This document shows, piece after piece, positions 1 through 64,000 of a stretch of DNA of 64,000 nucleotides. Numbering within the stretch: the first letter of the stretch is position 1; every line of letters starts with the position of its first letter. The translations under genes were made by a program, and so were the position numbers. Source of the DNA: Escherichia coli (GTDB taxonomy: Bacteria > Pseudomonadota > Gammaproteobacteria > Enterobacterales > Enterobacteriaceae); the NCBI RefSeq assembly GCF_003991155.1, contig NZ_CP031293.1. One strand, given 5' to 3'. The notes below the pieces were generated by a model. That model did no database searches, had not been told where the DNA came from, and saw only the letters and a list, made by a program, of their open reading frames with translations.

Positions 1-1098
1 CAACGCTGGCGATTAATTCTTGGCGAAGCGGCAGAAACGACCCTTTGTGGGCTGGATGACAATGCCCGGCAGATAGACCACGCGCTGGAGTGGCTGTATG
101 GGCGCGATCCTGAACGGCTCCAGCGTGGTGAACGCTCTGGTGGATTAGGTGGCTCAAATCTCACCACCCCTGAGTGGATCAACAGTATTCACACACTGTT
201 TCCGCAACAGGTGATTGAGCGACTGGAAAGCGATGCCGTACTGCGCTACGGCATTGAAGATGTGGTGACGAATCTCGACGTACTGGAACGTATGCAGCCT
301 TCTGAAAGCCTGCTACGCGCCGTTTTGCACACCAAACATCTGATGAATCCCGAAGTACTGGCTGCCGCCCGCCAGATAGTGCGCCAGGTTGTTGAAGAAA
401 TTATGGCTCGACTGGCAAAGGAAGTTCGTCAGGCTTTTTCTGGTGTCCGCGATCGCCGTCGCCGCTCATTTATTCCACTGGCGCGAAACTTTGATTTCAA
501 AAGTACTCTGCGCGCCAACCTGCAACACTGGCACCCGCAACACGGCAAGTTGTATATCGAATCCCCCCGCTTTAACAGCCGCATTAAACGCCAAAGCGAA
601 CAATGGCAACTGGTCTTACTGGTTGATCAAAGCGGATCAATGGTGGACTCGGTGATCCACTCCGCAGTGATGGCGGCCTGTTTATGGCAGTTACCCGGTA
701 TTCGTACCCATCTGGTGGCGTTTGACACCAGCGTCGTCGATCTCACGGCAGACGTTGCTGATCCGGTAGAATTATTAATGAAAGTGCAATTAGGCGGCGG
801 GACCAATATCGCCAGTGCTGTGGAATATGGTCGGCAACTTATTGAACAACCAGCGAAAAGCGTCATCATCCTCGTGAGCGATTTTTATGAAGGGGGTTCA
901 TCATCATTGCTGACGCATCAGGTGAAAAAGTGTGTCCAGAGCGGCATCAAAGTGCTGGGGCTGGCAGCGCTCGACAGCACCGCAACGCCTTGCTATGACC
1001 GCGATATGGCCCAGGCGCTGGTTAATGTTGGCGCACAAATAGCCGCAATGACACCGGGTGAACTGGCTACCTGGCTTGCGGAGAATTTGCAGTCATGA
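1..1098 (+). CDS. yehP: von Willebrand factor A (VWA) domain protein YehP, 5' end outside window
   Basis: Frame open from position 1; MIDAS-like motif LLVDQSGSM; stop overlaps next gene start (ATGA). Recognised from K-12 yehLMPQ cluster. Confidence 0.85.
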   Translation, partial: QRWRLILGEAAETTLCGLDDNARQIDHALEWLYGRDPERLQRGERSGGLGGSNLTTPEWINSIHTLFPQQVIERLESDAVLRYGIEDVVTNLDVLERMQPSESLLRAVLHTKHLMNPEVLAAARQIVRQVVEEIMARLAKEVRQAFSGVRDRRRRSFIPLARNFDFKSTLRANLQHWHPQHGKLYIESPRFNSRIKRQSEQWQLVLLVDQSGSMVDSVIHSAVMAACLWQLPGIRTHLVAFDTSVVDLTADVADPVELLMKVQLGGGTNIASAVEYGRQLIEQPAKSVIILVSDFYEGGSSSLLTHQVKKCVQSGIKVLGLAALDSTATPCYDRDMAQALVNVGAQIAAMTPGELATWLAENLQS

Positions 1099-3095
1099 AT
1101 TCACTACGTCCGGAATTATTAGAACTCACGCCGCAGGCCCTGACGGCGTTAAGCAATGCCGGTTTTGTTAAGCGCAGTCTTAAGGAACTGGAAAATGGCA
1201 ACGTCCCGGAAATCAGCCATGAGAACGGCGCTTTAATCGCCACCTTCAGTGACGGTGTCCGTACCCAACTGGCGAGCGGTCAGGCACTGAAAGAGGCTCA
1301 GTGCAGCTGCGGGGCCAACGGCATGTGCCGCCATCGCGTGATGCTGGTTTTAAGTTATCAGCGACTTTGCGCCACCACCCAGCCTACGGAAAAAGAAGAA
1401 GAGTGGGATCCGGCAATCTGGCTGGAAGAACTGGCTACCCTGCCCGATGCCACCCGCAAACGCGCACAGACACTGGTCGCTAAAGGCATCACCATTGAGT
1501 TGTTCTGTACGCCGGGCGAAATTCCCTCTGCCCGCTTACCGATGAGCGATGTACGTTTTTATTCCCGCAGCAGCATTCGTTTCGCACGCTGTGATTGTAT
1601 TGAAGGCACGCTGTGTGAACACGTAGCACTGGCTGTGCAGGCCTTCGTCGAGGCCAAAACTCAGCAAGCGGAATTTACTCATTTAATCTGGCAGATGCGC
1701 AGCGAACACGTCACATCATCTGACGATCCGTTTGCCAACGATGAGGGCGACGCGTGTCGTCAATATGTTCAGCAATTAAGCCAGGCGTTATGGCTTGGCG
1801 GCATCAGCCAGCCGCTTATTCATTACGAGGCTGCTTTCAGCCGCGCGCAGCAAGCGGCGGAACGCTGCAACTGGCGCTGGGTAAGTGAATCACTACGACA
1901 GCTACGGGCAAGCGTTGATGCCTTCCACGCCCGCGCCAGTCACTATCATGCCGGAGAATGCTTACGTCAGCTTGCGGCATTAAACAGTCGATTAAATTGC
2001 GCACAAGAGATGGCGCGGCGCGACAGTGTTGGTGAAGTTCCTCCTGTGCCGTGGCGCACGGTCGTTGGCGCTGGCATTGCCGGAGAAGCAAAGCTTGATC
2101 ATCTGCGGCTGGTGTCTTTAGGTATGCGTTGCTGGCAGGATATTGAACAGTATGGTTTACGCATCTGGTTCACCGATCCCGACACCGGCAGTATTTTGCA
2201 CCTTTCGCGTAGTTGGCCGAGAAGCGAACAAGAAAACGCTCCCGCGGCAAAACGTCGGCTGTTTAGTTTTCAGGCTGGCGCACTGGCAGGTGGGCAAATT
2301 GTTTCACAAGCAGCGCGTCGCAGTGCCGAAGGCGAACTGCTGTTCGCGACCCGTAACCGCTTGAGTAGTGTTGTGCCGCTGTCGCCAGATGCCTGGCAAA
2401 TGTTGAGCGCGCCGTTGCGCCAGCCGGGCATTGTGGCTTTGCGGGAATATTTACGCCAGCGTCCCCCCGCCTGCATACGGCCTCTTAATCAGGTGGATAA
2501 CTTATTTATTCTGCCGGTCGCTGAGTGTATTTCACTCGGTTGGGATAGCAGCCGCCAGACGCTGGATGCGGAGGTAATCAGCGGCGAAGGTGAAGATAAC
2601 GTGCTGACATTATCCCTACCAGCCTCTGCCTGTTCGCCCTTTGCTGTTGAACGCATGGCAGCTCTGTTACAACAAACAGAGGACCCCGTGAGTCTGGTTT
2701 CTGGCTTTGTCAGCTTTGTAGAGGGGCAATTGACACTGGAACCACGGGTGATGATGACAAAAACCCGCGCCTGGGCGCTGGACGCAGAAACTGCGCCTGT
2801 GGCACCGCTACCTTCTGCCAGCGTTCTGCCTGTGCCGTCTACCGCTCATCAGTTGCTGATGCGCTGCCAGGCGTTACTTATTCAACTGCTCCATAACGGC
2901 TGGCGCTATCAGGAACAGAGTGCTATTGGTCAGGCAGAGTTGCTGGCGAATGACCTCACCGCGGTGGGTTTTTATCGGCTGGCACATGTGTTGGCACAAT
3001 TTCGTAATACAGAAAGCGAGGCACGGGTAGAAGCAATGAATAACGGTGTTTTGATTTGCGAACAATTATTCCCCATGCTTCAGCAACAAGGATGA
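1095..3095 (+). CDS. yehQ: SWIM zinc-finger protein YehQ
   Basis: 666-aa ORF with two CxC...CxH SWIM-like motifs (CSCGANGMCRH, CDCIEGTLCEH); start translationally coupled to yehP. Exact start uncertain. Confidence 0.8.
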   Translation: MNSLRPELLELTPQALTALSNAGFVKRSLKELENGNVPEISHENGALIATFSDGVRTQLASGQALKEAQCSCGANGMCRHRVMLVLSYQRLCATTQPTEKEEEWDPAIWLEELATLPDATRKRAQTLVAKGITIELFCTPGEIPSARLPMSDVRFYSRSSIRFARCDCIEGTLCEHVALAVQAFVEAKTQQAEFTHLIWQMRSEHVTSSDDPFANDEGDACRQYVQQLSQALWLGGISQPLIHYEAAFSRAQQAAERCNWRWVSESLRQLRASVDAFHARASHYHAGECLRQLAALNSRLNCAQEMARRDSVGEVPPVPWRTVVGAGIAGEAKLDHLRLVSLGMRCWQDIEQYGLRIWFTDPDTGSILHLSRSWPRSEQENAPAAKRRLFSFQAGALAGGQIVSQAARRSAEGELLFATRNRLSSVVPLSPDAWQMLSAPLRQPGIVALREYLRQRPPACIRPLNQVDNLFILPVAECISLGWDSSRQTLDAEVISGEGEDNVLTLSLPASACSPFAVERMAALLQQTEDPVSLVSGFVSFVEGQLTLEPRVMMTKTRAWALDAETAPVAPLPSASVLPVPSTAHQLLMRCQALLIQLLHNGWRYQEQSAIGQAELLANDLTAVGFYRLAHVLAQFRNTESEARVEAMNNGVLICEQLFPMLQQQG

Positions 3096-3219
3096 AATAG
3101 TGCTTTTTACTAAGAGTTCTACTCCAGTTCCGGACTGCTCACGCCACAGTATTAGGCATATCCTATATAGCCCCTGGTGAGAGTCACCAGTTCCTTGATT
3201 AAATAAAATGGAGTTTTAC

Positions 3220-3681
3220 ATGAAGGCTTTCAATAAGCTGTTTTCCCTTGTGGTAGCATCTGTTCTGGTTTTCTCTCTTGCTGGCTGCGGTGACAAAGAA
3301 GAATCGAAGAAATTCAGCGCCAATCTGAACGGCACTGAAATTGCCATTACCTATGTCTACAAAGGTGACAAGGTGCTTAAGCAATCTTCTGAAACCAAAA
3401 TTCAATTTGCCTCCATTGGTGCAACCACCAAAGAAGATGCCGCCAGGACACTTGAGCCGTTAAGCGCCAAATACAAAAACATCGCGGGTGTTGAAGAAAA
3501 ATTAACCTATACCGATACCTACGCGCAGGAAAACGTGACTATTGATATGGAAAAAGTGGATTTTAAAGCCCTGCAGGGTATTTCAGGAATCAACGTTTCT
3601 GCTGAAGATGCCAAAAAAGGTATCACTATGGCGCAAATGGAACTGGTGATGAAAGCCGCTGGTTTTAAAGAAGTGAAATAA
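3220..3681 (+). CDS. yehR: lipoprotein YehR
   Basis: Signal peptide with lipobox LAGC; second in-frame ATG chosen to give 153 aa. Confidence 0.85.
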   Translation: MKAFNKLFSLVVASVLVFSLAGCGDKEESKKFSANLNGTEIAITYVYKGDKVLKQSSETKIQFASIGATTKEDAARTLEPLSAKYKNIAGVEEKLTYTDTYAQENVTIDMEKVDFKALQGISGINVSAEDAKKGITMAQMELVMKAAGFKEVK

Positions 3682-3687
3682 TCTGTC

Positions 3688-3712
3688 GGCGGCCATGTTT
3701 CGCATGGCCGCC
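3688..3712. terminator. hairpin between convergent yehR and yehS
   Basis: Perfect 10-bp inverted repeat GGCGGCCATG/CATGGCCGCC with 5-nt loop. Confidence 0.5.
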
Positions 3713-3721
3713 ATACCCGTC

Positions 3722-4192
3722 TTAGCTTTTCTTCACATGCTGGCGCGCTGCCAGTCCACGCAGAAAATAACGTAAAAATTGATCGCCGCATTCGCGGAAG
3801 TTTTTATGATCCGGTGCACGCATCATCGCCGTAATTTCCGGCATCGAAACGCGGAACTGCTGTTCGGTGAGGATTGCCAGAATGTCATCGGTTTTAAGCG
3901 AAAACGCGATGCGTAATTTTTTCAGCACGATGTTGTTATTAATGCGACGTTCCGGCTCCAGTGCCGGAGCAGACTCATCCTTGCCGCGTTTTTCATAAAT
4001 CAGGCAATTGAGGAATGAAGACAAAACAATGTCCGGACAACGCTGAAAACCCTCTTCGTCTTCTTTACGTAGCCAGACGGCGATCTGTTCCGCGGTGGCT
4101 TCGACATTACCCAGCGCCAGAATACGCACCAGGTCATTATTATTGGCTTTCAAAATGTAGCGCACGCTGCGCAGAATATCGTTACTTAGCAT
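3722..4192 (-). CDS. yehS: DUF1456 family protein YehS
   Basis: ORF trimmed to internal Met giving 156 aa as in K-12. Confidence 0.8.
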   Translation of the reverse strand: MLSNDILRSVRYILKANNNDLVRILALGNVEATAEQIAVWLRKEDEEGFQRCPDIVLSSFLNCLIYEKRGKDESAPALEPERRINNNIVLKKLRIAFSLKTDDILAILTEQQFRVSMPEITAMMRAPDHKNFRECGDQFLRYFLRGLAARQHVKKS

Positions 4193-4238
4193 GAGGCCTT
4201 CAGGTGTTGATGAGGCAAAAAGCCATTTTAGCAGTCTT

Positions 4239-4958
4239 TTACAGGCCAATCGCCTCTTTTAAGCTTTTCAGATAACGGCGGCTGACCGGCACGGTTAAGC
4301 CATTACGCAAAATCAACTCGGCCTGACCGTTATCTTCCAGACGAATCTCCTGTAAATGCGCGAGGTTAACCAGATACTGACGATGGCAGCGCAGTAGTGG
4401 TGTACGACTCTCCAGGGTACGTAATGTCAGTTCGGTAAAGCCCTCTTTCCCTTCGTGACTGGTAACGTAGACACCGCTCATCCGACTGCTGACAAATGCC
4501 ACATCTTTCATTTGCAGCAAATAAATCCGACTATGCCCCGTACAAGGGATAAATTTCAGCGCCTGTTGATTTTCCGGTAACAACGAAACATCCTGCTTGC
4601 TGCGCTCCAGACGCAATCGCGCCAGCGTTTTCTCCAGTCGCGCTTCATCAATTGGCTTCAGCAGATAATCAAAGGCATGTTCTTCAAAGGCTTTAATGGC
4701 GTATTCGTCAAACGCGGTGAGAAAAACAATATACGGGCGATGTTCCGGGTCGAGCATCCCCACCATTTCCAGACCACTGATGCGCGGCATCTGGATATCG
4801 AGAAACAGCACATCCGGGCGCAGTTTATGCACCGCGCCGATCCCTTCTACGGCGTTTGAACACTCTCCAACGATTTCAATATCGCTCTGCTCCTGCAAAA
4901 ATACGCGCAGGTTCTCCCGTGCTAACGGTTCATCATCGACAATTAAGACTTTAATCAT
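4239..4958 (-). CDS. btsR: LytTR-family response regulator BtsR (YehT)
   Basis: N-terminal receiver domain [17 protein letters not shown]; 239 aa; overlaps btsS stop. Confidence 0.9.
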
Positions 4959-6640
4959 GCCTCGTCCCTCCATGGTAGTCGTAACGTTATTCGGGTGTAA
5001 CTATCAGGCTCACAGGCGACGCTTATCCCATAGTCATCGCCAAACCGTTCACGTAAACGCTTATCCACCAGATTCATCCCCAGCCCACTGGCATTGGTTA
5101 CCGGTTGATACAAACCTGCATTGTCTTCGATCTCCAGCATCAAATGTTGCCCCTCACGTCGGGCGCTGATTGCCACTCGCCCTGTATCCAGCAGTTGTGA
5201 TGTCCCATGTTTAATGGCGTTTTCCACTATCGGTTGCAGGGTAAACGCGGGCAATTGCTGCTGGGATAATTCTTGCGGAATAGCAATGTTGACCTGCAAC
5301 CGCGACTGGAAGCGCGCCTTTTCAATTTGCAGATAAGCGTTCACATGTTCAATTTCGTCGGCGAGAGTAACAAACTCCGAAGGCCGCTTTAAGTTTTTGC
5401 GGAAAAAAGTGGAAAGATACTGCACCAGCTGGCTGGCCTGTTCGCTGTCGCGGCGGATCACCGCTTTAATGGTGTTAAGCGCATTAAACAAAAAATGGGG
5501 ATTCACCTGGGCGTGAAGCAGTTTGATCTCTGACTGGGTGAGCATCGCTTTTTGCCGCTCATATTGCCCGGCGAGGATCTGTGCCGAAAGCAGTTGCGCA
5601 ATCCCCTCACCCAGCGTGCGATTGATTGAACTGAATAAACGGTTTTTGGCTTCATACAATTTGATGGTACCCATCACTCGCTGATTTTCACCACGCAACG
5701 GAATGACCAGCGTCGACCCCAGTTTGCATTGCGGATGCAAAGAGCAACGGTAAGGCACTTCGTTGCCATCAGCGTAGACCACTTCACCGGTTTCAATCGC
5801 TTTTAAGGTATAAGTTGAAGAAATCGGTTTGCCGGGTAAATGGTGGTCGTCACCAATTCCGGTAAAGGCCAGCAATTTCTCTCGATCGGTAATCGCGACT
5901 GCACCAATATCCAGCTCCTGATACAGCACCTGTGCCACTTTCATGCTGTTCTCTTCGTTAAACCCCTGGCGCAAAATGCCTTCCGTCGAGGCCGCCACTT
6001 TCAGCGCAGTGGCAGAAAAAGCCGAAGTGTATTTTTCAAACATCGCGCGTTTATCGAGCAATATACGCATAAACAGTGCCGCGCCGACGGTATTGGTGAC
6101 CATCATTGGCGCAGCAATATTACTCACCAGACGCACCGCATCTTCATAAGGTCGGGCGATCGCCAGGATGATCAACATTTGCACCATTTCAGCGACGAAC
6201 GTAACGGCACCGGCGGTAATGGGGTTAAAGACTTTATCAGTGCGCCCGCGACGGATCAGGATGCTGTGTACCAGGCCGCCGAGCAATCCTTCAACGATGG
6301 TCGAGATCATGCAACTTAGCGCGGTCATGCCCCCCATCGAATATCGATGTAACCCGCCGGTCAGACCAACCAGCCCACCGACGACCGGACCGCCGAGTAA
6401 GCCGCCCATTACCGCGCCTATCGCACGGGTATTGGCAATAGAATCGTCAATGTGCAACCCAAACCAGGTGCCCATGATGCAGAAGATGGAAAAGACGATG
6501 TAGCAGAGAAATTTATGCGGCAGACGAACCGTGACCTGCATTAGCGGTATGAATAATGGCGTTTTACTCATTAACCACGCAATGACTAAAAAAACGCACA
6601 TCTGCTGAAGCAGCAGCAACACCAGATTAAAATCGTACAT
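4955..6640 (-). CDS. btsS: sensor histidine kinase BtsS (YehU), pyruvate-sensing two-component system
   Basis: 561-aa membrane sensor kinase upstream of and overlapping btsR. Confidence 0.9.
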
Positions 6641-6861
6641 ACCCGCAAACCACACTTCCCTTTAAAACGCGTAACATACATTGCCTGCGTTTAACTTTCT
6701 TTGAACTCTTGCAGAAAAATGAGAATTCGTGAGTACGATCACTCAAAATCGCCTGGCAAAAATAAAATCACCCTATAGATGCACAAAAAACGGGCAAAAC
6801 TACCTGGTTCGCAAAACTGCGTCTAAAGTTAAACCGGGACCTCGCGAGCAAGGGTGAGACG

Positions 6862-7593
6862 ATGGCGCTTTACACAATTGGTGAAGTGGCGTTGCTTTGT
6901 GATATTAACCCTGTCACGTTACGCGCGTGGCAGAGGCGTTACGGATTGCTGAAACCGCAACGGACAGACGGCGGTCATCGGCTGTTCAACGATGCCGATA
7001 TTGACCGGATCCGCGAGATCAAACGCTGGATCGACAACGGCGTGCAGGTCAGCAAAGTAAAAATGCTGCTCAGTAATGAAAATGTTGATGTGCAGAACGG
7101 CTGGCGCGATCAGCAAGAAACATTACTGACTTACCTGCAAAGCGGCAATCTGCATAGCCTGCGAACGTGGATCAAAGAGCGCGGTCAGGATTACCCCGCC
7201 CAGACACTCACCACACATCTGTTTATTCCTCTGCGCCGACGACTTCAGTGTCAACAACCGACTCTCCAGGCGCTGCTAGCGATCCTCGACGGCGTACTGA
7301 TCAACTACATCGCCATCTGTCTGGCTTCGGCACGTAAAAAACAGGGTAAAGATGCGCTGGTGGTTGGCTGGAATATTCACGATACCACCCGTCTGTGGCT
7401 GGAGGGCTGGATTGCCAGTCAACAAGGATGGCGCATTGATGTCCTCGCCCACTCGCTCAATCAACTACGCCCTGAACTGTTCGAAGGCCGTACATTGCTG
7501 GTGTGGTGCGGTGAAAATCGAACCTCCGCCCAACAGCAGCAACTCACCAGTTGGCAGGAACAAGGCCATGATATTTTCCCACTCGGCATTTAA
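6862..7593 (+). CDS. mlrA: MerR-family transcriptional regulator MlrA
   Basis: N-terminal MerR HTH (YTIGEVALLCDINPVTLRAWQRRYGLL); 243 aa. Confidence 0.9.
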   Translation: MALYTIGEVALLCDINPVTLRAWQRRYGLLKPQRTDGGHRLFNDADIDRIREIKRWIDNGVQVSKVKMLLSNENVDVQNGWRDQQETLLTYLQSGNLHSLRTWIKERGQDYPAQTLTTHLFIPLRRRLQCQQPTLQALLAILDGVLINYIAICLASARKKQGKDALVVGWNIHDTTRLWLEGWIASQQGWRIDVLAHSLNQLRPELFEGRTLLVWCGENRTSAQQQQLTSWQEQGHDIFPLGI

Positions 7594-7652
7594 TGATTCG
7601 TTAACAAATGCGCTTTACTGTACAATCCTTTCGTTAACATAAGGAGTGCATT

Positions 7653-7760
7653 ATGCGCATAGCTAAAATTGGGGTCATCGCCCTGTTCCTGTTTATGGCG
7701 TTAGGCGGAATTGGTGGCGTCATGCTCGCAGGTTATACCTTTATTTTGCGTGCTGGCTGA
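7653..7760 (+). CDS. yohO: small membrane protein YohO (35 aa)
   Basis: Not in ORF track (<60 aa). RBS AAGGAG then ATG; encodes [35 protein letters not shown]; overlaps 3' end of convergent yehW. Confidence 0.75.
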
Positions 7761-8472
7761 ACGCCTGCACCAGCCTTTCAAACAGGCGGTCTGCGATGAT
7801 CGCCGCCAGTGCCACCAGTAACGCCCCCTGGATCACATACGCGGTATTAAATCCGCTAAGCCCGATGATGATCGGCATACCCAGCGTGCTGGCCCCTACC
7901 GTTGAGGCGATCGTCGCCGTACCAATGTTGATAATCACCGAAGTTCGCACGCCCGCCAGAATCACCGGAGCCGCCAGCGGTAGCTCGACCTTACGCAGTC
8001 GCTGACCACGACTCATTCCCATACCTTTCGCAACTTCTGTCACGCTGGCATCAATCGCTCCCAGCCCGGCAAGTGTCGCCTGCAGGACGGGCAGCACGCC
8101 GTAAAGGATCAAGGCGATAATCGCGGGTTGCAGACCAAAGCCGATCACCGGAACGGCAATCGCCAGCACCGCGACGGGCGGAAAAGTCTGCCCAACGGCG
8201 GCAATAGTTTCCACCAGTGGGCGAAATTCCGCGCCCCACGGGCGAGTAACAATAATTCCTGCACCAGTGCCAATGATCACCGCAAACAAACTCGAAATTC
8301 CCACCAGCCAGAAATGAGCCAGTGCCAGAGCTGCAAAACTTTCTTGCTGATAAACGGGGCGTGGCAGTTGTGGGAACAAGGCAGCAAACAGCGGCTGGCT
8401 GTAAGGCAGCCAGAAAATCAGTGCCACAAACAAAGCAATGAGCCAGAACAGCGGATCGCGCAACATCTTCAT
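7741..8472 (-). CDS. yehW: osmoprotectant ABC transporter permease YehW
   Basis: 243-aa polytopic membrane ORF in yehZYXW operon. Confidence 0.9.
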
Positions 8473-8476
8473 ACGT

Positions 8477-9403
8477 TTATGCCTCCACCAGCAGATCCTG
8501 AAAATGCAGCGTGCCGCAAGGCTGGCCCTGCGTGTTCATCACCGGCAGCACCTCGCATCCCCGCGCGACAAACAGGGAGAGCGCATCGCGTAGCGTCATC
8601 TCTTCTGCCAGTGCCTCACCTTCTGCACGTTCTTCGCGACGCACGTAATCCGCCACACTACGTAACGAAAGCAGGCGCACACCCAGTTCACTACGTCCAA
8701 AAAACTGGCGAACAAAATCATTCGCCGGACGAGTCAGCATCGTCAGCGGATTGCCCTGCTGCACCACTTCACCGTGATCCATCAATACCAAATGTTCTGC
8801 CAGCCGTAGCGCCTCATCAATATCATGAGTGACCAGCACAATAGTGCGCCCCTGCAAACGGTGAATGCGCGTCATCTCTTGTTGCAACGCGCCGCGCGTT
8901 ACCGGGTCCAGTGCGCCAAAAGGTTCATCCATCAGCAAGACTTGCGGATCGGCAGCCAGTGCGCGCGCCACTCCCACACGTTGCTGCTGACCACCGGAAA
9001 GCTGATGCGGATAACGCTCACGCAGATTTGACTCCAGCCCCAGTAGCGCCATTAATTCGTCGATACGATCGTCAATCCGTGCCCGCGACCATTTTTGTAA
9101 TTGCGGCACGGTAGCGATGTTTTGCGCCACGCTCCAGTGGGGGAACAGGCCAATAGATTGAATGGCATAGCCCATCCGGCGGCGCAACTCCAGTACTGGC
9201 AGCGAGCGAATTTCTTCTCCGGCAAAGCGGATCACGCCGCTGTCATGCTCCACCAGGCGGTTGATCATTTTCAGGGTGGTGGATTTGCCGGAGCCAGATG
9301 TGCCAATCAGCACCGAAAAACTCCCCTCCTGAAAATTGAGATTGAGATCGTTAACGGCTTTTTGTGCGCCGAACAGTTTGCTGACATGGCTAAATTCAAT
9401 CAT
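8477..9403 (-). CDS. yehX: osmoprotectant ABC transporter ATP-binding protein YehX
   Basis: Walker [13 protein letters not shown] signature [10 protein letters not shown]-terminal CBS-like region. Confidence 0.9.
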
Positions 9404-10553
9404 TACGTTTCACCTTCAGCAGTGCGATAAGCAAATCGAACAGCGCGTCGGTAAGCACCGCCAGAACAATTACCGGGATCACCCCCAGCAACACTAAATC
9501 AATGGCGCTGCTTAGCAGCCCCTGGAAAACCAGCGCACCAAAACCGCCTGCGCCGATTAACGCCGCAATCACCGCCATGCCGACGGTTTGCACCATCACC
9601 ACCCGCAGGCTACGCAGAAATACCGGTAACGCCAGCGGTAACTGAACATGCAGGAATCGCTGCGCCTCGCTCATGCCCATCGCTCTGGCGCTCTCCAGCA
9701 TATCGCGCGGGATCTGGTTCAAGCCGACTACCACGCCGCGCACCAGCGGCAGCAAGGCATAGAGCACCAGCGCAATCAGTGCGGGTGTCATTCCGGTTCC
9801 TGCTATGCCGAGCTTACCCAGCCACGGAAAGGCCGTAACCAGCGCGGCAAGCGGCGCAATCAACAGGCCAAAGAGCGCCACCGAAGGCACGGTCTGAATG
9901 ACATTCAACAGAGAAAAAATCGCCCCCTGCCGCGCAGTGGAAAAGTAGCACCAGACGCCCAGCGGCACACCAATCACTAACGCAGGCAGCACCGCACCAA
10001 ACAGCAACGTCAGATGTTGTGCCAGCGCGTCGTCAAACACATCCTGACGGTTGGCGTATTCTTTCATTAGCGAGAGATCGTTAAGCGTGCCGGAGTACAG
10101 CAACCACAGCGGAATAATGGCAATCTGCATATGCAACAACCAGCGCCACAGCGGATGCGTGGAGATTCGGCGGATGGCATCGCTACAGGCCAGCAATGCC
10201 AGCGCCGCAGCCAGCCAGAAACCACTGCCGAGGCTGGTACGCGCCAGCGCACTGCCATTTTGCGCCAGTTGGGTCGCCGCTTTTCCCGCTCCCCACACCA
10301 GCAATACGAAGACGAGTTGCGCCAGGATGAGTGCAAAAATGCTGCCTTTTCTACCGGGAATAAAACAGGCTGTCAGCCAGGCGCAACATACGCCCACCAG
10401 CATCCAGATCGTTTGCGGCCACAACTGCCAGAGATGACGCCCCTCACCAGAGACTAAACGATTAGGCGCGTAACTGATAAACGGCAGCGCCGCTGCGATT
10501 GCCGTCAGCAACAGCAGCAGCGCCAGAACAGGATTAATACGTAAATAAGTCAC
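9396..10553 (-). CDS. yehY: osmoprotectant ABC transporter permease YehY
   Basis: 385-aa membrane ORF, overlaps yehX start. Confidence 0.9.
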
Positions 10554-10559
10554 GGGAAA

Positions 10560-11477
10560 TTACTTCGTCCACCCTTTTTGTTTCAGGTAGTCGGCAGCCA
10601 CTTTTTTGGCATCCAGTCCTTCAACGGCAATGCTGGCATTCAGTTGCTGTAATGTTTTTTCATCGAGGCTGGCGAAGACTGGCTGTAGCCACTGTGCCAT
10701 TTGCGGATACTCTTTCAACACCGACTCTCGCACCACTGGTGCAGGCGCGTAGATAGGCTGAACGCCTTGCGGATCGCTTAAGGTTTGCAGCCCCAGCGCC
10801 GCGACCGGACCGTCAGTGCCGTAAGCCATTGCGGCATTAACGCCGGATGTTTGCTGGGCAGCGGCCTTGATCGTCACCGCCGTGTCGCCACCAGCCAGTG
10901 ACAGCAACTGATCCTGACCGAGCTTAAAGCCATAGGCTTTTTCAAAGGCGGGTAACGCATCGGCGCGTTCGATAAACTCTGCTGAGGCAGCCAGTTTGAA
11001 GGTGCCACCCTCTTTCAGATAACGACTCAGGTCAGCAAGCGAAGTGAGTTTGTTTTTCTCTGCCACATCCTGACGCACGGCGATGGTCCAGGTGTTATTT
11101 GCAGGCGCGGGCGTCAGCCAGATTAACTTGTTTTGCTCTGCATCGAGTTTTTTGACTTTCTCATAGCCTTGCTGCGCGTTTTTCCATGCCGTATCGTTTT
11201 CATCTTTAAAGAAAAACGCGCCATTGCCAGTATATTCCGGATAGATATCCAGCTCACCAGAAGTGATCGCCCCGCGCACTACGGGAGTCGTTCCCAATTG
11301 CACTTTATTTACCGTAGGAACGCCGTGACTTTCCAGCACCTGCAAAATGATATTGCCGAGCAGCGCGCCTTCGGTATCGATTTTTGAACCGACTTTAACG
11401 GGGGAAGCCGCGTGCAGCGGCAGGCTCACGGCTGCCAACAAAACCAGTGAACCTGCCCAGACCTTTGAGAGTGGCAT
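10560..11477 (-). CDS. osmF: periplasmic glycine betaine-binding protein OsmF (YehZ)
   Basis: 305 aa with signal peptide; first gene of yehZYXW operon. Confidence 0.9.
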   Translation of the reverse strand: MPLSKVWAGSLVLLAAVSLPLHAASPVKVGSKIDTEGALLGNIILQVLESHGVPTVNKVQLGTTPVVRGAITSGELDIYPEYTGNGAFFFKDENDTAWKNAQQGYEKVKKLDAEQNKLIWLTPAPANNTWTIAVRQDVAEKNKLTSLADLSRYLKEGGTFKLAASAEFIERADALPAFEKAYGFKLGQDQLLSLAGGDTAVTIKAAAQQTSGVNAAMAYGTDGPVAALGLQTLSDPQGVQPIYAPAPVVRESVLKEYPQMAQWLQPVFASLDEKTLQQLNASIAVEGLDAKKVAADYLKQKGWTK

Positions 11478-11620
11478 GATGCTTTCCTCATTCTTTTACT
11501 GTTGTTTTCAGCGAATTAAGAGAAAAGCATAGTTGATAATGACAGGGTTAGCCTGAGCGGACGGATTCAGTTGCAGAATCAGATAAATACTTAAGAGGCA
11601 TATTCGGTCCGGCGTTTCCT

Positions 11621-11655
11621 GCCGGATGCGGCGCGAGCGCCTTATCCGGCCTACA
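11621..11655. repeat. REP (repetitive extragenic palindromic) element
   Basis: GCCGGATGCGGCGCGAGCGCCTTATCCGGCCTACA consensus-like REP. Confidence 0.8.
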
Positions 11656-11728
11656 AAGGGCGAAAATTCAGCAAGTTAAGATATGAACATCAGGCAAAGG
11701 GCGCAAACGTCGCGCCCTTGCTAAAGCA

Positions 11729-14026
11729 TTACAGCAACTCAAACTCGCCTTTCTTAACGCGTGCGGAATCAGTGCCGATAAAGACATTGAACTTGCCAGG
11801 CTCGGCGTCATATTTCATCTGTTGATTCCAGAACTTCAGCGCCTCGATATCAATCGGGAAGCTGACGGTCTGGGTTTCGCCCGGTTTCAGGGTGATTTTC
11901 TCAAAGCCTTTCAGCTGTTTTACCGGGCGACTCATGGAAGCCGTCACATCCTGCAGGTACATCTGAACTACCGTCGCCCCTTCGCGCTTACCGGTGTTCG
12001 TCACCTGCACGCTGGCGGTCACTTTGCCGTCACGCTTCATGGTCGGCGCAGAAAGTTTCACATCAGAGACGGTGAAAGTGGTATAGCTCAGACCATAGCC
12101 GAACGGATAAAGCGCCCCGTTAGCTTCATCAAAATAACGCGAAGTGTATTTGTTCGGCTTGTCGGCATTATACGGGCGACCGGTATTCAGATGACTGTAG
12201 TACACCGGGATCTGCCCGACAGAACGCGGGAAGGACATCGGCAGCTTGCCGGACGGGTTGTAATCGCCAAACAATACATCGGCAATTGCATTACCGCCTT
12301 CAGTCCCCGCAAACCAGGTTTCCAGAATCGCATCCGCCTGCTGATCTTCTTTCACCAGCGCCAGCGGACGCCCGTTCATCAGCACCAGCACCAGCGGTTT
12401 ACCGGTGGCTTTCAGCGCCGCAATCAAGTCACGTTGGCTTTGCGGAATAGTGATATCGGTACGGCTGGAGGCCTCGTGCGCCATCCCCTGAGCTTCACCG
12501 ACCACAGCCACCACCACATCAGATTGCTTCGCGGTTTGCACCGCTTCATCAATCATCTCTTGCGGCGAGCGCGGGTCGACTTTGACCGCCTCTTCATACT
12601 GATTCAGGAAATCGATAATGCCTTTGTCACTGGTGACGTTCGCCCCTTTGGCGTACAGCACTTTACCGTTTTCACCGACGGCGTTTTTAATCCCTGTTAG
12701 CACAGTAACAGATTGATCGGCGACACCTGCTGCCGACCAGCTTCCCATCACGTCACGCTTGCTGTCTGCCAGCGGGCCAACCACCGCAATGGTGGCTGAT
12801 TTTTTCAGCGGTAACGTTTCGAGACGGTTTTTCAGCAACACCAGGCTTTCGCGTGCCACTTCACGCGCTTCTTTGCGGTGCAGGCGGTTTTCGGCATTGG
12901 TATCCACCGGGTCAGACTCTTTCGGACCGAGATGGCTGTACGGGTCGTTAAACAACCCCATATCATATTTAACGTTCAGTACATGACGGGCAGCGTCATC
13001 CAGCTCTTCCATCGTCACTTTGCCGGATTTGATCAACCCAGGCAGATACTTCGAGTAATACTCGTCGCTCATACTCATGTTGATGCCGGATTTCAGCGCC
13101 ACGCGCACCGCATCTTCCGGGTCTGCCGCCGTGCCATGTTTAATCAGCTCTTTGATTGCGCCGTGATCGGAAACGGTGATGCCTTTAAAGCCCCACTGGT
13201 CGCGCAGAACATCTTTCAGCAGCCAGGAGTCGGAGGTGGCTGGCGTGCCGTTCAGCGAGTTCAGCGCCACCATCACCGCACCGCTGCCTGCATCCAGCCC
13301 CGCTTTGTACGGCGGCATATAGTCGTTAAACAGGCGCTGCGGACTCATATCGACGGTGTTGTACTCTTTACCGCCTTCTACCGCGCCGTATGCGGCAAAG
13401 TGTTTGACGCTGGTCATCACCGAGTAGCGATCTGCCGGGCTTTTACCCTGCATCGCTTCCACCATGGTTTTGCCCATTATTGAGGTGAGATACGTATCTT
13501 CGCCAAAACCTTCGGAAGCACGTCCCCAGCGCGGATCGCGCGAGACATCGACCATCGGTGCCCAGGTCATGTTCAGGCCATCATCTGCCGCTTCATAAGC
13601 AGAGACACGCCCGACTGTTTTCACTGCATCGAGGTTAAAAGACGAGGCCAGACCGAGGCTAATCGGGAACACCGTGCGCTGACCGTGCAGCACGTCGTAA
13701 GCAAAGAAAAGAGGAATTTTCAGGCGGCTTAATTCCATCACCTGATCCTGCATGGCGCGGATATCCTGACGGGTTACGGTGTTGAAAATCGCCCCAACCT
13801 GCCCGTCTTTGATCATCTCGCGGATCGCCTCTTTCGGATTATCCGGGCCGACGCTGATTAAACGCAGCTGACCAATTTTCTCATCAACTGTCATTTTCTT
13901 AAGCAGTTCGGTGACGAACGCATCCCGCGCTTCGGGCGTTAATGGATGGTTGCCGAATAAATCATCCGCCAGTGCTGGCTGCAGGGCCAGACTCACCGCG
14001 ATTCCTACTGAACATAGCCATTTCAT
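11729..14026 (-). CDS. bglX: periplasmic beta-glucosidase BglX (glycoside hydrolase family 3)
   Basis: ORF trimmed to MKWLCSVGIAVSLA signal-peptide start (765 aa). Confidence 0.9.
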   Translation of the reverse strand: MKWLCSVGIAVSLALQPALADDLFGNHPLTPEARDAFVTELLKKMTVDEKIGQLRLISVGPDNPKEAIREMIKDGQVGAIFNTVTRQDIRAMQDQVMELSRLKIPLFFAYDVLHGQRTVFPISLGLASSFNLDAVKTVGRVSAYEAADDGLNMTWAPMVDVSRDPRWGRASEGFGEDTYLTSIMGKTMVEAMQGKSPADRYSVMTSVKHFAAYGAVEGGKEYNTVDMSPQRLFNDYMPPYKAGLDAGSGAVMVALNSLNGTPATSDSWLLKDVLRDQWGFKGITVSDHGAIKELIKHGTAADPEDAVRVALKSGINMSMSDEYYSKYLPGLIKSGKVTMEELDDAARHVLNVKYDMGLFNDPYSHLGPKESDPVDTNAENRLHRKEAREVARESLVLLKNRLETLPLKKSATIAVVGPLADSKRDVMGSWSAAGVADQSVTVLTGIKNAVGENGKVLYAKGANVTSDKGIIDFLNQYEEAVKVDPRSPQEMIDEAVQTAKQSDVVVAVVGEAQGMAHEASSRTDITIPQSQRDLIAALKATGKPLVLVLMNGRPLALVKEDQQADAILETWFAGTEGGNAIADVLFGDYNPSGKLPMSFPRSVGQIPVYYSHLNTGRPYNADKPNKYTSRYFDEANGALYPFGYGLSYTTFTVSDVKLSAPTMKRDGKVTASVQVTNTGKREGATVVQMYLQDVTASMSRPVKQLKGFEKITLKPGETQTVSFPIDIEALKFWNQQMKYDAEPGKFNVFIGTDSARVKKGEFELL

Positions 14027-14221
14027 ATGGATTTTTCTTCCTCTGTTGCCCGACGAGGCAGCGAAAATGGTGCAAAAACCGTAGTTTGCCATAAGCATGA
14101 TAGAGAGAGAAAAAGAATGCTCAGTTTATTGTCTGAATTTTCAAAATATTCACTCGCTGAATTGTCATACAAGGCGCTATTCTAGTTTGTGATATTTTTT
14201 CGCCACCACAAGGAGTGGAAA

Positions 14222-15937
14222 ATGTCTTCCATGACAACAACTGATAATAAAGCCTTTTTGAATGAACTTGCCCGTCTGGTCGGTCATTCACACCTGCTCA
14301 CCGATCCCGCAAAAACGGCCCGCTATCGCAAGGGCTTCCGTTCTGGTCAGGGCGACGCGCTGGCTGTCGTTTTCCCTGGCTCACTACTGGAATTGTGGCG
14401 GGTGCTGAAAGCCTGCGTCACCGCCGACAAAATTATTCTCATGCAGGCCGCCAATACAGGTCTGACCGAAGGATCGACGCCAAACGGTAACGACTATGAT
14501 CGCGATATCGTGATCATCAGCACCCTGCGTCTCGATAAGTTGCACGTTCTCGGCAAGGGCGAACAAGTGCTGGCCTATCCGGGCACCACGCTTTATTCGC
14601 TGGAAAAAGCCCTCAAACCGCTGGGACGCGAACCGCACTCGGTGATTGGATCATCGTGTATAGGCGCATCGGTCATCGGCGGTATTTGTAACAACTCCGG
14701 CGGCTCGCTGGTGCAGCGTGGCCCGGCGTATACCGAAATGTCGTTATTCGCGCGTATAAATGAAGACGGCAAACTGACGCTGGTGAACCATCTGGGGATT
14801 GATCTGGGCGAAACGCCGGAGCAGATCCTTAGCAAGCTGGATGACGATCGCATCAAAGATGACGATGTGCGTCACGATGGCCGTCACGCCCACGATTATG
14901 ACTATGTCCACCGCGTTCGTGATATTGAAGCCGACACCCCCGCACGTTATAACGCCGATCCGGATCGGTTATTTGAATCTTCTGGTTGCGCCGGGAAGCT
15001 GGCCGTCTTTTCGGTACGTCTTGATACCTTCGAAGCGGAAAAAAATCAGCAGGTGTTTTATATCGGCACCAACCAGCCGGAAGTGCTGACCGAAATCCGC
15101 CGTCATATTCTGGCTAATTTCGAAAATTTGCCGGTTGCCGGGGAATATATGCACCGGGATATCTACGATATTGCGGAAAAATACGGCAAAGACACCTTCC
15201 TGATGATTGATAAGTTAGGCACCGACAAGATGCCGTTCTTCTTTAATCTCAAGGGACGCACCGATGCGATGCTGGAGAAAGTGAAATTCTTCCGTCCGCA
15301 TTTTACCGACCGTGCAATGCAAAAATTCGGTCACCTGTTCCCCAGCCATTTACCGCCACGCATGAAAAACTGGCGCGATAAATACGAGCATCATCTGCTG
15401 TTAAAAATGGCGGGCGATGGCGTCGGTGAAGCCAAATCGTGGCTGGTGGATTATTTCAAACAGGCCGAGGGCGATTTCTTTGTCTGTACGCCGGAGGAAG
15501 GCAGCAAAGCGTTTTTACACCGTTTCGCCGCTGCGGGCGCAGCAATTCGTTATCAGGCTGTGCATTCCGATGAAGTCGAAGACATTCTGGCGCTGGATAT
15601 CGCTCTGCGGCGTAACGACACCGAATGGTATGAGCATTTACCGCCGGAGATCGACAGCCAGCTGGTGCACAAGCTCTATTACGGCCATTTTATGTGCTAT
15701 GTCTTCCATCAGGATTACATCGTGAAAAAAGGCGTGGATGTGCACGCGCTGAAAGAACAGATGCTGGAACTGCTGCAGCAGCGTGGCGCGCAATACCCTG
15801 CCGAACATAACGTCGGTCATTTGTATAAAGCACCGGAGACGTTGCAGAAGTTTTATCGCGAGAACGATCCGACCAACAGTATGAATCCGGGGATCGGTAA
15901 AACCAGTAAGCGGAAAAACTGGCAGGAAGTGGAGTAA
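14222..15937 (+). CDS. dld: FAD-dependent D-lactate dehydrogenase Dld
   Basis: 571 aa from MSSMTTTDNKAFLNEL; recognised as Dld. Confidence 0.9.
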   Translation: MSSMTTTDNKAFLNELARLVGHSHLLTDPAKTARYRKGFRSGQGDALAVVFPGSLLELWRVLKACVTADKIILMQAANTGLTEGSTPNGNDYDRDIVIISTLRLDKLHVLGKGEQVLAYPGTTLYSLEKALKPLGREPHSVIGSSCIGASVIGGICNNSGGSLVQRGPAYTEMSLFARINEDGKLTLVNHLGIDLGETPEQILSKLDDDRIKDDDVRHDGRHAHDYDYVHRVRDIEADTPARYNADPDRLFESSGCAGKLAVFSVRLDTFEAEKNQQVFYIGTNQPEVLTEIRRHILANFENLPVAGEYMHRDIYDIAEKYGKDTFLMIDKLGTDKMPFFFNLKGRTDAMLEKVKFFRPHFTDRAMQKFGHLFPSHLPPRMKNWRDKYEHHLLLKMAGDGVGEAKSWLVDYFKQAEGDFFVCTPEEGSKAFLHRFAAAGAAIRYQAVHSDEVEDILALDIALRRNDTEWYEHLPPEIDSQLVHKLYYGHFMCYVFHQDYIVKKGVDVHALKEQMLELLQQRGAQYPAEHNVGHLYKAPETLQKFYRENDPTNSMNPGIGKTSKRKNWQEVE

Positions 15938-15942
15938 TAATT

Positions 15943-15968
15943 ACGGATGGCAGAGTATCGCCATCCGT
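15943..15968. terminator. hairpin between convergent dld and pbpG
   Basis: ACGGATGGC...GCCATCCGT 9-bp stem. Confidence 0.5.
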
Positions 15969-15975
15969 CATTCAT

Positions 15976-16908
15976 TTAATCGTTCTGTGCCGTCTGCCCC
16001 GCCGCCGCCATCTGGGCGGCTTTTTGTTTTTTATAGCTCAACGCTGCTGCCGGAACAGGCATCACTTTACCGGTCTCAATCCAGGTACGCAGGCGGCTGG
16101 CATCGGCAAAATGGGTATATTTGCCAAACGCGTCCATTACTACCAGCGCCACCGGTTTATTATTGATAACCGTACGCATCACCAGACAATGGCCCGCCGC
16201 ATTGGTAAAGCCGGTTTTGGTTAACTGAATATTCCAGTTATCGCGATACACCAGATGGTTAGTATTGCGGAACGGCAGCGTATACGTCGGGTTAGAGAAG
16301 GTTGCCATATCTTCCCGGGTGGTACTTAACTGCCCGATCAACGGATATTGTTTGCTGGCAATGAGCAGTTTGGTTAAGTCACGGGCGGTTGAAACGTTAT
16401 GCACCGACAATCCGGTCGGTTCAACAAAGCGCGTGTTGTTCATTCCGAGCGATTTCGCTTTCGCATTCATCGCCTTAATAAAGGCTTTGTAACCACCGGG
16501 ATAATGGTGCGCAAGGCTTGCCGCCGCGCGGTTTTCTGAAGACATCAGCGCCAGCAACAGCATATCTTTACGGCTGATTTCGCTGTTCAGTCGTACGCGC
16601 GAATAGACCCCTTTCATCTCCGGCGTCTGGCTGATATCCACTTTTAGTTTTTCATCCAGCGGCAGTCGTGCATCCAGCACAACCATCGCGGTCATTAATT
16701 TGCTGATAGACGCAATCGGACGCACCAGATCCGGGTGGTTCGAATAGATCACTTTGTTGGTATTCAGATCAACAATCATCGCGCTACCGGAGGCAATTTC
16801 CGGTTGTGACGCGGTGGTAGCGGCTGCCGTTTTCGCAACGGCCTGCGGTGCAAAAGGCACAGCCAGCATCAGGGCCAGGCTAAATAAAGAAACTCGAAAT
16901 TTCGGCAT
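15976..16908 (-). CDS. pbpG: D-alanyl-D-alanine endopeptidase PBP7 (PbpG)
   Basis: Signal peptide plus SISKLMT (SxxK) active-site motif; 310 aa. Confidence 0.9.
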
Positions 16909-17081
16909 GATGAGCATTCAGATAGTGGTTCACGCGCACGGGTTGCGCACCGCCGGAGTAAGGATTTACTGAGGCTAGCGACGCCATCATAACGAGCAAA
17001 AAGTGCGATCGTCAAAGAAGAATCGTGAGGAAATGCTGCATTGCTGACATTTACGCCAGCAATGCAGCGCAAAAGAACTTT

Positions 17082-17669
17082 CTAGAACAAACGATAACCG
17101 TAGCCCCATAGTATAACGGTAAGGGCGAGCAGCACTTCCAGCACCAGCACGCCTATCGCCAGTGTCGAACTGGAGAAGCTAAGTCCTTCCTCTTTGTTGA
17201 TATTCAGGAAGCTCGGAATACCGAGATACAGCAGGTAGCCGGTGTAAAACAGCGCCACCGTGCCGACCAGCGCACACAACCAGACCAGCGGGTAAAGCGC
17301 CACCAGACCGCTTAAAAACAGCGGAGTTGCAACGTAGCCCGCGAAGACCATGCAGTGCGCAAGTGACGGACGCTGCGGATAATTACGCGCCATCCACCAG
17401 ATGACCCGCCCCATCACCGCAACCCCAGCCAGCATAACGCCGTAAAACAAGACAGCCAGCGCCAGTCCGGTAAACCAGGATAACTTCAGGATAGTGCCAT
17501 CGCCAAAATTCCAGCCAATCTGTGTAGTGCCAATGAAGGCGCAAATCACCGGAATCGCCGCCATCAGCAAAACGTGGTGGGTGTAATGGTGAGAAATCGT
17601 TTCGTTTTCGCGATTAATCACCTGCATTTCACGATCGGGATGGGAAAACAGTCCCCAGACATGGCTCAT
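17082..17669 (-). CDS. yohC: inner membrane protein YohC
   Basis: 195-aa multi-TM ORF from MSHVWGLF. Confidence 0.85.
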   Translation of the reverse strand: MSHVWGLFSHPDREMQVINRENETISHHYTHHVLLMAAIPVICAFIGTTQIGWNFGDGTILKLSWFTGLALAVLFYGVMLAGVAVMGRVIWWMARNYPQRPSLAHCMVFAGYVATPLFLSGLVALYPLVWLCALVGTVALFYTGYLLYLGIPSFLNINKEEGLSFSSSTLAIGVLVLEVLLALTVILWGYGYRLF

Positions 17670-17838
17670 ACCGCCCCCTTGTTGTGAGTTCATGAACCTG
17701 ACAGTTCAAGTATAAGTCAGCTTGTGATTATTTTTTGTTCGCTCATATAATTTGCACCGTCTGATGTACGTCCTTTTTCAGCGTGAATGATTCACAGGGT
17801 GTATGCTTACAGGCAAGCAAAGGGAGACAGACTGTCCT

Positions 17839-18417
17839 ATGGATCTCAATACACTCATCTCACAATATGGTTATGCCGCGCTGGTGATCGGTAGCCTGGC
17901 GGAAGGTGAAACCGTGACTTTGCTGGGAGGCGTTGCGGCACATCAGGGGCTATTAAAGTTCCCGCTGGTGGTACTTTCTGTGGCGCTTGGCGGCATGATT
18001 GGCGACCAGGTGCTTTATCTGTGCGGGCGGCGCTTTGGCGGCAAGCTGTTACGCCGTTTCTCGAAACATCAGGATAAAATTGAGCGGGCGCAGAAACTTA
18101 TCCAACGCCATCCGTATCTGTTTGTCATTGGTACGCGTTTTATGTATGGCTTTCGGGTGATTGGCCCGACGCTGATTGGTGCCAGCCAGCTGTCGCCGAA
18201 AATCTTTCTGCCGCTGAATATTCTCGGCGCATTTGCCTGGGCGCTGATTTTTACCACTATCGGTTACGCTGGTGGGCAGGTGATTGCGCCGTGGTTGCAC
18301 AATCTCGACCAGCATTTGAAGCACTGGGTCTGGTTGATTCTGGTCGTGGTTCTGGTGGTAGGCGTGCGCTGGTGGCTGAAACGGCGCGGGAAGAAAAAGC
18401 CGGATCATCAGGCGTAA
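17839..18417 (+). CDS. yohD: DedA-family inner membrane protein YohD
   Basis: 192 aa from MDLNTLISQYGYAALVIG. Confidence 0.85.
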   Translation: MDLNTLISQYGYAALVIGSLAEGETVTLLGGVAAHQGLLKFPLVVLSVALGGMIGDQVLYLCGRRFGGKLLRRFSKHQDKIERAQKLIQRHPYLFVIGTRFMYGFRVIGPTLIGASQLSPKIFLPLNILGAFAWALIFTTIGYAGGQVIAPWLHNLDQHLKHWVWLILVVVLVVGVRWWLKRRGKKKPDHQA

Positions 18418-18424
18418 AACCATT

Positions 18425-18506
18425 GCCCTGGATAAGGTGTTCGCGCCGCATCCGACATCCGGTGCACCATGCCTGATGCGACGCTGGCGTGTCTTATCTG
18501 GCCTAA
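18425..18506. repeat. pair of inverted REP units (BIME-like)
   Basis: Two REP-like palindromes in opposite orientation between yohD and yohF. Confidence 0.7.
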
Positions 18507-18536
18507 CCCAATGAAATAACCACGCACCTCACTGCG

Positions 18537-19298
18537 CTATTCTGGGTTGAACTGCGGATTCGCCAACATAAAGCCGCCATCCACTATCAACGACCGCCCG
18601 GTGGTGTAATTTGCGCCCTCCGAACAAAGCCATACCACCAGACTGGCAATCTCATGCGTTGTGCCAAAACGTCGCAAGGGAATCGAAGGCTCCGCGTCGG
18701 GCTTCACATCGCCGTCATCCATGCCGTTCATTGGCGTGGCGATCGCCCCAGGTGCGACTGCGTTCACCAAAATTTTATGCCTGACCAGCTCCAGCGCCAT
18801 TGCTTTGGTTAACCCGCCGAGCGCATGTTTAGCGGCTGTGTAGGCGCTGGCATCCGGCAGCGGCGTATGTTCATGTACCGATGTAATGTTGATGATGCGA
18901 CCGCCCTGCCCTTGCTTCACCATCTGGCGGGCAGCAATTTGCGAGCATAAAAATGCACCATCGACATCAACGGTAAAAATCTTGCGCCACTCATCGAAAG
19001 CCATATCAAGAAACGGCGCTTTGGTCATTGCGCCCGCATTATTCACCAGCACATCAATACGCCCCAGCCGATGAATAAGTTTCTCCAGCGCCAGTGCCCC
19101 TTCTGGTAGATTGCCGAGATCCAGTTGCACGATCTCCGCACGTACGCCGTGGCTAACTACCTCACGCGCGGTATCTTTTGCCCCTTCTTCATCTGAGTGC
19201 CAGGTAATGCCAATATCAAACCCCTGCTGCGCCAGTAATAACGCGCACTCTTTGCCGATCCCCGAATCGGAGGCGGTAATTATCGCGACCTGTGCCAT
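18537..19298 (-). CDS. yohF: short-chain dehydrogenase/reductase YohF
   Basis: SDR N-terminus AIITASDSGIGKE; 253 aa. Confidence 0.85.
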   Translation of the reverse strand: MAQVAIITASDSGIGKECALLLAQQGFDIGITWHSDEEGAKDTAREVVSHGVRAEIVQLDLGNLPEGALALEKLIHRLGRIDVLVNNAGAMTKAPFLDMAFDEWRKIFTVDVDGAFLCSQIAARQMVKQGQGGRIINITSVHEHTPLPDASAYTAAKHALGGLTKAMALELVRHKILVNAVAPGAIATPMNGMDDGDVKPDAEPSIPLRRFGTTHEIASLVVWLCSEGANYTTGRSLIVDGGFMLANPQFNPE

Positions 19299-19350
19299 CG
19301 AGTTCTCCACTTAACGCTGAATAAATGTTAAGTATAGAAGGCGCATATCA

Positions 19351-20787
19351 TCAGCGTTTGTAACCTCCGCCCAGCGCACCGGTGAGTTGAATGGAGGCAT
19401 CCAGCCACTGCCCTTGCAATAACAGGCCATTGGCCCGCTCACGCAGCGCGGGGATTCTGGCTTCGCTGACGCGGGAACCAGCAATGATGCCCGCGTTAAA
19501 GCGCGCCTGCGCAAGACCTACCACACGCAAGGCATCGTGCTCAATTTGCGCCTGATGCTGGTTTTTCTCCGCCAGTGTCTGAACCTGGCTGGCCGCCCGC
19601 GCCACGTCATTTACCGCTTCAACCACCGCTTTGTTGTAGCTGGCGATAGACAAGTTGCTTTCGGCTTTTGCGATATCGAGATTGGCGTTAAGACGACCAC
19701 TATCGAAAATGGGTAGCGTCAGGCCTGCCGTAACGCCCATTTGCTGCGCGGAATGACGGAACAGATCGCTTAAGTGCAACGCATCCTGTTGCAGAAAGGC
19801 CATCAGGTTGATGTCAGGATAAAATGCCGCTTTTGCCGCATCAATAGTGCTTAACGATGACTCAACGTACCAGTGCGCCGCCTGCAAATCTGCCCGCCGG
19901 GCCAGTAAGGAGTACCCGAGTTCATCAGGAAGCTGACTTGCCACTTTCGGCAACGCGACCGGTTTAAGCTTCAATGACTTTGTCTGGTGGTTGGTGAGCG
20001 CACTTAACCGTGCCTCAATAATTTTCATTTTCCCCGCGACATCGTTGAGCTGCTGCCGGGTTTTGCTGGCATTAATATCGGTTTCCACACCTTCAACTGA
20101 AGAAGTAATCCCGTTCTGATATAGCTGGCGATCGGTCGCGATAATGGTGTTCTGCTCTTTTTCGATTTGCTGCAAGACCGTGTTTAACGCCGCCTGGGTT
20201 TGCCACTCCCAGTACAGGCGGGCTACGCTGCCAGCCAGCAATTGGCAGGTTTGCTCGCGTTCCGCCGCCCGTGCTTTAACCGTACCGAGGCGAGCAGTAA
20301 CCTCCGCCCGATTCTTTCCCCAGATATCGAGATGCCAGCCCGCCGTTAAGCCAAAAGTACCGTTGGTGTACCACGGACCGGTCGTACCTGCGGCAGGATC
20401 GTTCAGAGCAAACGGCCCCATTAACCCTTCTGCAGACATTTTTTGCCGCTCCATATCCGCAGAAAAGTCGATCTGCGGACCATCCTGAGTGGCAACTGCC
20501 TTCGCCTGGGCTTCAGCCAGCTGAATGCGCTGTTCAGCCACCTGCATATCCGGTGCGTTCTGTAGTGCATTGTTAATTAATGAAGTGAGTTGATTATCGT
20601 GATACTCCAGCCACCATTGGCTGTCTGGCCAACCATTTTTCAGCGCCGTGGGTAATGCGGTGTCAACTTGTGCCGCGGGTGTTTGCTGGCTTAACGCCTG
20701 GCGGGTTTCATGCATAGGCGCACACCCGGCCAGCATCAGTAACAGCGGAAAACAGGCGATGGCTGGATAAAAAGAATCACGATTCAT
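19351..20787 (-). CDS. mdtQ: outer-membrane efflux lipoprotein MdtQ (YohG), apparently intact
   Basis: Single 478-aa ORF from MNRDSFYPAIACFPLLLMLAGC (lipobox); OMF/TolC-like. Confidence 0.8.
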   Translation of the reverse strand: MNRDSFYPAIACFPLLLMLAGCAPMHETRQALSQQTPAAQVDTALPTALKNGWPDSQWWLEYHDNQLTSLINNALQNAPDMQVAEQRIQLAEAQAKAVATQDGPQIDFSADMERQKMSAEGLMGPFALNDPAAGTTGPWYTNGTFGLTAGWHLDIWGKNRAEVTARLGTVKARAAEREQTCQLLAGSVARLYWEWQTQAALNTVLQQIEKEQNTIIATDRQLYQNGITSSVEGVETDINASKTRQQLNDVAGKMKIIEARLSALTNHQTKSLKLKPVALPKVASQLPDELGYSLLARRADLQAAHWYVESSLSTIDAAKAAFYPDINLMAFLQQDALHLSDLFRHSAQQMGVTAGLTLPIFDSGRLNANLDIAKAESNLSIASYNKAVVEAVNDVARAASQVQTLAEKNQHQAQIEHDALRVVGLAQARFNAGIIAGSRVSEARIPALRERANGLLLQGQWLDASIQLTGALGGGYKR

Positions 20788-21010
20788 GGGGGAATAATCA
20801 GGTAAGAAAAGGTGCGCGGAGATTACCGTGTGTTGCGATATATTTTTTAGTTTCGCGTGGCAATACATCAGTAGCAATAAAACGACATATCCAGAAAAAT
20901 ATACACTAAGTGAATGATATCTTCCGATTTATCTTAATCGTTTATGGATAACGGCAAAGGGCTTCGTTTTTTCCTATACTTATTCAGCACTCACAAATAA
21001 AGGAACGCCA

Positions 21011-21094
21011 ATGAAAATTATACTCTGGGCTGTATTGATTATTTTCCTGATTGGGCTACTGGTGGTGACTGGCGTATTTAAGATGATATTTTAA
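21011..21094 (+). CDS. yohP: small membrane protein YohP (27 aa)
   Basis: Not in ORF track; ATG at 21011, encodes MKIILWAVLIIFLIGLLVVTGVFKMIF. Confidence 0.75.
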   Translation: MKIILWAVLIIFLIGLLVVTGVFKMIF

Positions 21095-21595
21095 AATTAA
21101 TTAATGTCATCAGGTCCGAAAATAACGAGAATAGTTCAGTCTCTCATCCTGTTGCGCTCCTGTCATGTGCATTGCTTCATATCATCACTGGCGCAAGGAG
21201 CGCGCAGGGGGCGGCCAGTCGCCGTCGCCCCCTGCACCCCCGGGCTCTGGCGAACAAAATCGCCGCTGCGCGGTACCCTCGGCTTATCCCTTGCTGCTAC
21301 CGGGTCGGGCGCGAGGTAACATATATGGACGCTCCCGGAATGCAATGCTTTCTTCAGTTATGTAATAAAACGGGTAGGTGCAGCCATATATCCGGTTTCT
21401 GATGGGATTTTTATCCCGAACCATGATGAAATCCGCCAGGCAGGTACCAATCATCCTCTACGGGCTAACTTGCCCTTGTTACCTCTCGGTGTATCCTGCC
21501 TGCGGTCTTACCTGTTTTGCCATCTTCTGAAGTCACCTGCACCTCCCAGGACGTTAACTTTTTTTCAGCACCTCGTCAGATTGACTGACCTTGTG

Positions 21596-22560
21596 TCAGG
21601 CGAGCTGCCGAGGTTGATATTCAGTATTGTGTGACAACATTGACCACATGATCCTCGCTGTTTTTGCCGCCATGGCGACAACAGCTACATTGTAGTGCTT
21701 CCGCTCAAGGAGTCCCTGAAGCCAGGAATTCTCCTCAACCGCGCCGTTTCGGTTGACCCAGGCGGTAAGTGCGCGTGCGCCGTGAACCAGCAGGTATCGG
21801 AAATATCCATCTCCACGTTTGCTGATCCCTCCCAGTTGCTGTTTCCCGCCGCTGGAATGTTCCTTTGGTGTCAGCCCCAGCCATGAAGCGAACTGCTTTG
21901 CGGTACTGAATTGTCGGGCATTACCCACTGCTGCTACCACATAAGTGGCCGTTAGCATGCCAACCCCCGGGATCTTGGCCATTCTCTGGCAGGCTTCCTG
22001 CGTTCTATACCAGGAGGCCAGAGCTTCTTCTACCTGTTTAACTTGTTCTTCAAGTTCCCGGATATGTTTAGACTGTCTGTAGATGCTGGTTCTGACAAAG
22101 GGAGATAAACCATTTTCGCCATCCTCCAGAATGGCTGGCAGCTCACGTGTTAAATGGCTTTGTCCGGCCGCAATCGTAATACCAAACTCAGCAAGTGTGG
22201 CTCTTAAACTATTGGCACAGGCAATCCGCTCACGGATAAGTATTCCCCGTTCAGTGTGTAACGCTAAAACGGCCTGCTGCTCTTCGGTTTTTATCTGAAC
22301 AAAACGCATATTCGGACGGGTTACCGCTTCGCAGATTGCTTCAGCATCTGCTGCATCCGTCTTGTTCGTTTTCACATAAGGCTTCACATACTGCGGAGGT
22401 ATGAGTTTTACCTCATGACCATAGCGGGTGAATAATCGCGCAAAATAATGACTGGATGAGCAGGCTTCCATGCCAATCAGACAAGGTTCCAGTTGAATCA
22501 CAAACTGAACAAACTTAGCCCGGGTGAGCTTTTTACGCAAAATAGTATGGCCTTCATGAT
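21596..22560 (-). pseudogene. IS110-family transposase, C-terminal ~320 codons (gene split by IS3 insertion)
   Basis: Matches IS1111/IS5075-type transposases (LIGMEACSSSHYF, VKTNKTDAADAEAICEA, LGGISKRGDGYFR). The first 16 residues of the ORF-track entry are read from the IS3 left inverted repeat and are artefactual. Confidence 0.8.
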
Positions 22561-23810
<1,250 letters not shown>

Positions 23811-23818
23811 CCACTACA

Positions 23819-23882
23819 GATCGACACCATGAAGCTGAAAAACGTTCTTTGCCAGGTCGATACCAAGAGTTGATACTTTCAT
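23819..23882 (-). pseudogene. IS110-family transposase, N-terminal 21 codons
   Basis: Minus-strand translation gives MKVSTLGIDLAKNVFQLHGVD, which joins in frame to HEGHTILRKK... once the IS3 and one GAT copy are removed. Confidence 0.75.
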
Positions 23883-24221
23883 GTGGACGCTCCTAATTTT
23901 TCAGGACGTATTGCAACGATCCAGTCTGGTACTTTGATACCGTAAAATCTGGAGCGTCCATCTCATTATCCCTGTAAAACGCGCCCTCAGCCCACATCCA
24001 TGTGGGCTGCCCCGCCCTTCAGGGAACGCCTCGGCGATTTTGACGCCACCAACACCGGTGCGGTTTGTAATTAAAGCGCAAGAACATCTTTAAATGAAAA
24101 CGAATACTCTACTGCTCCTTATGCATAACATTTCCTTTTAATTGCAACTTTACTCGTCCTTCCGCTTTCAGTAGTGTGTCATCGCGCATTTCGACTTCAT
24201 CTTTGCAAGGACTGGGTTTTC

Positions 24222-25121
24222 ATGTTTTCTGGGCTGTTAATCATTCTGGTTCCCCTGATTGTGGGTTACCTCATTCCGCTTCGCCAAAAAGCTGCATTAA
24301 GAGTTATTAATCAGCTATTAAGCTGGATGGTTTACCTTATTCTCTTTTTTATGGGTATCAGTCTGGCGTTTCTCGATAACCTCGCCAGTAACCTGTTGGC
24401 GATTCTGCATTATTCTGCTGTCAGTATTACCGTTATTTTACTGTGTAATATTGCCGCCCTGATGTGGCTGGAGCGCGGCCTGCCATGGCGCAACCACCAT
24501 CATCAAGAAAAACTCCCGTCGCGTATTGCGATGGCGCTGGAGTCGCTAAAACTGTGCGGCGTAGTAGTGATTGGTTTTGCCATTGGCCTGAGTGGACTGG
24601 CTTTCTTACAACATGCGACCGAAGCCAGTGAATACACCTTAATTCTGCTACTTTTCCTCGTCGGTATTCAGTTGCGCAATAATGGCATGACCTTAAAGCA
24701 GATTGTCCTTAATCGCCGGGGAATGATTGTCGCCGTGGTGGTGGTTGCCAGTTCATTAATTGGTGGTTTAATTAACGCCTTTATTCTTGATCTTCCCATC
24801 AATACCGCGCTGGCAATGGCCTCCGGTTTCGGCTGGTATTCTCTTTCCGGTATTTTATTGACCGAATCTTTTGGTCCGGTAATCGGGAGCGCGGCGTTTT
24901 TTAATGATCTGGCCCGTGAGCTGATTGCTATTATGTTGATCCCTGGGCTGATTCGCCGTAGCCGCTCGACTGCACTGGGCTTATGTGGTGCGACGTCGAT
25001 GGATTTCACCCTGCCCGTTCTTCAACGTACTGGCGGGCTGGATATGGTCCCGGCGGCGATTGTTCACGGTTTTATTCTTAGCCTGTTAGTGCCGATCCTC
25101 ATCGCCTTTTTCTCTGCATAA
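24222..25121 (+). CDS. lysO: lysine exporter LysO (YbjE)
   Basis: 299-aa membrane protein from MFSGLLIILVPLIVGYLIPL. Confidence 0.85.
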   Translation: MFSGLLIILVPLIVGYLIPLRQKAALRVINQLLSWMVYLILFFMGISLAFLDNLASNLLAILHYSAVSITVILLCNIAALMWLERGLPWRNHHHQEKLPSRIAMALESLKLCGVVVIGFAIGLSGLAFLQHATEASEYTLILLLFLVGIQLRNNGMTLKQIVLNRRGMIVAVVVVASSLIGGLINAFILDLPINTALAMASGFGWYSLSGILLTESFGPVIGSAAFFNDLARELIAIMLIPGLIRRSRSTALGLCGATSMDFTLPVLQRTGGLDMVPAAIVHGFILSLLVPILIAFFSA

Positions 25122-25154
25122 TACCTCTCTGGCGGTAGATCCCTGCCGCCAAAA

Positions 25155-25168
25155 TTGCGCTAAATCAA
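25155..25168. promoter_or_regulatory. FNR-like binding site upstream of hcp
   Basis: TTGCGCTAAATCAA resembles TTGAT-N4-ATCAA; an AT-rich palindrome-like NsrR-type sequence follows at ~25229-25250. Confidence 0.4.
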
Positions 25169-25264
25169 TCTCCCCTAAAGTTGCATTAAAAATCTCTTTT
25201 ATCCCCGCGTTAAGCGTCTTAACCTTAAACATGTATATTAAATATAACTTTAAAAGGTGTGATC

Positions 25265-26917
25265 ATGTTTTGTGTGCAATGTGAACAAACTATCCGTACT
25301 CCGGCAGGAAACGGCTGCTCATACGCGCAGGGGATGTGTGGTAAAACGGCGGAAACCTCTGACCTTCAGGATTTACTCATCGCGACGCTGCAAGGGCTTT
25401 CGGCCTGGGCAGTGAAAGCACGTGAATACGGCATCATCAACCACGATGTAGACAGCTTTGCGCCACGTGCCTTTTTCTCAACCCTGACCAACGTTAACTT
25501 CGATTCTCCGCGTATTGTCGGCTACGCTCGTGAAGCGATTGCCCTGCGCGAGGCGCTGAAAGCACAGTGCCTGGCTGTAGATGCCAACGCCCGCGTCGAT
25601 AACCCGATGGCTGACCTGCAACTGGTGAGTGACGATCTCGGCGAGCTGCAACGTCAGGCGGCGGAATTTACTCCCAATAAAGATAAAGCTGCGATTGGCG
25701 AAAACATTCTCGGCCTGCGTCTGCTGTGCCTGTATGGCCTGAAAGGTGCGGCGGCCTATATGGAACACGCACACGTTCTCGGTCAATACGACAACGATAT
25801 TTATGCCCAGTACCATAAAATCATGGCGTGGCTGGGGACCTGGCCTGCCGATATGAACGCGCTTCTTGAGTGTTCAATGGAAATCGGCCAGATGAACTTC
25901 AAAGTGATGAGCATTCTGGATGCAGGCGAAACCAGTAAATACGGTCACCCGACGCCAACCCAGGTCAACGTCAAAGCGACGGCAGGTAAATGCATTCTGA
26001 TTTCCGGTCACGATCTCAAAGATCTCTACAACCTGCTGGAACAGACCGAAGGCACGGGCGTTAATGTCTACACCCACGGTGAAATGCTGCCTGCGCATGG
26101 CTACCCGGAGCTGCGTAAATTCAAGCATCTGGTCGGTAACTACGGCAGCGGCTGGCAGAATCAGCAAGTGGAGTTCGCTCGTTTCCCTGGCCCCATCGTG
26201 ATGACCTCGAACTGCATCATCGACCCAACCGTAGGCGCTTATGACGATCGTATCTGGACCCGCAGCATCGTTGGCTGGCCGGGTGTGCGTCATCTGGATG
26301 GCGAAGATTTCTCTGCGGTCATCGCCCAGGCGCAACAGATGGCGGGCTTCCCGTACAGCGAAATTCCGCACCTGATCACCGTGGGCTTTGGTCGCCAGAC
26401 ACTGCTTGGCGCAGCCGATATGCTGATTGATCTGGTGAGCCGTGAAAAACTGCGTCATATCTTCCTGCTTGGCGGCTGTGACGGCGCACGCGGCGAGCGT
26501 CACTACTTCACCGATTTCGCCACCAGCGTGCCGGATGACTGCCTGATCCTGACCCTCGCTTGCGGTAAATATCGCTTTAATAAACTTGAGTTTGGCGATA
26601 TCGAAGGTCTGCCGCGTCTGGTAGATGCTGGTCAGTGTAACGATGCTTACTCAGCAATTATTCTGGCGGTAACGCTGGCAGAGAAACTGGGCTGCGGAGT
26701 CAACGATCTGCCGCTGTCGCTGGTGCTCTCCTGGTTTGAACAGAAAGCGATTGTCATTCTGCTGACGCTGCTTTCTCTGGGTGTGAAAAATATCGTCACC
26801 GGCCCGACTGCACCTGGTTTCCTGACACCAGACCTGCTGGCGGTGCTGAACGAGAAATTCGGCCTGCGTTCTATCACCACTGTTGAAGAAGACATGAAGC
26901 AACTGTTGAGCGCGTAA
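25265..26917 (+). CDS. hcp: hybrid-cluster protein / hydroxylamine reductase Hcp
   Basis: N-terminal Cys cluster MFCVQCEQT...GNGCSY...MCGK; 550 aa. Confidence 0.92.
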
Positions 26918-26928
26918 GGAGTTTGTCG

Positions 26929-27897
26929 ATGACGATGCCAACGAATCAATGCCCGTGGCGGATGCAGGTTCATCACATTACGCAAGAAACGCCGGATGTG
27001 TGGACGATTTCCCTGATTTGCCACGATTACTACCCATATCGCGCCGGGCAATATGCACTGGTCAGCGTGCGTAACTCAGCGGAAACGCTGCGTGCTTACA
27101 CCATTTCCTCCACGCCAGGCGTGAGTGAATACATTACCCTGACTGTGCGGCGGATTGATGACGGTGTCGGCTCCCAGTGGCTGACGCGCGATGTAAAACG
27201 CGGTGATTATCTCTGGCTTTCGGACGCGATGGGGGAATTTACCTGCGACGATAAAGCAGAAGATAAATTCCTGTTGCTGGCGGCAGGCTGCGGCGTTACG
27301 CCGATTATGTCGATGCGTCGCTGGCTGGCGAAGAACCGTCCACAGGCCGATGTGCAGGTGATCTACAACGTGCGTACGCCGCAGGATGTGATTTTCGCCG
27401 ATGAGTGGCGTAACTATCCGGTAACGCTGGTGGCGGAAAATAACGTTACCGAAGGCTTTATCGCTGGTCGTCTCACTCGCGAACTGCTGGCAGGTGTCCC
27501 TGATTTAGCCTCACGTACCGTGATGACCTGTGGCCCTGCTCCATATATGGATTGGGTAGAGCAGGAAGTGAAAGCGCTCGGCGTGACGCGTTTCTTTAAA
27601 GAGAAATTCTTCACCCCAGTAGCGGAAGCGGCGACCAGCGGTCTGAAATTCACCAAACTGCAACCGGCACGAGAATTTTACGCCCCGGTTGGCACCACGC
27701 TACTGGAGGCGCTGGAAAGCAATAACGTTCCGGTTGTCGCCGCCTGCCGTGCAGGTGTTTGCGGCTGCTGTAAGACAAAAGTGGTTTCCGGTGAATATAC
27801 GGTGAGCAGCACAATGACGCTGACCGACGCCGAAATCGCTGAAGGTTACGTGCTGGCCTGCTCCTGCCATCCGCAGGGAGATTTGGTTCTCGCATAA
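26929..27897 (+). CDS. hcr: NADH oxidoreductase Hcr (FAD plus 2Fe-2S)
   Basis: C-terminal ferredoxin motif CRAGVCGCCKTKV; 322 aa; 12 bp after hcp. Confidence 0.9.
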   Translation: MTMPTNQCPWRMQVHHITQETPDVWTISLICHDYYPYRAGQYALVSVRNSAETLRAYTISSTPGVSEYITLTVRRIDDGVGSQWLTRDVKRGDYLWLSDAMGEFTCDDKAEDKFLLLAAGCGVTPIMSMRRWLAKNRPQADVQVIYNVRTPQDVIFADEWRNYPVTLVAENNVTEGFIAGRLTRELLAGVPDLASRTVMTCGPAPYMDWVEQEVKALGVTRFFKEKFFTPVAEAATSGLKFTKLQPAREFYAPVGTTLLEALESNNVPVVAACRAGVCGCCKTKVVSGEYTVSSTMTLTDAEIAEGYVLACSCHPQGDLVLA

Positions 27898-28029
27898 TCG
27901 CCTGATGCCCGATGATATTCCTTTCATCGGGCTATTTAACCGTTAGTGCCTCCTTTTTCTCCCATCCCTTCCCCCTCCGTCAGATGAACTAAACTTGTTA
28001 CCGTTATCACATTCAGGAGATGGAGAACC

Positions 28030-29748
28030 ATGAAACAAACGGTTGCAGCTTATATCGCCAAAACACTCGAATCGGCAGGCGTGAAACGCATCTGGGGAGT
28101 CACGGGCGACTCTCTGAACGGTCTTAGTGACAGTCTTAATCGCATGGGCACCATCGAGTGGATGTCCACCCGCCATGAAGAAGTAGCGGCGTTTGCCGCT
28201 GGCGCTGAAGCACAACTTTCAGGAGAACTGGCGGTCTGTGCCGGATCGTGCGGCCCCGGCAACCTGCACTTAATCAACGGCCTGTTCGATTGCCACCGCA
28301 ATCACGTTCCGGTACTGGCGATTGCCGCTCATATTCCCTCCAGCGAAATTGGCAGCGGCTATTTCCAGGAAACCCACCCACAAGAGCTATTCCGCGAATG
28401 TAGTCACTATTGCGAGCTGGTTTCCAGCCCGGAGCAAATCCCACAAGTGCTGGCGATTGCCATGCGCAAAGCAGTGCTAAACCGTGGCGTTTCCGTTGTC
28501 GTGTTACCGGGCGACGTGGCGTTAAAACCTGCACCAGAAGGGGCAACTACCCACTGGTATCATGCGCCACAGCCAGTCGTGACGCCGGAAGAAGAAGAGT
28601 TACGCAAACTGGCGCAACTGCTGCGTTACTCCAGCAATATCGCCCTGATGTGCGGCAGTGGCTGCGCGGGGGCGCATAAAGAGTTAGTTGAGTTTGCCGG
28701 GAAAATTAAAGCGCCTATTGTTCATGCCCTGCGCGGTAAAGAGCATGTCGAATACGATAACCCGTATGATGTCGGAATGACGGGATTAATCGGCTTCTCG
28801 TCAGGTTTCCATACCATGATGAATGCCGATACGTTAGTGCTGCTCGGCACGCAATTTCCCTACCGCGCGTTCTACCCGACCGATGCCAAAATTATTCAGA
28901 TTGATATCAACCCAGCCAGCATCGGCGCGCATAGCAAGGTAGATATGGCGCTGGTCGGCGATATCAAATCAACCCTGCGGGCATTGCTGCCACTGGTGGA
29001 AGAAAAAACCGATCGCAAGTTTCTGGATAAAGCGCTGGAAGATTACCGCGACGCCCGCAAAGGGCTGGATGATTTAGCTAAACCGAGCGAGAAAGCCATT
29101 CACCCGCAATATCTGGCGCAGCAAATTAGTCATTTTGCCGCCGATGACGCCATCTTTACCTGTGACGTTGGTACGCCAACGGTGTGGGCGGCACGTTATC
29201 TGAAAATGAACGGCAAGCGTCGTCTGTTAGGTTCGTTTAACCACGGTTCGATGGCTAACGCCATGCCGCAGGCGCTGGGTGCGCAGGCAACCGAGCCGGA
29301 ACGTCAGGTGGTCGCCATGTGCGGCGATGGCGGTTTCAGTATGTTGATGGGCGATTTCCTCTCAGTAATGCAGATGAAATTGCCAGTGAAAATTATCGTC
29401 TTTAATAACAGCGTGCTGGGCTTTGTGGCGATGGAGATGAAAGCCGGAGGCTACCTGACAGACGGTACTGAGCTGCACGACACCAACTTTGCCCGCATTG
29501 CCGAAGCGTGCGGAATTACGGGTATTCGCGTGGAAAAAGCCTCTGAAGTCGATGAAGCCCTGCAACGCGCCTTTTCCATCGACGGTCCGGTGTTGGTGGA
29601 TGTGGTAGTAGCCAAAGAAGAGTTAGCCATTCCACCGCAGATCAAACTTGAACAGGCCAAAGGATTTAGCTTGTATATGTTGCGCGCAATCATCAGCGGA
29701 CGCGGTGATGAAGTGATCGAACTGGCGAAAACGAACTGGCTAAGGTAA
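28030..29748 (+). CDS. poxB: pyruvate oxidase (ubiquinone-dependent) PoxB
   Basis: 572-aa TPP enzyme, [30 protein letters not shown]. Confidence 0.92.
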
Positions 29749-29784
29749 AAAGGGTGGCATTTCCCGTCATAATAAGGACATGCC

Positions 29785-30786
29785 ATGATTGATTTACGCA
29801 GTGATACCGTTACCCGACCGAGCCGCGCCATGCTCGAAGCGATGATGGCCGCCCCGGTTGGGGACGACGTTTACGGAGACGACCCTACCGTTAATGCTCT
29901 GCAGGACTATGCAGCAGAGCTTTCCGGTAAAGAAGCCGCCATTTTTCTGCCGACCGGCACCCAGGCTAACCTGGTCGCTCTGCTCAGTCACTGCGAACGC
30001 GGCGAAGAGTATATTGTCGGTCAGGCCGCACACAACTATCTGTTTGAAGCCGGTGGCGCAGCGGTGCTGGGCAGTATTCAACCGCAACCCATCGACGCGG
30101 CTGCCGACGGCACGCTACCGCTGGATAAAGTGGCGATGAAAATCAAACCCGACGATATCCATTTCGCCCGCACCAAATTACTCAGTCTGGAAAACACTCA
30201 CAACGGCAAAGTGCTGCCGCGTGAATACCTCAAAGAAGCATGGGAATTTACCCGCGAGCGCAATCTGGCGCTGCATGTGGACGGTGCGCGCATCTTTAAT
30301 GCTGTGGTGGCTTACGGCTGCGAACTGAAAGAGATCACACAATATTGTGATTCGTTCACCATTTGCCTGTCGAAAGGTCTTGGGACGCCAGTCGGTTCAT
30401 TACTCGTCGGTAATCGTGATTACATTAAACGTGCCATTCGCTGGCGGAAAATGACAGGTGGCGGGATGCGCCAGTCCGGCATTCTGGCTGCCGCCGGAAT
30501 ATATGCCCTGAAAAATAACGTTGCGCGCTTGCAGGAAGACCACGACAACGCTGCCTGGATGGCGGAGCAGCTGCGTGAAGCAGGCGCGGATGTGATGCGT
30601 CAGGACACCAATATGCTGTTTGTTCGCGTCGGGGAAGAAAATGCTGCCGCGTTAGGCGAATACATGAAAGCGAGAAACGTGCTGATTAACGCCTCGCCGA
30701 TTGTCCGCCTGGTGACGCATCTTGACGTCTCGCGCGCTCAGCTGGCGGAAGTCGCCGCCCACTGGCGCGCATTCCTGGCGCGTTAA
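29785..30786 (+). CDS. ltaE: low-specificity L-threonine aldolase LtaE
   Basis: 333 aa, PLP-aldolase family. Confidence 0.9.
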
Positions 30787-30796
30787 GGAGGGAGAC

Positions 30797-32227
30797 GTGC
30801 CGCAACGCATTTTAGTTCTCGGTGCCAGTGGCTACATTGGTCAGCATCTGGTGCGAACACTCAGCCAGCAGGGGCATCAGATCCTGGCGGCGGCACGTCA
30901 TGTCGACAGGCTTGCAAAGCTGCAACTGGCAAATGTCAGTTGCCATAAAGTCGATCTCAGCTGGCCGGATAACCTTCCGGCCCTGTTGCAGGATATCGAT
31001 ACGGTCTATTTTCTGGTGCACAGCATGGGCGAAGGCGGCGATTTTATCGCTCAGGAGCGCCAGGTGGCTCTCAACGTCCGCGATGCGCTACGTGAAGTCC
31101 CAGTTAAGCAATTAATCTTTCTCAGTTCGTTGCAGGCCCCGCCACATGAGCAGTCGGACCATCTGCGCGCCCGTCAGGCTACGGCGGATATTCTTCGTGA
31201 AGCGGGTGTCCCGGTGACCGAATTGCGTGCCGGAATAATCGTTGGTGCAGGTTCAGCGGCGTTCGAAGTCATGCGCGATATGGTCTACAACCTGCCAGTG
31301 TTAACGCCGCCACGCTGGGTTCGTTCACGCACCACGCCCATCGCGCTGGAAAACTTGCTGCACTATCTGGTGGCGCTGTTAGATCATCCGGCCAGCGAAC
31401 ATCGCATCTTCGAAGCCGCCGGACCAGAAGTGCTCAGTTATCAGCAACAGTTTGAACATTTTATGGCGGTGAGCGGTAAGCGCCGCTGGTTGATCCCCAT
31501 CCCCTTTCCGACCCGCTGGATTTCGGTGTGGTTTCTCAATGTGATTACTTCCGTACCGCCCACCACCGCCAAAGCGTTGATTCAGGGGCTGAAACACGAT
31601 CTGCTGGCAGATGACACCGCGTTACGTGCACTCATCCCACAACGGCTGATTGCTTTCGATGACGCGGTACGTCGCACCCTGAAAGAGGAAGAAAAGCTGG
31701 TCAACTCCAGCGACTGGGGATACGACGCTCAGGCCTTTGCCCGCTGGCGACCGGAGTACGGTTATTTCGCCAAACAGGCGGGGTTTACCGTTAAAACGTC
31801 CGCCAGCCTTGCGGCTTTATGGCAGGTGGTGAATCAAATCGGCGGTAGAGAGCGTTATTTCTTTGGTAATATTTTGTGGCAGACCCGGGCGCTGATGGAC
31901 CGCGCGATCGGTCATAAGCTGGCAAAAGGCCGCCCGGAGCGTGAATATTTGCAGACCGGAGATGCGGTGGATAGCTGGAAAGTGATTGTCGTTGAACCGC
32001 AAAAAAAACTTACGCTGTTATTTGGCATGAAAGCGCCGGGGCTGGGACGACTGTGTTTTACCCTGGAAGATAAAGGTGACTATCGTACTATCGATGTTCG
32101 CGCATTCTGGCATCCGCACGGTATGCCAGGGTTGTTTTACTGGTTATTGATGATCCCCGCGCATCTGTTTATTTTTCGCGGAATGGCAAAACGAATCGCC
32201 AGACTGGCAGAACAAAGCACAGATTAA
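30797..32227 (+). CDS. ybjT: NAD(P)-binding epimerase/dehydratase-family protein YbjT
   Basis: GTG start preceded by AAGGAGGGAG; Rossmann motif [13 protein letters not shown]; 476 aa. Confidence 0.8.
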
Positions 32228-32325
32228 TCGACAAAACCTGCGTTATTCTTTCATGTTTCCCATTGCATCATGGAGGAAATCACGGAAGAATGCGCACGTT
32301 ATTTTCTCAACAACAGTGGATTGAT

Positions 32326-33339
32326 ATGAAGGTACTGGTTACCGGCGCCACCAGCGGCTTAGGTCGAAACGCGGTAGAGTTTTTATGCCAGAAAGGCATC
32401 AGCGTGCGAGCGACCGGTCGCAACGAGGCAATGGGTAAATTGCTGGAAAAAATGGGCGCAGAGTTTGTTCCGGCGGATCTGACCGAGCTGGTCTCATCAC
32501 AAGCTAAAGTGATGCTCGCGGGCATTGATACGCTGTGGCACTGCTCCAGCTTTACCTCGCCCTGGGGGACACAACAGGCTTTCGATCTGGCTAACGTTCG
32601 CGCCACTCGCCGCCTGGGTGAATGGGCTGTCGCCTGGGGTGTGCGTAACTTTATTCATATCTCTTCCCCCTCCCTGTACTTCGATTATCACCACCATCGC
32701 GATATTAAAGAAGATTTTCGCCCTCACCGCTTCGCTAACGAGTTTGCCCGTAGCAAAGCAGCCAGCGAAGAAGTGATCAATATGCTTTCGCAGGCAAATC
32801 CACAAACGCGCTTTACTATTCTGCGCCCACAAAGTCTGTTCGGACCGCACGATAAAGTCTTTATCCCCCGTCTGGCGCATATGATGCACCACTACGGCAG
32901 CATTCTGTTACCGCACGGCGGCAGTGCGCTGGTCGATATGACCTACTATGAAAATGCCGTGCACGCCATGTGGCTGGCAAGCCAGGAAGCCTGCGATAAG
33001 CTACCTTCCGGGCGTGTGTACAACATCACCAACGGCGAGCATCGCACACTGCGCAGCATCGTGCAGAAGCTGATCGACGAGTTGAATATTGACTGTCGTA
33101 TTCGTTCGGTTCCTTACCCGATGCTGGATATGATCGCCCGCAGCATGGAGCGTTTAGGCCGCAAGTCAGCAAAAGAGCCGCCGCTGACCCACTACGGCGT
33201 CTCCAAGTTGAATTTTGACTTTACGCTGGATATTACGCGTGCGCAGGAAGAGTTAGGTTATCAGCCAGTCATCACCCTGGATGAAGGTATCGAGAAAACT
33301 GCCGCCTGGCTACGCGACCACGGAAAACTGCCGCGCTAA
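32326..33339 (+). CDS. ybjS: NAD(P)-dependent oxidoreductase YbjS
   Basis: Start at [13 protein letters not shown] (Rossmann fold); 337 aa. Confidence 0.8.
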
Positions 33340-34166
33340 TCCTGCCCGTATTTCTCCAGCAACGCTTCGGCAATTGCCTGTGTTTCTGCATCCGCTTCGC
33401 CGTTGTATAACGTCGGGCGGAAATGCATCTGGAACGCCATAATCACGCGCCGCTGCTCGCGCGGTGTCATATCAGGTTTAACGTCATAACCGTAGCGCGC
33501 CAAAAGCTCCAGCAATGATGCGGTATCTACCGGTGTGTGCGGCGCGCGCCCGGCAAGGTAAAAGTTCACCCGCTGCGCATCCGGCCAGGCACCAATCCCC
33601 TGCTGCGCCAGTTGCTGCCAGGGAAATAATGGCCCCGGATCGTCTTTGCGCTGCGGGGCGATATCCGCATGTGCCACTACGTTTTCCGGCTTGATGTGAT
33701 AACGGGCAATAATATCTTTCGCCAGTGGAATAAGCGCCTGAATCTGTGCCGGTTCAAACGGGGCAAAATATTTCACTCCGGCTGATTTCTGCCAGCCACG
33801 GTTTTCCAGCTCAATGCCAATAGAGGTGTCGTTAAGGCGCGTTGCCCCGCGCCAGGCGCTAATCCCCGCATGCCAGGCCAGTTCCTGTTCCGGCACCAGT
33901 TGCCAGATGCGCGGTTTACCGTTGTATCGCGGTGGCACCGCAGGGACCAGATAATGCGAGCTGACCTGCTTGTCGGTCAGTGTCGCCAGCGAGCTATCAA
34001 AATCATCTGCGGTGTAGTGGATAACCAGCACTTTAATGCGCGGATACGCCGCCTGCGCCTGGCGTCGGGTATCAAGCTGATATCCCTCTTTCTCGACAAT
34101 GCCCTTTTCGCCGGCACACCCTGCCAGTAACAGAGCGGCGGCGACCAGCCAGAAGACTCTTCTCAT
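33336..34166 (-). CDS. amiD: N-acetylmuramoyl-L-alanine amidase lipoprotein AmiD
   Basis: Lipobox LLAGCAG; amidase_2 family; 276 aa. Confidence 0.9.
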
Positions 34167-34486
34167 CGACGCGTTTTCACCGCCGTACCGCTGACGCTAA
34201 CCATCAGCATACTGCCGTTTTGCCCGACCGTTTCATAGTCGATATCAATACCGACTACGGCATCGGCCCCCAGCGCCCGGGCCTGATCGCCGAGCTCCTC
34301 AAAGGCGATCTCCCGCGCTTTACGCAATTCTTTTTCATAAGCCCCGGAGCGTCCGCCAACGATATCGCGGATACCGGCAAAGAAATCACGGAAAATATTG
34401 GCACCTAAAATCGCTTCGCCGGTCACCACACCGCAATATTCGACGATGGTCTGGCCTTCCAGAGTTGGGGTTGTAGAAAATTGCAT
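34163..34486 (-). CDS. ybjQ: UPF0145 protein YbjQ
   Basis: 107 aa; overlaps amiD start. Confidence 0.85.
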
Positions 34487-34696
34487 GATCGATCTCCTTG
34501 TTTGTTAAGCCTTCGATCTCTAAAGCATTATCGGACTGATATGCCATGTTGGGAAGAAGGTTTTGATCAGTTTAGGAAATCATCTCATTGTGTCAAAAGC
34601 AGGTACATAAGCCTGTACAATTATCTGTTTCGTAACCGGATATTGGTTTTATTATGGAGCACCGCTTACCTGTCGTATTATGTAGTACCAGCAACA

Positions 34697-45221: not shown

Positions 45222-46355
45222 TTAAACCGTCAGCACCACACAGCTGTCCACTTCCCAGCACAAACGCACTTCATCGCCCCAGGTCGGTAACCCTTTACGA
45301 TGACGATGGGCGTTTTGCAGCTGGGCGCTGATCATCTGCCCACTTTTCAGACGAACGTGATACACCGAAAGATCGCCGAGATAGGCAATGTGTATCACCT
45401 CCCCCACCGCGAAGTTACAACCATTGGCGGGCGGTTCCTCGCAAAGCATGATTTTTTCCGGGCGAAGCGCCACATGCACCGGCACGTTATCGACCACTGA
45501 AGCATCCGCATCGACTTTCAGTGGGTGCACCAGTCCCGGCGAATAAAGCACCAGACCATCTTCCTGACGCTCTTTGAGTACACCTTCAAAGACATTAACC
45601 GAACCGATAAATTCAGCGCTATAGCGGGTGGTCGGATGCTCATAGATCTCTTCCGGTTCGCCAATCTGGACAAATTTCCCACGATTCATAATGGCGATAC
45701 GCCCCGCCATGGTCATCGCCTCTTCCTGATCGTGAGTAACCATCACGCAGGTCACACCGACGCGCTCCAGAATATCCACCACTTCAAGCTGCATCCGGTC
45801 ACGCAGCTTTTTATCCAGCGCGCCCATCGGCTCATCGAGCAGTAATAGTTTCGGGCGCTTGGCAAGGCTTCGGGCCAGGGCCACACGCTGTCGCTGACCA
45901 CCGGAAAGCTGATGCGGTTTGCGTTTGGCGAACTCCTGCATATGCACCAGCCCGAGCATCTCATTGACCCGGCTGGCAATTTCCGCTTTCGGTAGTTTGT
46001 CCTGTTTCAGGCCAAAAGCGATGTTCTGTTCCACGGTCATATGCGGAAACAGCGCGTAAGACTGAAACATCATATTGATGGGGCGCAGGTAAGGCGGCAC
46101 CTGTGACAAATCGACGCCATCGAGCATAATCTGCCCGGCAGAAGGTTGTTCGAAACCTGCCAGCATACGCAGCAGCGTGGACTTGCCACAGCCGGATGCG
46201 CCCAGCAGCGCGAAGATTTCGCCTTTATAGATGGTCAGGCTGACATCATCGACCGCATGCTGACCATCGTAAGATTTAGTCAGATTACGGATTTCTAATA
46301 GCGGCGTCAGCGCCTTACGGGTTTTCGCCTGCGGGCGAGGGATAGCGTCATTCAC
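45222..46355 (-). CDS. potG: putrescine ABC transporter ATP-binding protein PotG
   Basis: Walker A GASGCGKST; start placed at GTG giving 377 aa (ORF-track entry is over-extended). Confidence 0.85.
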   Translation of the reverse strand: MNDAIPRPQAKTRKALTPLLEIRNLTKSYDGQHAVDDVSLTIYKGEIFALLGASGCGKSTLLRMLAGFEQPSAGQIMLDGVDLSQVPPYLRPINMMFQSYALFPHMTVEQNIAFGLKQDKLPKAEIASRVNEMLGLVHMQEFAKRKPHQLSGGQRQRVALARSLAKRPKLLLLDEPMGALDKKLRDRMQLEVVDILERVGVTCVMVTHDQEEAMTMAGRIAIMNRGKFVQIGEPEEIYEHPTTRYSAEFIGSVNVFEGVLKERQEDGLVLYSPGLVHPLKVDADASVVDNVPVHVALRPEKIMLCEEPPANGCNFAVGEVIHIAYLGDLSVYHVRLKSGQMISAQLQNAHRHRKGLPTWGDEVRLCWEVDSCVVLTV

Positions 46356-46449
46356 GGCTGCTCTCCGGCATTGAATGTGTGCAAGCGCACCATAATGGTG
46401 CGAATTGCCGGCGGGTGTGTTGCGCCCGTCCGGCATCTACGACTGCGGA

Positions 46450-47562
46450 TTATTTTCCGCTCTTCACTTTGGTCCACGCGCGGGTGCGCACACGGTCTAT
46501 TTTTGGATCCTGCACTTTCAGAGTGAACAACTTCGCACGAACGTCCGCCGGAGGATAAATCCCTGGATTATCACGCACTTCCGCGCTTACCAGCGGCGTA
46601 GCTTCTTTGTTCGCGTTGGCATAGAACACATGGTCGGAAATATGCGCCACCACATCCGGGCGCAGCAGGTAATTCAGGAACTGATAGGCTTCGTCTTTAT
46701 TTTTGGCATCCGCAGGCATGGCGAAGACATCAAAGAACGCCATCGCCCCTTCTTTCGGAATCGAGAACGAGACATTAACGCCATTCTTCGCTTCCTTCGC
46801 GCGGTTTGACGCCTGCCAGACATCGCCCGCCCAGCCAATAGCGACGCAGATATCGCCGTTTGCCAGGTCGTTAATGTATTGAGATGAATGGAAATAACGA
46901 ATGTTCGGACGCAGCTTTAACAGCAGATCGGTTGCCGGTCCGGTGTAATCATCTGCTTTAGTGCTGTTGGGATCTTTACCGAGATAATTCAGCACGGTAG
47001 CAAACACTTCTTCCGGTGCATCAAGGAAAGAGACGCCGCAGCTTTTCAGTTTTTCCAGATTTTCAGGCTTGAGGATCAAGTCCCAGCTATCGACGGGCGC
47101 GTTTTCGCCCAGCACCGCTTTAACTTTATCAACGTTATAGCCAATCCCGGTCGTCGCCCACATATAGGGCATAGCAAATTTATTGTCGGGATCGTGTTTG
47201 GCAACCAACTTCAGCAGCTCCGGATCGAGATTCTTCCACTCCGGCAATTTGCTTTTGTCCAGCGGCTGGAAAACTCCCGCAGTCAACTGGCGTTCAAGAA
47301 AGCTTGCTGACGGCACCACCAGGTCAAAGCCGGTGCTACCCGCCATTAATTTGCCTTCCAGTACTTCGTTAGAGTCGAAAACATCGTAGACGACTTTAAT
47401 ACCGGTTTCTTTTTCAAAATTGGCCACCGTGTCCGGGGCGATATAATCAGACCAGTTATAAATGTGGAGTATTTTTTGTTCAGCCGCGAGCGTGCTGACA
47501 GAGACGGCCATCAGAGCACCCGCAACCAGACCCGATAGCCATTTTTTATTTAAGGCGGTCAT
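46450..47562 (-). CDS. potF: periplasmic putrescine-binding protein PotF
   Basis: 370 aa from MTALNKKWLSGLVAGALMAVSVSTLA. Confidence 0.9.
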   Translation of the reverse strand: MTALNKKWLSGLVAGALMAVSVSTLAAEQKILHIYNWSDYIAPDTVANFEKETGIKVVYDVFDSNEVLEGKLMAGSTGFDLVVPSASFLERQLTAGVFQPLDKSKLPEWKNLDPELLKLVAKHDPDNKFAMPYMWATTGIGYNVDKVKAVLGENAPVDSWDLILKPENLEKLKSCGVSFLDAPEEVFATVLNYLGKDPNSTKADDYTGPATDLLLKLRPNIRYFHSSQYINDLANGDICVAIGWAGDVWQASNRAKEAKNGVNVSFSIPKEGAMAFFDVFAMPADAKNKDEAYQFLNYLLRPDVVAHISDHVFYANANKEATPLVSAEVRDNPGIYPPADVRAKLFTLKVQDPKIDRVRTRAWTKVKSGK

Positions 47563-47912
47563 ATCTCTTTCCTTCTGAAAGTTCGTTAACAAACGAACAA
47601 AAGTTGTCACACTGAAAGATATGCAATAAACGTGCATATTTTTTATCGGCGCGGTGTAAGAAAAGAGAACTCTCTCCCGGCCAGCACTGCTCGCTATATA
47701 AAAGCATCGCAAGAATAACTTTAGCCAGGGTTTGAGACTATAGCTCGGATTAAAAAACGGTATTTAACAAATTTTTATGCGTATTTGCTCTATGTGATAA
47801 AGCCAAATCGACACAAGAGAAGTGAAACAATCTTTAAGAAAAGGTTAAAAACAGCAGATAATTTTGCAGCGCGCAGTCACTGCACCAGCGACTGCGTGCT
47901 CGAAAGGAGTTA

Positions 47913-48389
47913 TCAGTGGAGGAAATAGTTTTCAGTAACGTTGTTTTGCCCTTCATCGTCAGTCGGTAACAGCAGTTGATGGGCATTAGCTTCAAGAATG
48001 ACCATCGAAATCTGCTCTTCGCTCTGACGCACGAACCATGCAAACTGCTCATAGGTTACGCCCTGCATAACGGATAAAGACTGGCAAACCACCAGCTTTG
48101 GCAGATTATCATCCTGCATATCAAGAAATGCTTTCACGGTCAGCGAACTGGCATTGATGGCAGATAAATCCGCCGCCAGCGGCAATACGGCTGAAGGTCG
48201 GACTTCCGCCATGGCAGAAAACAGGATCGTGTTATCGATCAGATCGATTTTGGCATCAAAGACACCGTCGAAATTCTGCATATGGGGCAGATGCAGAGCC
48301 TGACAGTTATCACATTCAAAAAAACTCATCCCCAGGTCATCGAGCCATTGACGCAGCGTATCCAGACCAGGAACGACCAGCGATGTCAT
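47913..48389 (-). CDS. ybjN: YbjN-family protein (putative sensory transduction regulator)
   Basis: 158 aa from MTSLVVPGLDTL. Confidence 0.85.
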   Translation of the reverse strand: MTSLVVPGLDTLRQWLDDLGMSFFECDNCQALHLPHMQNFDGVFDAKIDLIDNTILFSAMAEVRPSAVLPLAADLSAINASSLTVKAFLDMQDDNLPKLVVCQSLSVMQGVTYEQFAWFVRQSEEQISMVILEANAHQLLLPTDDEGQNNVTENYFLH

Positions 48390-48476
48390 AATTTTGTACA
48401 ACCTCTTTCGATAAAAAGACCGGCACAGCTTACGCAAAAAGCGCAGGCAAAACCATGATCAGTAATGTGATTGCGA

Positions 48477-49379
48477 CTAACCACCCGTTTTCAGGCAATA
48501 TTCCGTCGTAGCGTGGCGTTCGATCCAGCGGATCATTTTACCCGCGATGTCGATACCGGTGGTTTTTTCTATTCCTTCCAGCCCTGGCGACGCATTCACT
48601 TCCATCACCAACGGCCCGCGATTAGCACGCAGAATATCCACACCAGCAACGTCCAGCGCCATCGTTCGCGCGGCTTTTATCGCGATTTCACGCTCCTGTG
48701 GTGTGATACTGGCGACGCTTGCCGCGCCGCCACGATGCAAATTGGAACGAAAATCGCCCTCTTTCGCCCGCCGTTCAATCGCAGCGACCACTTCATCGCC
48801 AACAACCAGACAGCGGATATCGCACCCTTGCGCCTCTTTGATATATTCCTGCACCAGAATATGCGCGTTCAGACCGCGGAAAGCGTCAATCACGCTTTCC
48901 GCCGCCTGACGCGTCTCCGCCAGCACGACGCCAATTCCCTGCGTGCCTTCAACCAACTTGACCACCAGCGGCGCACCACCGACCATGTCGATTAAATCGC
49001 TGGTATCATCCGGCGAATGCGCAATGCCCGTGACAGGCAGGTCGATGCCCTGACGCGCCAGCAGTTGCATCGAACGCAATTTGTCACGCGCCCGGGCAAT
49101 GGCGACCGACTCATTGAGCGGATAGCTCCCCAGCATCTCGAACTGGCGCAGTGCCGCCGTCCCATAAAAGGTAATGGCGGTACCAATACGCGGGATCACA
49201 GCATCAAAATGGGGTAACTTGCGGCCTTTGTAGTGAATAGAAGACGCCGCAGGATTTATGTTCATGTAGCAAGAAAGCGGATCAAGAATTTCAACCAGGT
49301 GACCGCGCTGTATAGCGGCTTCACGCAGCCGCTTACACGAATAGAGCGTTCCATCCCGGGACAATATGGCAATTTTCAC
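48477..49379 (-). CDS. rimK: ribosomal protein S6 glutamate ligase RimK (ATP-grasp)
   Basis: 300 aa, [18 protein letters not shown]. Confidence 0.9.
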
Positions 49380-49439
49380 CCTGCACCTCTCTTTCAGACC
49401 TGGTCAAAAGCCCGCGTATCATACATCGACGTGGCGGTT

Positions 49440-50162
49440 TTAGCGCGTCGCCCAACCCTGTTTGTGCAAATAATCCAGAATAAATGGGCGGCTTTCTTTA
49501 ATGATTGTTCGGCGGATATGATCGCTCCAGGTATCCCGGCGATTATTGCTGCCACGGGTGAGGTAATATTCCGCCAGTTGTTCGTCATACTGCGCCAGTG
49601 CGTCTTTATCCAGCGGTTGATAGCTGTTTTCATGCACCAAAATGGAGGCCGGTAAACGCGGCTTAAGATCCGGATTATCCGCAGGCCAGCCAAGGCACAG
49701 CCCAAACAACGGCAGAACATGCCGCGGTAATTTCAGCAGCTCCGTCACCGCTTCAATATTATTGCGCAGGCCGCCGATATATACCCCGCCCAATCCCAGC
49801 GATTCCGCTGCGGTTAATGCATTCTGCGCCATCATTGCCGTATCAACGACACCGAGCAACAGTTGTTCCGCCAGGCCGAGCTGAGCATCCGGACAGATCT
49901 GTAAATGGCGGTTAAAGTCGGCACAGAACACCCAGAACTCCGCCGCTTGCGCTACGTGTTTTTGCCCGCCGGTAAGCGTCACCAGTTCATCACGTAACGC
50001 TTTGTCGGAAATGCGAATAATGCTACTGCACTGCAAAAAACTGGAACTGGACGTCGCACGGGCGCTGTTAATAATCGCCTCACGCTGCGCTTCGGAAATG
50101 GGTTCATCAGTGAAATGGCGAATGGAGCGATGGCCACAAATAAGTTCAATGGTTGGCGTCAT
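49440..50162 (-). CDS. nfsA: oxygen-insensitive NADPH nitroreductase NfsA
   Basis: 240 aa, MTPTIELICGHRSIRHFTDEP. Confidence 0.9.
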   Translation of the reverse strand: MTPTIELICGHRSIRHFTDEPISEAQREAIINSARATSSSSFLQCSSIIRISDKALRDELVTLTGGQKHVAQAAEFWVFCADFNRHLQICPDAQLGLAEQLLLGVVDTAMMAQNALTAAESLGLGGVYIGGLRNNIEAVTELLKLPRHVLPLFGLCLGWPADNPDLKPRLPASILVHENSYQPLDKDALAQYDEQLAEYYLTRGSNNRRDTWSDHIRRTIIKESRPFILDYLHKQGWATR

Positions 50163-50433
50163 TATCTTTTTCTCTTTCTGAACGTGAATATTGCGGTGGA
50201 CGGTTCATCAGCTGTGGGGCAAGACGTTTTGCCACCTGAAGAATAACCACCACCGCAGCGGGAAGCATGAGCAAAACACCGAGAAAAATCATCAGAATCT
50301 GCACTTCTGGCCGAGAAAATGGCTCAGGTAGCGACAGGGAGTCGCTTACCGACAGCAGCGCCACCGCCAGCAACATCATTCCGATAAATTCCAGTATCAA
50401 CACGCTTTTAGGCAATTTACCGATCGCGCGCAT
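50146..50433 (-). CDS. ybjC: small membrane protein YbjC
   Basis: 95 aa; overlaps nfsA start, same strand. Confidence 0.85.
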   Translation of the reverse strand: MRAIGKLPKSVLILEFIGMMLLAVALLSVSDSLSLPEPFSRPEVQILMIFLGVLLMLPAAVVVILQVAKRLAPQLMNRPPQYSRSEREKDNDANH

Positions 50434-50592
50434 ACGCTTCCCTCTGCAAAGTGAGCCTTCAGTCTAAAACTTTTCACTGTATTGTGTTTAACAGTTATAG
50501 CTTTTAGCAATTAATGCAACAGGTTAAACCTACTTTCAGCGAATACATTTTAGCGTGATCATTACAGGCATAAATCTATGAGGAGAGAAATA

Positions 50593-50850
50593 ATGCAAAC
50601 CGTTATTTTTGGTCGTCCGGGTTGCCCTTACTGTGTGCGTGCAAAAGATCTGGCTGAGAAATTGAGCAATGAACGCGATGATTTTCAGTATCAGTATGTA
50701 GATATTCGTGCGGAAGGGATCACTAAAGAAGATCTACAACAAAAGGCAGGTAAACCCGTAGAAACCGTGCCGCAGATTTTTGTCGATCAGCAACATATCG
50801 GCGGCTATACCGATTTTGCTGCATGGGTGAAAGAGAATCTGGACGCCTGA
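50593..50850 (+). CDS. grxA: glutaredoxin 1
   Basis: CPYC active site; 85 aa from MQTVIFGRPGCPYCVRAK. Confidence 0.92.
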   Translation: MQTVIFGRPGCPYCVRAKDLAEKLSNERDDFQYQYVDIRAEGITKEDLQQKAGKPVETVPQIFVDQQHIGGYTDFAAWVKENLDA

Positions 50851-50859
50851 TCGTCTGAC

Positions 50860-50892
50860 AAGCCCTCGCGTTGAGGGCTTTATTGATTTTTT
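50860..50892. terminator. hairpin plus T-run between convergent grxA and ybjM
   Basis: AAGCCCTC-GCGTT-GAGGGCTT followed by TATTGATTTTTT. Confidence 0.6.
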
Positions 50893-51257
50893 CTGTGCTG
50901 TGGTTTAAACAAACTACTGATAAATAAGAAACACAGTGCCCCCAGCGCACACCAGAACACCGCACTTAATAACCATGCCAGCTCTTGCCAGAATGAGCGC
51001 GTCGGTGAAAAAAACAGCCGCATAATAAGCATTGAACAGGGTGCCGCCAGCATTGCGCCAAACAGAGGTTTCAGGACTTCTCTACGCTGTGAAAAGAAGC
51101 TGGCAACTGCTCCAGGAAGAATGAAAAACAGCAAGCCGATTTCAGGATGCCCGGCAGCCCGAAAAGCGCCTTTCATGTGCGTCGCCAGAAAAAGGCACAC
51201 CACAATGAAGAGGACAAAACAGCAGATTGCCCCCGCCCAACGTTGTTTATGTTTCAC
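50880..51257 (-). CDS. ybjM: inner membrane protein YbjM
   Basis: 125-aa membrane ORF. Confidence 0.85.
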   Translation of the reverse strand: MKHKQRWAGAICCFVLFIVVCLFLATHMKGAFRAAGHPEIGLLFFILPGAVASFFSQRREVLKPLFGAMLAAPCSMLIMRLFFSPTRSFWQELAWLLSAVFWCALGALCFLFISSLFKPQHRKNQ

Positions 51258-51526
51258 TCGTTCCTCCTGACACTGCGTCTATCGAACACATTTTTCGCCA
51301 GTGTGGCGTTCAGTAAGATAAAGCCGCTTCGCATTCCATGCTAATATAGGCCAACGCAATTCATATAGCCGTTGATACCTAATGTGATTACACTAGTAAA
51401 ATATATTGTTACTTTACTATCGTTTAGGTGCGCTGAATGAATCTGCGCCCTGAATTCTGGTAAAAAACATTATCGTAAATTACCATTTCTTTCAACAGCT
51501 TACTAGTAAACAAGAAGTTAGCCTCC

Positions 51527-53212
51527 GTGAATATAAACGTCGCCGAATTGTTAAATGGGAATTACATTCTGTTATTATTTGTGGTCCTCGCGCTTGGGCT
51601 ATGTCTCGGGAAATTACGACTTGGTTCGATCCAACTGGGTAATTCCATTGGCGTTTTAGTCGTATCGCTGTTATTAGGCCAACAACATTTCAGCATTAAC
51701 ACCGACGCGCTTAATCTTGGCTTTATGCTGTTTATTTTCTGCGTCGGGGTCGAAGCCGGACCGAACTTTTTTTCCATTTTTTTTCGCGATGGGAAAAATT
51801 ACCTAATGTTAGCACTGGTGATGGTTGGCAGTGCGCTGGTCATCGCCTTAGGGTTAGGTAAGCTGTTTGGCTGGGATATTGGCCTGACGGCCGGTATGTT
51901 AGCAGGCTCTATGACGTCAACACCGGTTTTGGTCGGTGCTGGCGATACACTGCGTCATTCCGGCATGGAAAGCAGGCAGCTCTCACTGGCACTGGATAAT
52001 CTGAGCCTCGGGTATGCCTTAACCTATTTAATCGGTCTGGTGAGTTTGATTGTTGGTGCGCGTTACTTGCCGAAATTGCAGCATCAGGACTTACAGACCA
52101 GCGCCCAGCAAATCGCCCGCGAACGTGGCCTGGACACAGATGCCAACCGTAAGGTTTATTTGCCGGTGATCCGCGCCTACCGCGTCGGCCCGGAGCTGGT
52201 GGCCTGGACCGACGGCAAAAATCTGCGTGAACTGGGTATTTATCGACAAACTGGCTGTTACATTGAACGTATTCGGCGTAACGGGATTCTGGCAAATCCA
52301 GACGGTGATGCCGTACTACAAATGGGCGATGAAATAGCGTTGGTAGGCTATCCCGACGCCCACGCCCGACTCGATCCCAGTTTCCGTAATGGCAAAGAAG
52401 TTTTCGATCGTGACCTTCTCGACATGCGTATCGTCACTGAAGAAGTGGTCGTTAAAAACCATAACGCTGTAGGCAAACGTCTCGCACAACTGAAGTTGAC
52501 CGATCACGGTTGCTTCCTTAACCGCGTCATTCGTAGCCAGATTGAGATGCCGATTGATGACAACGTTGTGCTTAACAAAGGTGACGTTTTACAAGTCAGC
52601 GGCGATGCCCGCCGCGTAAAAACCATCGCCGATCGCATCGGCTTTATCTCGATTCACAGCCAGGTCACTGACTTGCTGGCATTCTGCGCCTTCTTTGTGA
52701 TTGGGCTAATGATCGGGATGATCACCTTCCAGTTCAGCACATTCAGTTTCGGCATGGGGAACGCTGCCGGGTTGTTATTCGCCGGAATTATGCTGGGCTT
52801 TATGCGTGCTAACCACCCGACCTTCGGTTACATTCCGCAAGGTGCATTAAGCATGGTGAAAGAGTTCGGCTTGATGGTGTTTATGGCAGGCGTTGGTCTG
52901 AGCGCCGGTAGCGGTATTAATAACGGCCTGGGCGCGATTGGCGGTCAAATGTTGATTGCCGGATTGATTGTCAGTCTGGTGCCAGTGGTTATCTGCTTCT
53001 TGTTCGGTGCTTATGTATTGCGAATGAACCGCGCACTGTTGTTCGGCGCAATGATGGGCGCACGCACCTGCGCGCCGGCAATGGAGATCATCAGTGATAC
53101 AGCTCGCAGTAATATCCCGGCGCTGGGCTATGCGGGCACTTACGCAATCGCCAACGTCCTGCTGACGCTAGCAGGGACAATCATCGTCATGGTATGGCCA
53201 GGATTAGGATAA
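51527..53212 (+). CDS. ybjL: putative transport protein YbjL (AAE-family membrane domains flanking TrkA-C/RCK_C domains)
   Basis: 561 aa, GTG start; two membrane halves with central soluble region. Confidence 0.85.
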
Positions 53213-53253
53213 AACTGAAGTTGCCCTGAAAATGAAATTTTTTTGCACAACCG

Positions 53254-53288
53254 CAGAACTTTTCCGCAGGGCATCAGTCTTAATTAGT
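53254..53288 (+). promoter_or_regulatory. sigma-E-type promoter of rybB
   Basis: GAACTT (-35) then ~16 bp then TCTTA (-10) immediately upstream of the RybB 5' end. Confidence 0.6.
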
Positions 53289-53367
53289 GCCACTGCTTTT
53301 CTTTGATGTCCCCATTTTGTGGAGCCCATCAACCCCGCCATTTCGGTTCAAGGTTGGTGGGTTTTTT
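53289..53367 (+). ncRNA. rybB: RybB small RNA (sigma-E-dependent, Hfq-binding)
   Basis: Recognised as RybB: GCCACTGCTTTTCTTTGATGTCCCC...GGTTCAAGGTTGGTGGGTTTTTT, ending in terminator hairpin plus U-run; lies in ybjL-rcdA intergenic region as in K-12. Confidence 0.85.
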
Positions 53368-53386
53368 GTTGTCTAAAATTTATCTA

Positions 53387-53923
53387 CTACCCTGCAACCC
53401 TCTCAACCATCCTCAAAATCTCCTCGCGCGATAGCGGCTTACGGTCGGTGACAAAATGCAGCGTCATCCCCTCAATAAACGCATCAAGCGCGCGGGCGGT
53501 TCCGGGTTCAAACCATTGTTCGAGCGTTTGCTGACTGCGCTGCATCCAGTTTTGCATTACCGTTTTTAATAGCGGTTTTCGGCTAGCCAGCGCGTAGAGC
53601 TGGTACATCAGCTCCATGTTATCCGGCGTTGCAACCTGTGAGCTGTAGATCATATCGGTGATAGCCTGGCATGCGCCCGGAGCATCACTAACATCGCTAA
53701 AAAATGCCTGATATTGCCGGGACATGATCTCAGTAAAACGGCTGAACGCCTCCAGCAACAACTCATCAATTCCTGAAAAATAGTAAGTCATCGATCCCAA
53801 CGGTACCCCGGCAAGGGTAGCAATTTTGCGGTGTGTAACAGCATGTATTCCATAAAGTTTCACCGCCTCCAGCGTGGCCTGGATAATTTTTTCTCGCCGT
53901 TGCGGATCGTTAGCGCGACGCAT
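53387..53923 (-). CDS. rcdA: TetR-family transcriptional regulator RcdA (YbjK)
   Basis: 178 aa from [21 protein letters not shown] (TetR HTH). Confidence 0.85.
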
Positions 53924-54006
53924 GTCATTTCCTCTCTCTACAATTGTGTACAAATGTACACAATCTTGCTAATGTTGTCTTCCCTCTTCTTATTTTGACG
54001 TGGTCT

Positions 54007-55215
54007 ATGACCGTAAATTCTTCACGTAATGCATTGAAACGCCGAACCTGGGCGCTGTTTATGTTCTTCTTTTTGCCAGGCCTGTTAATGGCGTCCTGGG
54101 CAACCCGTACGCCTGCTATCCGCGATATTCTCTCTGTCTCGATCGCTGAAATGGGCGGTGTTCTCTTTGGTCTGTCGATCGGTTCGATGAGCGGTATTCT
54201 CTGCTCGGCGTGGTTAGTGAAACGCTTTGGGACGCGTAATGTCATCCTTGTGACGATGTCCTGCGCATTGATTGGGATGATGATACTAAGCCTGGCACTC
54301 TGGCTGACATCGCCCCTGCTCTTCGCGGTTGGTCTCGGCGTCTTTGGGGCAAGTTTTGGTTCTGCGGAAGTGGCGATAAACGTTGAAGGTGCCGCCGTTG
54401 AGCGAGAAATGAATAAAACGGTTTTGCCGATGATGCACGGTTTTTATAGCCTGGGCACGCTGGCAGGCGCTGGTGTCGGGATGGCACTGACGGCCTTTGG
54501 CGTTCCGGCAACGGTGCATATTTTATTGGCGGCGCTGGTAGGCATCGCACCTATTTATATCGCCATTCAGGCAATCCCTGACGGTACGGGCAAAAATGCT
54601 GCCGATGGCACCCAGCATGGCGAAAAAGGCGTACCTTTTTATCGCGATATCCAGTTGCTGTTGATTGGTGTTGTGGTGCTGGCGATGGCCTTTGCCGAAG
54701 GTTCTGCCAACGACTGGTTACCCTTATTAATGGTTGACGGTCACGGTTTTAGTCCTACTTCCGGCTCGCTGATTTATGCCGGTTTTACCCTGGGGATGAC
54801 CGTTGGACGCTTCACCGGCGGTTGGTTCATCGACCGTTACAGTCGCGTTGCCGTGGTTCGGGCCAGTGCACTAATGGGGGCGTTGGGTATTGGGCTGATT
54901 ATTTTTGTCGATAGCGCCTGGGTCGCAGGAGTGTCTGTTGTACTTTGGGGACTAGGTGCCTCGCTGGGCTTCCCGCTGACCATTTCTGCCGCCAGCGATA
55001 CCGGCCCCGATGCACCAACCCGCGTCAGTGTGGTAGCAACGACCGGTTATCTGGCTTTCCTCGTCGGGCCGCCGCTACTGGGCTATCTCGGCGAACATTA
55101 TGGATTACGTAGTGCAATGCTGGTTGTACTGGCGCTGGTTATTCTCGCGGCTATTGTCGCGAAAGCCGTCGCCAAACCCGATACCAAAACGCAGACGGCG
55201 ATGGAGAATAGTTGA
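54007..55215 (+). CDS. ybjJ: MFS transporter YbjJ
   Basis: 402-aa 12-TM-like ORF from [18 protein letters not shown]. Confidence 0.85.
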
Positions 55216-56030
55216 TGAGCATTAAATTAATTGCGGTAGACATGGATGGTACTTTCTTAAGCGATCAAAAAACCTATAACCGTGAGCGGTTTATGGCTCA
55301 GTATCAGCAAATGAAAGCACAAGGCATTCGCTTTGTGGTCGCCAGCGGGAATCAATATTATCAGTTGATCTCTTTCTTTCCGGAAATTGCTAATGAAATA
55401 GCCTTTGTGGCTGAAAACGGCGGCTGGGTAGTGAGCGAAGGCAAAGATGTTTTTAATGGCGAGCTGTCGAAGGATGCGTTTGCTACTGTCGTGGAACATT
55501 TGCTGACGCGCCCGGAAGTGGAAATTATTGCCTGCGGAAAAAATAGCGCCTATACCCTCAAAAAATATGACGATGCCATGAAAACGGTGGCGGAAATGTA
55601 TTATCACCGTCTGGAATACGTCGATAACTTTGACAACTTAGAAGATATCTTCTTTAAGTTTGGTCTGAATCTTTCCGATGAACTGATTCCACAAGTACAA
55701 AAAGCATTACATGAGGCCATCGGCGATATTATGGTGCCGGTCCACACCGGCAACGGCAGCATCGATCTGATTATCCCCGGCGTACATAAAGCCAATGGCC
55801 TTCGCCAACTGCAGAAATTATGGGGAATAGACGACAGCGAAGTGGTGGTCTTTGGCGATGGCGGTAACGATATTGAGATGCTGCGTCAGGCAGGCTTTAG
55901 TTTTGCAATGGAAAATGCCGGCAGCGCGGTCGTCGCAGCAGCAAAATACCGGGCAGGCTCCAATAACCGTGAAGGCGTACTGGATGTGATCGATAAAGTT
56001 CTTAAACACGAAGCGCCATTTAACCAATAA
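55215..56030 (+). CDS. ybjI: HAD-family phosphatase YbjI (FMN/5-amino-6-ribitylaminouracil phosphate phosphatase)
   Basis: HAD motif I AVDMDGTF; 271 aa; start overlaps ybjJ stop. Confidence 0.85.
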   Translation: MSIKLIAVDMDGTFLSDQKTYNRERFMAQYQQMKAQGIRFVVASGNQYYQLISFFPEIANEIAFVAENGGWVVSEGKDVFNGELSKDAFATVVEHLLTRPEVEIIACGKNSAYTLKKYDDAMKTVAEMYYHRLEYVDNFDNLEDIFFKFGLNLSDELIPQVQKALHEAIGDIMVPVHTGNGSIDLIIPGVHKANGLRQLQKLWGIDDSEVVVFGDGGNDIEMLRQAGFSFAMENAGSAVVAAAKYRAGSNNREGVLDVIDKVLKHEAPFNQ

Positions 56031-56115
56031 AAACGGCAGCACGCCCGGCAACACAATGCCTGAATGAAGGCTGCATAATTCGCGGAAATTAACCCGCTGC
56101 ATTATTTCAGGCGAA

Positions 56116-56400
56116 ATGATTATGAAAAATTGTCTACTGTTGGGCGCGCTTTTAATGGGCTTTACTGGTGTGGCGATGGCGCAAAGTGTCACCGTCGATG
56201 TGCCGAGTGGATACAAAGTGGTTGTGGTTCCTGATTCAGTCAGCGTTCCACAAGCGGTCAGCGTCGCGACTGTGCCGCAAACCGTCTATGTGGCTCCTGC
56301 GCCAGCTCCGGCTTACCGCCCGCATCCTTATGTTCGCCATCTTGCCAGCGTAGGTGAAGGGATGGTTATCGAACACCAGATTGACGACCATCACCATTAA
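56116..56400 (+). CDS. ybjH: secreted protein YbjH
   Basis: 94 aa with signal peptide. Confidence 0.8.
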   Translation: MIMKNCLLLGALLMGFTGVAMAQSVTVDVPSGYKVVVVPDSVSVPQAVSVATVPQTVYVAPAPAPAYRPHPYVRHLASVGEGMVIEHQIDDHHH

Positions 56401-56406
56401 TTTGAG

Positions 56407-56442
56407 AATGCCTGATCGCACAAAGCAATCAGGCATTTTTTT
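56407..56442. terminator. hairpin plus T-run between convergent ybjH and mdfA
   Basis: AATGCCTGAT...ATCAGGCATT followed by TTTTTTT. Confidence 0.65.

Positions 56443-64000: not shown

Follow-up and report, generated by a model that had tools for sequence, protein, structure and literature searches.

Pairs of a MoxR ATPase and a VWA protein are known from RavA-ViaA, CbbQ-CbbO, CoxD-CoxE and Midasin. CoxD-CoxE is the MoxR AAA+/VWA pair for the maturation of CO dehydrogenase, and the known MoxR maturation pairs usually adjoin the genes of their clients. Midasin (Rea1) strips assembly factors from pre-60S particles and is a single chain of approximately 4700-4900 residues, whose six AAA modules, of the AAA_5 type, work with a MIDAS domain. 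In E. coli, RavA, a MoxR ATPase, and ViaA, its VWA cofactor, are encoded in one operon and interact with the NADH:ubiquinone oxidoreductase I (Nuo) complex, and YehL has given its name to a further, uncharacterised 'YehL subfamily' of MoxR ATPases (PMC3893208). Kaur et al. (2020) described MoxR-vWA ternary systems, in which a MoxR-vWA pair derived from CoxD-CoxE is combined with sensor-like components, such pairs being the core switches of predicted conflict systems (PMC7159879).

We analysed a window of 64,000 nucleotides of E. coli DNA, which opens with yehP and yehQ, the fourth and fifth genes of a conserved unit of five. This unit consists of a gene for a WGR-DUF4132 protein (molR, yehH or yehI), yehL, yehM, yehP and yehQ. 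It resembles CoxD-CoxE in that YehP matches VWA_CoxE over its full length and is encoded in the same operon as a MoxR-class ATPase, but its DUF5682, SWIM and WGR-DUF4132 partners are without cox counterpart, and clustering of the flanking ORFs linked no CO dehydrogenase, coxF/XdhC-like or other client gene to the module. With Midasin it shares an AAA_5 module and a MIDAS domain, which are separate proteins here, and we know of no link to the ribosome like that of Midasin. RavA-ViaA likewise combines a MoxR ATPase with a VWA cofactor in one E. coli operon; however, RavA belongs to its own subfamily and not to that of YehL, and the operon has two genes only, without DUF5682, SWIM or DUF4132 (PMC3893208). 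The MoxR-vWA ternary systems differ by their VMAP, iSTAND and beta-propeller components, as neither these nor another third component of the defining type nor vWA effector domains were found in the yeh module, and YehL, SWIM, DUF4132 and WGR are not mentioned by Kaur et al. (2020; PMC7159879).

YehP and YehQ

Frame 1 of the window is open from base 1 through a TGA at positions 1096-1098, and translation together with the RefSeq annotation of an identical strain assigned positions 1-1098 (plus strand, as all features given here) to yehP lacking its first 13 codons. As the window begins 39 nt inside the gene (window base 1 is position 12001 and the yehP start position 11962 of L001, the locus of the identical strain), the apparent start at position 1 is the window edge. 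The full YehP has 378 aa and comprises an N-terminal helical region followed by a CoxE-type VWA domain, for which Pfam VWA_CoxE gave E=5.5e-72 over residues 151-372 (positions 412-1077) and model positions 1-222 of 222. Sequence reading and alignment located the MIDAS motif DxSxS (D222-Q-S224-G-S226) at positions 625-639, and the remaining MIDAS residues were read from the sequence as T256 (727-729) and D307 (880-882). D222, S224, S226, T256 and D307 were invariant in 27 homologues from several phyla, confirming the MIDAS-type VWA motif that the initial annotation had reported for yehP. Pfam returned VWA families alone for YehP, with no variable C-terminal effector domain, and a sequence-profile search of the PDB found nothing. 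A dN/dS of 0.041 against K-12 indicated purifying selection.

The yehQ gene was taken from the ORF list as a full-length reading frame of 666 aa at positions 1095-3095, with the RefSeq name 'SWIM zinc finger family protein'. Its ATG (1095-1097) overlaps the TGA of yehP (1096-1098) within the tetranucleotide ATGA at 1095-1098, as had been annotated, and the two SWIM-type Cys/His motifs claimed for the protein were also recovered, both as copies of CxCx5CxH: C70-x-C72-x5-C78-x-H80 (1302-1334) and C166-x-C168-x5-C174-x-H176 (1590-1622). Their matches to Pfam SWIM (PF04434) were individually weak (E=0.0049 and E=0.24, respectively). In 36 YehQ homologues of 24-48% identity the first quartet was invariant and the second at least 90% conserved, and conservation at this divergence reflects constraint and not chance. 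The AF2 model of YehQ was confident (pLDDT 90.2, pTM 0.88). Alignment and predicted model revealed a strongly conserved N-terminal helical segment at residues 1-38 (positions 1095-1208; conserved R5, D7, L8, L11, L19, N21, G23, V25, K26, A28, G35 and P38), which may serve as a docking surface. This is followed, beyond the SWIM motifs, by a helical bundle at residues 216-311 (1740-2027), a beta-rich region with OB-like barrels at residues 331-561 (2085-2777) and, in the predicted model, a C-terminal helical bundle at residues 583-665 (2841-3089). Comparison of the model with solved structures in the PDB led to single domains (SWIM, OB-like barrels, helical bundles) and no match of the whole protein, the matches in AFDB50 were all unannotated 'SWIM-type domain-containing' homologues, and a sequence-profile search of the PDB found nothing. 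With a dN/dS of 0.105 against K-12, yehQ is under purifying selection as well. Fused YehP-YehQ forms were also considered but proved to be E. coli deletion/read-through chimeras, with the exception of one distant case (P0180), and therefore give no evidence of a stable natural fusion.

A module of five genes in at least five phyla

Of the 86 loci, nearly all those with enough flanking DNA showed the genes as I-L-M-P-Q or in a permuted order, and these loci span Enterobacterales, Burkholderiales, Xanthomonadales, Myxococcota, Mycobacterium, Acidobacteriota and Mesorhizobium. At least five phyla (Pseudomonadota, Myxococcota, Actinomycetota, Acidobacteriota and Bacillota) share the order, which was seen in Bacillus mycoides on a plasmid; taken over the phyla, the module occurs patchily, and some copies are carried by plasmids and chromids. 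Stop and start codons of adjoining genes mostly overlap: the sequence allows an overlap of 4 nt at 63 of 82 P-Q, 46 of 79 M-P and 36 of 77 L-M junctions of related loci. The assembly of the five genes across phyla is well supported, and neither a sixth gene nor a client recurred beyond lineage synteny when 1850 flanking ORFs were clustered (largest family 8 loci), so that a linked client such as accompanies the maturation pairs CoxD/E, NorQ/D and CbbQ/O was not found. The initial annotation had expected yehL, encoding a MoxR AAA+ ATPase, and yehM upstream of yehP, and both are indeed located there in K-12 and in a genome that shows no difference from the window for 15 kb or more, with Pfam matches to AAA_5 (YehL, E=2.6e-34) and DUF5682 (YehM, E=5.5e-98). 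The proposed cluster yehL-yehM-yehP-yehQ is thus real but incomplete, since the conserved unit includes the WGR-DUF4132 gene.

Conservation is highest in the ATPase and the VWA protein, with a mean column identity across phyla of 76% for YehL and 71% for YehP and of 39-50% for YehQ, the DUF4132 protein and YehM; the E. coli proteins are 62-66% (YehL) and 55-63% (YehP) identical to homologues from other phyla. The DUF4132 protein has a WGR-solenoid-DUF4132 architecture, with the WGR domain at the N-terminus in 55 of 73 loci and a conserved C-terminal third (YehI residues ~740-1140). Escherichia, Klebsiella and Massilia have its gene in duplicate or triplicate, and a sequence-profile search of the PDB with this protein found nothing. 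No match at E<=0.01 was obtained for YehI, YehK, YehL, YehM, YehP and YehQ against the 5027 models of PADLOC-DB 2.0.0, an NCBIfam scan of the six cluster proteins gave nothing usable, and no phage was found to carry the module, the sole full-length match being a chromosomal flank inside a prophage record.

YehL and YehM

In YehL, the Walker A motif GEPGTAKS, an FEE at the Walker B position, with Glu where Asp is usual, and an RR pair were invariant among 26 homologues. The nearest solved structure by sequence profile was that of the Midasin AAA modules (E=3e-14, approximately 100 residues covered), and the match to bpMoxR was faint (E=0.0024). A VWA partner is encoded nearby, as yehP follows yehL two genes downstream in E. 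coli, with yehM in between, and this pair stays together in almost all related loci with enough flanking DNA.

The N-terminal domain of YehM has a predicted fold resembling ChaN, TraB and erythromycin esterase, the remainder being an alpha-solenoid of approximately 500 residues, and G8-x-x-H11, E35 and G199-x-x-H202 show little or no variation, the Bacillus copy included. This fold and motif pattern makes YehM a candidate relative of the ChaN/TraB-PrgY-GumN/erythromycin-esterase group, differing from it by the fusion to the alpha-solenoid. By hhalign, the comparison with TraB/GumN was not significant, at 0.2-0.4% probability, both with YbaP alone and with a TraB alignment of 10 sequences (0.4%); this alignment was shallow (65-83% identity), as a homologue search for YbaP had yielded close relatives only. 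Pfam detected DUF5682 alone in 27 YehM members. As ChaN is described as a heme-binding protein, it provides no evidence of an enzyme. One of the fold matches was HopBA1, an effector that triggers plant immunity. Sequence-profile matches of YehM in the PDB were dismissed as spurious coiled-coil hits.

The locus within E. coli and its regulation

Of 5426 complete E. coli genomes, 5361 (98.8%) carried the locus at a fixed site between metG and yehR, and it occupied the same chromosomal site in Klebsiella and Intestinirhabdus, which places it outside a variable island. K-12 had been used as reference, and its gene order agrees, but its alleles are not intact: yehQ has a TAG at codon 615, where the window has GAG (positions 2937-2939), so that everything beyond residue 614 is lost, and its yehH has become a pseudogene, making K-12 a poor reference for this cluster. 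The clusters of full-length YehQ with 666/667 aa together comprise over 16,000 sequences. Truncated or chimeric variants are also numerous in E. coli; they include yehI::yehQ fusions and clusters of 416, 501 and 517 aa, each of hundreds of sequences. The genes yehL and yehM are deleted in Shigella sonnei lineages 2 and 3. The dN/dS against K-12 was 0.02-0.2 across all five genes, reflecting purifying selection, with the highest value for the DUF4132 gene (0.196), and synonymous divergence in the cluster was 2-4 times higher than that of the flanking genes.

As reported, molR belongs to the LexA regulon (PMC6590174), and we found its CTG-N10-CAG box in the window strain. The same promoter, that of molR, is activated by BglJ-RcsB (PMC3950696). 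The yehL promoter is silenced by H-NS, which keeps the module off under laboratory conditions, and an hns/stpA mutant shows de-repression of yehL and yehM (PMC3686432). When all loci were scanned, a LexA-type box at the equivalent position was detected in Escherichia, Intestinirhabdus, Erwinia and, weakly, Iodobacter only, and was not found upstream of the module in most other loci. General SOS control of the module is therefore unsupported, and control by LexA may be local. In Deinococcus radiodurans, DNA damage induces a WGR protein and a DUF4132 protein via DdrO/IrrE (PMC8533742), a likeness at the level of the protein families. Taken together, the regulatory data hint at a link to DNA damage.

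Proposed function and alternative explanations

That the operon is without established function, as initially stated, agrees with a full-text literature search, which gave no paper assigning one. For its biological role we infer, tentatively and as a possibility somewhat short of probable, a remodelling or processing complex that is triggered by stress and probably linked to DNA damage, in preference to a factor for metalloenzyme maturation. By analogy with the other MoxR-VWA pairs, a YehL hexamer, as a Midasin-like motor, would bind its MIDAS adaptor YehP, the MIDAS site of YehP would grip an acidic residue on a partner, and ATP hydrolysis would remodel or release this partner, for which YehQ, YehM and the WGR-DUF4132 protein are proposed. 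YehQ, with its SWIM fingers and OB-like barrels, and the WGR-DUF4132 protein may recognise a nucleic acid or nucleoprotein target, and YehM may act as a scaffold and possibly as a metal-dependent hydrolase; a nuclease or other obvious effector is not recognisable in the module. In E. coli, stress would switch the module on through LexA and BglJ-RcsB at the molR promoter, with H-NS silencing the yehL promoter. A more specific version, of an unrecognised surveillance machine in which the WGR and SWIM domains would sense DNA damage or foreign DNA and a TraB/Tiki-like hydrolase would be governed in response by a split, Midasin-like AAA+/MIDAS motor, is speculative and rather unlikely.

Alternatively, YehL and YehP might deliver or remove a metal or cofactor, comparable to CoxD/CoxE, NorQ/NorD, CbbQ/CbbO or the three-part class I chelatases (BchI/D/H, CobS/T/N), with the large DUF4132 protein holding the substrate and YehM binding the cofactor by its ChaN-like domain. 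The CoxE-type VWA family of YehP would agree with this, and a third subunit of approximately 1200 aa recalls BchH and CobN. However, we regard such an insertion function as doubtful, as no lineage links a client enzyme to the module beyond local synteny, and one would not expect a housekeeping maturation factor to have WGR and SWIM domains or to be under LexA control and H-NS silencing. A faint match of YehP to the NCBIfam cobaltochelatase subunit TIGR02442 reached 18.7 bits, far under the cut-off of 779 bits, and the chelatase D/CobT test was negative. Similarly, molR was first named for a molybdate-utilisation phenotype, as far as Lee et al. (1990) is cited in PMC7824862 and PMC8533742, but genes of molybdate metabolism did not respond together with the WGR and DUF4132 genes of Deinococcus (PMC8533742).

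Of comparably low probability is a defence against phages or mobile elements, in which WGR and SWIM components would detect the DNA of an invader or what follows from it, the threshold of activation would depend on the MoxR-VWA pair, and YehM or an unrecognised activity would be the effector. The role of MoxR-vWA pairs as core switches of predicted conflict systems (PMC7159879), the patchy distribution with plasmid and chromid copies, H-NS silencing of the yehL promoter, the multiple copies and highest dN/dS of the sensor-like DUF4132 gene, the raised synonymous divergence of the cluster, the repeated loss or breakage of the module within E. coli and Shigella, and HopBA1 among the YehM fold matches are all consistent with it. 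Against these stand the lack of any PADLOC match for the six proteins, the fixed site between metG and yehR, a cross-phylum identity of YehL and YehP that is unusually conservative for immune genes, and the absence of both phage carriage and a recognisable toxic effector.

It is very improbable that the module is a horizontally acquired, H-NS-silenced relic without present role in E. coli, as the broken yehQ and yehH of K-12, the truncated and chimeric forms, the Shigella sonnei deletions and the silent yehL promoter might suggest, since all five genes are under purifying selection, the clusters of full-length YehQ number over 16,000 sequences, the locus persists in nearly all complete E. coli genomes and the module is intact in the same order across phyla.

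New in this analysis are the fixed module of five genes in at least five phyla and, within YehM, a candidate catalytic domain. As the second MoxR ATPase of E. coli, YehL represents a subfamily without known function. K-12 is a natural partial mutant for this cluster, and the uninformative outcome of genome-wide screens in that strain may stem from this. If the more specific version with a TraB/Tiki-like hydrolase were true, the response to DNA damage or invaders would be of a new class, hidden in E. coli by the broken alleles of K-12 and by H-NS silencing of the operon. Should stress surveillance be its role, the module would be open to study in the best-known model organism.

The yehP-yehQ pair and its upstream partners

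In the window, yehP is 5'-incomplete (1-1098, + strand, frame 1; open up to the TGA at 1096-1098), as it starts 39 nt before base 1 and its first 13 codons therefore lie outside. The ATG of yehQ (1095-3095, + strand, 666 codons) overlaps this stop codon, confirming the ATGA junction (1095-1098) described in the initial annotation. The twelve best-listed E. coli chromosomes are 100% identical to window 1-3095, one identical-strain genome agrees with the window without a single difference for 15 kb or more, and RefSeq names the products in identical strains vWA domain-containing protein (yehP) and SWIM zinc finger family protein (yehQ).

The proposed VWA domain with a MIDAS motif in YehP was supported by a full-length Pfam VWA_CoxE match (E=5.5e-72) and by the residues D222, S224 and S226 (window 625-639), T256 (727-729) and D307 (880-882; all + strand), none of which varies among 27 homologues spanning several phyla. 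Likewise, YehQ carries the two predicted SWIM-type motifs, both CxCx5CxH (window 1302-1334 and 1590-1622, + strand). Their Pfam SWIM scores are weak (E=0.0049 for the first and 0.24 for the second); across 36 homologues sharing 24-48% identity, all four Cys/His residues of motif 1 are invariant and those of motif 2 at least 90% conserved. As a side observation, window 820-835 in yehP reads GTG GAA TAT GGT CGG C, giving a weaker Shine-Dalgarno-like GGAG frameshifting stimulator.

Upstream, both in the window strain and in K-12, the gene order is DUF4132 genes (molR, yehH, yehI), yehK, yehL, yehM, yehP, yehQ and yehR. The expected MoxR-like AAA+ gene yehL and yehM are thus present, and since YehL matches AAA_5 (E=2.6e-34; YehM: DUF5682, E=5.5e-98) the upstream ATPase is indeed of the AAA+ type. 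The MoxR family comprises seven subfamilies, of which an uncharacterised one is named after YehL (PMC3893208). YehL shows a Walker A GEPGTAKS, an RR pair and, at the Walker B position, F-E-E; its closest solved structures by sequence are the Midasin AAA modules (E=3e-14), followed by a MoxR structure. The F-E-E at residues 155-157 (yehL at 8591-9679 of L001, the locus of an identical genome in which window base 1 is 12001) replaces the usual hydrophobic-D-E and is invariant in 26 homologues.

A conserved five-gene module

The conserved unit is five genes: a DUF4132 gene, yehL, yehM, yehP and yehQ. A full-library search gave 855 cluster representatives resembling YehQ, with E<=1e-30 for 264 and most as full-length matches. 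Three distant YehQ homologues (27-39% identity) directly follow AAA_5, DUF5682 and VWA_CoxE genes, as far as the contig reaches, and in two of the three loci a WGR/DUF4132 gene lies ahead of these. When the best 80 of 272 relatives (one genome per species) and six other loci were profile-searched, the exact order DUF4132-yehL-yehM-yehP-yehQ was found in 41 loci. Most others have extra DUF4132 copies or permutations, with the DUF4132 gene last in Burkholderia (LMPQI) or third in Mesorhizobium (LMIPQ), and loci departing from the module order are mostly interrupted by contig ends. A 4-nt overlap is available at 63 of 82 yehP-yehQ junctions, 46/79 for yehM-yehP and 36/77 for yehL-yehM.

The module occurs in Enterobacterales, Burkholderiales, Xanthomonadales, Myxococcota, Mycobacterium and Acidobacteriota, and AFDB matches extend this list to alphaproteobacteria and to actinomycetes including Streptomyces. 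On the mobilizable Bacillus mycoides plasmid p322 (Bacillota; L089 5865-15397, L089 being our locus on this plasmid) the DUF4132, AAA ATPase, DUF5682, VWA and SWIM genes stand in unchanged order. A 76-kb Iodobacter plasmid likewise carries the module, as do large replicons of Agrobacterium, Allorhizobium, Sinorhizobium and Streptomyces. When 1850 flanking ORFs were clustered, no sixth family emerged beyond lineage synteny, and yehK is restricted to Escherichia among the analysed module loci.

Mean column identity is extremely high for YehL (76%) and YehP (71%), and lower for YehM (50%), the DUF4132 protein (45%) and YehQ (39%). In 55 of 73 loci the DUF4132 protein has a WGR domain at its N-terminus. 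It is strongly conserved in its C-terminal third and variable in the remainder; identity between the paralogues YehH and YehI is only 38%.

The locus within E. coli

yehP-yehQ is present in 5361 of 5426 complete E. coli genomes, nearly always as a single chromosomal copy. Identity to window 1-3095 reaches at least 99% in only 47 of 5363 records and is 90-95% in 4013. Against K-12, dS is 0.12-0.24 from yehI to yehQ versus 0.05-0.07 for yehR, yehS, btsSR and mlrA, a synonymous divergence 2-4 times that of the downstream genes (window ~3200-8000). The raised dS and the few near-identical records point either to deeply split alleles or to recombination at this locus.

Codon 615 of yehQ (window 2937-2939) is GAG in the window strain and TAG (amber) in K-12 MG1655, so that K-12 YehQ ends after 614 aa, 52 residues short of the full-length form, with roughly half of its C-terminal helical bundle missing. 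Since yehH is likewise a pseudogene in K-12, this strain is in part a natural mutant for the module. Truncated and chimeric forms are common in E. coli; in individual proteins of E. coli assemblies (P0097-P0099, P0075, P0095, P0119 and P0091) fragments of yehI, yehP or yehM are joined to the C-terminal part of YehQ. Such chimeras suggest that the operon lost internal stretches independently in some lineages. yehL and yehM have been lost from Shigella sonnei lineages 2 and 3.

The phage record AP000400.1 (VT1-Sakai) also contains yehP and yehQ (919-2919), beside a gene annotated yehV. Here they are only chromosomal flank, and carriage of the module by the phage was rejected; yehV (mlrA), downstream of the yeh cluster, is the integration site of the Stx1 prophage.

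In the identical strain, an OrzO-P antitoxin RNA (Rfam RF02083, 102.8 bits) was detected in the yehK-yehL spacer (L001 8404-8479), ~3.5 kb upstream of window base 1. It shows that a zor-orz type I toxin-antitoxin locus has been inserted between these two genes; K-12 lacks it (Fozo et al. 2010, PMC2887945).

Regulation and possible function

A published list of genes under LexA control with known SOS boxes includes molR (PMC6590174), and a CTG-N10-CAG box, AACTGGATAAAATTACAGGG, is located immediately 5' of the molR start in the window strain and K-12 (2773-2792 and 8449-8468 of the respective promoter loci, L087 and L002). Elsewhere a comparable box at the equivalent place was found only in Intestinirhabdus, Erwinia and, weakly, Iodobacter, so SOS control is not general for the module. 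The molR promoter is also activated by BglJ-RcsB (PMC3950696), and H-NS binds the spacer before yehL, with yehL and yehM upregulated in an hns/stpA mutant (PMC3686432). In Deinococcus radiodurans, DNA damage induces a WGR protein and a DUF4132 protein through DdrO/IrrE (PMC8533742).

The literature found assigns no function to yehLMPQ. By analogy to other MoxR-VWA pairs, a YehL hexamer would bind YehP, whose MIDAS site may grip an acidic residue of a partner, and ATP hydrolysis would remodel the gripped protein. Tentatively, we favour a self-contained, stress-responsive complex acting on or through nucleic acid. This reading draws on three points together: the lack of any linked candidate client gene, the WGR and SWIM domains of the partners, and LexA, BglJ-RcsB and H-NS as the known regulators. 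That the module instead inserts a cofactor appears less likely. Defence against phages or mobile elements has a similarly lower probability; none of the cluster proteins matched a PADLOC model. A purely cryptic relic is unlikely, as the genes are under purifying selection (dN/dS versus K-12 of 0.041 for yehP and 0.105 for yehQ).

The yehPQ locus itself is no discovery, since its genes are annotated and known as uncharacterised. The system belongs to the MoxR-VWA kind, and its combination of partners is absent from the literature searched. There is good support for its assembly, in which YehL is the MoxR motor, YehP the MIDAS adaptor and the other three proteins are dedicated partners.

Follow-up and report, generated by a model that had tools for sequence, protein, structure and literature searches.

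The small membrane protein gene yohO and its convergent overlap with yehW in Escherichia coli and related Enterobacteriaceae

Several small single-pass proteins of Escherichia coli modulate larger membrane proteins, including AcrZ with AcrB, KdpF with KdpABC, CydX with CydAB, MgtS with MgtA and MgrB with PhoQ. The closest described counterpart of the locus considered here is YohO of strain K-12 (b4542, YP_588460.1; family models NF010225 and PF27791). In K-12 MG1655 the gene is annotated as "UPF0387 family protein YohO" at 2215657-2215764 on the plus strand, where it overlaps by 20 bp the permease gene yehW at 2215745-2216476 on the minus strand. The detection and membrane association of YohO were reportedly first described in Hemm 2008; in the papers that our literature search covered, no experiment giving YohO a function or a partner was found. 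Ribo-seq coverage of yohO has been reported (bioRxiv 10.1101/2020.05.05.079178), the 35-aa protein has been detected by top-down mass spectrometry in a 2025 proteomics paper (PMC12529367), and in one screen the yohO clone of the ASKA set, induced with IPTG, came up as a candidate that grew (PMC10299036). At the RNA level, yohO-yehW belongs to the set of 165 convergent excludons that ExcludonFinder called in E. coli MG1655, a call requiring that RNA-seq coverage overlap in 50% or more of 58 samples (PMC12288877).

We analyzed a 64,000-nt stretch of E. coli DNA (the window), in which yohO was found at 7653-7760 on the plus strand as an open reading frame running from an ATG through 35 codons to a TGA. 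A Shine-Dalgarno sequence, AAGGAG, could be read at 7641-7646 on the same strand, 6 nt upstream of the ATG. On the minus strand, yehW occupies 7741-8472 and, as judged from its open reading frame and RefSeq product names, closes the osmF-yehYXW operon, which encodes a glycine betaine ABC transporter. The upstream neighbour mlrA (6862-7593, plus strand) is co-directional with yohO and provides context only, being inconstant in other genera. The initial annotation, which was made from the sequence alone, had described here a hydrophobic 35-aa frame named yohO, preceded by a strong ribosome-binding site, too short for a 60-aa ORF cutoff, and ending about 20 bp inside the coding end of yehW. All of these points hold, and the overlap is exactly 20 bp. 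The same annotation placed yohO in the gap between mlrA and yehW, which is only partly right: the gene begins in the gap, 59 nt past the mlrA stop at 7593, and its end lies within yehW. Farther upstream, the mechanical ORF for btsS (4955-6655, minus strand) started from a GTG and gave 566 aa, compared with 1686 nt (561 aa) in the RefSeq annotation of strain SMS-3-5, an ordinary start-codon ambiguity.

A 35-aa open reading frame alone is not significant: in the ORF listing, 52 frames of at least 20 aa overlapped the 3.5-kb stretch around yohO. The significance of this one comes from its conservation, its codon-position bias, a family model and the published detection of the protein. A 501-nt query around yohO matched 5423 of 5426 complete E. 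coli genomes, with at least 80% of the query covered in 5420, at a median of one place per genome, and the window was 100% identical over the 501 nt to strains such as SMS-3-5. All records among the matches listed carried the RefSeq label "yohO: protein YohO" between mlrA and yehW. In SMS-3-5, in locus coordinates, RefSeq places yohO at 3204-3311 and yehW at 3292-4023, again overlapping by 20 bp. The peptide also matched the NCBIfam equivalog model "protein YohO" (NF010225) with a score of 80.1 bits, above the cut-off of 57 (E 8.8e-23), with residues 1-35 aligned to positions 1-35 of the 35-position profile. Thus, the name given in the initial annotation is correct, and the identity of yohO and its reality as a gene are practically certain. 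In precomputed annotation, YohO orthologues carry the Pfam label PF27791 (UPF0387_membrane). A search of the peptide against a local Pfam-A copy returned no significant match, only B12D below threshold; this is a discrepancy of library version or threshold, and it calls for caution with other very short proteins. Compared with K-12 YohO, the window gene has the same length, the same position between mlrA and yehW and the same 20-bp overlap, and at this level of gene layout no difference of substance was observed.

Glycine zippers in transmembrane segments present faces of small residues that serve tight helix-helix packing. YohO appears to have such a face. The peptide is strongly hydrophobic, with a GRAVY of 1.58 and a mean Kyte-Doolittle value of 2.17 over residues 6-32, and AF2, run with an alignment of 34 sequences, predicted one continuous helix over residues 3-33 at a mean pLDDT of 91.2. 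The hydrophobic stretch is bordered by basic residues, R/K2 and K5 before it and R/H33 after it. YohO belongs to the UPF0387/YohO family of single-pass membrane peptides. Among 47 distinct orthologues, M1, G19, G22, V23, M24, L25, G27 and Y28 were invariant, and K5, M15, A16, I20, G21 and I31 nearly so. The resulting core, M15-A16-x-(G/S)-G-I-(G/S)-G-V-M-L-x-G-Y28, is present in the window peptide, and its small residues fall at GxxxG-like spacings (G18/S-G22-A26 and G19-V23-G27). A profile search of the PDB with YohO gave nothing meaningful (E 1.9). The small-residue face would pack against another transmembrane helix, either that of a second YohO or that of a larger membrane protein, and by analogy with described small proteins we consider it fairly probable that YohO acts in this way. 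In size, predicted single hydrophobic helix and conserved small-residue motif suited to packing, YohO resembles AcrZ, KdpF, CydX, MgtS and MgrB, and like them it was found to be a membrane protein in surveys of this kind (bioRxiv 10.1101/2020.05.05.079178). It differs from them in that yohO is convergent to the gene of its candidate partner and does not lie in its operon.

Conservation was assessed in loci anchored on YehW rather than on YohO. The best 80 yehW loci were taken from a collection of species-representative genomes, with YehW identities to the window of 73% to 96%; a further 352 relatives with YehW identity below 73% fall outside the count. More than 20 genera were covered, including Escherichia, Citrobacter, Salmonella, Enterobacter, Klebsiella, Kosakonia, Leclercia, Lelliottia, Cedecea, Buttiauxella, Trabulsiella, Yokenella and Pantoea. 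A yohO-like sequence was located at the 3′ end of yehW in 79 of the 80 loci, and 78 carried an intact frame starting with ATG, whose product had 37 aa (42 loci), 35 aa (33 loci) or 34 aa (three loci). A Shine-Dalgarno-like site (AGGAG or GGAG) stood at the same position in 77 of the 78 intact loci. The initial annotation had proposed to check the peptide across the Enterobacteriaceae, and loss of the reading frame in relatives is not what was seen.

Two loci deviated from this pattern. In Citrobacter amalonaticus AUH_CA_2023_1 (L007, ~3787-3822), a one-base shift right after the ribosome-binding site left the conserved yohO frame without its ATG; this copy is either a genuine pseudogene or the product of a homopolymer error in an assembly from long reads. 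Enterobacterales bacterium CwR94 (L073, 3726-5929) was the sole yehW locus among the 80 that lacked yohO; a convergent 714-aa pta-like frame follows yehW there after a gap of ~60 nt, indicating that a rearrangement removed yohO. It should also be noted that one contig titled "Chryseobacterium sp. 18061" (L080; CACSKA010000001.1, 799 kb) carries mlrA-yohO-yehW of Enterobacteriaceae type, its YehW and MlrA sharing 73% and 76% identity, respectively, with those of the window; the assembly is probably mislabelled or contaminated.

The pattern of substitutions was specific to the yohO frame. Over codons 2-29, which do not overlap yehW, pairwise differences per site averaged 0.232, 0.085 and 0.497 at the first, second and third codon positions, so that variation at the third position was about six times that at the second. 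Nei-Gojobori dN/dS values of each relative against the window, read with synonymous sites near saturation, were 0.058 for Klebsiella oxytoca, 0.068 for Citrobacter koseri, 0.076 for Salmonella arizonae and 0.079 for Citrobacter werkmanii. An antisense frame of 29 aa was intact in only 16 of the 78 loci, and since it is mostly broken, it is the yohO frame on which selection acts. Together, the comparisons indicate that this frame is under strong purifying selection. An exhaustive HMMER search of 1.84 billion representatives returned only 17 clusters at E <= 1e-3, several of which were frameshifted or chimeric calls of yohO, and this points to a narrow family.

Analysis of gene neighbourhoods revealed that yohO is tied to yehW and not to mlrA. 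The latter was absent or distant at L035, L048, L056, L081, L074 and L083-L088. Six loci were retrieved by means of divergent YohO peptides, independently of yehW; in these, yohO still overlapped yehW, by 20 bp, and the upstream neighbours differed, being metG with an HTH regulator or a TonB-dependent receptor. Taking all 84 loci with an intact yohO, the gene was joined to the 3′ end of yehW in every one, whatever its upstream neighbour. The TonB-dependent receptor upstream of yohO sits beside an enterochelin esterase in some taxa. In three Klebsiella loci (L042, L052 and L068), mlrA and yohO are separated by roughly 320-570 nt.

In the window, the tail-to-tail overlap of the two coding sequences spans 7741-7760 and includes both stop codons. 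The overlap recurred in all 78 intact loci of the yehW-anchored set, of which 42 shared 26 bp, 33 shared 20 bp, two shared 17 bp and one shared 14 bp. Within it (7741-7760 in the window; ~3700-3732 in L002-L081), the YohO tail is conserved as FILRAG or FIVRGGVG, and the last residues of YehW are hypervariable (LSQHAK, LTRHVK, LSRHRREQ and others). Since the YehW tail varies and that of YohO is kept, a dispensable YehW C-terminus would absorb the cost of the shared bases, and the alignment indicates that the yohO frame dominates them. The conserved overlap could be an inherited geometry in a narrow clade.

Built-in and relaxed hairpin-plus-U-tract scans, extended to 8200 on the plus strand and to 7300 on the minus strand, found no intrinsic terminator 3′ of either stop codon; the only terminator-like match of the built-in scan lies inside yohO. 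No Rfam family was matched at E <= 1 in 7300-8100. Because no terminator is located near either 3′ end, the sequence predicts that the yohO and yehW transcripts must overlap, and by more than the 20 coding bases. Convergent, overlapping transcription had been anticipated in the initial annotation, and it agrees with these scans, with the overlap of the coding sequences and with the published excludon listing (PMC12288877). Like other pairs in that catalogue, yohO and yehW have no intergenic region and no terminator between them; they differ from convergent excludons in which only the UTRs overlap in that here the coding sequences do so. The excludon status of the pair is based on RNA-seq coverage only; a full excludon implies mutually exclusive expression, brought about by transcriptional interference or by RNase III processing. 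Convergent read-through would give mutual antisense interference, of the excludon type, between yohO and the osmF-yehYXW operon; that such interference is functionally meaningful seems rather doubtful.

Upstream of the coding sequence, several short elements were conserved along with the gene. A predicted -10 hexamer, TACAAT, lies at 7621-7626 on the plus strand and reads TATAAT in most other genera; TA.A.T was invariant in an alignment of 24 yohO upstream regions, and a TAnAAT-like hexamer was present in 79 of 79 loci checked. A near-palindrome, TTAATGrTTCrTTAACA, at 7590-7606 is conserved across genera, and 66 of 79 loci fitted a loose version of its pattern. The -10, the near-palindrome, the GTTAACA and the AGGAG persist where the upstream neighbour is not mlrA (L035, L048 and L056), as well as in the loci with a TonB-dependent receptor (L086-L088). 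Since these elements are kept without mlrA upstream, we infer that yohO is served by a conserved promoter of its own. This promoter was missed by the built-in scan, because TTAACA is only 14 nt upstream of the -10 and no canonical -35 hexamer is present at a spacing of 16-18 nt. A Fur box, an FNR site and an MlrA half-site (TGTACAAT) were also considered for the upstream elements and rejected by eye, the spacing being wrong or the match specific to Escherichia.

ArcA boxes consist of direct repeats of TGTTAA-like elements 11 bp apart. A box of two direct-repeat elements, ttgttaacgaatcattaa, was identified on the minus strand at 7590-7607, where it covers the -35 region of the predicted yohO promoter. 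Park et al. (2013) reported an ArcA ChIP-chip/ChIP-seq peak at yohO (Table S1) and gave the box ttgttaacgaatcattaa in Tables S3/S4 (PMC3798270); their 18-nt box is the exact reverse complement of window positions 7590-7607. With a ChIP peak and an identical box, yohO resembles other ArcA regulon promoters that have a two-repeat box over the -35 region (PMC3798270). In the same study, yohO was listed among 31 ArcA-bound operons that were too lowly expressed during anaerobic glucose growth for a regulation call (Table S8). In the table of an RNA-seq study of Shigella flexneri (PMC4229854), yohO is given a single value of -2.96 (log2), apparently a decrease under anaerobiosis. Phosphorylated ArcA would repress yohO when oxygen is scarce, and we regard the chance that it does so as about even. 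A second conserved element, GTTAAC, was observed at 7633-7638 on the plus strand, where the yohO mRNA is predicted to begin and just before the ribosome-binding site, and reads gttaaca in most loci. It lies 33 bp (three helical turns) downstream of the ArcA box, is equally conserved across genera, and is absent from the repeat elements given by Park et al. (PMC3798270).

Several other explanations of the frame were considered. Short frames are abundant around yohO, as the 52 in the 3.5-kb stretch illustrate, and yehW read-through would transcribe the region in antisense; both could be expected if the frame had arisen by chance or marked a non-coding element such as a yehW 3′ UTR or terminator region or an sRNA. 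Such an origin has virtually no probability left, being refuted by the frame intact in 78 of 80 loci, by the frame-specific substitutions with their low dN/dS, and by the published Ribo-seq (bioRxiv 10.1101/2020.05.05.079178) and mass spectrometric detection (PMC12529367). The conserved ATG and Shine-Dalgarno sequence and the NCBIfam equivalog match likewise speak against it, as does the lack of an Rfam match and of a terminator-like hairpin downstream of either stop codon. It is also very improbable that yohO encodes a type I toxin-like peptide whose expression is kept low by an antisense RNA arising from convergent yehW transcription. A short hydrophobic peptide with a single helix and a glycine-rich face would suit a toxin of this type, and potential antisense from yehW read-through, with no terminator in the way, covers yohO fully. 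However, practically all E. coli genomes have the gene in a single copy and at the same place, and it is conserved across genera under purifying selection; neither an Rfam antitoxin sRNA (E <= 1, 7300-8100) nor a PADLOC defence system was matched; the induced ASKA clone grew (PMC10299036); and native YohO is detectable by mass spectrometry in growing cells (PMC12529367).

The most attractive specific hypothesis is suggested by the strict linkage to yehW: YohO might be an accessory or regulatory subunit of OsmF-YehYXW that binds the permease YehW or YehY, by analogy with KdpF in KdpABC or AcrZ on AcrB. Such a role would be one specific instance of the helix packing proposed above. The yeh operon is sigma-S dependent. 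The linkage is near-absolute, with yohO sequence at the yehW 3′ end in 79 of 80 anchored loci; the loci found from divergent peptides keep the overlap next to other upstream neighbours, and mlrA is not a constant neighbour of yohO. Nevertheless, we consider a role of YohO as a subunit or regulator of this transporter improbable. The two genes are convergent and without co-transcription, whereas KdpF-like subunits share the operon and strand of their transporter, and the regulatory signals differ, with an ArcA box for yohO against sigma-S for the yeh operon. In addition, an excludon, if that reading is right, implies reciprocal expression, which would be odd for the components of one complex, and all loci come from one family-level clade, in which linkage may reflect plain synteny.

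Thus, 7653-7760 is the already known yohO (b4542), a translated gene for a 35-residue single-pass inner-membrane protein of a narrow enterobacterial YohO/UPF0387 family, and we hold this explanation, the best overall, with high confidence. The gene, its translation and its convergent overlap were described correctly in the initial annotation but are not new, being present in databases and papers; the ribosome profiling that it proposed as a check has already been published (bioRxiv 10.1101/2020.05.05.079178).

For the biology of this family, the conserved ArcA box predicts aerobic expression of yohO, and the invariant glycine face of YohO offers obvious point mutants. Because yohO is strictly coupled to the 3′ end of yehW rather than to mlrA, the betaine transporter operon is where a partner at the RNA or protein level should be sought first. 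The yohO-yehW pair also offers a small, tractable system in which to ask if the excludons now catalogued matter for regulation. It is conceivable, if quite unlikely, that the invariant overlap is functional, with an ArcA-switched yohO, responding to oxygen and quinone redox state, acting on the sigma-S- and osmotically controlled OsmF-YehYXW either as an antisense RNA or as a peptide docking on YehW or YehY. If this is true, the function of the overlap would link respiratory state to compatible-solute uptake.

Follow-up and report, generated by a model that had tools for sequence, protein, structure and literature searches.

An intact mdtQ gene in an Escherichia coli strain lacking the K-12 frameshift, predicted to encode an orphan outer-membrane-factor lipoprotein

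The window analysed here, a 64,000-base stretch of Escherichia coli DNA from contig NZ_CP031293.1, carries mdtQ (yohG) on its minus strand between yohF and the divergent gene yohP. The features at the locus are the following.

18537 to 19298, minus strand: yohF, SDR oxidoreductase, in the same orientation as mdtQ and 52 nt beyond its stop codon, from the annotation of a near-identical RefSeq genome
19351 to 20787, minus strand: mdtQ (yohG) coding sequence, 478 codons plus TGA, intact, with an ATG start, from the ORF list and the translation
19537 to 19539, minus strand: codon 417, CAC (His), which is Arg in six other E. coli alleles
20245 to 20247, minus strand: codon 181, TGC (Cys), which is CGC (Arg) in six other E. 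coli alleles
20636 to 20640, minus strand: A5 run (TTTTT on the plus strand), gene nucleotides 148-152, codons K50-N51, the site of the K-12 lesion
20722 to 20733, minus strand: lipobox L19-A20-G21-C22, with Ala (A23) as the +2 residue
20722 to 20787, minus strand: lipoprotein signal peptide, codons 1-22, from the translation
21011 to 21094, plus strand: yohP, small membrane protein, divergent and upstream of mdtQ

The first-pass annotation had read positions 19351-20787 as a single 478-aa open reading frame with an intact lipobox. Both readings are borne out by the translation, the first also by the ORF list, and the strand is minus. The frame runs to a TGA stop at 19353-19351 with no internal stop across its 478 codons, and the product ends in ...GGGYKR. 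The program-made ORF list also holds a longer version of 508 aa (19351-20877), which starts at an upstream TTG. The ATG at 20787 is the start used in RefSeq (WP_001078122.1, 478 aa), and from this start the protein covers all 478 positions of the MdtQ model.

The N-terminus of the protein, MNRDSFYPAIACFPLLLMLAGCAPM, consists of a basic n-region, a hydrophobic core and the lipobox LAG followed by C22; the signal peptide and the start of the mature part can be written MNRDSFYPAIACFPLLLMLAGC/APM. We compared this region with a family alignment of 121 members, which was gathered from a search of 1.84 billion representative proteins. The lipobox Cys column is kept in 120 of the 121 aligned members, and the three columns before it hold L, then A/S/T, then G/A/S. 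MdtQ thus has the lipobox Cys and a residue other than Asp at +2 that mark a lipoprotein, and its lipidation is predicted on this basis.

Profile searches assign the protein to MdtQ. The NCBIfam equivalog model NF008524 scored 1022.1 bits against a cut-off of 650, aligning residues 1-478 of the protein with positions 1-478 of the 478-position profile. The NodT subfamily model TIGR01845 was passed as well (271.9 bits, cut-off 210.05), and Pfam OEP PF02321 matched two stretches of MdtQ with an E-value of 5.7e-30. Two other identities were tried and rejected. The MdtP model NF007390 aligned over 17-477 at E 3e-106 and reached 355.9 bits, below its cut-off of 597, so the window protein is a paralogue of MdtP and not MdtP itself. 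The TolC subfamily model TIGR01844 gave 53.9 bits against a cut-off of 225.15, the superfamily fold being the same and the subfamily not. MdtP (YjcP), the outer-membrane subunit of MdtNOP, represents the closest E. coli paralogue family and is likewise a NodT-type lipoprotein, but mdtP lies within an operon with adaptor and pump genes whereas mdtQ stands alone (PMC11762307). TolC of E. coli (PDB 1EK9), unlike MdtQ, is not a lipoprotein, and the two share only about 12-13% identity.

At the nucleotide level, the window mdtQ is 100% identical to the annotated mdtQ of strain 2016C-3878 (WP_001078122.1), whose genome differs from the whole 64,000-base window at 2 bases, and 96.9-98.1% identical to the gene in most E. 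coli. MdtQ/YohG of O157:H7 (WP_001078131.1), also 478 aa long and encoded at the same yohF-mdtQ-yohP locus, differs from the window protein at 4 residues. UniProt Q8X659 is the MdtQ entry that was modelled in the review PMC11762307.

Among solved structures, the closest relative by sequence is VceC of Vibrio cholerae (PDB 1YC9), with an E-value of 1.6e-38. VceC, OprM, CusC, SilC, CmeC, OprN and MtrE share their fold and domain order with MdtQ, and sequence E-values for the solved lipoprotein channels range from 1.6e-38 (VceC) to 4.7e-19 (MtrE), at an identity of only 18-25%. MdtQ shares with them the conserved LPIFxxG motif and, at the C-terminus, the ALGGG motif. The solved channels have established partner pumps (VceAB, MexAB, CusBA and others), whereas the literature names none for MdtQ (PMC11762307).

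An AlphaFold2 model of the MdtQ monomer was obtained with a pLDDT of 90.6 and a pTM of 0.87. It contains four beta-strands (105-116, 139-153, 325-336 and 348-357) and two long helical hairpins (158-224/230-265 and 365-431/437-471) with periplasmic turns at 225-229 and 432-436, the same arrangement as in the protomers of VceC, OprM and CusC. A Foldseek search of the PDB with this model returned CmeC, VceC, CusC, OprN, OprM, SilC and MtrE with E-values of 1e-21 to 1e-24 and TM-scores of 0.75-0.88, and TolC with an E-value of 1e-14. These predictions support the view that MdtQ can fold as an outer-membrane-factor protomer.

By analogy with the family, the signal peptide would be cut before Cys22 and Cys22 would become lipidated, and Ala at +2 would direct Lol sorting to the outer membrane. 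With four beta-strands and long helical hairpins from each protomer, a trimer would then form a 12-stranded beta-barrel pore, continued by a periplasmic alpha-helical tunnel. By docking to a periplasmic adaptor, this tunnel may serve as the exit duct of an inner-membrane pump. Because mdtQ stands alone, the partner pump would be encoded elsewhere.

The order yohF-mdtQ-yohP is the same in MG1655 and in the six other genomes inspected. Homology to K-12 is unbroken from 18528 to 21322 of the window, at 97.5%, a collinear stretch that takes in the 223 nt between mdtQ and yohP. The annotated neighbours of mdtQ include no adaptor or pump gene. No terminator-like site was found on the minus strand between mdtQ and yohF, and the two genes are possibly co-transcribed, as far as their arrangement indicates. 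No recognisable Shine-Dalgarno sequence precedes the mdtQ ATG within 15 nt (...CTGATTATTCCCCC-ATG). A promoter and terminator scan of 19100-21400 yielded two promoter-like sites and two that resemble terminators, a yield not above that of shuffled sequence. An Rfam scan of the whole window returned only three matches, none of them relevant to mdtQ: the Peptidase-S11 cis-regulatory motif at its expected place upstream of pbpG (16913-16993, minus strand), the sRNA RybB, also at its expected place (53292-53370, plus strand), and isrC, an Hfq-binding sRNA (22629-22751, plus strand, 145 bits). The isrC match lies on the 5' end of an IS3-family orfA and probably reflects a family defined on such an IS fragment instead of a separate sRNA gene.

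Beyond yohP, the window leaves the K-12 gene order. The K-12 order holds up to window position 21322 (K-12 2,229,293), 535 bp upstream of mdtQ, and collinearity resumes at 23968 on the lysO (ybjE) side, at K-12 915,111 running downwards. From this break and resumption it follows that the window spans one junction of a terminus-centred inversion of about 1.31 Mb, which sets lysO (ybjE) beside yohP-mdtQ. The junction and the IS elements in it leave mdtQ and its upstream region untouched. Its parts are listed here.

21144 to 21322 and 23968 to 24063: hybrid TRIP1 repeat, left end TRIP1c-like and right end TRIP1a-like
21323 to 22560 and 23822 to 23967: IS110-family element of 1,384 bp inside TRIP1
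21596 to 22609, minus strand: IS110 transposase ORF, 337 aa in RefSeq, with a GTG start
22561 to 23818: IS3-family element of 1,258 bp with an IS911-like orfA, interrupting the IS110 element

The IS110-family element splits the hybrid TRIP1 at an AT dinucleotide (...GGTAACAT/ATCC...). The IS3-family element has inverted repeats TGTAGTGG/CCACTACA and a 3-bp target duplication, GAT. Its insertion has cost the IS110 transposase its first ~20 codons, among them the one for the catalytic Asp of GIDLAK, and the Pfam DEDD_Tnp_IS110 match begins at profile position 19 instead of 1. With these 5' codons gone, the 337-aa protein recorded in RefSeq as 'IS110 family transposase' represents a truncated and fused ORF whose GTG start is artificial. 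In relatives such as WP2-W18-ESBL-08 the transposase gene is intact, at 341 aa.

This inversion is known in SMS-3-5 and IAI39, where it has been credited to recombination between the 270-bp repeats TRIP1a and TRIP1c (PMC10888264), and the same terminus inversion is mentioned in a replication fork trap study. We found it in 85 complete genomes, the mdtQ-side junction carrying an IS110-family element in all 85: 52 have the IS110 element alone, SMS-3-5 and IAI39 included, and about 33 have IS110 plus IS3 as in the window. A lysO-mdtQ junction without IS was found in 0 of 5,426 complete genomes. The reciprocal aqpZ-dusC junction is likewise present in 85 genomes. Among the 60 of these listed, 59, the window strain included, hold another copy of IS110 at the matching position of TRIP1 (2681917-2683300 in the near-identical genome NZ_CP029747.1), the lone exception being KFu014, with a clean, empty aqpZ-dusC site and a single AT. 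CE10 has an IS in TRIP1a without the inversion. The two IS110 copies are 99.6% identical and in inverted orientation, offering 1.4 kb of homology versus 0.27 kb for TRIP1, and the inverted IS copies are at least as likely as TRIP1 to have been the substrate of the inversion. The pattern suggests that the recombination joined two inverted IS copies and not just the 270-bp repeats, and the genomes that bear the inversion could go back to one ancestral event. TRIP1a and TRIP1c are near-identical over their central ~200 nt, and the crossover is not placeable within the repeat. An earlier survey noted inverted repeats with transposase genes at the ends of many E. coli inversions (PMC5372343).

Further into the window, between ybjP and ybjQ, the annotation of the near-identical RefSeq genome places a pseudogene for a pentapeptide-repeat protein without its C-terminus (35261-36499; NZ_CP029747.1 1342545-1343783). 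To our knowledge, the K-12 gene order has no pentapeptide-repeat gene at this place.

The statement in the first-pass annotation that mdtQ is a disrupted pseudogene in K-12 proved correct: in MG1655 (NC_000913.3), mdtQ (b2139) is annotated as 'pseudogene' with 1436 bp. In a K-12-type O16:H48 genome, mdtQ is identical in sequence to that of MG1655 and noted as 'frameshifted', and a 2025 paper on YohP names the K-12 neighbour of yohP 'the mdtQ pseudogene'. The pairwise alignment with the K-12 locus that had been proposed as a check was run on b2139. The two genes are 97.6% identical and differ by 33 substitutions and one indel, the only K-12 change that breaks the frame: one A is lost from GAAAAAT, reducing the A5 run to A4. 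The window has A5, and the same frameshift is absent from it. The MG1655 locus is orthologous, and the A4 lesion belongs to K-12, not to the window. Past the lesion, the K-12 frame continues as ...ALKMVGQ... until a stop at codon 70; another frame, which lacks a signal peptide, holds the other 436 codons.

Because the K-12 protein with its missing A restored differs from the window protein at only 3 of 478 residues, the K-12 loss looks like a recent single hit; the sequence comparison points to such an event, in which K-12 would have lost the gene by a single-base deletion in the A5 run at codons 50/51. A programmed or slippage-based rescue of the K-12 frameshift was considered and rejected on reasoning from the sequence, as CTG-AAA-ATG is no slippery heptamer and a run of four A's is too short for slippage in transcription.

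The distribution of intact and broken alleles was assessed with 60- and 61-mers spanning the K-12 site, with the net length of the gene in a sample of 40 genomes and with five full translations. Of 5,426 complete E. coli genomes, 5,420 have mdtQ, and 5,390 have it over at least 80% of its length. The exact A5 61-mer of the window occurs in 4,585 of 5,407 genomes, those without it mostly having nearby SNPs. The exact K-12 A4 60-mer occurs in 355 of 5,403, and its carriers among the 60 matches listed are K-12 laboratory derivatives (MG1655, W3110-type, DH5alpha, DH1, C600, J53, NCM3722 and similar). In an evenly spaced sample of 40 hits, 37 were exactly 1437 bp long, 2 were K-12-type with 1436 bp, and 1 was cut by IS1 (STEC379). 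All five sampled non-K-12 genomes (O157:H7, O25b:H4, O111:H8, a broiler isolate and a canine isolate) have an unflagged 478-aa mdtQ that translates without stops. By these counts, some 85-93% or more of sequenced E. coli, the window strain included, would never have carried the K-12 lesion. An intact mdtQ is the species norm and K-12 the exception. This is already known, and a 2025 review treats K-12 as the exception for mdtQ (PMC11762307). Independent stop codons in mdtQ are reported from some isolates of Salmonella Typhi and Paratyphi A (PMC9241588). Taken together with the K-12 frameshift and the IS1 truncation in STEC379, mdtQ is dispensable and has been lost repeatedly.

Against six other E. 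coli alleles, the window mdtQ has 23-38 synonymous and 3-6 non-synonymous differences, with dS values of 0.07-0.12 across phylogroups and dN/dS values of 0.029-0.051, a range indicative of purifying selection. Two of its residues, Cys181 and His417, are lineage-specific substitutions (R181C and R417H) among the alleles compared. An exact 61-mer with TGC at codon 181 is found in only 42 of 5,395 genomes, and the Cys181 lineage is widespread, with isolates from humans, cattle, poultry and wastewater. Both positions are variable in the family: column 181 holds R in 48, E in 21, A in 15, K in 12 and Q in 11 of the 121 members, with S also occurring, and column 417, highly variable, holds A in 31, D in 14, Q in 11 and E in 11, besides G, R, T and K. 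Residue 417 is aligned with Q in VceC and with K391 in OprM, and at both sites these two channels have residues other than those of the window protein. In the model, residue 181 sits in the middle of helix 158-224 and residue 417 on helix 365-431, some 15 residues above the turn 432-436.

The window gene is thus very probably an ordinary intact mdtQ, encoding the precursor of an orphan NodT/TolC-like outer-membrane-factor lipoprotein and free of the K-12 lesion. A different account, in which the open reading frame is intact and the gene silent or decaying, an orphan channel with little or no expression that has been kept only for want of time, would agree with the region before the ATG, where neither a Shine-Dalgarno-like sequence nor a promoter signal above chance was seen, with the want of an adjacent adaptor or pump gene, with the independent losses in K-12, STEC379 and Salmonella Typhi and Paratyphi A, and with a function described as 'not elucidated' (PMC11762307). 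Neutral drift, however, is unlike a dN/dS of 0.03-0.05 at a dS of 0.07-0.12, and a gene that is present in 5,420 of 5,426 complete genomes and full-length in 5,390 of them does not fit decay either; we consider this account improbable. That the allele is in frame and nevertheless impaired, by R181C as a second cysteine in a periplasmic protein together with R417H, is less probable again. The six other E. coli alleles have neither change, only 42 of about 5,400 genomes hold the Cys181 allele, and Arg is the commonest family residue at column 181 (48 of 121). Yet the variability of both columns, the different residues of VceC and OprM, the position of both sites on long helices away from the turns 225-229 and 432-436, and the persistence of the allele in a widespread lineage all speak against it, and a strong concern that conserved residues had been hit was rejected on the grounds that both columns are variable and both sites lie away from the helical turns.

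A one-base homopolymer difference from K-12 is a classic site of sequencing error, and the apparent intactness could in principle reflect a wrong homopolymer length in the assembly of a strain that truly has the K-12 frameshift. Against this stand the identical A5 61-mer in 4,585 independent complete genomes, the 100% identity of the whole gene to an independent RefSeq record, and the A4 allele, which among the matches listed occurs only in K-12-type genomes; such an error has a vanishingly small probability. The earlier suggestion that this strain retains a functional copy is supported with reservations: the gene is intact, has no K-12 lesion and keeps each of the family features examined, but 'retains' overstates the case, intactness being the species norm. 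That the copy is 'functional' is inferred from its intactness and from the signature of purifying selection.

[quoted passage not shown] Such a phenotype would be puzzling if the strain was K-12, whose allele is already frameshifted. It is conceivable, although we think it rather unlikely, that intact MdtQ is a working alternative exit duct in natural E. coli whose substrate and pump have been overlooked since efflux genetics is mostly done in K-12. If so, strains with the intact allele would show TolC-independent export that is impossible for K-12. In this lineage, assembly or gating could be changed further by R181C, which puts a second cysteine into the periplasmic tunnel.

The lesion in K-12 mdtQ is now pinned to one base (A5 to A4, codons 50/51), and the pseudogene label holds for K-12 only. 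As a reference for mdtQ, K-12 serves poorly, and studies of outer-membrane exit ducts in K-12 rely on a strain in which one of the four E. coli channels is missing. A search for the partner or the substrate of MdtQ needs a strain with the intact allele, or a K-12 strain in which the single missing A has been repaired.

What the first reader, a model, noticed from the sequence alone, without database searches (positions are those of the whole stretch)
21310..21595. Non-coding ~285 bp downstream of the IS110/IS1111-type transposase: candidate guide (bridge/seek) RNA
IS110-family recombinases have been reported to use an element-encoded non-coding RNA to specify target and donor sites. For IS1111-type elements I recall this RNA lying downstream of the transposase gene. 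The long non-coding tail here is at that position and is bounded by the subterminal repeat ATGGACGCTCC, whose inverted copy sits near the other end (23952-23962), with a further copy at 23884-23893.
Basis: inference. Interest (0 to 1): 0.55.

Follow-up and report, generated by a model that had tools for sequence, protein, structure and literature searches.

The report
Guide RNA gene of insertion sequence ISEc81

Summary
The window carries, on the minus strand at 21322-23968, a copy of ISEc81, an IS1111-group element of the IS110 family. Its transposase gene is split by an IS3-family insertion at 22561-23818.

The 274-nt tail after the stop codon (21322-21595) contains a roughly 180-nt structured RNA at 21373-21550.
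- **Structure:** across 14-24 relatives, 94-96% of cells form standard pairs and 25-26 of 39 pairs show compensatory changes. Slid controls pair at 29-46%.
- **Homology:** a covariance model built here hits only this site in the window. It also hits, untrained, the 3' non-coding region of ISEc11 at 131 bits, where a seekRNA has been shown experimentally.
- **Guides:** in the columns where ISEc11 carries its published target matches, ISEc81 has GAGGUAACA, a 9/9 complement of the right flank TGTTACCTC. It also has GGAUG, which matches the left flank across the junction. Two further segments match the element's own ends.
- **Covariation with DNA:** all four segments track their DNA partners across relatives (0-1 of 20,000 permutations).

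Durrant et al. 2024 already list a bridge RNA in the right end of ISEc81, so this is already known. This copy cannot make transposase. Its RNA region is identical to that of intact copies.

The parts
21322..23968 (-). Whole ISEc81 copy. It spans 2,647 bp here; the native element is 1,386 bp once the IS3-family insertion and one copy of its 3-bp duplication are removed.
   Evidence: The ends were set by comparison with an unoccupied site...CAGGG[AT]GTTACC.... The name comes from a near-identical transposase labelled ISEc81 in the source data of Siddiquee 2024.
21325..21335 (-). Right subterminal inverted repeat (IRR; GGAGCGTCCAT in the element's orientation). It is followed by a 3-nt terminal extension at 21322-21324.
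23951..23961 (-). Left subterminal inverted repeat (IRL; ATGGACGCTCC in the element's orientation). It is preceded by the 7-nt terminal extension TAATGAG at 23962-23968.
23883..23893 (-). Third copy of the repeat, inverted relative to IRL (GGAGCGTCCAC). It overlaps the Shine-Dalgarno AGGAG just before the start codon and can form a 10-bp hairpin with IRL.
   Evidence: It is conserved only in ISEc81 copies and, with 2 mismatches, in relative L010.
23819..23882 (-). 5' fragment of the transposase gene. The start codon is at 23880-23882.
21596..22560 (-). 3' fragment of the transposase gene, including the stop codon at 21596-21598. Joined to the 5' fragment it gives an intact 341-aa IS110-family DEDD transposase.
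22561..23818 (+). IS3-family insertion sequence of 1,258 bp that splits the transposase gene. Its 3-bp target duplication GAT lies at 22558-22560 and 23819-23821.
   Evidence: NF033516. An Rfam isrC match lies at 22629-22751.
21322..21595 (-). 3' non-coding region (right end) of ISEc81, 274 nt.
   Evidence: The single-sequence fold has z = -2.82.
21373..21550 (-). Conserved structured RNA, equivalent to the long seekRNA or bridge RNA. It has eight helices and 39 base pairs.
   Evidence: The covariance model scores 140.8 bits here, with no other credible hit in the window (next 7.8 bits, E=0.85). Covariation. Projection onto this copy.
21432..21515 (-). Target-binding domain. It is homologous to the 82-nt ISEc11 seekRNA (ISEc11 nt 1253-1334).
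21477..21485 (-). T guide (RTG-like), GAGGUAACA. [quoted passage not shown]
21452..21458 (-). B guide (LTG-like), GAGGAUG. GGAUG equals the top strand GGA|TG across the insertion point, giving 5 Watson-Crick pairs with the bottom strand, plus one wobble and one mismatch.
21462..21475 (-). Hairpin GGGC-AAGUUA-GCCC (helix 6) between the T and B guides.
21426..21432 (-). Segment AUUUCAU (RDG-like), complementary to left-end nt 3-9 ATGAGAT with one G-U pair. It overlaps the 3' strand of helix 2.
21384..21391 (-). Segment AUAUAUGG (LDG-like). It equals the joined-ends sequence ATATA|T, then two G-T wobbles.
21340..21345 (-). TTGCAT, a candidate -35 hexamer. When the ends are joined in a circle it sits 16 nt upstream of a TATAAT made from the last 2 nt of the right end and the first 4 nt of the left end.
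   Evidence: Read from the sequence. A junction promoter of this kind is reported for ISEc11 in PMC11187229.
21313..21321 (-). Right half of the target site (TGTTACCTC in the element's orientation), in the flanking repeat.
23969..23982 (-). Left half of the target site (GCGTTTTACAGGGA in the element's orientation), in the flanking repeat.

Best explanation
The tail is the guide-RNA gene of ISEc81, an IS1111-group insertion sequence.

**What the RNA looks like (shown here).** The RNA is read from the minus strand, probably as the 3' part of the transposase transcript (inferred from ISEc11). It folds into a conserved scaffold. An internal loop presents two short guides either side of a small hairpin.
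- The first, GAGGUAACA, pairs with the top strand just right of the insertion point.
- The second, GGAUG plus a wobble, pairs with the bottom strand just left of the insertion point, and the two overlap there.
- Their order is the reverse of that in the IS621 bridge RNA, as published for IS1111-type seekRNAs.

This specifies the target: the loop of a GGGCGCG/CGCGCCC hairpin inside a roughly 210-bp intergenic repeat of E. coli.

**Recognition of the element's own ends (complementarity shown; role inferred).** The 3' half of the RNA carries two more segments. One is complementary to left-end nt 3-9. The other matches the sequence formed when the right and left ends are joined. By analogy with the IS621 donor-binding loop, these would recognise the element's own ends.

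**Mechanism (inferred by homology).** The transposase-RNA complex would excise the element as a circle and insert it at the target without a duplication.

**This copy.** It cannot make transposase because of the IS3-family insertion. Its RNA region and both ends are intact and identical to those of active-looking copies. It could therefore only act, or be moved, with transposase from another copy.
For: **Anatomy.** Subterminal repeats, terminal extensions of 7 and 3 nt, and no duplication apart from a 2-nt ambiguity.

**Transposase.** NF033542 'IS110 family RNA-guided transposase' at 359 bits against a cutoff of 140; PF01548 plus PF02371.

**Structure.**
- RNAalifold gives 39 pairs, 25 of them with compensatory changes.
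- 94.1% of cells are paired, against 31-46% when partners are slid, and 0 of 500 shuffles reach the observed values.
- On 24 distinct sequences the figure is 95.6%.
- Conserved G-U pairs (for example 13 of 24 sequences at one pair) fit only the sense strand.

**Covariance model R1.** There is no other credible hit in the window (next 7.8 bits, E=0.85). [quoted passage not shown]

**Link to experiment.** In the aligned columns ISEc11 has CAGUAUUUU and GUGAAAAU. These correspond to its published target GTGAAAATACTG. The published 82-nt seekRNA (ISEc11 nt 1253-1334) maps onto the same domain.

**Guide-to-DNA matches, own element versus other elements.**
- T guide: 7.9 of 9 against 4.95; 0 of 20,000 permutations.
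- B guide: 7.1 against 5.0; 0 of 20,000.
- Left-end segment: 1 of 20,000.
- Junction segment: 0 of 20,000.

**Literature.** ISEc81 is listed with a bridge RNA in its right end. IS1111-type seekRNAs lie downstream of the transposase gene, with T 5' of B.

**Integrity of this copy.** The non-coding region is identical in intact copies L003 and L042.
Against: - There are no expression, binding or transposition data for ISEc81.
- Rfam 15 gave no match in the region, so family assignment rests on a model built here and on published tables.
- The B guide of ISEc81 is weak: 5 Watson-Crick pairs, one wobble and one mismatch out of 7.
- No promoter-like or terminator-like site lies in the tail. In this copy the upstream gene is interrupted by 1.26 kb of foreign DNA in the opposite orientation, so the RNA may be poorly made here.
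- For ISEc11 the 82-nt short RNA, which lacks the two end-matching segments, was reported sufficient for transposition, and the role of the long RNA is stated to be unknown. The donor-binding role of the 3' half is therefore inferred only.
- The left-end-matching segment overlaps a covarying RNA helix (helix 2). Both pairings cannot exist at once.
- The relatives are related by descent, so the shuffle and permutation counts overstate significance somewhat.
Confidence: 0.88

Rival explanations
1. The RNA is real but acts only as a target seeker through its central roughly 84-nt domain. The two end-matching segments in the 3' half are not donor guides; the transposase protein recognises the ends through the subterminal repeats.
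For: Siddiquee et al. report that the 82-nt ISEc11 seekRNA suffices for transposition and that the role of the long RNA is unknown. The left-end-matching segment lies inside helix 2, which is itself supported by covariation.
Against: Both segments track differences in the left and right ends across relatives. Examples are AUCUUAU with ATAAGAT, AUGUCAU with ATGACAT, AUUACAU with ATGTAAT in ISEc11, and AUACAAAA, AUAUAGAA and AUGUAU with the matching junctions. Only 1 and 0 of 20,000 permutations reach the observed totals. [quoted passage not shown]
Confidence: 0.25
2. The conserved tail works as DNA, not RNA: it provides transposase-binding sites or a single-stranded DNA fold at the right end.
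For: The tail contains the right subterminal repeat and a conserved TTGC motif next to it. No expression data exist for ISEc81.
Against: Frequent conserved G-U pairs would be C-A mismatches on the other strand, and such pairs are weak in DNA. The homologous ISEc11 region yields transposase-bound RNA and complements in trans when transcribed from a separate plasmid. The guide segments match the flanking target, which a cis DNA site has no reason to do.
Confidence: 0.04
3. In this particular copy the tail is an inert relic, neither transcribed nor used, because the element was killed by the IS3-family insertion.
For: The transposase gene is split. No promoter-like site lies in or just upstream of the tail. 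The inserted element lies in the opposite orientation, between the left end and the tail.
Against: The tail is base-for-base identical to that of intact copies. Strains of this lineage carry an intact ISEc81 elsewhere, so RNA and transposase could be supplied in trans, and both ends of this copy are intact. This concerns the copy's present activity, not what the sequence is.
Confidence: 0.4

Closest known systems
ISEc11 seekRNA (IS1111 family; Siddiquee et al. 2024, PMC11187229)
   Same: - It lies in the 3' non-coding region on the sense strand.
- It shares the scaffold: the model built without ISEc11 scores it 131 bits full length.
- The T guide, then a hairpin, then the B guide sit in the same alignment columns.
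- Subterminal repeats with short terminal extensions are present, as is a TTGC -35-like motif next to the right repeat.
   Different: - The transposases are distant: about 30-40% identity between ISEc81 or ISEc11 and other family members in the paper's source table.
- The guides and target differ: GTGAAAATACTG for ISEc11, the hairpin loop ACAGGGA|TGTTACCTC for ISEc81.
- The T/B overlap is 1-2 nt instead of 4.
- The terminal extensions total 10 nt instead of 9.
- ISEc81 has not been tested experimentally.
IS621 bridge RNA (IS110 group; Durrant et al. 2024, PMC11208160; Hiraizumi et al. 2024)
   Same: - One RNA carries short segments that pair with staggered stretches of both strands of the target.
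- It also carries segments matching the element's joined ends, and the guides overlap at the crossover point.
- The target guides sit in an internal loop closed by a distal hairpin.
- The guide lengths are alike: 8-9 nt plus 4-7 nt in IS621, 9 plus 5-7 nt here.
   Different: - The RNA lies in the right end after the gene, not in the left end before it.
- The guide order is reversed: the top-strand guide is 5'.
- The end-matching segments lie in a multi-helix junction rather than a simple internal loop.
- The subterminal repeats are long (11 nt).
- No sequence homology to IS621 was tested or claimed.
ISEc81 entry in ISfinder and its bridge-RNA call in Durrant 2024, Supplementary Table 5
   Same: It is the same element. 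The transposase is near-identical: one difference was seen in the N-terminal passage and a few more in the full-length printouts. The table records the group as IS1111 and 'Detected Bridge RNA End' as RE.
   Different: The table gives only the end in which a bridge RNA was detected. The guide assignments, the target repeat and the state of this copy were worked out here.

Membership tests
IS1111 group of the IS110 family | DEDD (RuvC-like) transposase with PF01548 and PF02371 domains | tested here: met
   NF033542 at 359 bits (cutoff 140); PF01548 at 1e-14; PF02371 at 4e-24. These were run on the gene rejoined across the IS3-family insertion.
IS1111 group of the IS110 family | Subterminal inverted repeats of 7-17 bp, set in from the ends by short extensions | tested here: met
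   A perfect 11-bp repeat. Comparison with an empty site gives 7 nt outside it on the left and 3 nt on the right, with a 2-nt ambiguity.
IS1111 group of the IS110 family | Long non-coding region downstream of the transposase gene and a short left end | tested here: met
   274 nt downstream against 86 nt upstream. Relatives have 253-322 nt downstream.
IS1111 group of the IS110 family | C-terminal GL-P----S(t)G motif | tested here: met
   GLTPKEHSSG is read directly in the translated protein. The motif is as stated in PMC11187229.
IS1111 group of the IS110 family | One specific target site and orientation, with no target duplication | tested here: met
   The copies examined (the window; L003 in E. 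coli; L006, L007 and L009 in Kluyvera) lie at the same position of the same repeat. L042 lies between dusC and aqpZ, the two loci that carry this repeat; its flank sequence was not aligned.
IS1111 group of the IS110 family | Circular intermediate whose joined ends form a promoter | not testable with these tools
   In sequence only: joining the ends gives TTGCAT, 16 nt, then TATAAT. Circle formation itself needs an experiment.
IS1111-type seekRNA / bridge RNA | Conserved secondary structure supported by covariation | tested here: met
   39 pairs, 25-26 with changes on both sides; 94-96% paired against 29-46% in slid controls; 0 of 500 shuffles.
IS1111-type seekRNA / bridge RNA | Homology to an experimentally shown seekRNA | tested here: met
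   Model R1, built without ISEc11, hits the ISEc11 3' region full length at 131.1 bits, E = 3e-35. This overlaps the essential nt 1170-1374 and contains the 82-nt RNA at 1253-1334.
IS1111-type seekRNA / bridge RNA | Top-strand match (T) 5' of bottom-strand match (B), overlapping at the insertion point | tested here: met
   T is GAGGUAACA, 9 of 9. B is GGAUG, 5 Watson-Crick pairs plus one wobble and one mismatch. The order is T, hairpin, B, with a 1-2 nt overlap. B is weak.
IS1111-type seekRNA / bridge RNA | Guides change with the target in relatives (natural reprogramming) | tested here: met
   Own-versus-other scores with 0 of 20,000 permutations for both T and B. For example, L017, L020 and L026 share a scaffold but have different guides and flanks.
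IS1111-type seekRNA / bridge RNA | Segments that recognise the element's own ends (donor) | tested here: inconclusive
   Complementarity and covariation are present. Necessity is in doubt, because the short ISEc11 RNA suffices, and one segment overlaps helix 2.
IS1111-type seekRNA / bridge RNA | RNA is made, binds the transposase, and is required for movement | not testable with these tools
   This needs RNA sequencing, pull-down and transposition assays.
IS1111-type seekRNA / bridge RNA | Match to a curated RNA family model | tested here: not met
   A permissive Rfam 15 scan of 20500-24500 gave no match in the tail. Nothing in that library reached the threshold. Durrant's models are not available here.
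IS621-type bridge RNA (IS110 group) | RNA encoded in the left end upstream of the recombinase, with the bottom-strand guide 5' of the top-strand guide | tested here: not met
   The RNA is in the right end and the guide order is reversed. The features are as stated in PMC11208160. The RNA works like a bridge RNA but is not of the IS621 type.

The most novel reading that the evidence does not exclude
The 3' half of the long RNA is a donor-recognition domain that works as a switch. The strand complementary to left-end nt 3-9 is held in helix 2 by an RNA copy of the left-end sequence, and is released, or both strands are used, when the element's end is bound. Three-way covariation (RNA 5' strand, RNA 3' strand, DNA left end) in L029/L038 and L030 is compatible with this. 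If so, it would give the 'long seekRNA', whose function is stated to be unknown, a role.

A second reading is not excluded. The roughly 1.33-Mb inversion that joins yohP to lysO through this element might have been made by the RNA-guided recombinase rather than by homologous recombination.
Probability: 0.15. Interest if true: 0.55.

Novelty: already known. Interest (0 to 1): 0.22.

Why it matters
It confirms that a reader without tools can spot an RNA-guided transposon from raw sequence, and it provides a worked guide map for ISEc81: four segments, the target and the ends.

For biology it adds little. The class was described in 2024, and ISEc81 was already flagged as carrying a bridge RNA in its right end.

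Two modest points go beyond that.
- The comparative data support a donor-recognition role for the 3' half of IS1111-type long RNAs, a role the experimental paper left open.
- Two copies of this element mark the endpoints of a large chromosomal inversion in an E. coli lineage.

Tried and rejected
- **Rfam 15 permissive scan.** The only real hit was isrC, inside the IS3-family insertion. Nothing matched in the tail.
- **Promoter and terminator scan of 21250-22000.** It found none, so there is no evidence for an independent RNA gene with its own promoter.
- **Single-sequence MFE fold.** It is significant (z = -2.82), but it differs in detail from the comparative structure, so I did not use it for the anatomy.
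- **Automatic search for the longest inverted repeat.** It picked spurious repeats in L003, L014, L016, L025 and L027. I used only loci with the ATGGAC-type repeat and corrected L018 by one base.
- **Idea that transcripts from the junction promoter escape the left-end hairpin that covers the ribosome-binding site.** This was weakened: a transcript starting inside the repeat still folds a 7-bp version, and the hairpin is absent from most relatives.
- **Literature search for ISEc81.** It is mentioned only in lists of mobile elements. No IS1111-type structure paper was found.
- **ISYen1 and ISEch3.** These are the closest named relatives, but the genome scan did not recover them, so intermediates at 60-90% identity are missing.

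Full report
**Observation**

The 11-mer ATGGACGCTCC occurs exactly once on the plus strand (21325-21335) and once as its reverse complement (23951-23961). A third copy matching 10 of 11 bases lies at 23883-23893. No other match with at most one mismatch exists on either strand of the 64-kb window.

The large ORF on the minus strand ends with a stop codon at 21596-21598. Everything from there to the repeat lacks a conserved reading frame. Kluyvera copies of the same element carry single-base indels in it.

**What the element is**

The window is E. coli chromosome. The minus-strand ORF lacks its first 21 codons. They lie at 23882-23822, on the far side of a 1,258-bp IS3-family element (22561-23818, plus strand). 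That element has imperfect terminal inverted repeats and a 3-bp duplication, GAT.

Removing the insertion restores a 341-aa protein. It scores 359 bits on NCBIfam NF033542, 'IS110 family RNA-guided transposase', against a cutoff of 140. It contains Pfam PF01548 and PF02371. The protein is nearly identical to the one labelled ISEc81 in the source data of Siddiquee et al. 2024.

Comparison with an unoccupied copy of the flanking sequence (copA-ybaP spacer, L004) gives the empty site ...TTTTACAGGG[AT]GTTACCTCGCGCCC.... The element therefore runs from 23968 to 21322. It has 7 nt (TAATGAG) outside the left repeat and 3 nt (ATA) outside the right one, and no duplication beyond a 2-nt ambiguity. The native length is 1,386 bp.

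The left end before the start codon is 86 nt and the right end after the stop is 274 nt. These are the defining features of the IS1111 group as described in PMC11187229 and PMC11208160.

**The tail encodes a conserved structured RNA**

A scan of one genome per species returned 34 loci encoding relatives at 40-97% protein identity. Fourteen had ATGGAC-type subterminal repeats and tails of 253-322 nt. Despite the low protein identity, the tails align well.

RNAalifold predicts 39 pairs in eight helices, 25 of them with compensatory changes. Counting on that alignment gives:
- 94.1% of cells in standard pairs, against 31-46% when the 3' partners are slid by 1-3 columns;
- 0 of 500 shuffles reaching any observed measure.

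A covariance model built from it (R1) has no other credible hit in the window (next 7.8 bits, E=0.85): 21373-21550 on the minus strand, at 140.8 bits. This site was part of the training set.

[quoted passage not shown] On the resulting 24 distinct sequences, 95.6% of cells pair and 26 pairs show compensatory changes. That alignment is fitted to the model, so the counts lean towards the structure.

Conserved G-U pairs fit only the sense strand. All but one of the 39 pairs are standard in the window's own sequence.

**Link to experiment**

ISEc11 is the IS1111-family element for which Siddiquee et al. showed three things: the downstream non-coding region is essential; it yields RNAs of about 82 and 154 nt that co-purify with the transposase; and it can be reprogrammed.

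I fetched an ISEc11 copy from plasmid 55989p. R1, built without it, hits it full length at 131.1 bits, E = 3e-35, starting 46 nt after the stop codon.

In the aligned columns ISEc11 carries CAGUAUUUU, then a hairpin, then GUGAAAAU. These are the complement of AAAATACTG and a copy of GTGAAAAT, which together make the published target GTGAAAATACTG. The published 82-nt seekRNA (ISEc11 nt 1253-1334) maps exactly onto helices 3-6 with the two guides. The homologous ISEc81 segment is 21432-21515.

**Guide map for ISEc81**

In the T columns ISEc81 has GAGGUAACA (21477-21485), a perfect 9-nt complement of the top strand immediately right of the insertion point (TGTTACCTC).

After the hairpin GGGC-AAGUUA-GCCC comes GAGGAUG (21452-21458). 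Within it, GGAUG equals the top strand GGA|TG across the junction. The remaining two positions give one wobble and one mismatch. This guide is short, but it falls within the 4-7 nt reported for the shorter guide of IS621.

Across 11 elements with usable flanks, each RNA's T and B columns pair better with its own flanks than with those of the other elements:
- T: mean 7.9 of 9 for own flanks against 4.95 for others;
- B: mean 7.1 against 5.0;
- 0 of 20,000 permutations reach the observed total in either case.

L017, L020 and L026 share a near-identical scaffold but have different guides and different flanks, which is natural retargeting.

**Segments that match the element's own ends**

Two further single-stranded or partly paired segments track the element's ends.

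*Columns holding AUUCCAU in most relatives* are complementary to left-end nt 3-9. They change with it:

| Element | RNA segment | Left-end nt 3-9 |
|---|---|---|
| L015 | AUGUCAU | ATGACAT |
| L029 | AUCUUAU | ATAAGAT |
| L030 | AUUUCAU | ATGAAAT |
| ISEc11 | AUUACAU | ATGTAAT |
| ISEc81 (21426-21432) | AUUUCAU | ATGAGAT (one G-U pair) |

*Columns holding AUAUAAAA* copy the last five bases of the right end plus the first three of the left end, which is the sequence formed only when the ends are joined. They also change with it:

| RNA segment | Joined ends |
|---|---|
| AUACAAAA | ATACA\|AAA |
| AUAUAGAA | ATATA\|GAA |
| AUGUAU | ATGTA\|T |
| ISEc81: AUAUAUGG (21384-21391) | ATATA\|T, then two G-T wobbles |

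Permutations reaching the observed totals: 1 and 0 of 20,000. The ends are conserved across the family, so the margin is small (6.8 against 6.1, and 7.7 against 6.9).

[quoted passage not shown] Two things count against treating it as proven. Siddiquee et al. report that the short ISEc11 RNA, which lacks both segments, suffices for transposition, and that the role of the long RNA is unknown. And the left-end-matching segment forms the 3' strand of helix 2, which has its own covariation.

**Likely mechanism**

- *Shown here:* the scaffold, the four complementarities and their covariation.

Joining the ends would create TTGCAT, 16 nt, then TATAAT across the junction. The TTGC motif is conserved next to the right repeat in the relatives. 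This matches the junction promoter reported for ISEc11.

**State of this copy**

The transposase gene is broken. The tail has no promoter-like or terminator-like site of its own. The tail is identical, base for base, to that of intact copies (L003, L042), and both ends are intact.

Strain CUVET16-465 carries this same disrupted junction (hit H17). It also carries an intact ISEc81 between dusC and aqpZ. Transposase and RNA could therefore be supplied in trans. Whether this copy's RNA is made is unknown.

**Prior knowledge and verdict**

Durrant et al. 2024, Supplementary Table 5, lists ISEc81 as IS1111 group with 'Detected Bridge RNA End: RE'. RefSeq already names the protein 'IS110 family RNA-guided transposase' in some genomes. 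The searchable literature holds no ISEc81-specific study.

The additions here are the explicit guide map, the target, and comparative support for end recognition by the long RNA.

Noticed in passing
window 21100-21321 and 23969-24100; loci L004, L005, L040: The element sits in an unnamed intergenic repeat of about 210 bp, present in 1-8 copies (median 3) in 5,425 of 5,426 complete E. coli genomes. The insertion point is in the 19-nt loop of a GGGCGCG/CGCGCCC hairpin. K-12 RefSeq carries no annotation for it and Rfam gave no match.
   Followed up: partly
window 20900-24200; L042 (NZ_CP150994.1 1799501-1805834); L005: The two flanks come from loci about 1.3 Mb apart in ordinary E. coli: yohP on one side and lysO on the other. 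The normal arrangement is dusC-repeat-yohP. A strain of this lineage has the reciprocal junction dusC-ISEc81(intact)-aqpZ at 1.80 Mb and yohP-ISEc81::IS3-lysO at 3.13 Mb. This indicates an inversion of about 1.33 Mb between two ISEc81 copies. From K-12 map positions recalled from memory, it is roughly centred on the terminus. Whether it arose by homologous or RNA-guided recombination is unknown.
   Followed up: partly
window 22561-23818 (Rfam hit 22629-22751): An IS3-family element of 1,258 bp splits the ISEc81 transposase gene; the two-ORF layout with a frameshift follows the RefSeq annotation. The Rfam family isrC ('Hfq binding RNA') matches the start of its first ORF at 145 bits. That Rfam family therefore appears to correspond to part of an insertion sequence.
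   Followed up: no
window 23883-23893 with 23951-23961: The third repeat copy is inverted relative to the left repeat and overlaps the ribosome-binding site AGGAG just before the start codon. The left end folds into a 10-bp hairpin that would hide that site (-30 kcal/mol for nt 1-100). The feature is present in ISEc81 and, with 2 mismatches, in L010, but absent from more distant relatives. Its function is unknown; possibilities are a translational brake on read-through transcripts or an extra binding site.
   Followed up: partly
window 21520-21524 with 21425-21429 (helix 2); loci L029, L030, L038, L041: The 5' strand of helix 2 (GAUGG) resembles the left end (ATGG), and its 3' strand is the left-end-complementary segment. 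In L029/L038 (GAUAA / UUAUC / left end ATAAG) and L030 (GAUGA / U / left end ATGAA), RNA strand, RNA partner and DNA end all change together. The covariance-model alignment nonetheless counts helix 2 as 97.4% paired with only 3 unpaired cells among 24 sequences, so the hand-read of only 3 pairs for ISEc11 may reflect register. The segment still matches the left end 7 of 7. No explanation so far accounts for this.
   Followed up: partly
loci L017, L018, L021, L024, L026, L035 (flanks listed): Several distant relatives are inserted a few bases upstream of an ATG, just after a GGAGG- or AGGA-like motif (for example ...ACGGAGG|AACGACATGAAC...). Their guides appear to target the ribosome-binding-site-to-start-codon region of some gene.
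   Followed up: no
locus L014, about 1526-1669: In a Francisellaceae metagenome contig, the last 27 nt of the right end (TGTTGCGAATTCTGGACGGCCCATATA, comprising the -35-like motif, the repeat and the extension) are repeated in tandem at least three and a half times up to the contig end. This could be an assembly artefact or repeated end duplication.
   Followed up: no
loci L006, L007, L009 (Kluyvera genomosp. 3): Three ISEc81 copies at about 97% protein identity sit in the same position of a homologous repeat in Kluyvera. L007 and L009 have earlier stop codons. All guide segments are unchanged, but two substitutions weaken helix 1 without compensation.
   Followed up: partly

Follow-up and report, generated by a model that had tools for sequence, protein, structure and literature searches.

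The GC-rich segment downstream of yohP is native E. coli chromosome and forms the left half of a TRIP1/RRS repeat. We are highly confident in the overall reading that this native half with its conserved GC stem was cut by the insertion sequence ISEc81, with recombination between a pair of ISEc81 copies as the probable cause of a 1.3-Mb inversion of the chromosome. The repeat itself is an already known element, and the homing of ISEc81 to RRS is the only new angle. The hairpins are native, the limits of the IS are fixed at 21323-23969, and nothing within the GC-rich stretch is new.

A split TRIP1/RRS repeat between yohP and lysO

In the window, the whole 64-kb stretch of DNA analysed here, yohP (21011-21094, + strand) encodes a 27-aa small membrane protein according to its ORF and the RefSeq annotation of an identical locus. 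Downstream of it the G+C content reaches 81.7% over 60 nt (21190-21249), compared with 28-43% on the yohP side, in line with the initial annotation, which had described a GC-rich stretch unlike its surroundings. This stretch contains hairpin 1 (21204-21235, unstranded), a 10-bp perfect stem GCAGGGGGCG/CGCCCCCTGC. The inverted-repeat listing gives its arms at 21204-21213 and 21226-21235, perfectly complementary and separated by 12 nt, and the sequence bears out the 10-bp GC inverted repeat claimed earlier at these positions. The second GC-rich hairpin reported beyond the other IS end exists as well. It had been placed at 23977-23999, about 11 nt off; the arms of hairpin 2 are CAGCCCACAT (23988-23997) and ATGTGGGCTG (24000-24009).

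A comparison with K-12, proposed in the initial annotation, was run. In the yohP-dusC spacer of K-12 MG1655 hairpins 1 and 2 lie in one unbroken stretch without an IS, joined as ...GCGAGGTAACAT|CCCTGTAAAACGCGCCC..., and the K-12 aqpZ-lysO spacer holds a second, IS-free copy of the same ~270-bp sequence, 94% identical and with both hairpins. Because the hairpins are contiguous and IS-free at two K-12 spacers, both are chromosomal and parts of one repeat. They are thus native in the yohP-dusC and aqpZ-lysO (aqpZ-ybjE) regions. The initial annotation had foreseen that hairpins present in uninterrupted K-12 DNA would be ordinary native terminators; their presence there was confirmed, but instead of ordinary terminators they turn out to be components of a structured repeat that has already been described.

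When the IS is removed, the left 178 bp and the right about 94-96 bp of the window repeat align end to end with both K-12 copies. The left half (21145-21322, + strand; TRIP1c, RRS-dusC type) is collinear with the K-12 repeats by its blastn extents and holds hairpin 1. The right half (23970-24063, + strand; TRIP1a, RRS-lysO type) includes hairpin 2. The window repeat is therefore a TRIP1c-left/TRIP1a-right hybrid with yohP on its left and lysO (ybjE; 24222-25121, + strand) on its right, and the adjacency of lysO to yohP marks an inversion junction. Compared with shuffled sequences, the repeat minus the IS folds with z = -5.2 and hairpin 2 with z = -4.9. A 71-aa ORF at 21104-21319 was rejected as a coding sequence, since it merely reads through the repeat.

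TRIP1 repeats were first listed by Rudd 1999; TRIP1a lies between aqpZ and ybjE (lysO) (Li et al. 2024, PMC10888264) and TRIP1c between yohG (mdtQ) and yohI (dusC). They are 266-273 bp long, have 62-65% G+C and a very stable predicted fold (PMC10888264). The window repeat shares the loci, length, G+C and strong predicted fold of TRIP1 and differs in being split by a 2.6-kb composite insertion. Under the name Replication Risk Sequence (RRS), two sequences of 222 bp each have been described near dusC and lysO, ~650 kb from dif (Pham, Wood, Dunbar, Cox, Goodman 2024, PMC11194060). RRS cause lagging-strand gaps on replisome passage and are reported to be single-stranded after replication; at least one copy is conditionally essential, reportedly for chromosome topology (PMC11194060). 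The window repeat has the same sequence at the same two loci and is distinguished from the published RRS by one base change in the G-quadruplex (G4) 20-mer and by the interruption 80 nt past the G4. Neither PMC10888264 nor PMC11194060 mentions an IS insertion inside TRIP1 or RRS.

An exact 21-mer across the insertion site was scanned in species-representative genomes. Only 11 loci were found, in Escherichia species, one Citrobacter and one MAG, in a search by exact matching that misses diverged copies. No Rfam family matched the repeat at E ≤ 1 over 20800-24300, where the only hits were isrC in an IS3-family element and a chance miRNA match. Identity of the repeat with REP/BIME, Box C or ERIC was set aside, the sequences of these families being different.

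The asmA-yegH spacer carries a diverged TRIP1-like paralog (~70% identical) outside the five loci of Li et al. 2024. Some strains have this paralog at full length and with ISEc81 inserted in it (local locus coordinates 1225-1500 and 2887-3061). The K-12 copy (local 2987-3259) has lost 177 bp between GGGTA repeats, a deletion that takes out precisely the target core of ISEc81 together with the right half.

ISEc81, its target site and a candidate guide RNA

By its sequence features the element that splits the repeat is ISEc81, a member of the IS1111 family within the IS110 superfamily. It spans 21323-23969 (- strand), where a passenger divides it into two pieces (21323-22560 and 23822-23969); with the passenger removed its length is 1386 bp. 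Rebuilt in this way, it is 100% identical to the uninterrupted ISEc81 that strain WP2-W18-ESBL-08 carries at the same locus. The transposase gene lies on the - strand (start 23881, stop 21596) and encodes 341 aa with the motif GLTPKEHSSG. Its product contains PF01548 (DEDD/RuvC-like N-terminal, 3e-15) and PF02371 (Transposase_20 C-terminal, 1e-24), and scores 359 bits against NCBIfam NF033542 (cut-off 140). Of its 341 aa, 4 deviate from the ISEc81 transposase given in a supplement of PMC11187229. Subterminal inverted repeats of 11 bp, ATGGACGCTCC (21325-21335) and GGAGCGTCCAT (23951-23961; both from the inverted-repeat listing, unstranded), leave terminal extensions of 2 and 8 nt. Downstream of tnp lies a non-coding region of 273 nt (21323-21595, - strand), the presumed source of a seekRNA; the non-coding region 5' of the gene has 87 nt.

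The IS1111 family was defined by Partridge & Hall 2003 and Siddiquee et al. 2024 by subterminal inverted repeats, a long non-coding region downstream of tnp, a transposase of 330-350 aa and a GL-P----S/TG motif (PMC11187229), and all these features are found in the window element. With ISEc81 (ISfinder entry; PMC11187229) it has in common the transposase (337/341 identical) and the 11-bp subterminal inverted repeats with short terminal extensions; the downstream non-coding region, the GL-P----SG motif and single-site insertion without a long duplication are likewise those of ISEc81 and IS1111.

The passenger is an IS3-family element of 1258 bp (22561-23818, + strand), identified from ORFs, annotation and Pfam/NCBIfam matches; its terminal inverted repeats measure 26 nt and its target duplication is GAT. 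It interrupts the transposase gene at codon ~21 and has thereby inactivated the ISEc81 copy of the window. An uninterrupted ISEc81 occupies the same locus in some strains whose flanks are 100% identical, such as WP2-W18-ESBL-08. The Rfam model isrC (RF01387) has a full-length match at 22629-22751 (+ strand; 145 bits versus a gathering score of 39). This match coincides with the start of the IS3-family orfA, and the isrC 'sRNA' family therefore appears to be modelled on an IS leader/orfA. IS1111-family circles are known to form a junction promoter, and the abutted ends of ISEc81 match this pattern. When 21323-21330 and 23962-23969 are joined with one AT, they read GTCCA-TATAAT-GAG, containing a perfect -10 hexamer; the -35 element read from the sequence is weak (TTGCAT, 14-nt spacer).

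A core AT dinucleotide (21321-21322, unstranded; second copy at 23968-23969) marks the insertion point. It is single in empty sites (K-12 GAGGTAACAT|CCCTGTAAAA) and present at both junctions in occupied ones. In the empty-site comparison the insertion point is AACAT^CCCTG and the IS-free sequence joins exactly at AACAT|CCCTG. About 65 nt at this point (21305-21322 and 23970-24016) are 100% identical between paralogs that are otherwise ~70% identical, and a 7-bp stem, GGGCGCG...CGCGCCC, has the insertion point itself in its loop, 18 nt ahead of hairpin 2.

Of 5,426 complete E. coli genomes, 179 contain ISEc81; its places of insertion add up to 337, with a median of 2 and a maximum of 4 per genome. 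All 9 loci read have it inserted into a TRIP1-type sequence, each time at the same base. The loci comprise yohP-IS-lysO (four strains plus the window), aqpZ-IS-dusC, yohP-IS-dusC and the asmA-yegH paralog. ISEc81 is thus site-specific for TRIP1-type sequence, and its copy number is capped because TRIP1 has only about 2-5 copies per genome.

For four IS1111-family members it has been reported that a seekRNA from the non-coding region determines the target by short matches to both strands, with the top-strand match lying 5' of the bottom-strand match and the two overlapping in the target (PMC11187229). A comparable arrangement is predicted for ISEc81. The non-coding RNA (fold z = -2.8) contains GAGGUAACA (21485-21477), a 9-nt match to the target top strand that reaches the core AT; a 9-nt match touching the core occurs in ~2% of shuffled non-coding regions (p about 0.02). 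The 5-nt GGAUG (21456-21452), located 20 nt 3' of GAGGUAACA, is predicted to pair with the bottom strand and to span the core. In the MFE fold both segments share one internal loop, flank a GGGC/GCCC hairpin and are closed by an 11-bp stem; this predicted target-binding loop extends over 21433-21505 (- strand), its outer stem enclosing all three. It is a reasonable inference from this model that GAGGUAACA and GGAUG are candidate target guides of the ISEc81 RNA.

Several IS110/IS1111-type elements home to one position in a repeated, hairpin-rich host sequence: IS621 and ISPpu9/10 use REP sequences, the IS1111-attC group uses attC, and IS4321/IS5075 use the terminal repeats of Tn21. ISEc81 resembles them in this habit and differs in that its target repeat is TRIP1. 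Its target GAGGTAACAT^CCCTGTAAAA inside TRIP1/RRS is unlike that of ISEc11 (GTGAAAATACTG) and of the other studied members. The target and the subterminal repeat of ISEc81 had no match in the supplements of PMC11187229. The literature found on ISEc81 consisted of mobile-element lists only, with no paper describing its target. Close relatives for guide-target covariation were sought by tblastn of the transposase against plasmids, and almost all matches had ≤52% identity.

For IS that have REP or attC hairpins as their targets, structure-specific targeting has been suggested. ISEc81 might likewise recognise the hairpins themselves, with no RNA-guided reading of the junction bases. The position of the insertion point in the loop of the 7-bp stem just ahead of hairpin 2 and the invariant 65-nt core would fit such a mode, as would the post-replicative single-strandedness reported for RRS (PMC11194060). 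On the other hand, 87 nt separate hairpin 1 from the insertion site, and the flank variant CCTTGTAAGACG is tolerated adjoining ISEc81. Moreover, linear seekRNA matches set the target in four family members (PMC11187229) and ISEc81 has a comparable match. We consider recognition of the hairpins unlikely and favour RNA-guided reading of the junction bases. The initial suggestion that the GC-rich hairpins belong to the target of an IS110-type element was hence right in that the TRIP1/RRS repeat is the target, and probably wrong as regards hairpin 1 itself. In addition to its distance from the insertion, TRIP1b (downstream of putP) has hairpin 1 unaltered although it lacks the central 125 bp including the insertion core, and the RNA complementarity found is confined to the junction bases. 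An involvement of hairpin 1 in target recognition is therefore unlikely.

The conserved stem and the G-quadruplex motif

A lone 10-bp inverted repeat in 64 kb is, by our estimate, not beyond chance, the expectation being ~1 (64,000 positions x ~20 loop sizes / 4^10). The fold of hairpin 1 was marginally better than that of shuffled sequences on the + strand (z = -1.1) and reached z = -2.6 on the - strand. In K-12 the stem measures 12 bp (GCAGGGGGCGGC / GCCGCCCCCTGC), compared with 10 bp plus one G·T pair in the window. Script-based stem searches gave GCAGGGGGAGGA / TCCTCCCCCTGC in E. whittamii, TGCCAGGGTGG / CCACCCTGGCA in the asmA-yegH paralog and GTTAAGGGTGC / GCACCCTTAAC in Citrobacter sp. 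R56. Together with K-12 these are four differing stem sequences from paralogs and species, each forming a perfect stem of 11-12 bp. Because it is conserved with compensatory changes across paralogs and species, hairpin 1 is taken to be real, on compensation evidence from a few sequences, too few for statistics. The stem of hairpin 2 is compensated in Citrobacter, too. Both hairpins are retained by fully compensated base changes in Citrobacter sp. R56 (around 1337-1357 of its locus) and E. whittamii.

The right arm of hairpin 1 and the subsequent C-run coincide with the published RRS G4 20-mer on the opposite strand (21222-21241, - strand). This 20-mer, quoted from PMC11194060, reads GGGGGTGCAGGGGGCGGCGG in K-12, the reverse complement of K-12 CCGCCGCCCCCTGCACCCCC, and GGGGGTGCAGGGGGCGACGG in the window. 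The motif is reported to stop DNA polymerases and to induce lagging-strand gaps (Pham et al. 2024, PMC11194060). The window matches the published 20-mer at 19/20 bases, with GACGG for GGCGG. As a putative G4 motif the variant retains four G-tracts of at least 2. A C>T change at position 21225, relative to K-12 and all other copies read, accounts for both differences, cutting the stem from 12 to 10 bp and altering the published 20-mer from GGCGG to GACGG. In the Citrobacter copy the four-G-tract pattern is absent and the stem is present; in these few sequences conservation of the stem is therefore no weaker than that of the G4 motif, a hint that the conserved feature may be the stem rather than the G-quadruplex.

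The initial annotation had also considered hairpin 1 as the intrinsic transcription terminator of yohP. Indeed, a strong GC stem lies ~110 nt past the yohP stop codon on the coding strand, and no other obvious terminator was seen from yohP to the repeat. Yet the stem is followed by ACCCCCGGGC, with no T-run, and the terminator/promoter scan returned nothing at hairpin 1 or hairpin 2. Measured against a Rho-independent terminator, hairpin 1 provides the stem and a loop of 8-12 nt, ending in the tail ACCCCCGGGC. An identical hairpin sits downstream of aqpZ's own canonical terminator AGGCCTGGCGTAATGTCAGGCCTTTTTTT in the K-12 aqpZ-lysO spacer. The same hairpin is also present after putP and in the asmA-yegH spacer, so that its occurrence follows the repeat, not a gene. 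A terminator function for yohP is thus very improbable. An origin of the hairpins from the IS itself, whether as its termini or as sequence that it carries along, can be dismissed almost entirely: the hairpins flank ISEc81 roughly symmetrically and flanking target bases are needed for excision of IS1111-family elements (PMC11187229), but both hairpins occur in K-12, contiguous at its IS-free loci, and in other Escherichia without any IS, the empty-site sequence joins precisely at AACAT|CCCTG, and the 1386-bp element is 99-100% identical between loci whereas its flanks vary by locus.

Inversion of the terminus region

The adjacency of yohP and lysO means that the segment between the two RRS, with dif and the Ter region in it, has the opposite orientation to that in K-12. 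Previously, 137 TRIP1a-TRIP1c rearrangements were counted and credited to the TRIP1 repeats themselves; 58 of them are ybjE-yohG junctions, and SMS-3-5 with its 1.31-Mb inversion is among the cases (PMC10888264). The junction in the window is of the counted ybjE-yohG hybrid type.

Junctions were counted over 5,426 complete E. coli genomes. The yohP-IS junction was present in 95 genomes, aqpZ-IS in 92, IS-dusC in 93 and IS-lysO in 93. In 84 genomes mdtQ/yohP lay within 3 kb of lysO/hcp, with an IS110-family transposase in 60/60 among the matches listed. An IS-free yohP-TRIP1-lysO junction was found in 0 complete E. coli genomes and an IS-free aqpZ-TRIP1-dusC junction in 1. Nearly every natural TRIP1a/c inversion in complete genomes is accordingly accompanied by ISEc81 at the junction. 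A strain of the window's lineage has the reciprocal junction, aqpZ-TRIP1-left-ISEc81-TRIP1-right-dusC. ISEc81 in TRIP1c without inversion (yohP-IS-dusC) was seen in strains ARL09/232 and Res13-Lact-PER13-34. By difference of the counts, and hence approximately, the occupied non-inverted state amounts to roughly 10 genomes versus 84 inverted. The flank identities fall at 100%, 99.1% and ~98.5%, which points to three lineages or more.

In the mechanism that we propose, the seekRNA would guide ISEc81 to AACAT^CCCTG in both TRIP1a and TRIP1c. The target fixes the orientation of the IS, and the two copies would for this reason be mutually inverted. Recombination between the opposed copies would then invert the 1.3-Mb segment centred on the terminus, which may explain why yohP faces lysO. 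Two identical 1.4-kb IS copies offer a simpler route to inversion than 270-bp repeats at 94% identity, and we infer that an ISEc81 pair caused the inversion. The association of IS and inversion could instead reflect shared ancestry of a few lineages. We also put forward, tentatively and with somewhat more doubt than confidence, that ISEc81 is a dedicated RNA-guided parasite of RRS/TRIP1, and that the natural 1.3-Mb inversions of the terminus credited to TRIP1 are in fact driven by its paired, opposed copies.

RRS is reported to be conditionally essential, yet ~93 sequenced strains, ~1.7% of complete E. coli genomes, have an IS mid-way in both copies. If the parasite reading is true, strains with ISEc81 would be natural RRS-split mutants, and either the G4/hairpin half would be sufficient or a contiguous RRS dispensable. 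By a bolder extension, the single-stranded post-replicative RRS might make the site accessible to the guide RNA. The observation links the literatures on TRIP1, on RRS and on seekRNA-guided IS1111 elements, three fields without mutual citation in this matter, and provides a cheap, testable lead for students of RRS or of bridge/seek-RNA recombinases. At the yohP side of the junction, mdtQ (19351-20877, - strand) is an intact ORF in the window and is annotated as encoding a full-length protein in related strains; in K-12 it is a pseudogene.

Follow-up and report, generated by a model that had tools for sequence, protein, structure and literature searches.

The intergenic region between lysO and hcp on this Escherichia coli chromosome raises the question of whether two sequences within it, which resemble binding sites for FNR and NsrR, control the hcp-hcr operon as their counterparts do in strain K-12. 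In the window, by which is meant the whole 64,000-nucleotide stretch of DNA that was analyzed, positions 25122-25264 correspond exactly to this intergenic region, extending from the first base past the lysO TAA to the last base before the hcp ATG at 25265. Over bases 25000-25400, strain 2016C-3878 showed 100% identity in its chromosome, and 5,424 of 5,426 complete E. coli genomes gave a match; K-12 MG1655 was 98.3% identical to the same 401-base query. The K-12 promoter (Filenko 2005, 2007; for FNR, Myers 2013; for NsrR, Partridge 2009, Mehta 2015) occupies the same locus with the same gene order, lysO-hcp-hcr-poxB, and contains an identical FNR box, NsrR 11-1-11 operator, and NarL/NarP-like element, with both their spacing and their distances to the ATG unchanged. 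Only three intergenic bases differ from MG1655 (window/K-12: 25175 C/T, 25187 T/G, and 25195 T/C), all of which fall between the FNR box and the -35 region, and two of which (25187 and 25195) lie within an auxiliary NsrR-like site. The T at 25187 is common to the window and strain CFT073. We consider it very likely that this region is the E. coli hcp-hcr control region and that it works as already described for K-12.

Table 1. Positions of features in and around the lysO-hcp intergenic region, with mean identity to the window among 78 other Enterobacteriaceae species where determined
Feature	Position in window	Strand	Basis	Mean identity
lysO (L-lysine exporter, formerly ybjE), TAA stop	25119-25121	+	ORF list and K-12 annotation	
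NarL/NarP-like 7-2-7 element TACCTCT-CT-GGCGGTA	25122-25137, centre 25129.5 (-104.5 if the start is 25234)	+	Consensus match	86%
Stem-loop UGGCGGUAG-AUCC-CUGCCGCCA, just past the lysO stop	25130-25151	+	RNA fold and covariation; overlaps right NarL heptamer	
FNR box TTGCGCTAAATCAA	25155-25168, centre 25161.5 (-72.5)		Matrix rank 2, K-12 identity, published ChIP-seq site, conservation	99.1%
Second NsrR-like site AAGTTGCATTAAAAATCTCTTTT	25178-25200, ~-56 to -34		hcp-excluded NsrR matrix	74%
-35 region TTTTAT, weak	~25197-25202	+	Predicted from 25234 start	
Spacer	25201-25227			56%
Putative -10 hexamer TAACCT (T, A, and final T conserved)	25220-25225	+	Predicted from 25234 start	
NsrR 11-1-11 operator AACATGTATATTAAATATAACTT	25228-25250, ~-6 to +17		Matrix rank 1, published CFT073 site, conservation	95.9%
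Predicted hcp transcription start	25234, ~+/-1 nt	+	Computed from FNR box centre 25161.5 and published -72.5	
Shine-Dalgarno-like AAGGTG, 5 nt before ATG	25254-25259	+	Read from sequence	
hcp coding sequence (hybrid cluster protein)	25265-26917	+	ORF list and RefSeq annotation of matching K-12 and other E. coli records	
hcr	26929-27897	+	ORF list and K-12 annotation	
poxB	28030-29748	+	ORF list and K-12 annotation	

The FNR box, which the initial annotation had placed at exactly the position given in Table 1 as an FNR-like half-site pair, agrees with the consensus TTGAT-N4-ATCAA at 8 of the 10 specified bases. When up to two mismatches were allowed, the window contained 34 matches to this consensus where 33 would be expected, which is not above chance. 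A weight matrix was also compiled from the 61 ChIP-seq-bound K-12 sites of Table S6 of Myers 2013 (PMC3688515), minus those of hcp and aqpZ/ybjD. With this matrix, the box ranked second among the ∼64,000 window positions, and its score of 12.8 was within the range of the training sites. In shuffled sequence, ∼1.6 matches as good would be expected per 64 kb, or ∼0.004 per 143-bp interval. The FNR box alone is therefore weak evidence in 64 kb and is convincing only in combination with its position, its conservation, and its published occupancy. The hcp site listed in Table S6 of Myers 2013, TTGATTTAGCGCAA, is the reverse complement of the window box; it was ChIP-seq-positive and had a PatSer ln(P) of -11.6, relative to a threshold of -10.75 (PMC3688515). 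Table 1 of the same study, citing Filenko 2005, classes hcp-hcr as an operon activated directly by FNR and puts its FNR site at -72.5. Both FNR occupancy and FNR-dependent expression were thus published for K-12 and, given the sequence identity, would be expected to carry over to the strain from which the window derives.

The highest-scoring match to the FNR matrix in the window, GTGATTTGAGTCAA at 43050-43063, had a score of 14.3, above that of the hcp box. The FNR site reported in Myers 2013 between aqpZ and ybjD of K-12 (TTGATTTAGGGCAA) was searched for throughout the window, and no match was found anywhere. Between the aqpZ side and lysO, the window contains ∼2.6 kb without a K-12 counterpart (21323-23967), which includes an IS110-family transposase ORF on the - strand (21596..22609) and an IS3-type integrase-core ORF on the + strand (23064..23810). 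Assignment of the latter ORF as aqpZ was considered and rejected, as it encodes the integrase of an insertion element.

An AT-rich palindrome at ∼25229-25250 had been proposed as an NsrR operator. The operator was indeed present there, one base wider than described, as two 11-bp halves that are symmetrical at 7 of 11 positions. When scored with a matrix derived from the remaining 25 sites of Table 4 of Mehta 2015 (PMC5320621), hcp being left out, it ranked first in the window with a score of 26.0, compared with a training median of 20.1. No dinucleotide shuffle of the window (0 of 200) reached this score, and the NsrR site is distinguishable from chance on its own score. For hcp, that table gives AAGTTATATTTAATATACATGTT, the reverse complement of 25228-25250, with an ln(P) of -23.87 relative to a cut-off of -14.28; among the 11-1-11 NsrR sites of CFT073, hcp thereby comes second, behind only ytfE (PMC5320621). 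In that strain, the hcp site lies under an NsrR ChIP-seq peak that reaches its summit 22 bp before the start codon of hcp, and nitrate (as a source of nitrate-derived NO) raised hcp 44-fold (PMC5320621). The NsrR motif itself was first predicted from this element, which is conserved in the hcp regions of enterobacteria and lies downstream of the FNR site there (Rodionov 2005, PMC1274295), and the hcp promoter serves in the literature as an NsrR-dependent NO reporter (Phcp::lacZ). Weight-matrix scanning, which had been suggested as a check on both motifs, hence placed each of them high in the window even with hcp-excluded matrices, and the published scores for both pass their thresholds. The other suggested check, comparison with the K-12 promoter, showed neither motif in a different position.

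The hcp operator resembles those of other NsrR-repressed genes of E. coli, namely ytfE, hmp, ygbA, and yeaR-yoaG, in being a AAGATGCATTT-type inverted repeat with the 11-1-11 arrangement, positioned over the core promoter. It is richer in AT than these, with TGTAT/TATAA in place of TGCAT. A further difference from ytfE is that the hcp promoter needs FNR too and hence is silent in air even without NsrR. The third and fourth NsrR-matrix matches in the window were AAGTTGCCCTGAAAATGAAATTT at 53218-53240 (score of 17.0) and ACATTTCCTTTTAATTGCAACTT at 24128-24150 (score of 15.9), the latter preceding the annotated start of lysO by ∼70 bp. Both scores are inside the range of published NsrR sites.

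To place these sites in an evolutionary context, the hcp locus was collected from 80 species representatives of the Enterobacteriaceae with Hcp proteins 89-99% identical, of which 78 were aligned over 170 bp upstream of hcp. The mean identities to the window (Table 1) were highest for the two principal operators. Measured from centre to centre, the FNR and NsrR sites were 77.5 bp apart in 76 of 79 sequences, and the remaining 3 had a separation of 76.5 bp; the distance from the NsrR operator to the ATG was variable in the same set, ranging from 24 to 35 bp. Fixed spacing of this kind is the pattern expected if the activator needs both a fixed face of the DNA and a fixed distance relative to the core promoter that is covered by the repressor. 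The non-consensus half of the FNR box, TTGCG (25155-25159), was kept in all but 2 of the 78 other species. The exceptions were two Superficieibacter genomes with TTGAG, in which the consensus A is found at the fourth base, and the fifth base was restored to consensus in none. That a non-consensus half-site is retained nearly everywhere suggests selection for a sub-optimal activator site or, alternatively, an overlapping constraint.

The hcp transcription start was placed at 25234 because the centre of the FNR box is at 25161.5 and its published position is -72.5; the start is thus carried over from K-12 by secondary citation (Myers 2013, PMC3688515, citing Filenko 2005). From this start, TAACCT is the likely -10 hexamer in the window, with some uncertainty as to the exact hexamer. 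The sequences TAA.CT and CTTAAAC were kept across species, and the bases at 25201-25219 were variable. In most other genera, the sequence aligned with 25218-25223, two bases upstream of the assigned -10, is CATAAC or CATAAT, and CATAAT is the better -10 candidate in most of these. The AGGTG of the Shine-Dalgarno-like sequence was conserved in nearly all of the species aligned. A promoter and terminator scan of 25000-25400 found no σ70 consensus promoter, which fits with dependence on an activator. At class I promoters of the CRP/FNR family, the activator is centred near -61.5, -72.5, -82.5, or -92.5. The hcp promoter is similar to these in the published -72.5 position of its box, a weak core, and a distance from activator to core that is strictly conserved across species. 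Most FNR-activated promoters in Table 1 of Myers 2013 are of class II (-41.5), and hcp is among the few with an upstream site (PMC3688515). The same study noted no σ70 ChIP signal at hcp and mentioned a σE site (PMC3688515). The sigma factor at hcp is accordingly not beyond question; NsrR repression in the nitrate-free medium used in Myers 2013 would explain the missing signal too.

These features can be brought together in the following model. Without oxygen, an FNR dimer would bind TTGCGCTAAATCAA, 72.5 bp upstream of the start, and recruit RNA polymerase to a core promoter that would be too weak to fire without FNR; its position suggests that activation is by a class I mechanism. Holo-NsrR, with its iron-sulfur cluster intact, would occupy 25228-25250 and so cover the -10 end, the start, and the first 17 transcribed bases, a placement from which occlusion of the polymerase would be predicted. 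It is established that NO inactivates NsrR through the iron-sulfur cluster. Damage to the cluster by NO would release the repressor, and the operon would be switched on only when oxygen is missing and NO is present.

Three further features of the region did not figure in the initial annotation: a NarL/NarP-like element, a hairpin past the lysO stop, and a second NsrR-like site. Upstream of the FNR box, TACCTCT-CT-GGCGGTA agrees with the NarL/NarP consensus TACYYMT-NN-AKRRGTA at 12 of 14 specified positions, a level of agreement that is not above chance (6 occurrences in the window vs 2.5 expected). The centre of this element is 32 bp upstream of that of the FNR box, which would put it at -104.5, the position reported for the hcp NarL/NarP site (Filenko 2005, Chismon 2010). 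At this location the element would probably add stimulation by nitrate and nitrite; Rodionov 2005 cites NarL/NarP dependence of the induction of hcp by these ions (PMC1274295). The identity of 86% among species is partly explained by an overlapping hairpin, the stem-loop just past the lysO stop.

The stem-loop had a predicted RNA folding energy of -16.5 kcal/mol (z = -4.1), and none of 200 shuffles was as stable. In the alignment of 79 sequences, counted as 77 distinct rows, pairing was seen in 95.6% of the stem cells. One stem pair varied among U-G (44), U-A (27), and C-G (5), and another among G-C (66), A-U (3), G-U (3), and C-G (2). The U-G pairs are possible on the + strand only, which indicates that the hairpin belongs to + strand RNA, that is, to the lysO transcript. 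The hairpin is followed by AAAAUUGCG, so that the U-tract of an intrinsic terminator is missing at 25130-25151, and the scan of 25000-25400 returned no terminator; a permissive Rfam scan of 24900-25500 matched no RNA family. The structure is probably a 3′ hairpin of the lysO transcript, as judged from fold and covariation. Despite the missing U-tract, it may define the 3′ end or have a stabilizing or insulating role, probably marking where the lysO transcript finishes and shielding the hcp promoter from read-through.

The second NsrR-like site, located between the FNR box and the -35 region, was the second-ranking window match to the NsrR matrix that leaves out hcp; its score was 19.9, and 0.015 such matches would be expected by chance. 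Its left half (25178-25188) is strong and its right half weak (rank 221). Table 2 of Mehta 2015 names the half-site AAGTTGCATTA, which scored 13.2 relative to 9.8 for the K-12 version, as one that NsrR may use at hcp (PMC5320621). This weaker and evolutionarily variable site may reinforce repression. One could go further and propose that, in this particular allele, repression leans substantially on 25178-25200 in addition to the operator at the start site, resulting in a quantitative difference from regulation in K-12. The two base differences from K-12 that fall within the site do lift its matrix score from 18.0 to 19.9, its half-site is the higher-scoring version, and just 80 of the 5,426 complete E. 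coli genomes carry the exact window allele of 25150-25230. The score gap between the two alleles is small, however, and only one half of the site is strong. Moreover, the site scored highly in Kluyvera (22.9), Trabulsiella (25.8), and Entomohabitans (24.7) but is absent or degenerate in many genera, including Salmonella (3.9) and Enterobacter (<0), and hence is unnecessary for the conserved regulation. On balance, substantial reliance of this allele on the upstream site appears unlikely, and 25178-25200 is at most an optional reinforcement of repression.

Taken jointly, the auxiliary operator at 25178-25200 and the conserved lysO 3′ hairpin might constitute two under-described layers of this control region, a reading to which we give only tentative credence. 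If it is true, the auxiliary site could tune the tightness of hcp repression or the amount of NO needed for induction, and the hairpin, some of whose bases also belong to the NarL/NarP site, would link the point where lysO transcription finishes with the upstream activator region of hcp. Either feature may already be covered in the promoter literature (Chismon 2010).

An insertion was observed in another strain, E. coli O169:H41 strain 2014EL-1345-2 (NZ_CP024223.1, locus 1832-2944), in which IS421 (IS4-like) lies inside the hcp promoter. The insertion point is equivalent to window position ∼25196 and leaves the FNR box on one side of the element, with the core promoter and NsrR operator on the other; therefore, regulation of hcp-hcr is probably disrupted in that strain.

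The conservation of 25228-25250 itself might have a cause other than NsrR, with NsrR binding being secondary: another regulator might be responsible, such as a different Rrf2-family protein (e.g. IscR), OxyR, or a nucleoid protein, or the sequence might be a feature of the hcp 5′ UTR. Because approximately +1 to +17 of the mRNA fall within the operator, conservation could be exerted through the RNA, and OxyR reportedly also influences hcp (Almeida 2006, Seth 2012), which would favor the involvement of another regulator. Set against this, the sequence is the top NsrR-matrix match in the window and lies under an NsrR ChIP-seq peak (PMC5320621), and Rfam revealed no RNA family at the hcp 5′ region. 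The best intergenic match to the OxyR consensus agreed at 11 of 20 positions, and 180 positions of the window attained that score; as this match is not distinctive, an OxyR site in the intergenic region was neither located nor excluded by it. Conservation mainly for a reason other than NsrR is thus highly improbable.

By far the best OxyR match in the window was ATAGCTTTTAGCAATTAATGCAACAGGTTAAACCTAC at 50497-50533, which agreed with the tetrameric consensus at 17 of 20 positions and ends 45 bp upstream of a glutaredoxin-1-like ORF (50578..50850). It is presumably the known grxA OxyR operator.

That the FNR and NsrR matches are chance similarities in AT-rich intergenic DNA to which neither protein binds would agree with the unexceptional frequencies of FNR consensus and matrix matches but is effectively refuted, as the same sequences are ChIP-seq-bound in K-12 and CFT073 (PMC3688515, PMC5320621), are 96-99% conserved in 78 species where the flanking spacer falls to 56%, include an NsrR operator whose score no shuffle reached, and are held at an essentially fixed spacing.

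The preferred reading remains that of an hcp-hcr control region of the K-12 type. The anaerobic and nitrosative-stress control through a conserved architecture that the initial annotation envisaged is supported by the published FNR and NsrR data together with conservation across the 78 species. The operators of the hcp promoter are real, strongly conserved, and already known in detail, and in this sense the region is ordinary and has little significance beyond annotation. What is left consists of small leads, namely the NsrR-like site that varies between alleles and genera and the lysO hairpin lying partly over the NarL/NarP element; the allele differences at 25178-25200 provide a small but testable lead on strain-level tuning of responses to NO. 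With its hcp-hcr control region intact, the window strain should show anaerobic induction of the operon under nitrosative stress as expected for K-12, and the logic of Phcp-type NO reporters should apply to it. For the family, the hcp region offers a clean example of phylogenetic footprinting, in which two operators and the spacing between them are frozen family-wide while the DNA between them drifts.

Follow-up and report, generated by a model that had tools for sequence, protein, structure and literature searches.

The rybB locus between ybjL and rcdA in an Escherichia coli genome: promoter, terminator and an unoccupied P2-like prophage attachment site

RybB, among the best-studied enterobacterial sRNAs, is one of three sigma-E-dependent, Hfq-binding sRNAs (PMC4102768, PMC1804206), the remaining two being MicA and MicL, which repress abundant outer-membrane proteins by Hfq-dependent base pairing (PMC4102768). 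RybB and MicA jointly target 31 mRNAs, among them the major porin mRNAs, in a negative feedback loop on sigma-E, and both Hfq binding and omp mRNA repression are established for the K-12 and Salmonella RybB RNAs (PMC4102768, PMC1804206). The native seed of RybB corresponds to its 5' 16 nt (PMC11402225). In both E. coli and Salmonella, the published location of the gene is the ybjK/rcdA-ybjL intergenic region, where near-perfect matches to the sigma-E consensus (-35 GGAACTTTT, -10 GTCAAA) lie 5' of rybB and where rybB promoter-gfp fusions drop to near background in a delta-rpoE strain (Papenfort et al., PMC1804206); sigma-E dependence of transcription has been published for the K-12 and Salmonella rybB promoters alike (PMC1804206, PMC4102768). 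The locus is also an already known attachment site, listed as defence-island hotspot #29 and occupied only by Felsduovirus prophages (Hochhauser et al., PMC10121019). Three such prophages, Rybb*W, Rybb*B and Rybb*Cr, have been named, with retron Ec86 located in Rybb*B (Archer et al., PMC3032704).

Here we examine the rybB region of a 64-kb stretch of E. coli DNA (hereafter referred to as the window). The first-pass annotation of this DNA had placed a 79-nt RybB sequence on the plus strand, and had named an Rfam search and an alignment to the K-12 locus as the ways to check it. A search of the whole window with Rfam 15 returned a full-length match to RF00110 (RybB; model positions 1-79) at 53292-53370 (+), scoring 104.1 bits (E = 2.5e-20; gathering score 40); the start of the Rfam model lies 3 nt inside the RybB RNA. 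Alignment to K-12 b4417 yielded 78/79 identity over 79 nt, that is, a 1-nt difference within RybB, with an identical promoter: the 99 nt preceding the gene, which extend back into the last part of ybjL, match K-12 at every position (100%). Both analyses thus bear out the 79-nt RybB assignment. The plus strand of 53254-53367 reads cAGAACTTTTCCGCAGGGCATCAGTCTTAATTAGT and then GCCACTGCTTTTCTTTGATGTCCCCATTTTGTGGAGCCCATCAACCCCGCCATTTCGGTTCAAGGTTGGTGGGTTTTTT; the end coordinate proposed in the first pass coincides exactly with the annotated 3' end of the RNA, and its start lies 1 nt upstream of the -35 element. The sequence is therefore almost certainly an ordinary E. coli rybB, intact and in its canonical context, and constitutes a normal allele of an already known gene, a finding that matters little beyond annotation. 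The coordinates of all features discussed here are collected in Table 1.

Table 1. Features of the rybB locus and further RNA matches; positions refer to the window unless an accession is given.
Feature	Position	Strand	Basis or remark
rybB, 79-nt RybB sRNA	53289..53367	+	RF00110 and alignment to K-12 b4417
K-12 MG1655 rybB (b4417)	NC_000913.3 887979..888057	-	Between rcdA (b0846) and ybjL (b0847)
A/T-rich tract GAAAATGAAATTTTTTT, -61 to -45	53228..53244	+	Read from sequence
Sigma-E -35 element AGAACTTTT	53255..53263	+	8/9 against consensus GGAACTTTT
Sigma-E -10 element GTCTTA	53277..53282	+	4/6 against consensus GTCAAA; same in K-12
+1 G	53289	+	6 nt past the -10 element
5' seed / target-recognition domain GCCACUGCUUUUCUUU	53289..53304	+	Identical to K-12
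Rho-independent terminator, Hfq-binding 3' module	53323..53367	+	Rfam consensus structure, MFE fold, covariation
Single difference from K-12 in the RNA (G here, A in K-12)	53357	+	Alignment
attB core of P2-like (Felsduovirus) prophages, unoccupied	53357..53383		BL21(DE3) direct repeat
ybjL (aspartate:alanine antiporter family transporter)	51527..53212	+	ORF list; RefSeq annotation of 100%-identical NZ_CP029747.1
rcdA (TetR-family regulator), convergent, downstream	53387..53923	-	RefSeq annotation of identical record; K-12 annotation
isrC-model match (RF01387)	22629-22751	+	Rfam, 145 bits, above gathering threshold
Peptidase-S11 RNA motif (RF03039), cis-regulatory leader	16913-16993	-	Rfam, 72.8 bits, above gathering threshold
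naRNA4 (RF02564), sub-threshold	18426-18503	+	52 bits; gathering score 59.5
naRNA4 (RF02564), sub-threshold	40694-40763	-	38 bits; gathering score 59.5
naRNA4 (RF02564), sub-threshold	11614-11651	-	33 bits; gathering score 59.5

The neighbours of rybB in the window are those found in K-12, as had been claimed, with the gene starting 76 nt past the ybjL stop codon and ending 19 nt ahead of the rcdA stop codon. The orientation proposed for the ybj block also stands, the block being reverse-complemented with respect to K-12 numbering, and rybB anchors both its identity and its orientation. Over its whole length, the window shows 100% identity with E. coli 2016C-3878 (NZ_CP029747.1, 1315044-1379043, reverse complement), as well as with several further complete genomes. 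In the 120-locus comparative set described below, almost all loci from Enterobacteriaceae, Yersinia and Serratia have a YbjL homologue that ends ~75-100 nt 5' of rybB. Within the species, a 117-nt query encompassing the promoter and the gene is present in 5418 of the 5426 complete E. coli genomes at a coverage of at least 80%, with 5254 of the matching records at least 99% identical to the query. The remaining 8 genomes have no rybB match, genome AR_0017 harbors only a 91.5% copy, 7 of the matches reside on plasmids, and the query matches in up to 3 places per genome. The RefSeq/PGAP records identical to the window carry no feature over rybB, which is annotated only in curated K-12. This is an annotation gap and not evidence of absence, and it illustrates that automated annotation would overlook the gene.

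The first-pass annotation had further described a promoter of the sigma-E type, and such a promoter is indeed present, with AGAACTTTT and GTCTTA at the correct distance from +1 and an invariant core. The spacer from GAACTT to TCTTA measures 16 nt, and the pattern RGAACTT-N16-TCNNA matches a single time in the 64 kb, at 53255-53282, against 0.16 matches expected from shuffles. By itself this count is weak evidence, because 15 of 100 shuffled sequences also contain at least one match. For comparison, we assembled a set of rybB loci by means of an exact-pattern scan with one genome per species, yielding 120 loci that span Escherichia, Salmonella, Klebsiella, Enterobacter, Kluyvera, Serratia, Yersinia, Xenorhabdus, Providencia, Sodalis and other genera. 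The alignment comprises 116 Enterobacterales loci and uses an exact 25-mer of the seed as its anchor, so that the invariance of nt 3-27 arises by construction; promoter and terminator statistics are unaffected by this anchoring. GAACTTT, GTC..A and the T-G at -1/+1 show no variation across the 116 loci, in contrast to the spacer, whose sequence is free to vary. It is this invariance, combined with a position 6 nt upstream of the mapped +1, that makes the predicted promoter convincing. Further upstream, an A/T-rich run occurs at the same position as the window tract in 117/117 loci inspected, and on sequence grounds this tract appears to be UP-element-like.

The proximity of ybjL raises the alternative that most RybB derives from the 3' part of ybjL transcripts, through read-through and processing, instead of from its own promoter. 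The two genes share a strand, ybjL lies 76 nt 5' of rybB here and upstream of it in most species, and a terminator scan allowing loops of 3-8 nt detected no intrinsic terminator between the ybjL stop (53212) and rybB. However, the sigma-E motif is invariant in 116 species and precisely spaced relative to the mapped +1, the rybB loci of Xenorhabdus, Providencia and Sodalis keep the promoter although ybjL was not detected on the stretch inspected, and in a delta-rpoE strain the published promoter-gfp fusions retain little more than background activity (PMC1804206). We hence regard production mainly from ybjL transcripts as extremely improbable, and transcription from the sigma-E-type promoter as the preferred reading.

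At the other end of the gene, the Rho-independent terminator consists of a 12-bp stem (53323-53334 with 53352-53363) enclosing a 17-nt loop, followed by a six-U tract (53362-53367), the first two Us of which close the terminator stem. The terminator hairpin given by the Rfam model is also present in the minimum free energy (MFE) fold of RybB, which has an energy of -24.6 kcal/mol (z = -2.2 relative to shuffled sequences). Across the 116 loci, 98.5% of the cells in the terminator helix are paired, and 6 of the 12 terminator pairs display compensatory double changes (e.g. U-A replacing C-G in 56 rows, and G-C replacing A-U in 48-50 rows). The observed terminator covariation score was not reached by any of 500 shuffles, and sliding the 3' partners by 1-3 columns, as a control, reduced pairing to 22-50%. 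A simple terminator scanner reported no site in 53000-53600, because it allowed loops of 3-8 nt and the RybB loop spans 17 nt; with the hairpin backed by fold, Rfam structure and covariation, we rejected this miss as evidence against the terminator. A further helix in the MFE fold, pairing CCAC (nt 2-5) with GUGG (nt 31-34), would occlude part of the seed; it was dropped, since no covariation supports it and 45 of the 116 loci break its A-U pair. The lack of support for this helix fits a 5' seed that would be single-stranded.

The one nucleotide by which the RNA differs from K-12 falls within the terminator stem, where G53357 turns a U-A pair into U-G. The predicted fold is consequently less stable, at -24.6 kcal/mol for the window G allele versus -25.2 kcal/mol for the K-12 A allele, a cost of 0.6 kcal/mol, and one could argue from this stem substitution that the allele impairs termination or Hfq binding, leaving rybB present but functionally weakened. 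We deem this highly unlikely. U-G is a standard wobble pair and appears at this position in 4 of the 116 aligned rows (the window's own row included); seed, promoter and U-tail are unaltered; and the allele is frequent in E. coli, with ~4 of 30 evenly spaced records, or ~1 in 7, being 100% identical to it over promoter and gene. Over the 301 nt around rybB, 1314 E. coli records are at least 99% identical to the window. G53357 is therefore best read as a common polymorphism that is probably neutral.

The seed was compared with two K-12 target mRNAs. Within it, GCCACUGC is perfectly complementary to GCAGUGGC in K-12 ompC, at about -49..-42, and complementary to CAGUGGC in K-12 ompW, at about +13..+19. 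The predicted seed-ompC duplex has an energy of -17.4 kcal/mol, matched or bettered by 4 of 500 shuffled seeds (it beats 99%), and the seed-ompW duplex -15.5 kcal/mol, with 17 of 500 shuffled seeds as good (it beats 97%). What the window supports directly is the identity of the sequence, its promoter motif, synteny, the complementarity of the seed, and a structure backed by covariation. That this allele also depends on sigma-E, binds Hfq and represses its targets would be expected by analogy with the published work on the K-12 and Salmonella RNAs. On that basis, the accumulation of unfolded outer-membrane proteins would activate sigma-E, and the sigma-E holoenzyme would start transcription at G53289 from the AGAACTTTT-(spacer)-GTCTTA promoter. 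The intrinsic terminator would end transcription to give a 79-nt RNA whose terminator hairpin and U-tail would be bound by Hfq, and whose single-stranded 5' 16 nt, GCCACUGCUUUUCUUU, would pair with omp mRNAs (ompC, ompW and others). Such pairing would block translation and hasten mRNA decay, so that fewer porins would reach the envelope, with negative feedback on sigma-E.

The 3' end of rybB overlaps the attB core used by P2-like prophages, which is composed of the last 11 nt of the gene and 16 nt downstream. An imperfect 27-bp direct repeat, ATGGGTTTTTTGTTnnCTnAAAnTTAT, is common to both prophage junctions of BL21(DE3), and the window contains one copy of it. A 301-nt query around rybB is contiguous in 4226 of 5422 matching E. 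coli genomes; in the other ~1200 (~22%), BL21(DE3) included, the match breaks at window position ~53383 and resumes elsewhere. In BL21(DE3), rybB and rcdA are separated by a defective P2-like prophage of ~20.7 kb, with genes for an integrase, a CI repressor, a retron St85-family/Ec86 reverse transcriptase, portal, terminase and tail proteins, and Ogr. The genes ogr and D, together with tail genes, were found at the rybB junction in all 3 interrupted genomes sampled (BL21(DE3) and two others), and Ogr-like genes also occur 160-320 nt 3' of rybB in Serratia, Raoultella and other genera. Upon integration, the phage copy of the att site regenerates the 3' end of rybB. The window holds an empty copy of a common integration site for P2-like prophages and defence islands, which is useful for strain comparison.

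Conservation extends past the terminator. The sequence GTTGCCTGAA(A/T)T, which immediately follows the U-tract of RybB (window 53368-53383), recurs from Escherichia to Yersinia and Serratia (loci L007, L052, L009, L039, L061 and others of the comparative set), and is also present in the prophage-free loci of E. albertii and E. whittamii, where rcdA lies at +101. The motif consensus is GTTGCCTGAAAT (~12 nt), from which the sequences of the window (GTTGTCTAAAAT) and of K-12 (GTTATCTAAAAC) have diverged. The likeliest reason for this conservation beyond the terminator is the phage att core. It is conceivable, though in our estimation quite unlikely, that these ~12 nt could be more than a passive att core, being maintained by repeated integration and excision of P2-like phages or affecting rybB termination or 3' end formation; if so, the three mismatches of the window core to the phage-side copy, at 53357, 53372 and 53375, could lower lysogenisation at this site in the window lineage. 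We also considered whether GTTGCCCTGAAAAT (53220-53233), upstream of rybB and resembling the downstream att motif, could be a second att copy, and dropped this candidate, given its occurrence in only 2 other Escherichia loci among 117; the repeat search likewise did not report it as an upstream att-like copy.

The first-pass annotation had considered rybB the only RNA gene identifiable in the window. This holds for trans-acting sRNA genes, and it is in agreement with curated K-12 annotation, in which rybB is the sole ncRNA between rimO and lysO; it does not hold for Rfam matches at large, since isrC-model and Peptidase-S11 matches are present too. The Rfam scan found neither MicA nor MicL within the 64-kb window, and ARAGORN found no tRNA or tmRNA in it. 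The isrC-model match begins 4 nt ahead of the coding sequence of an IS3-family (ISEc31-like) transposase (22633-23810) and covers its 5' end, and we rejected it as a second sRNA gene. Read from the transposase start, the matched stretch would encode protein, and it is unrelated to K-12 isrC (b4435, upstream of flu), with which it does not align. Rfam matches to the isrC family can hence mark IS3 elements instead of sRNA genes. The Peptidase-S11 leader lies directly upstream of pbpG (D-alanyl-D-alanine endopeptidase; 15976-16908, minus strand). Relaxing the Rfam scan to E <= 0.1 adds only sub-threshold matches, three to naRNA4 and one to PyrR208, an archaeal snoRNA family. The naRNA4 matches score below the gathering score and were not counted as genes; they resemble what we take to be REP-type intergenic repeats.

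The IS3 element that carries the isrC-model match is located at a rearrangement junction (window 21100-24220), in which a block from K-12 ~2.2 Mb meets a reversed one from K-12 ~0.914 Mb. The former (yehP...yohP) makes up window positions 1-21094 and is joined to lysO-hcp-poxB..., whereas in K-12 it is aqpZ that adjoins lysO. The join is occupied by the gene of an IS110-family transposase (21596-22609, minus strand) and by the ISEc31-like IS3 element (22633-23810, plus strand). Positions 12000-32000 are contiguous in only 85 genomes, and the junction itself is found in only 32. On either side of the junction, GC skew is predominantly negative. This single junction suggests an IS-mediated inversion across the terminus with replichore polarity preserved. 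Elsewhere in the window, ~2.6 kb (34487-37113) separate ybjQ from ybjP, compared to ~125 bp in K-12. This stretch is a strain-variable insertion containing a truncated pentapeptide-repeat protein pseudogene (35261-36499), and G+C is low (0.46) for 32-40 kb.

Set against the described systems, the window locus is closest to that of K-12, with which it shares the 79-nt length of RybB, the promoter region, the 16-nt 5' seed, the terminator architecture and the ybjL-rybB-rcdA context. It differs from K-12 in G53357, which replaces A, and in substitutions at 53371 and 53379, just 3' of the gene. MicA and MicL have a common regulatory logic with RybB, based on a sigma-E promoter and Hfq-mediated pairing, but their sequences, loci and target sets are unrelated to it. 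With respect to Rybb*B of E. coli B/BL21(DE3), the window contains the same 27-bp core overlapping the rybB 3' end, with mismatches to the BL21 phage-side copy at the three core positions given above; in contrast to BL21(DE3), the site is empty here, and rcdA follows 19 nt after rybB.
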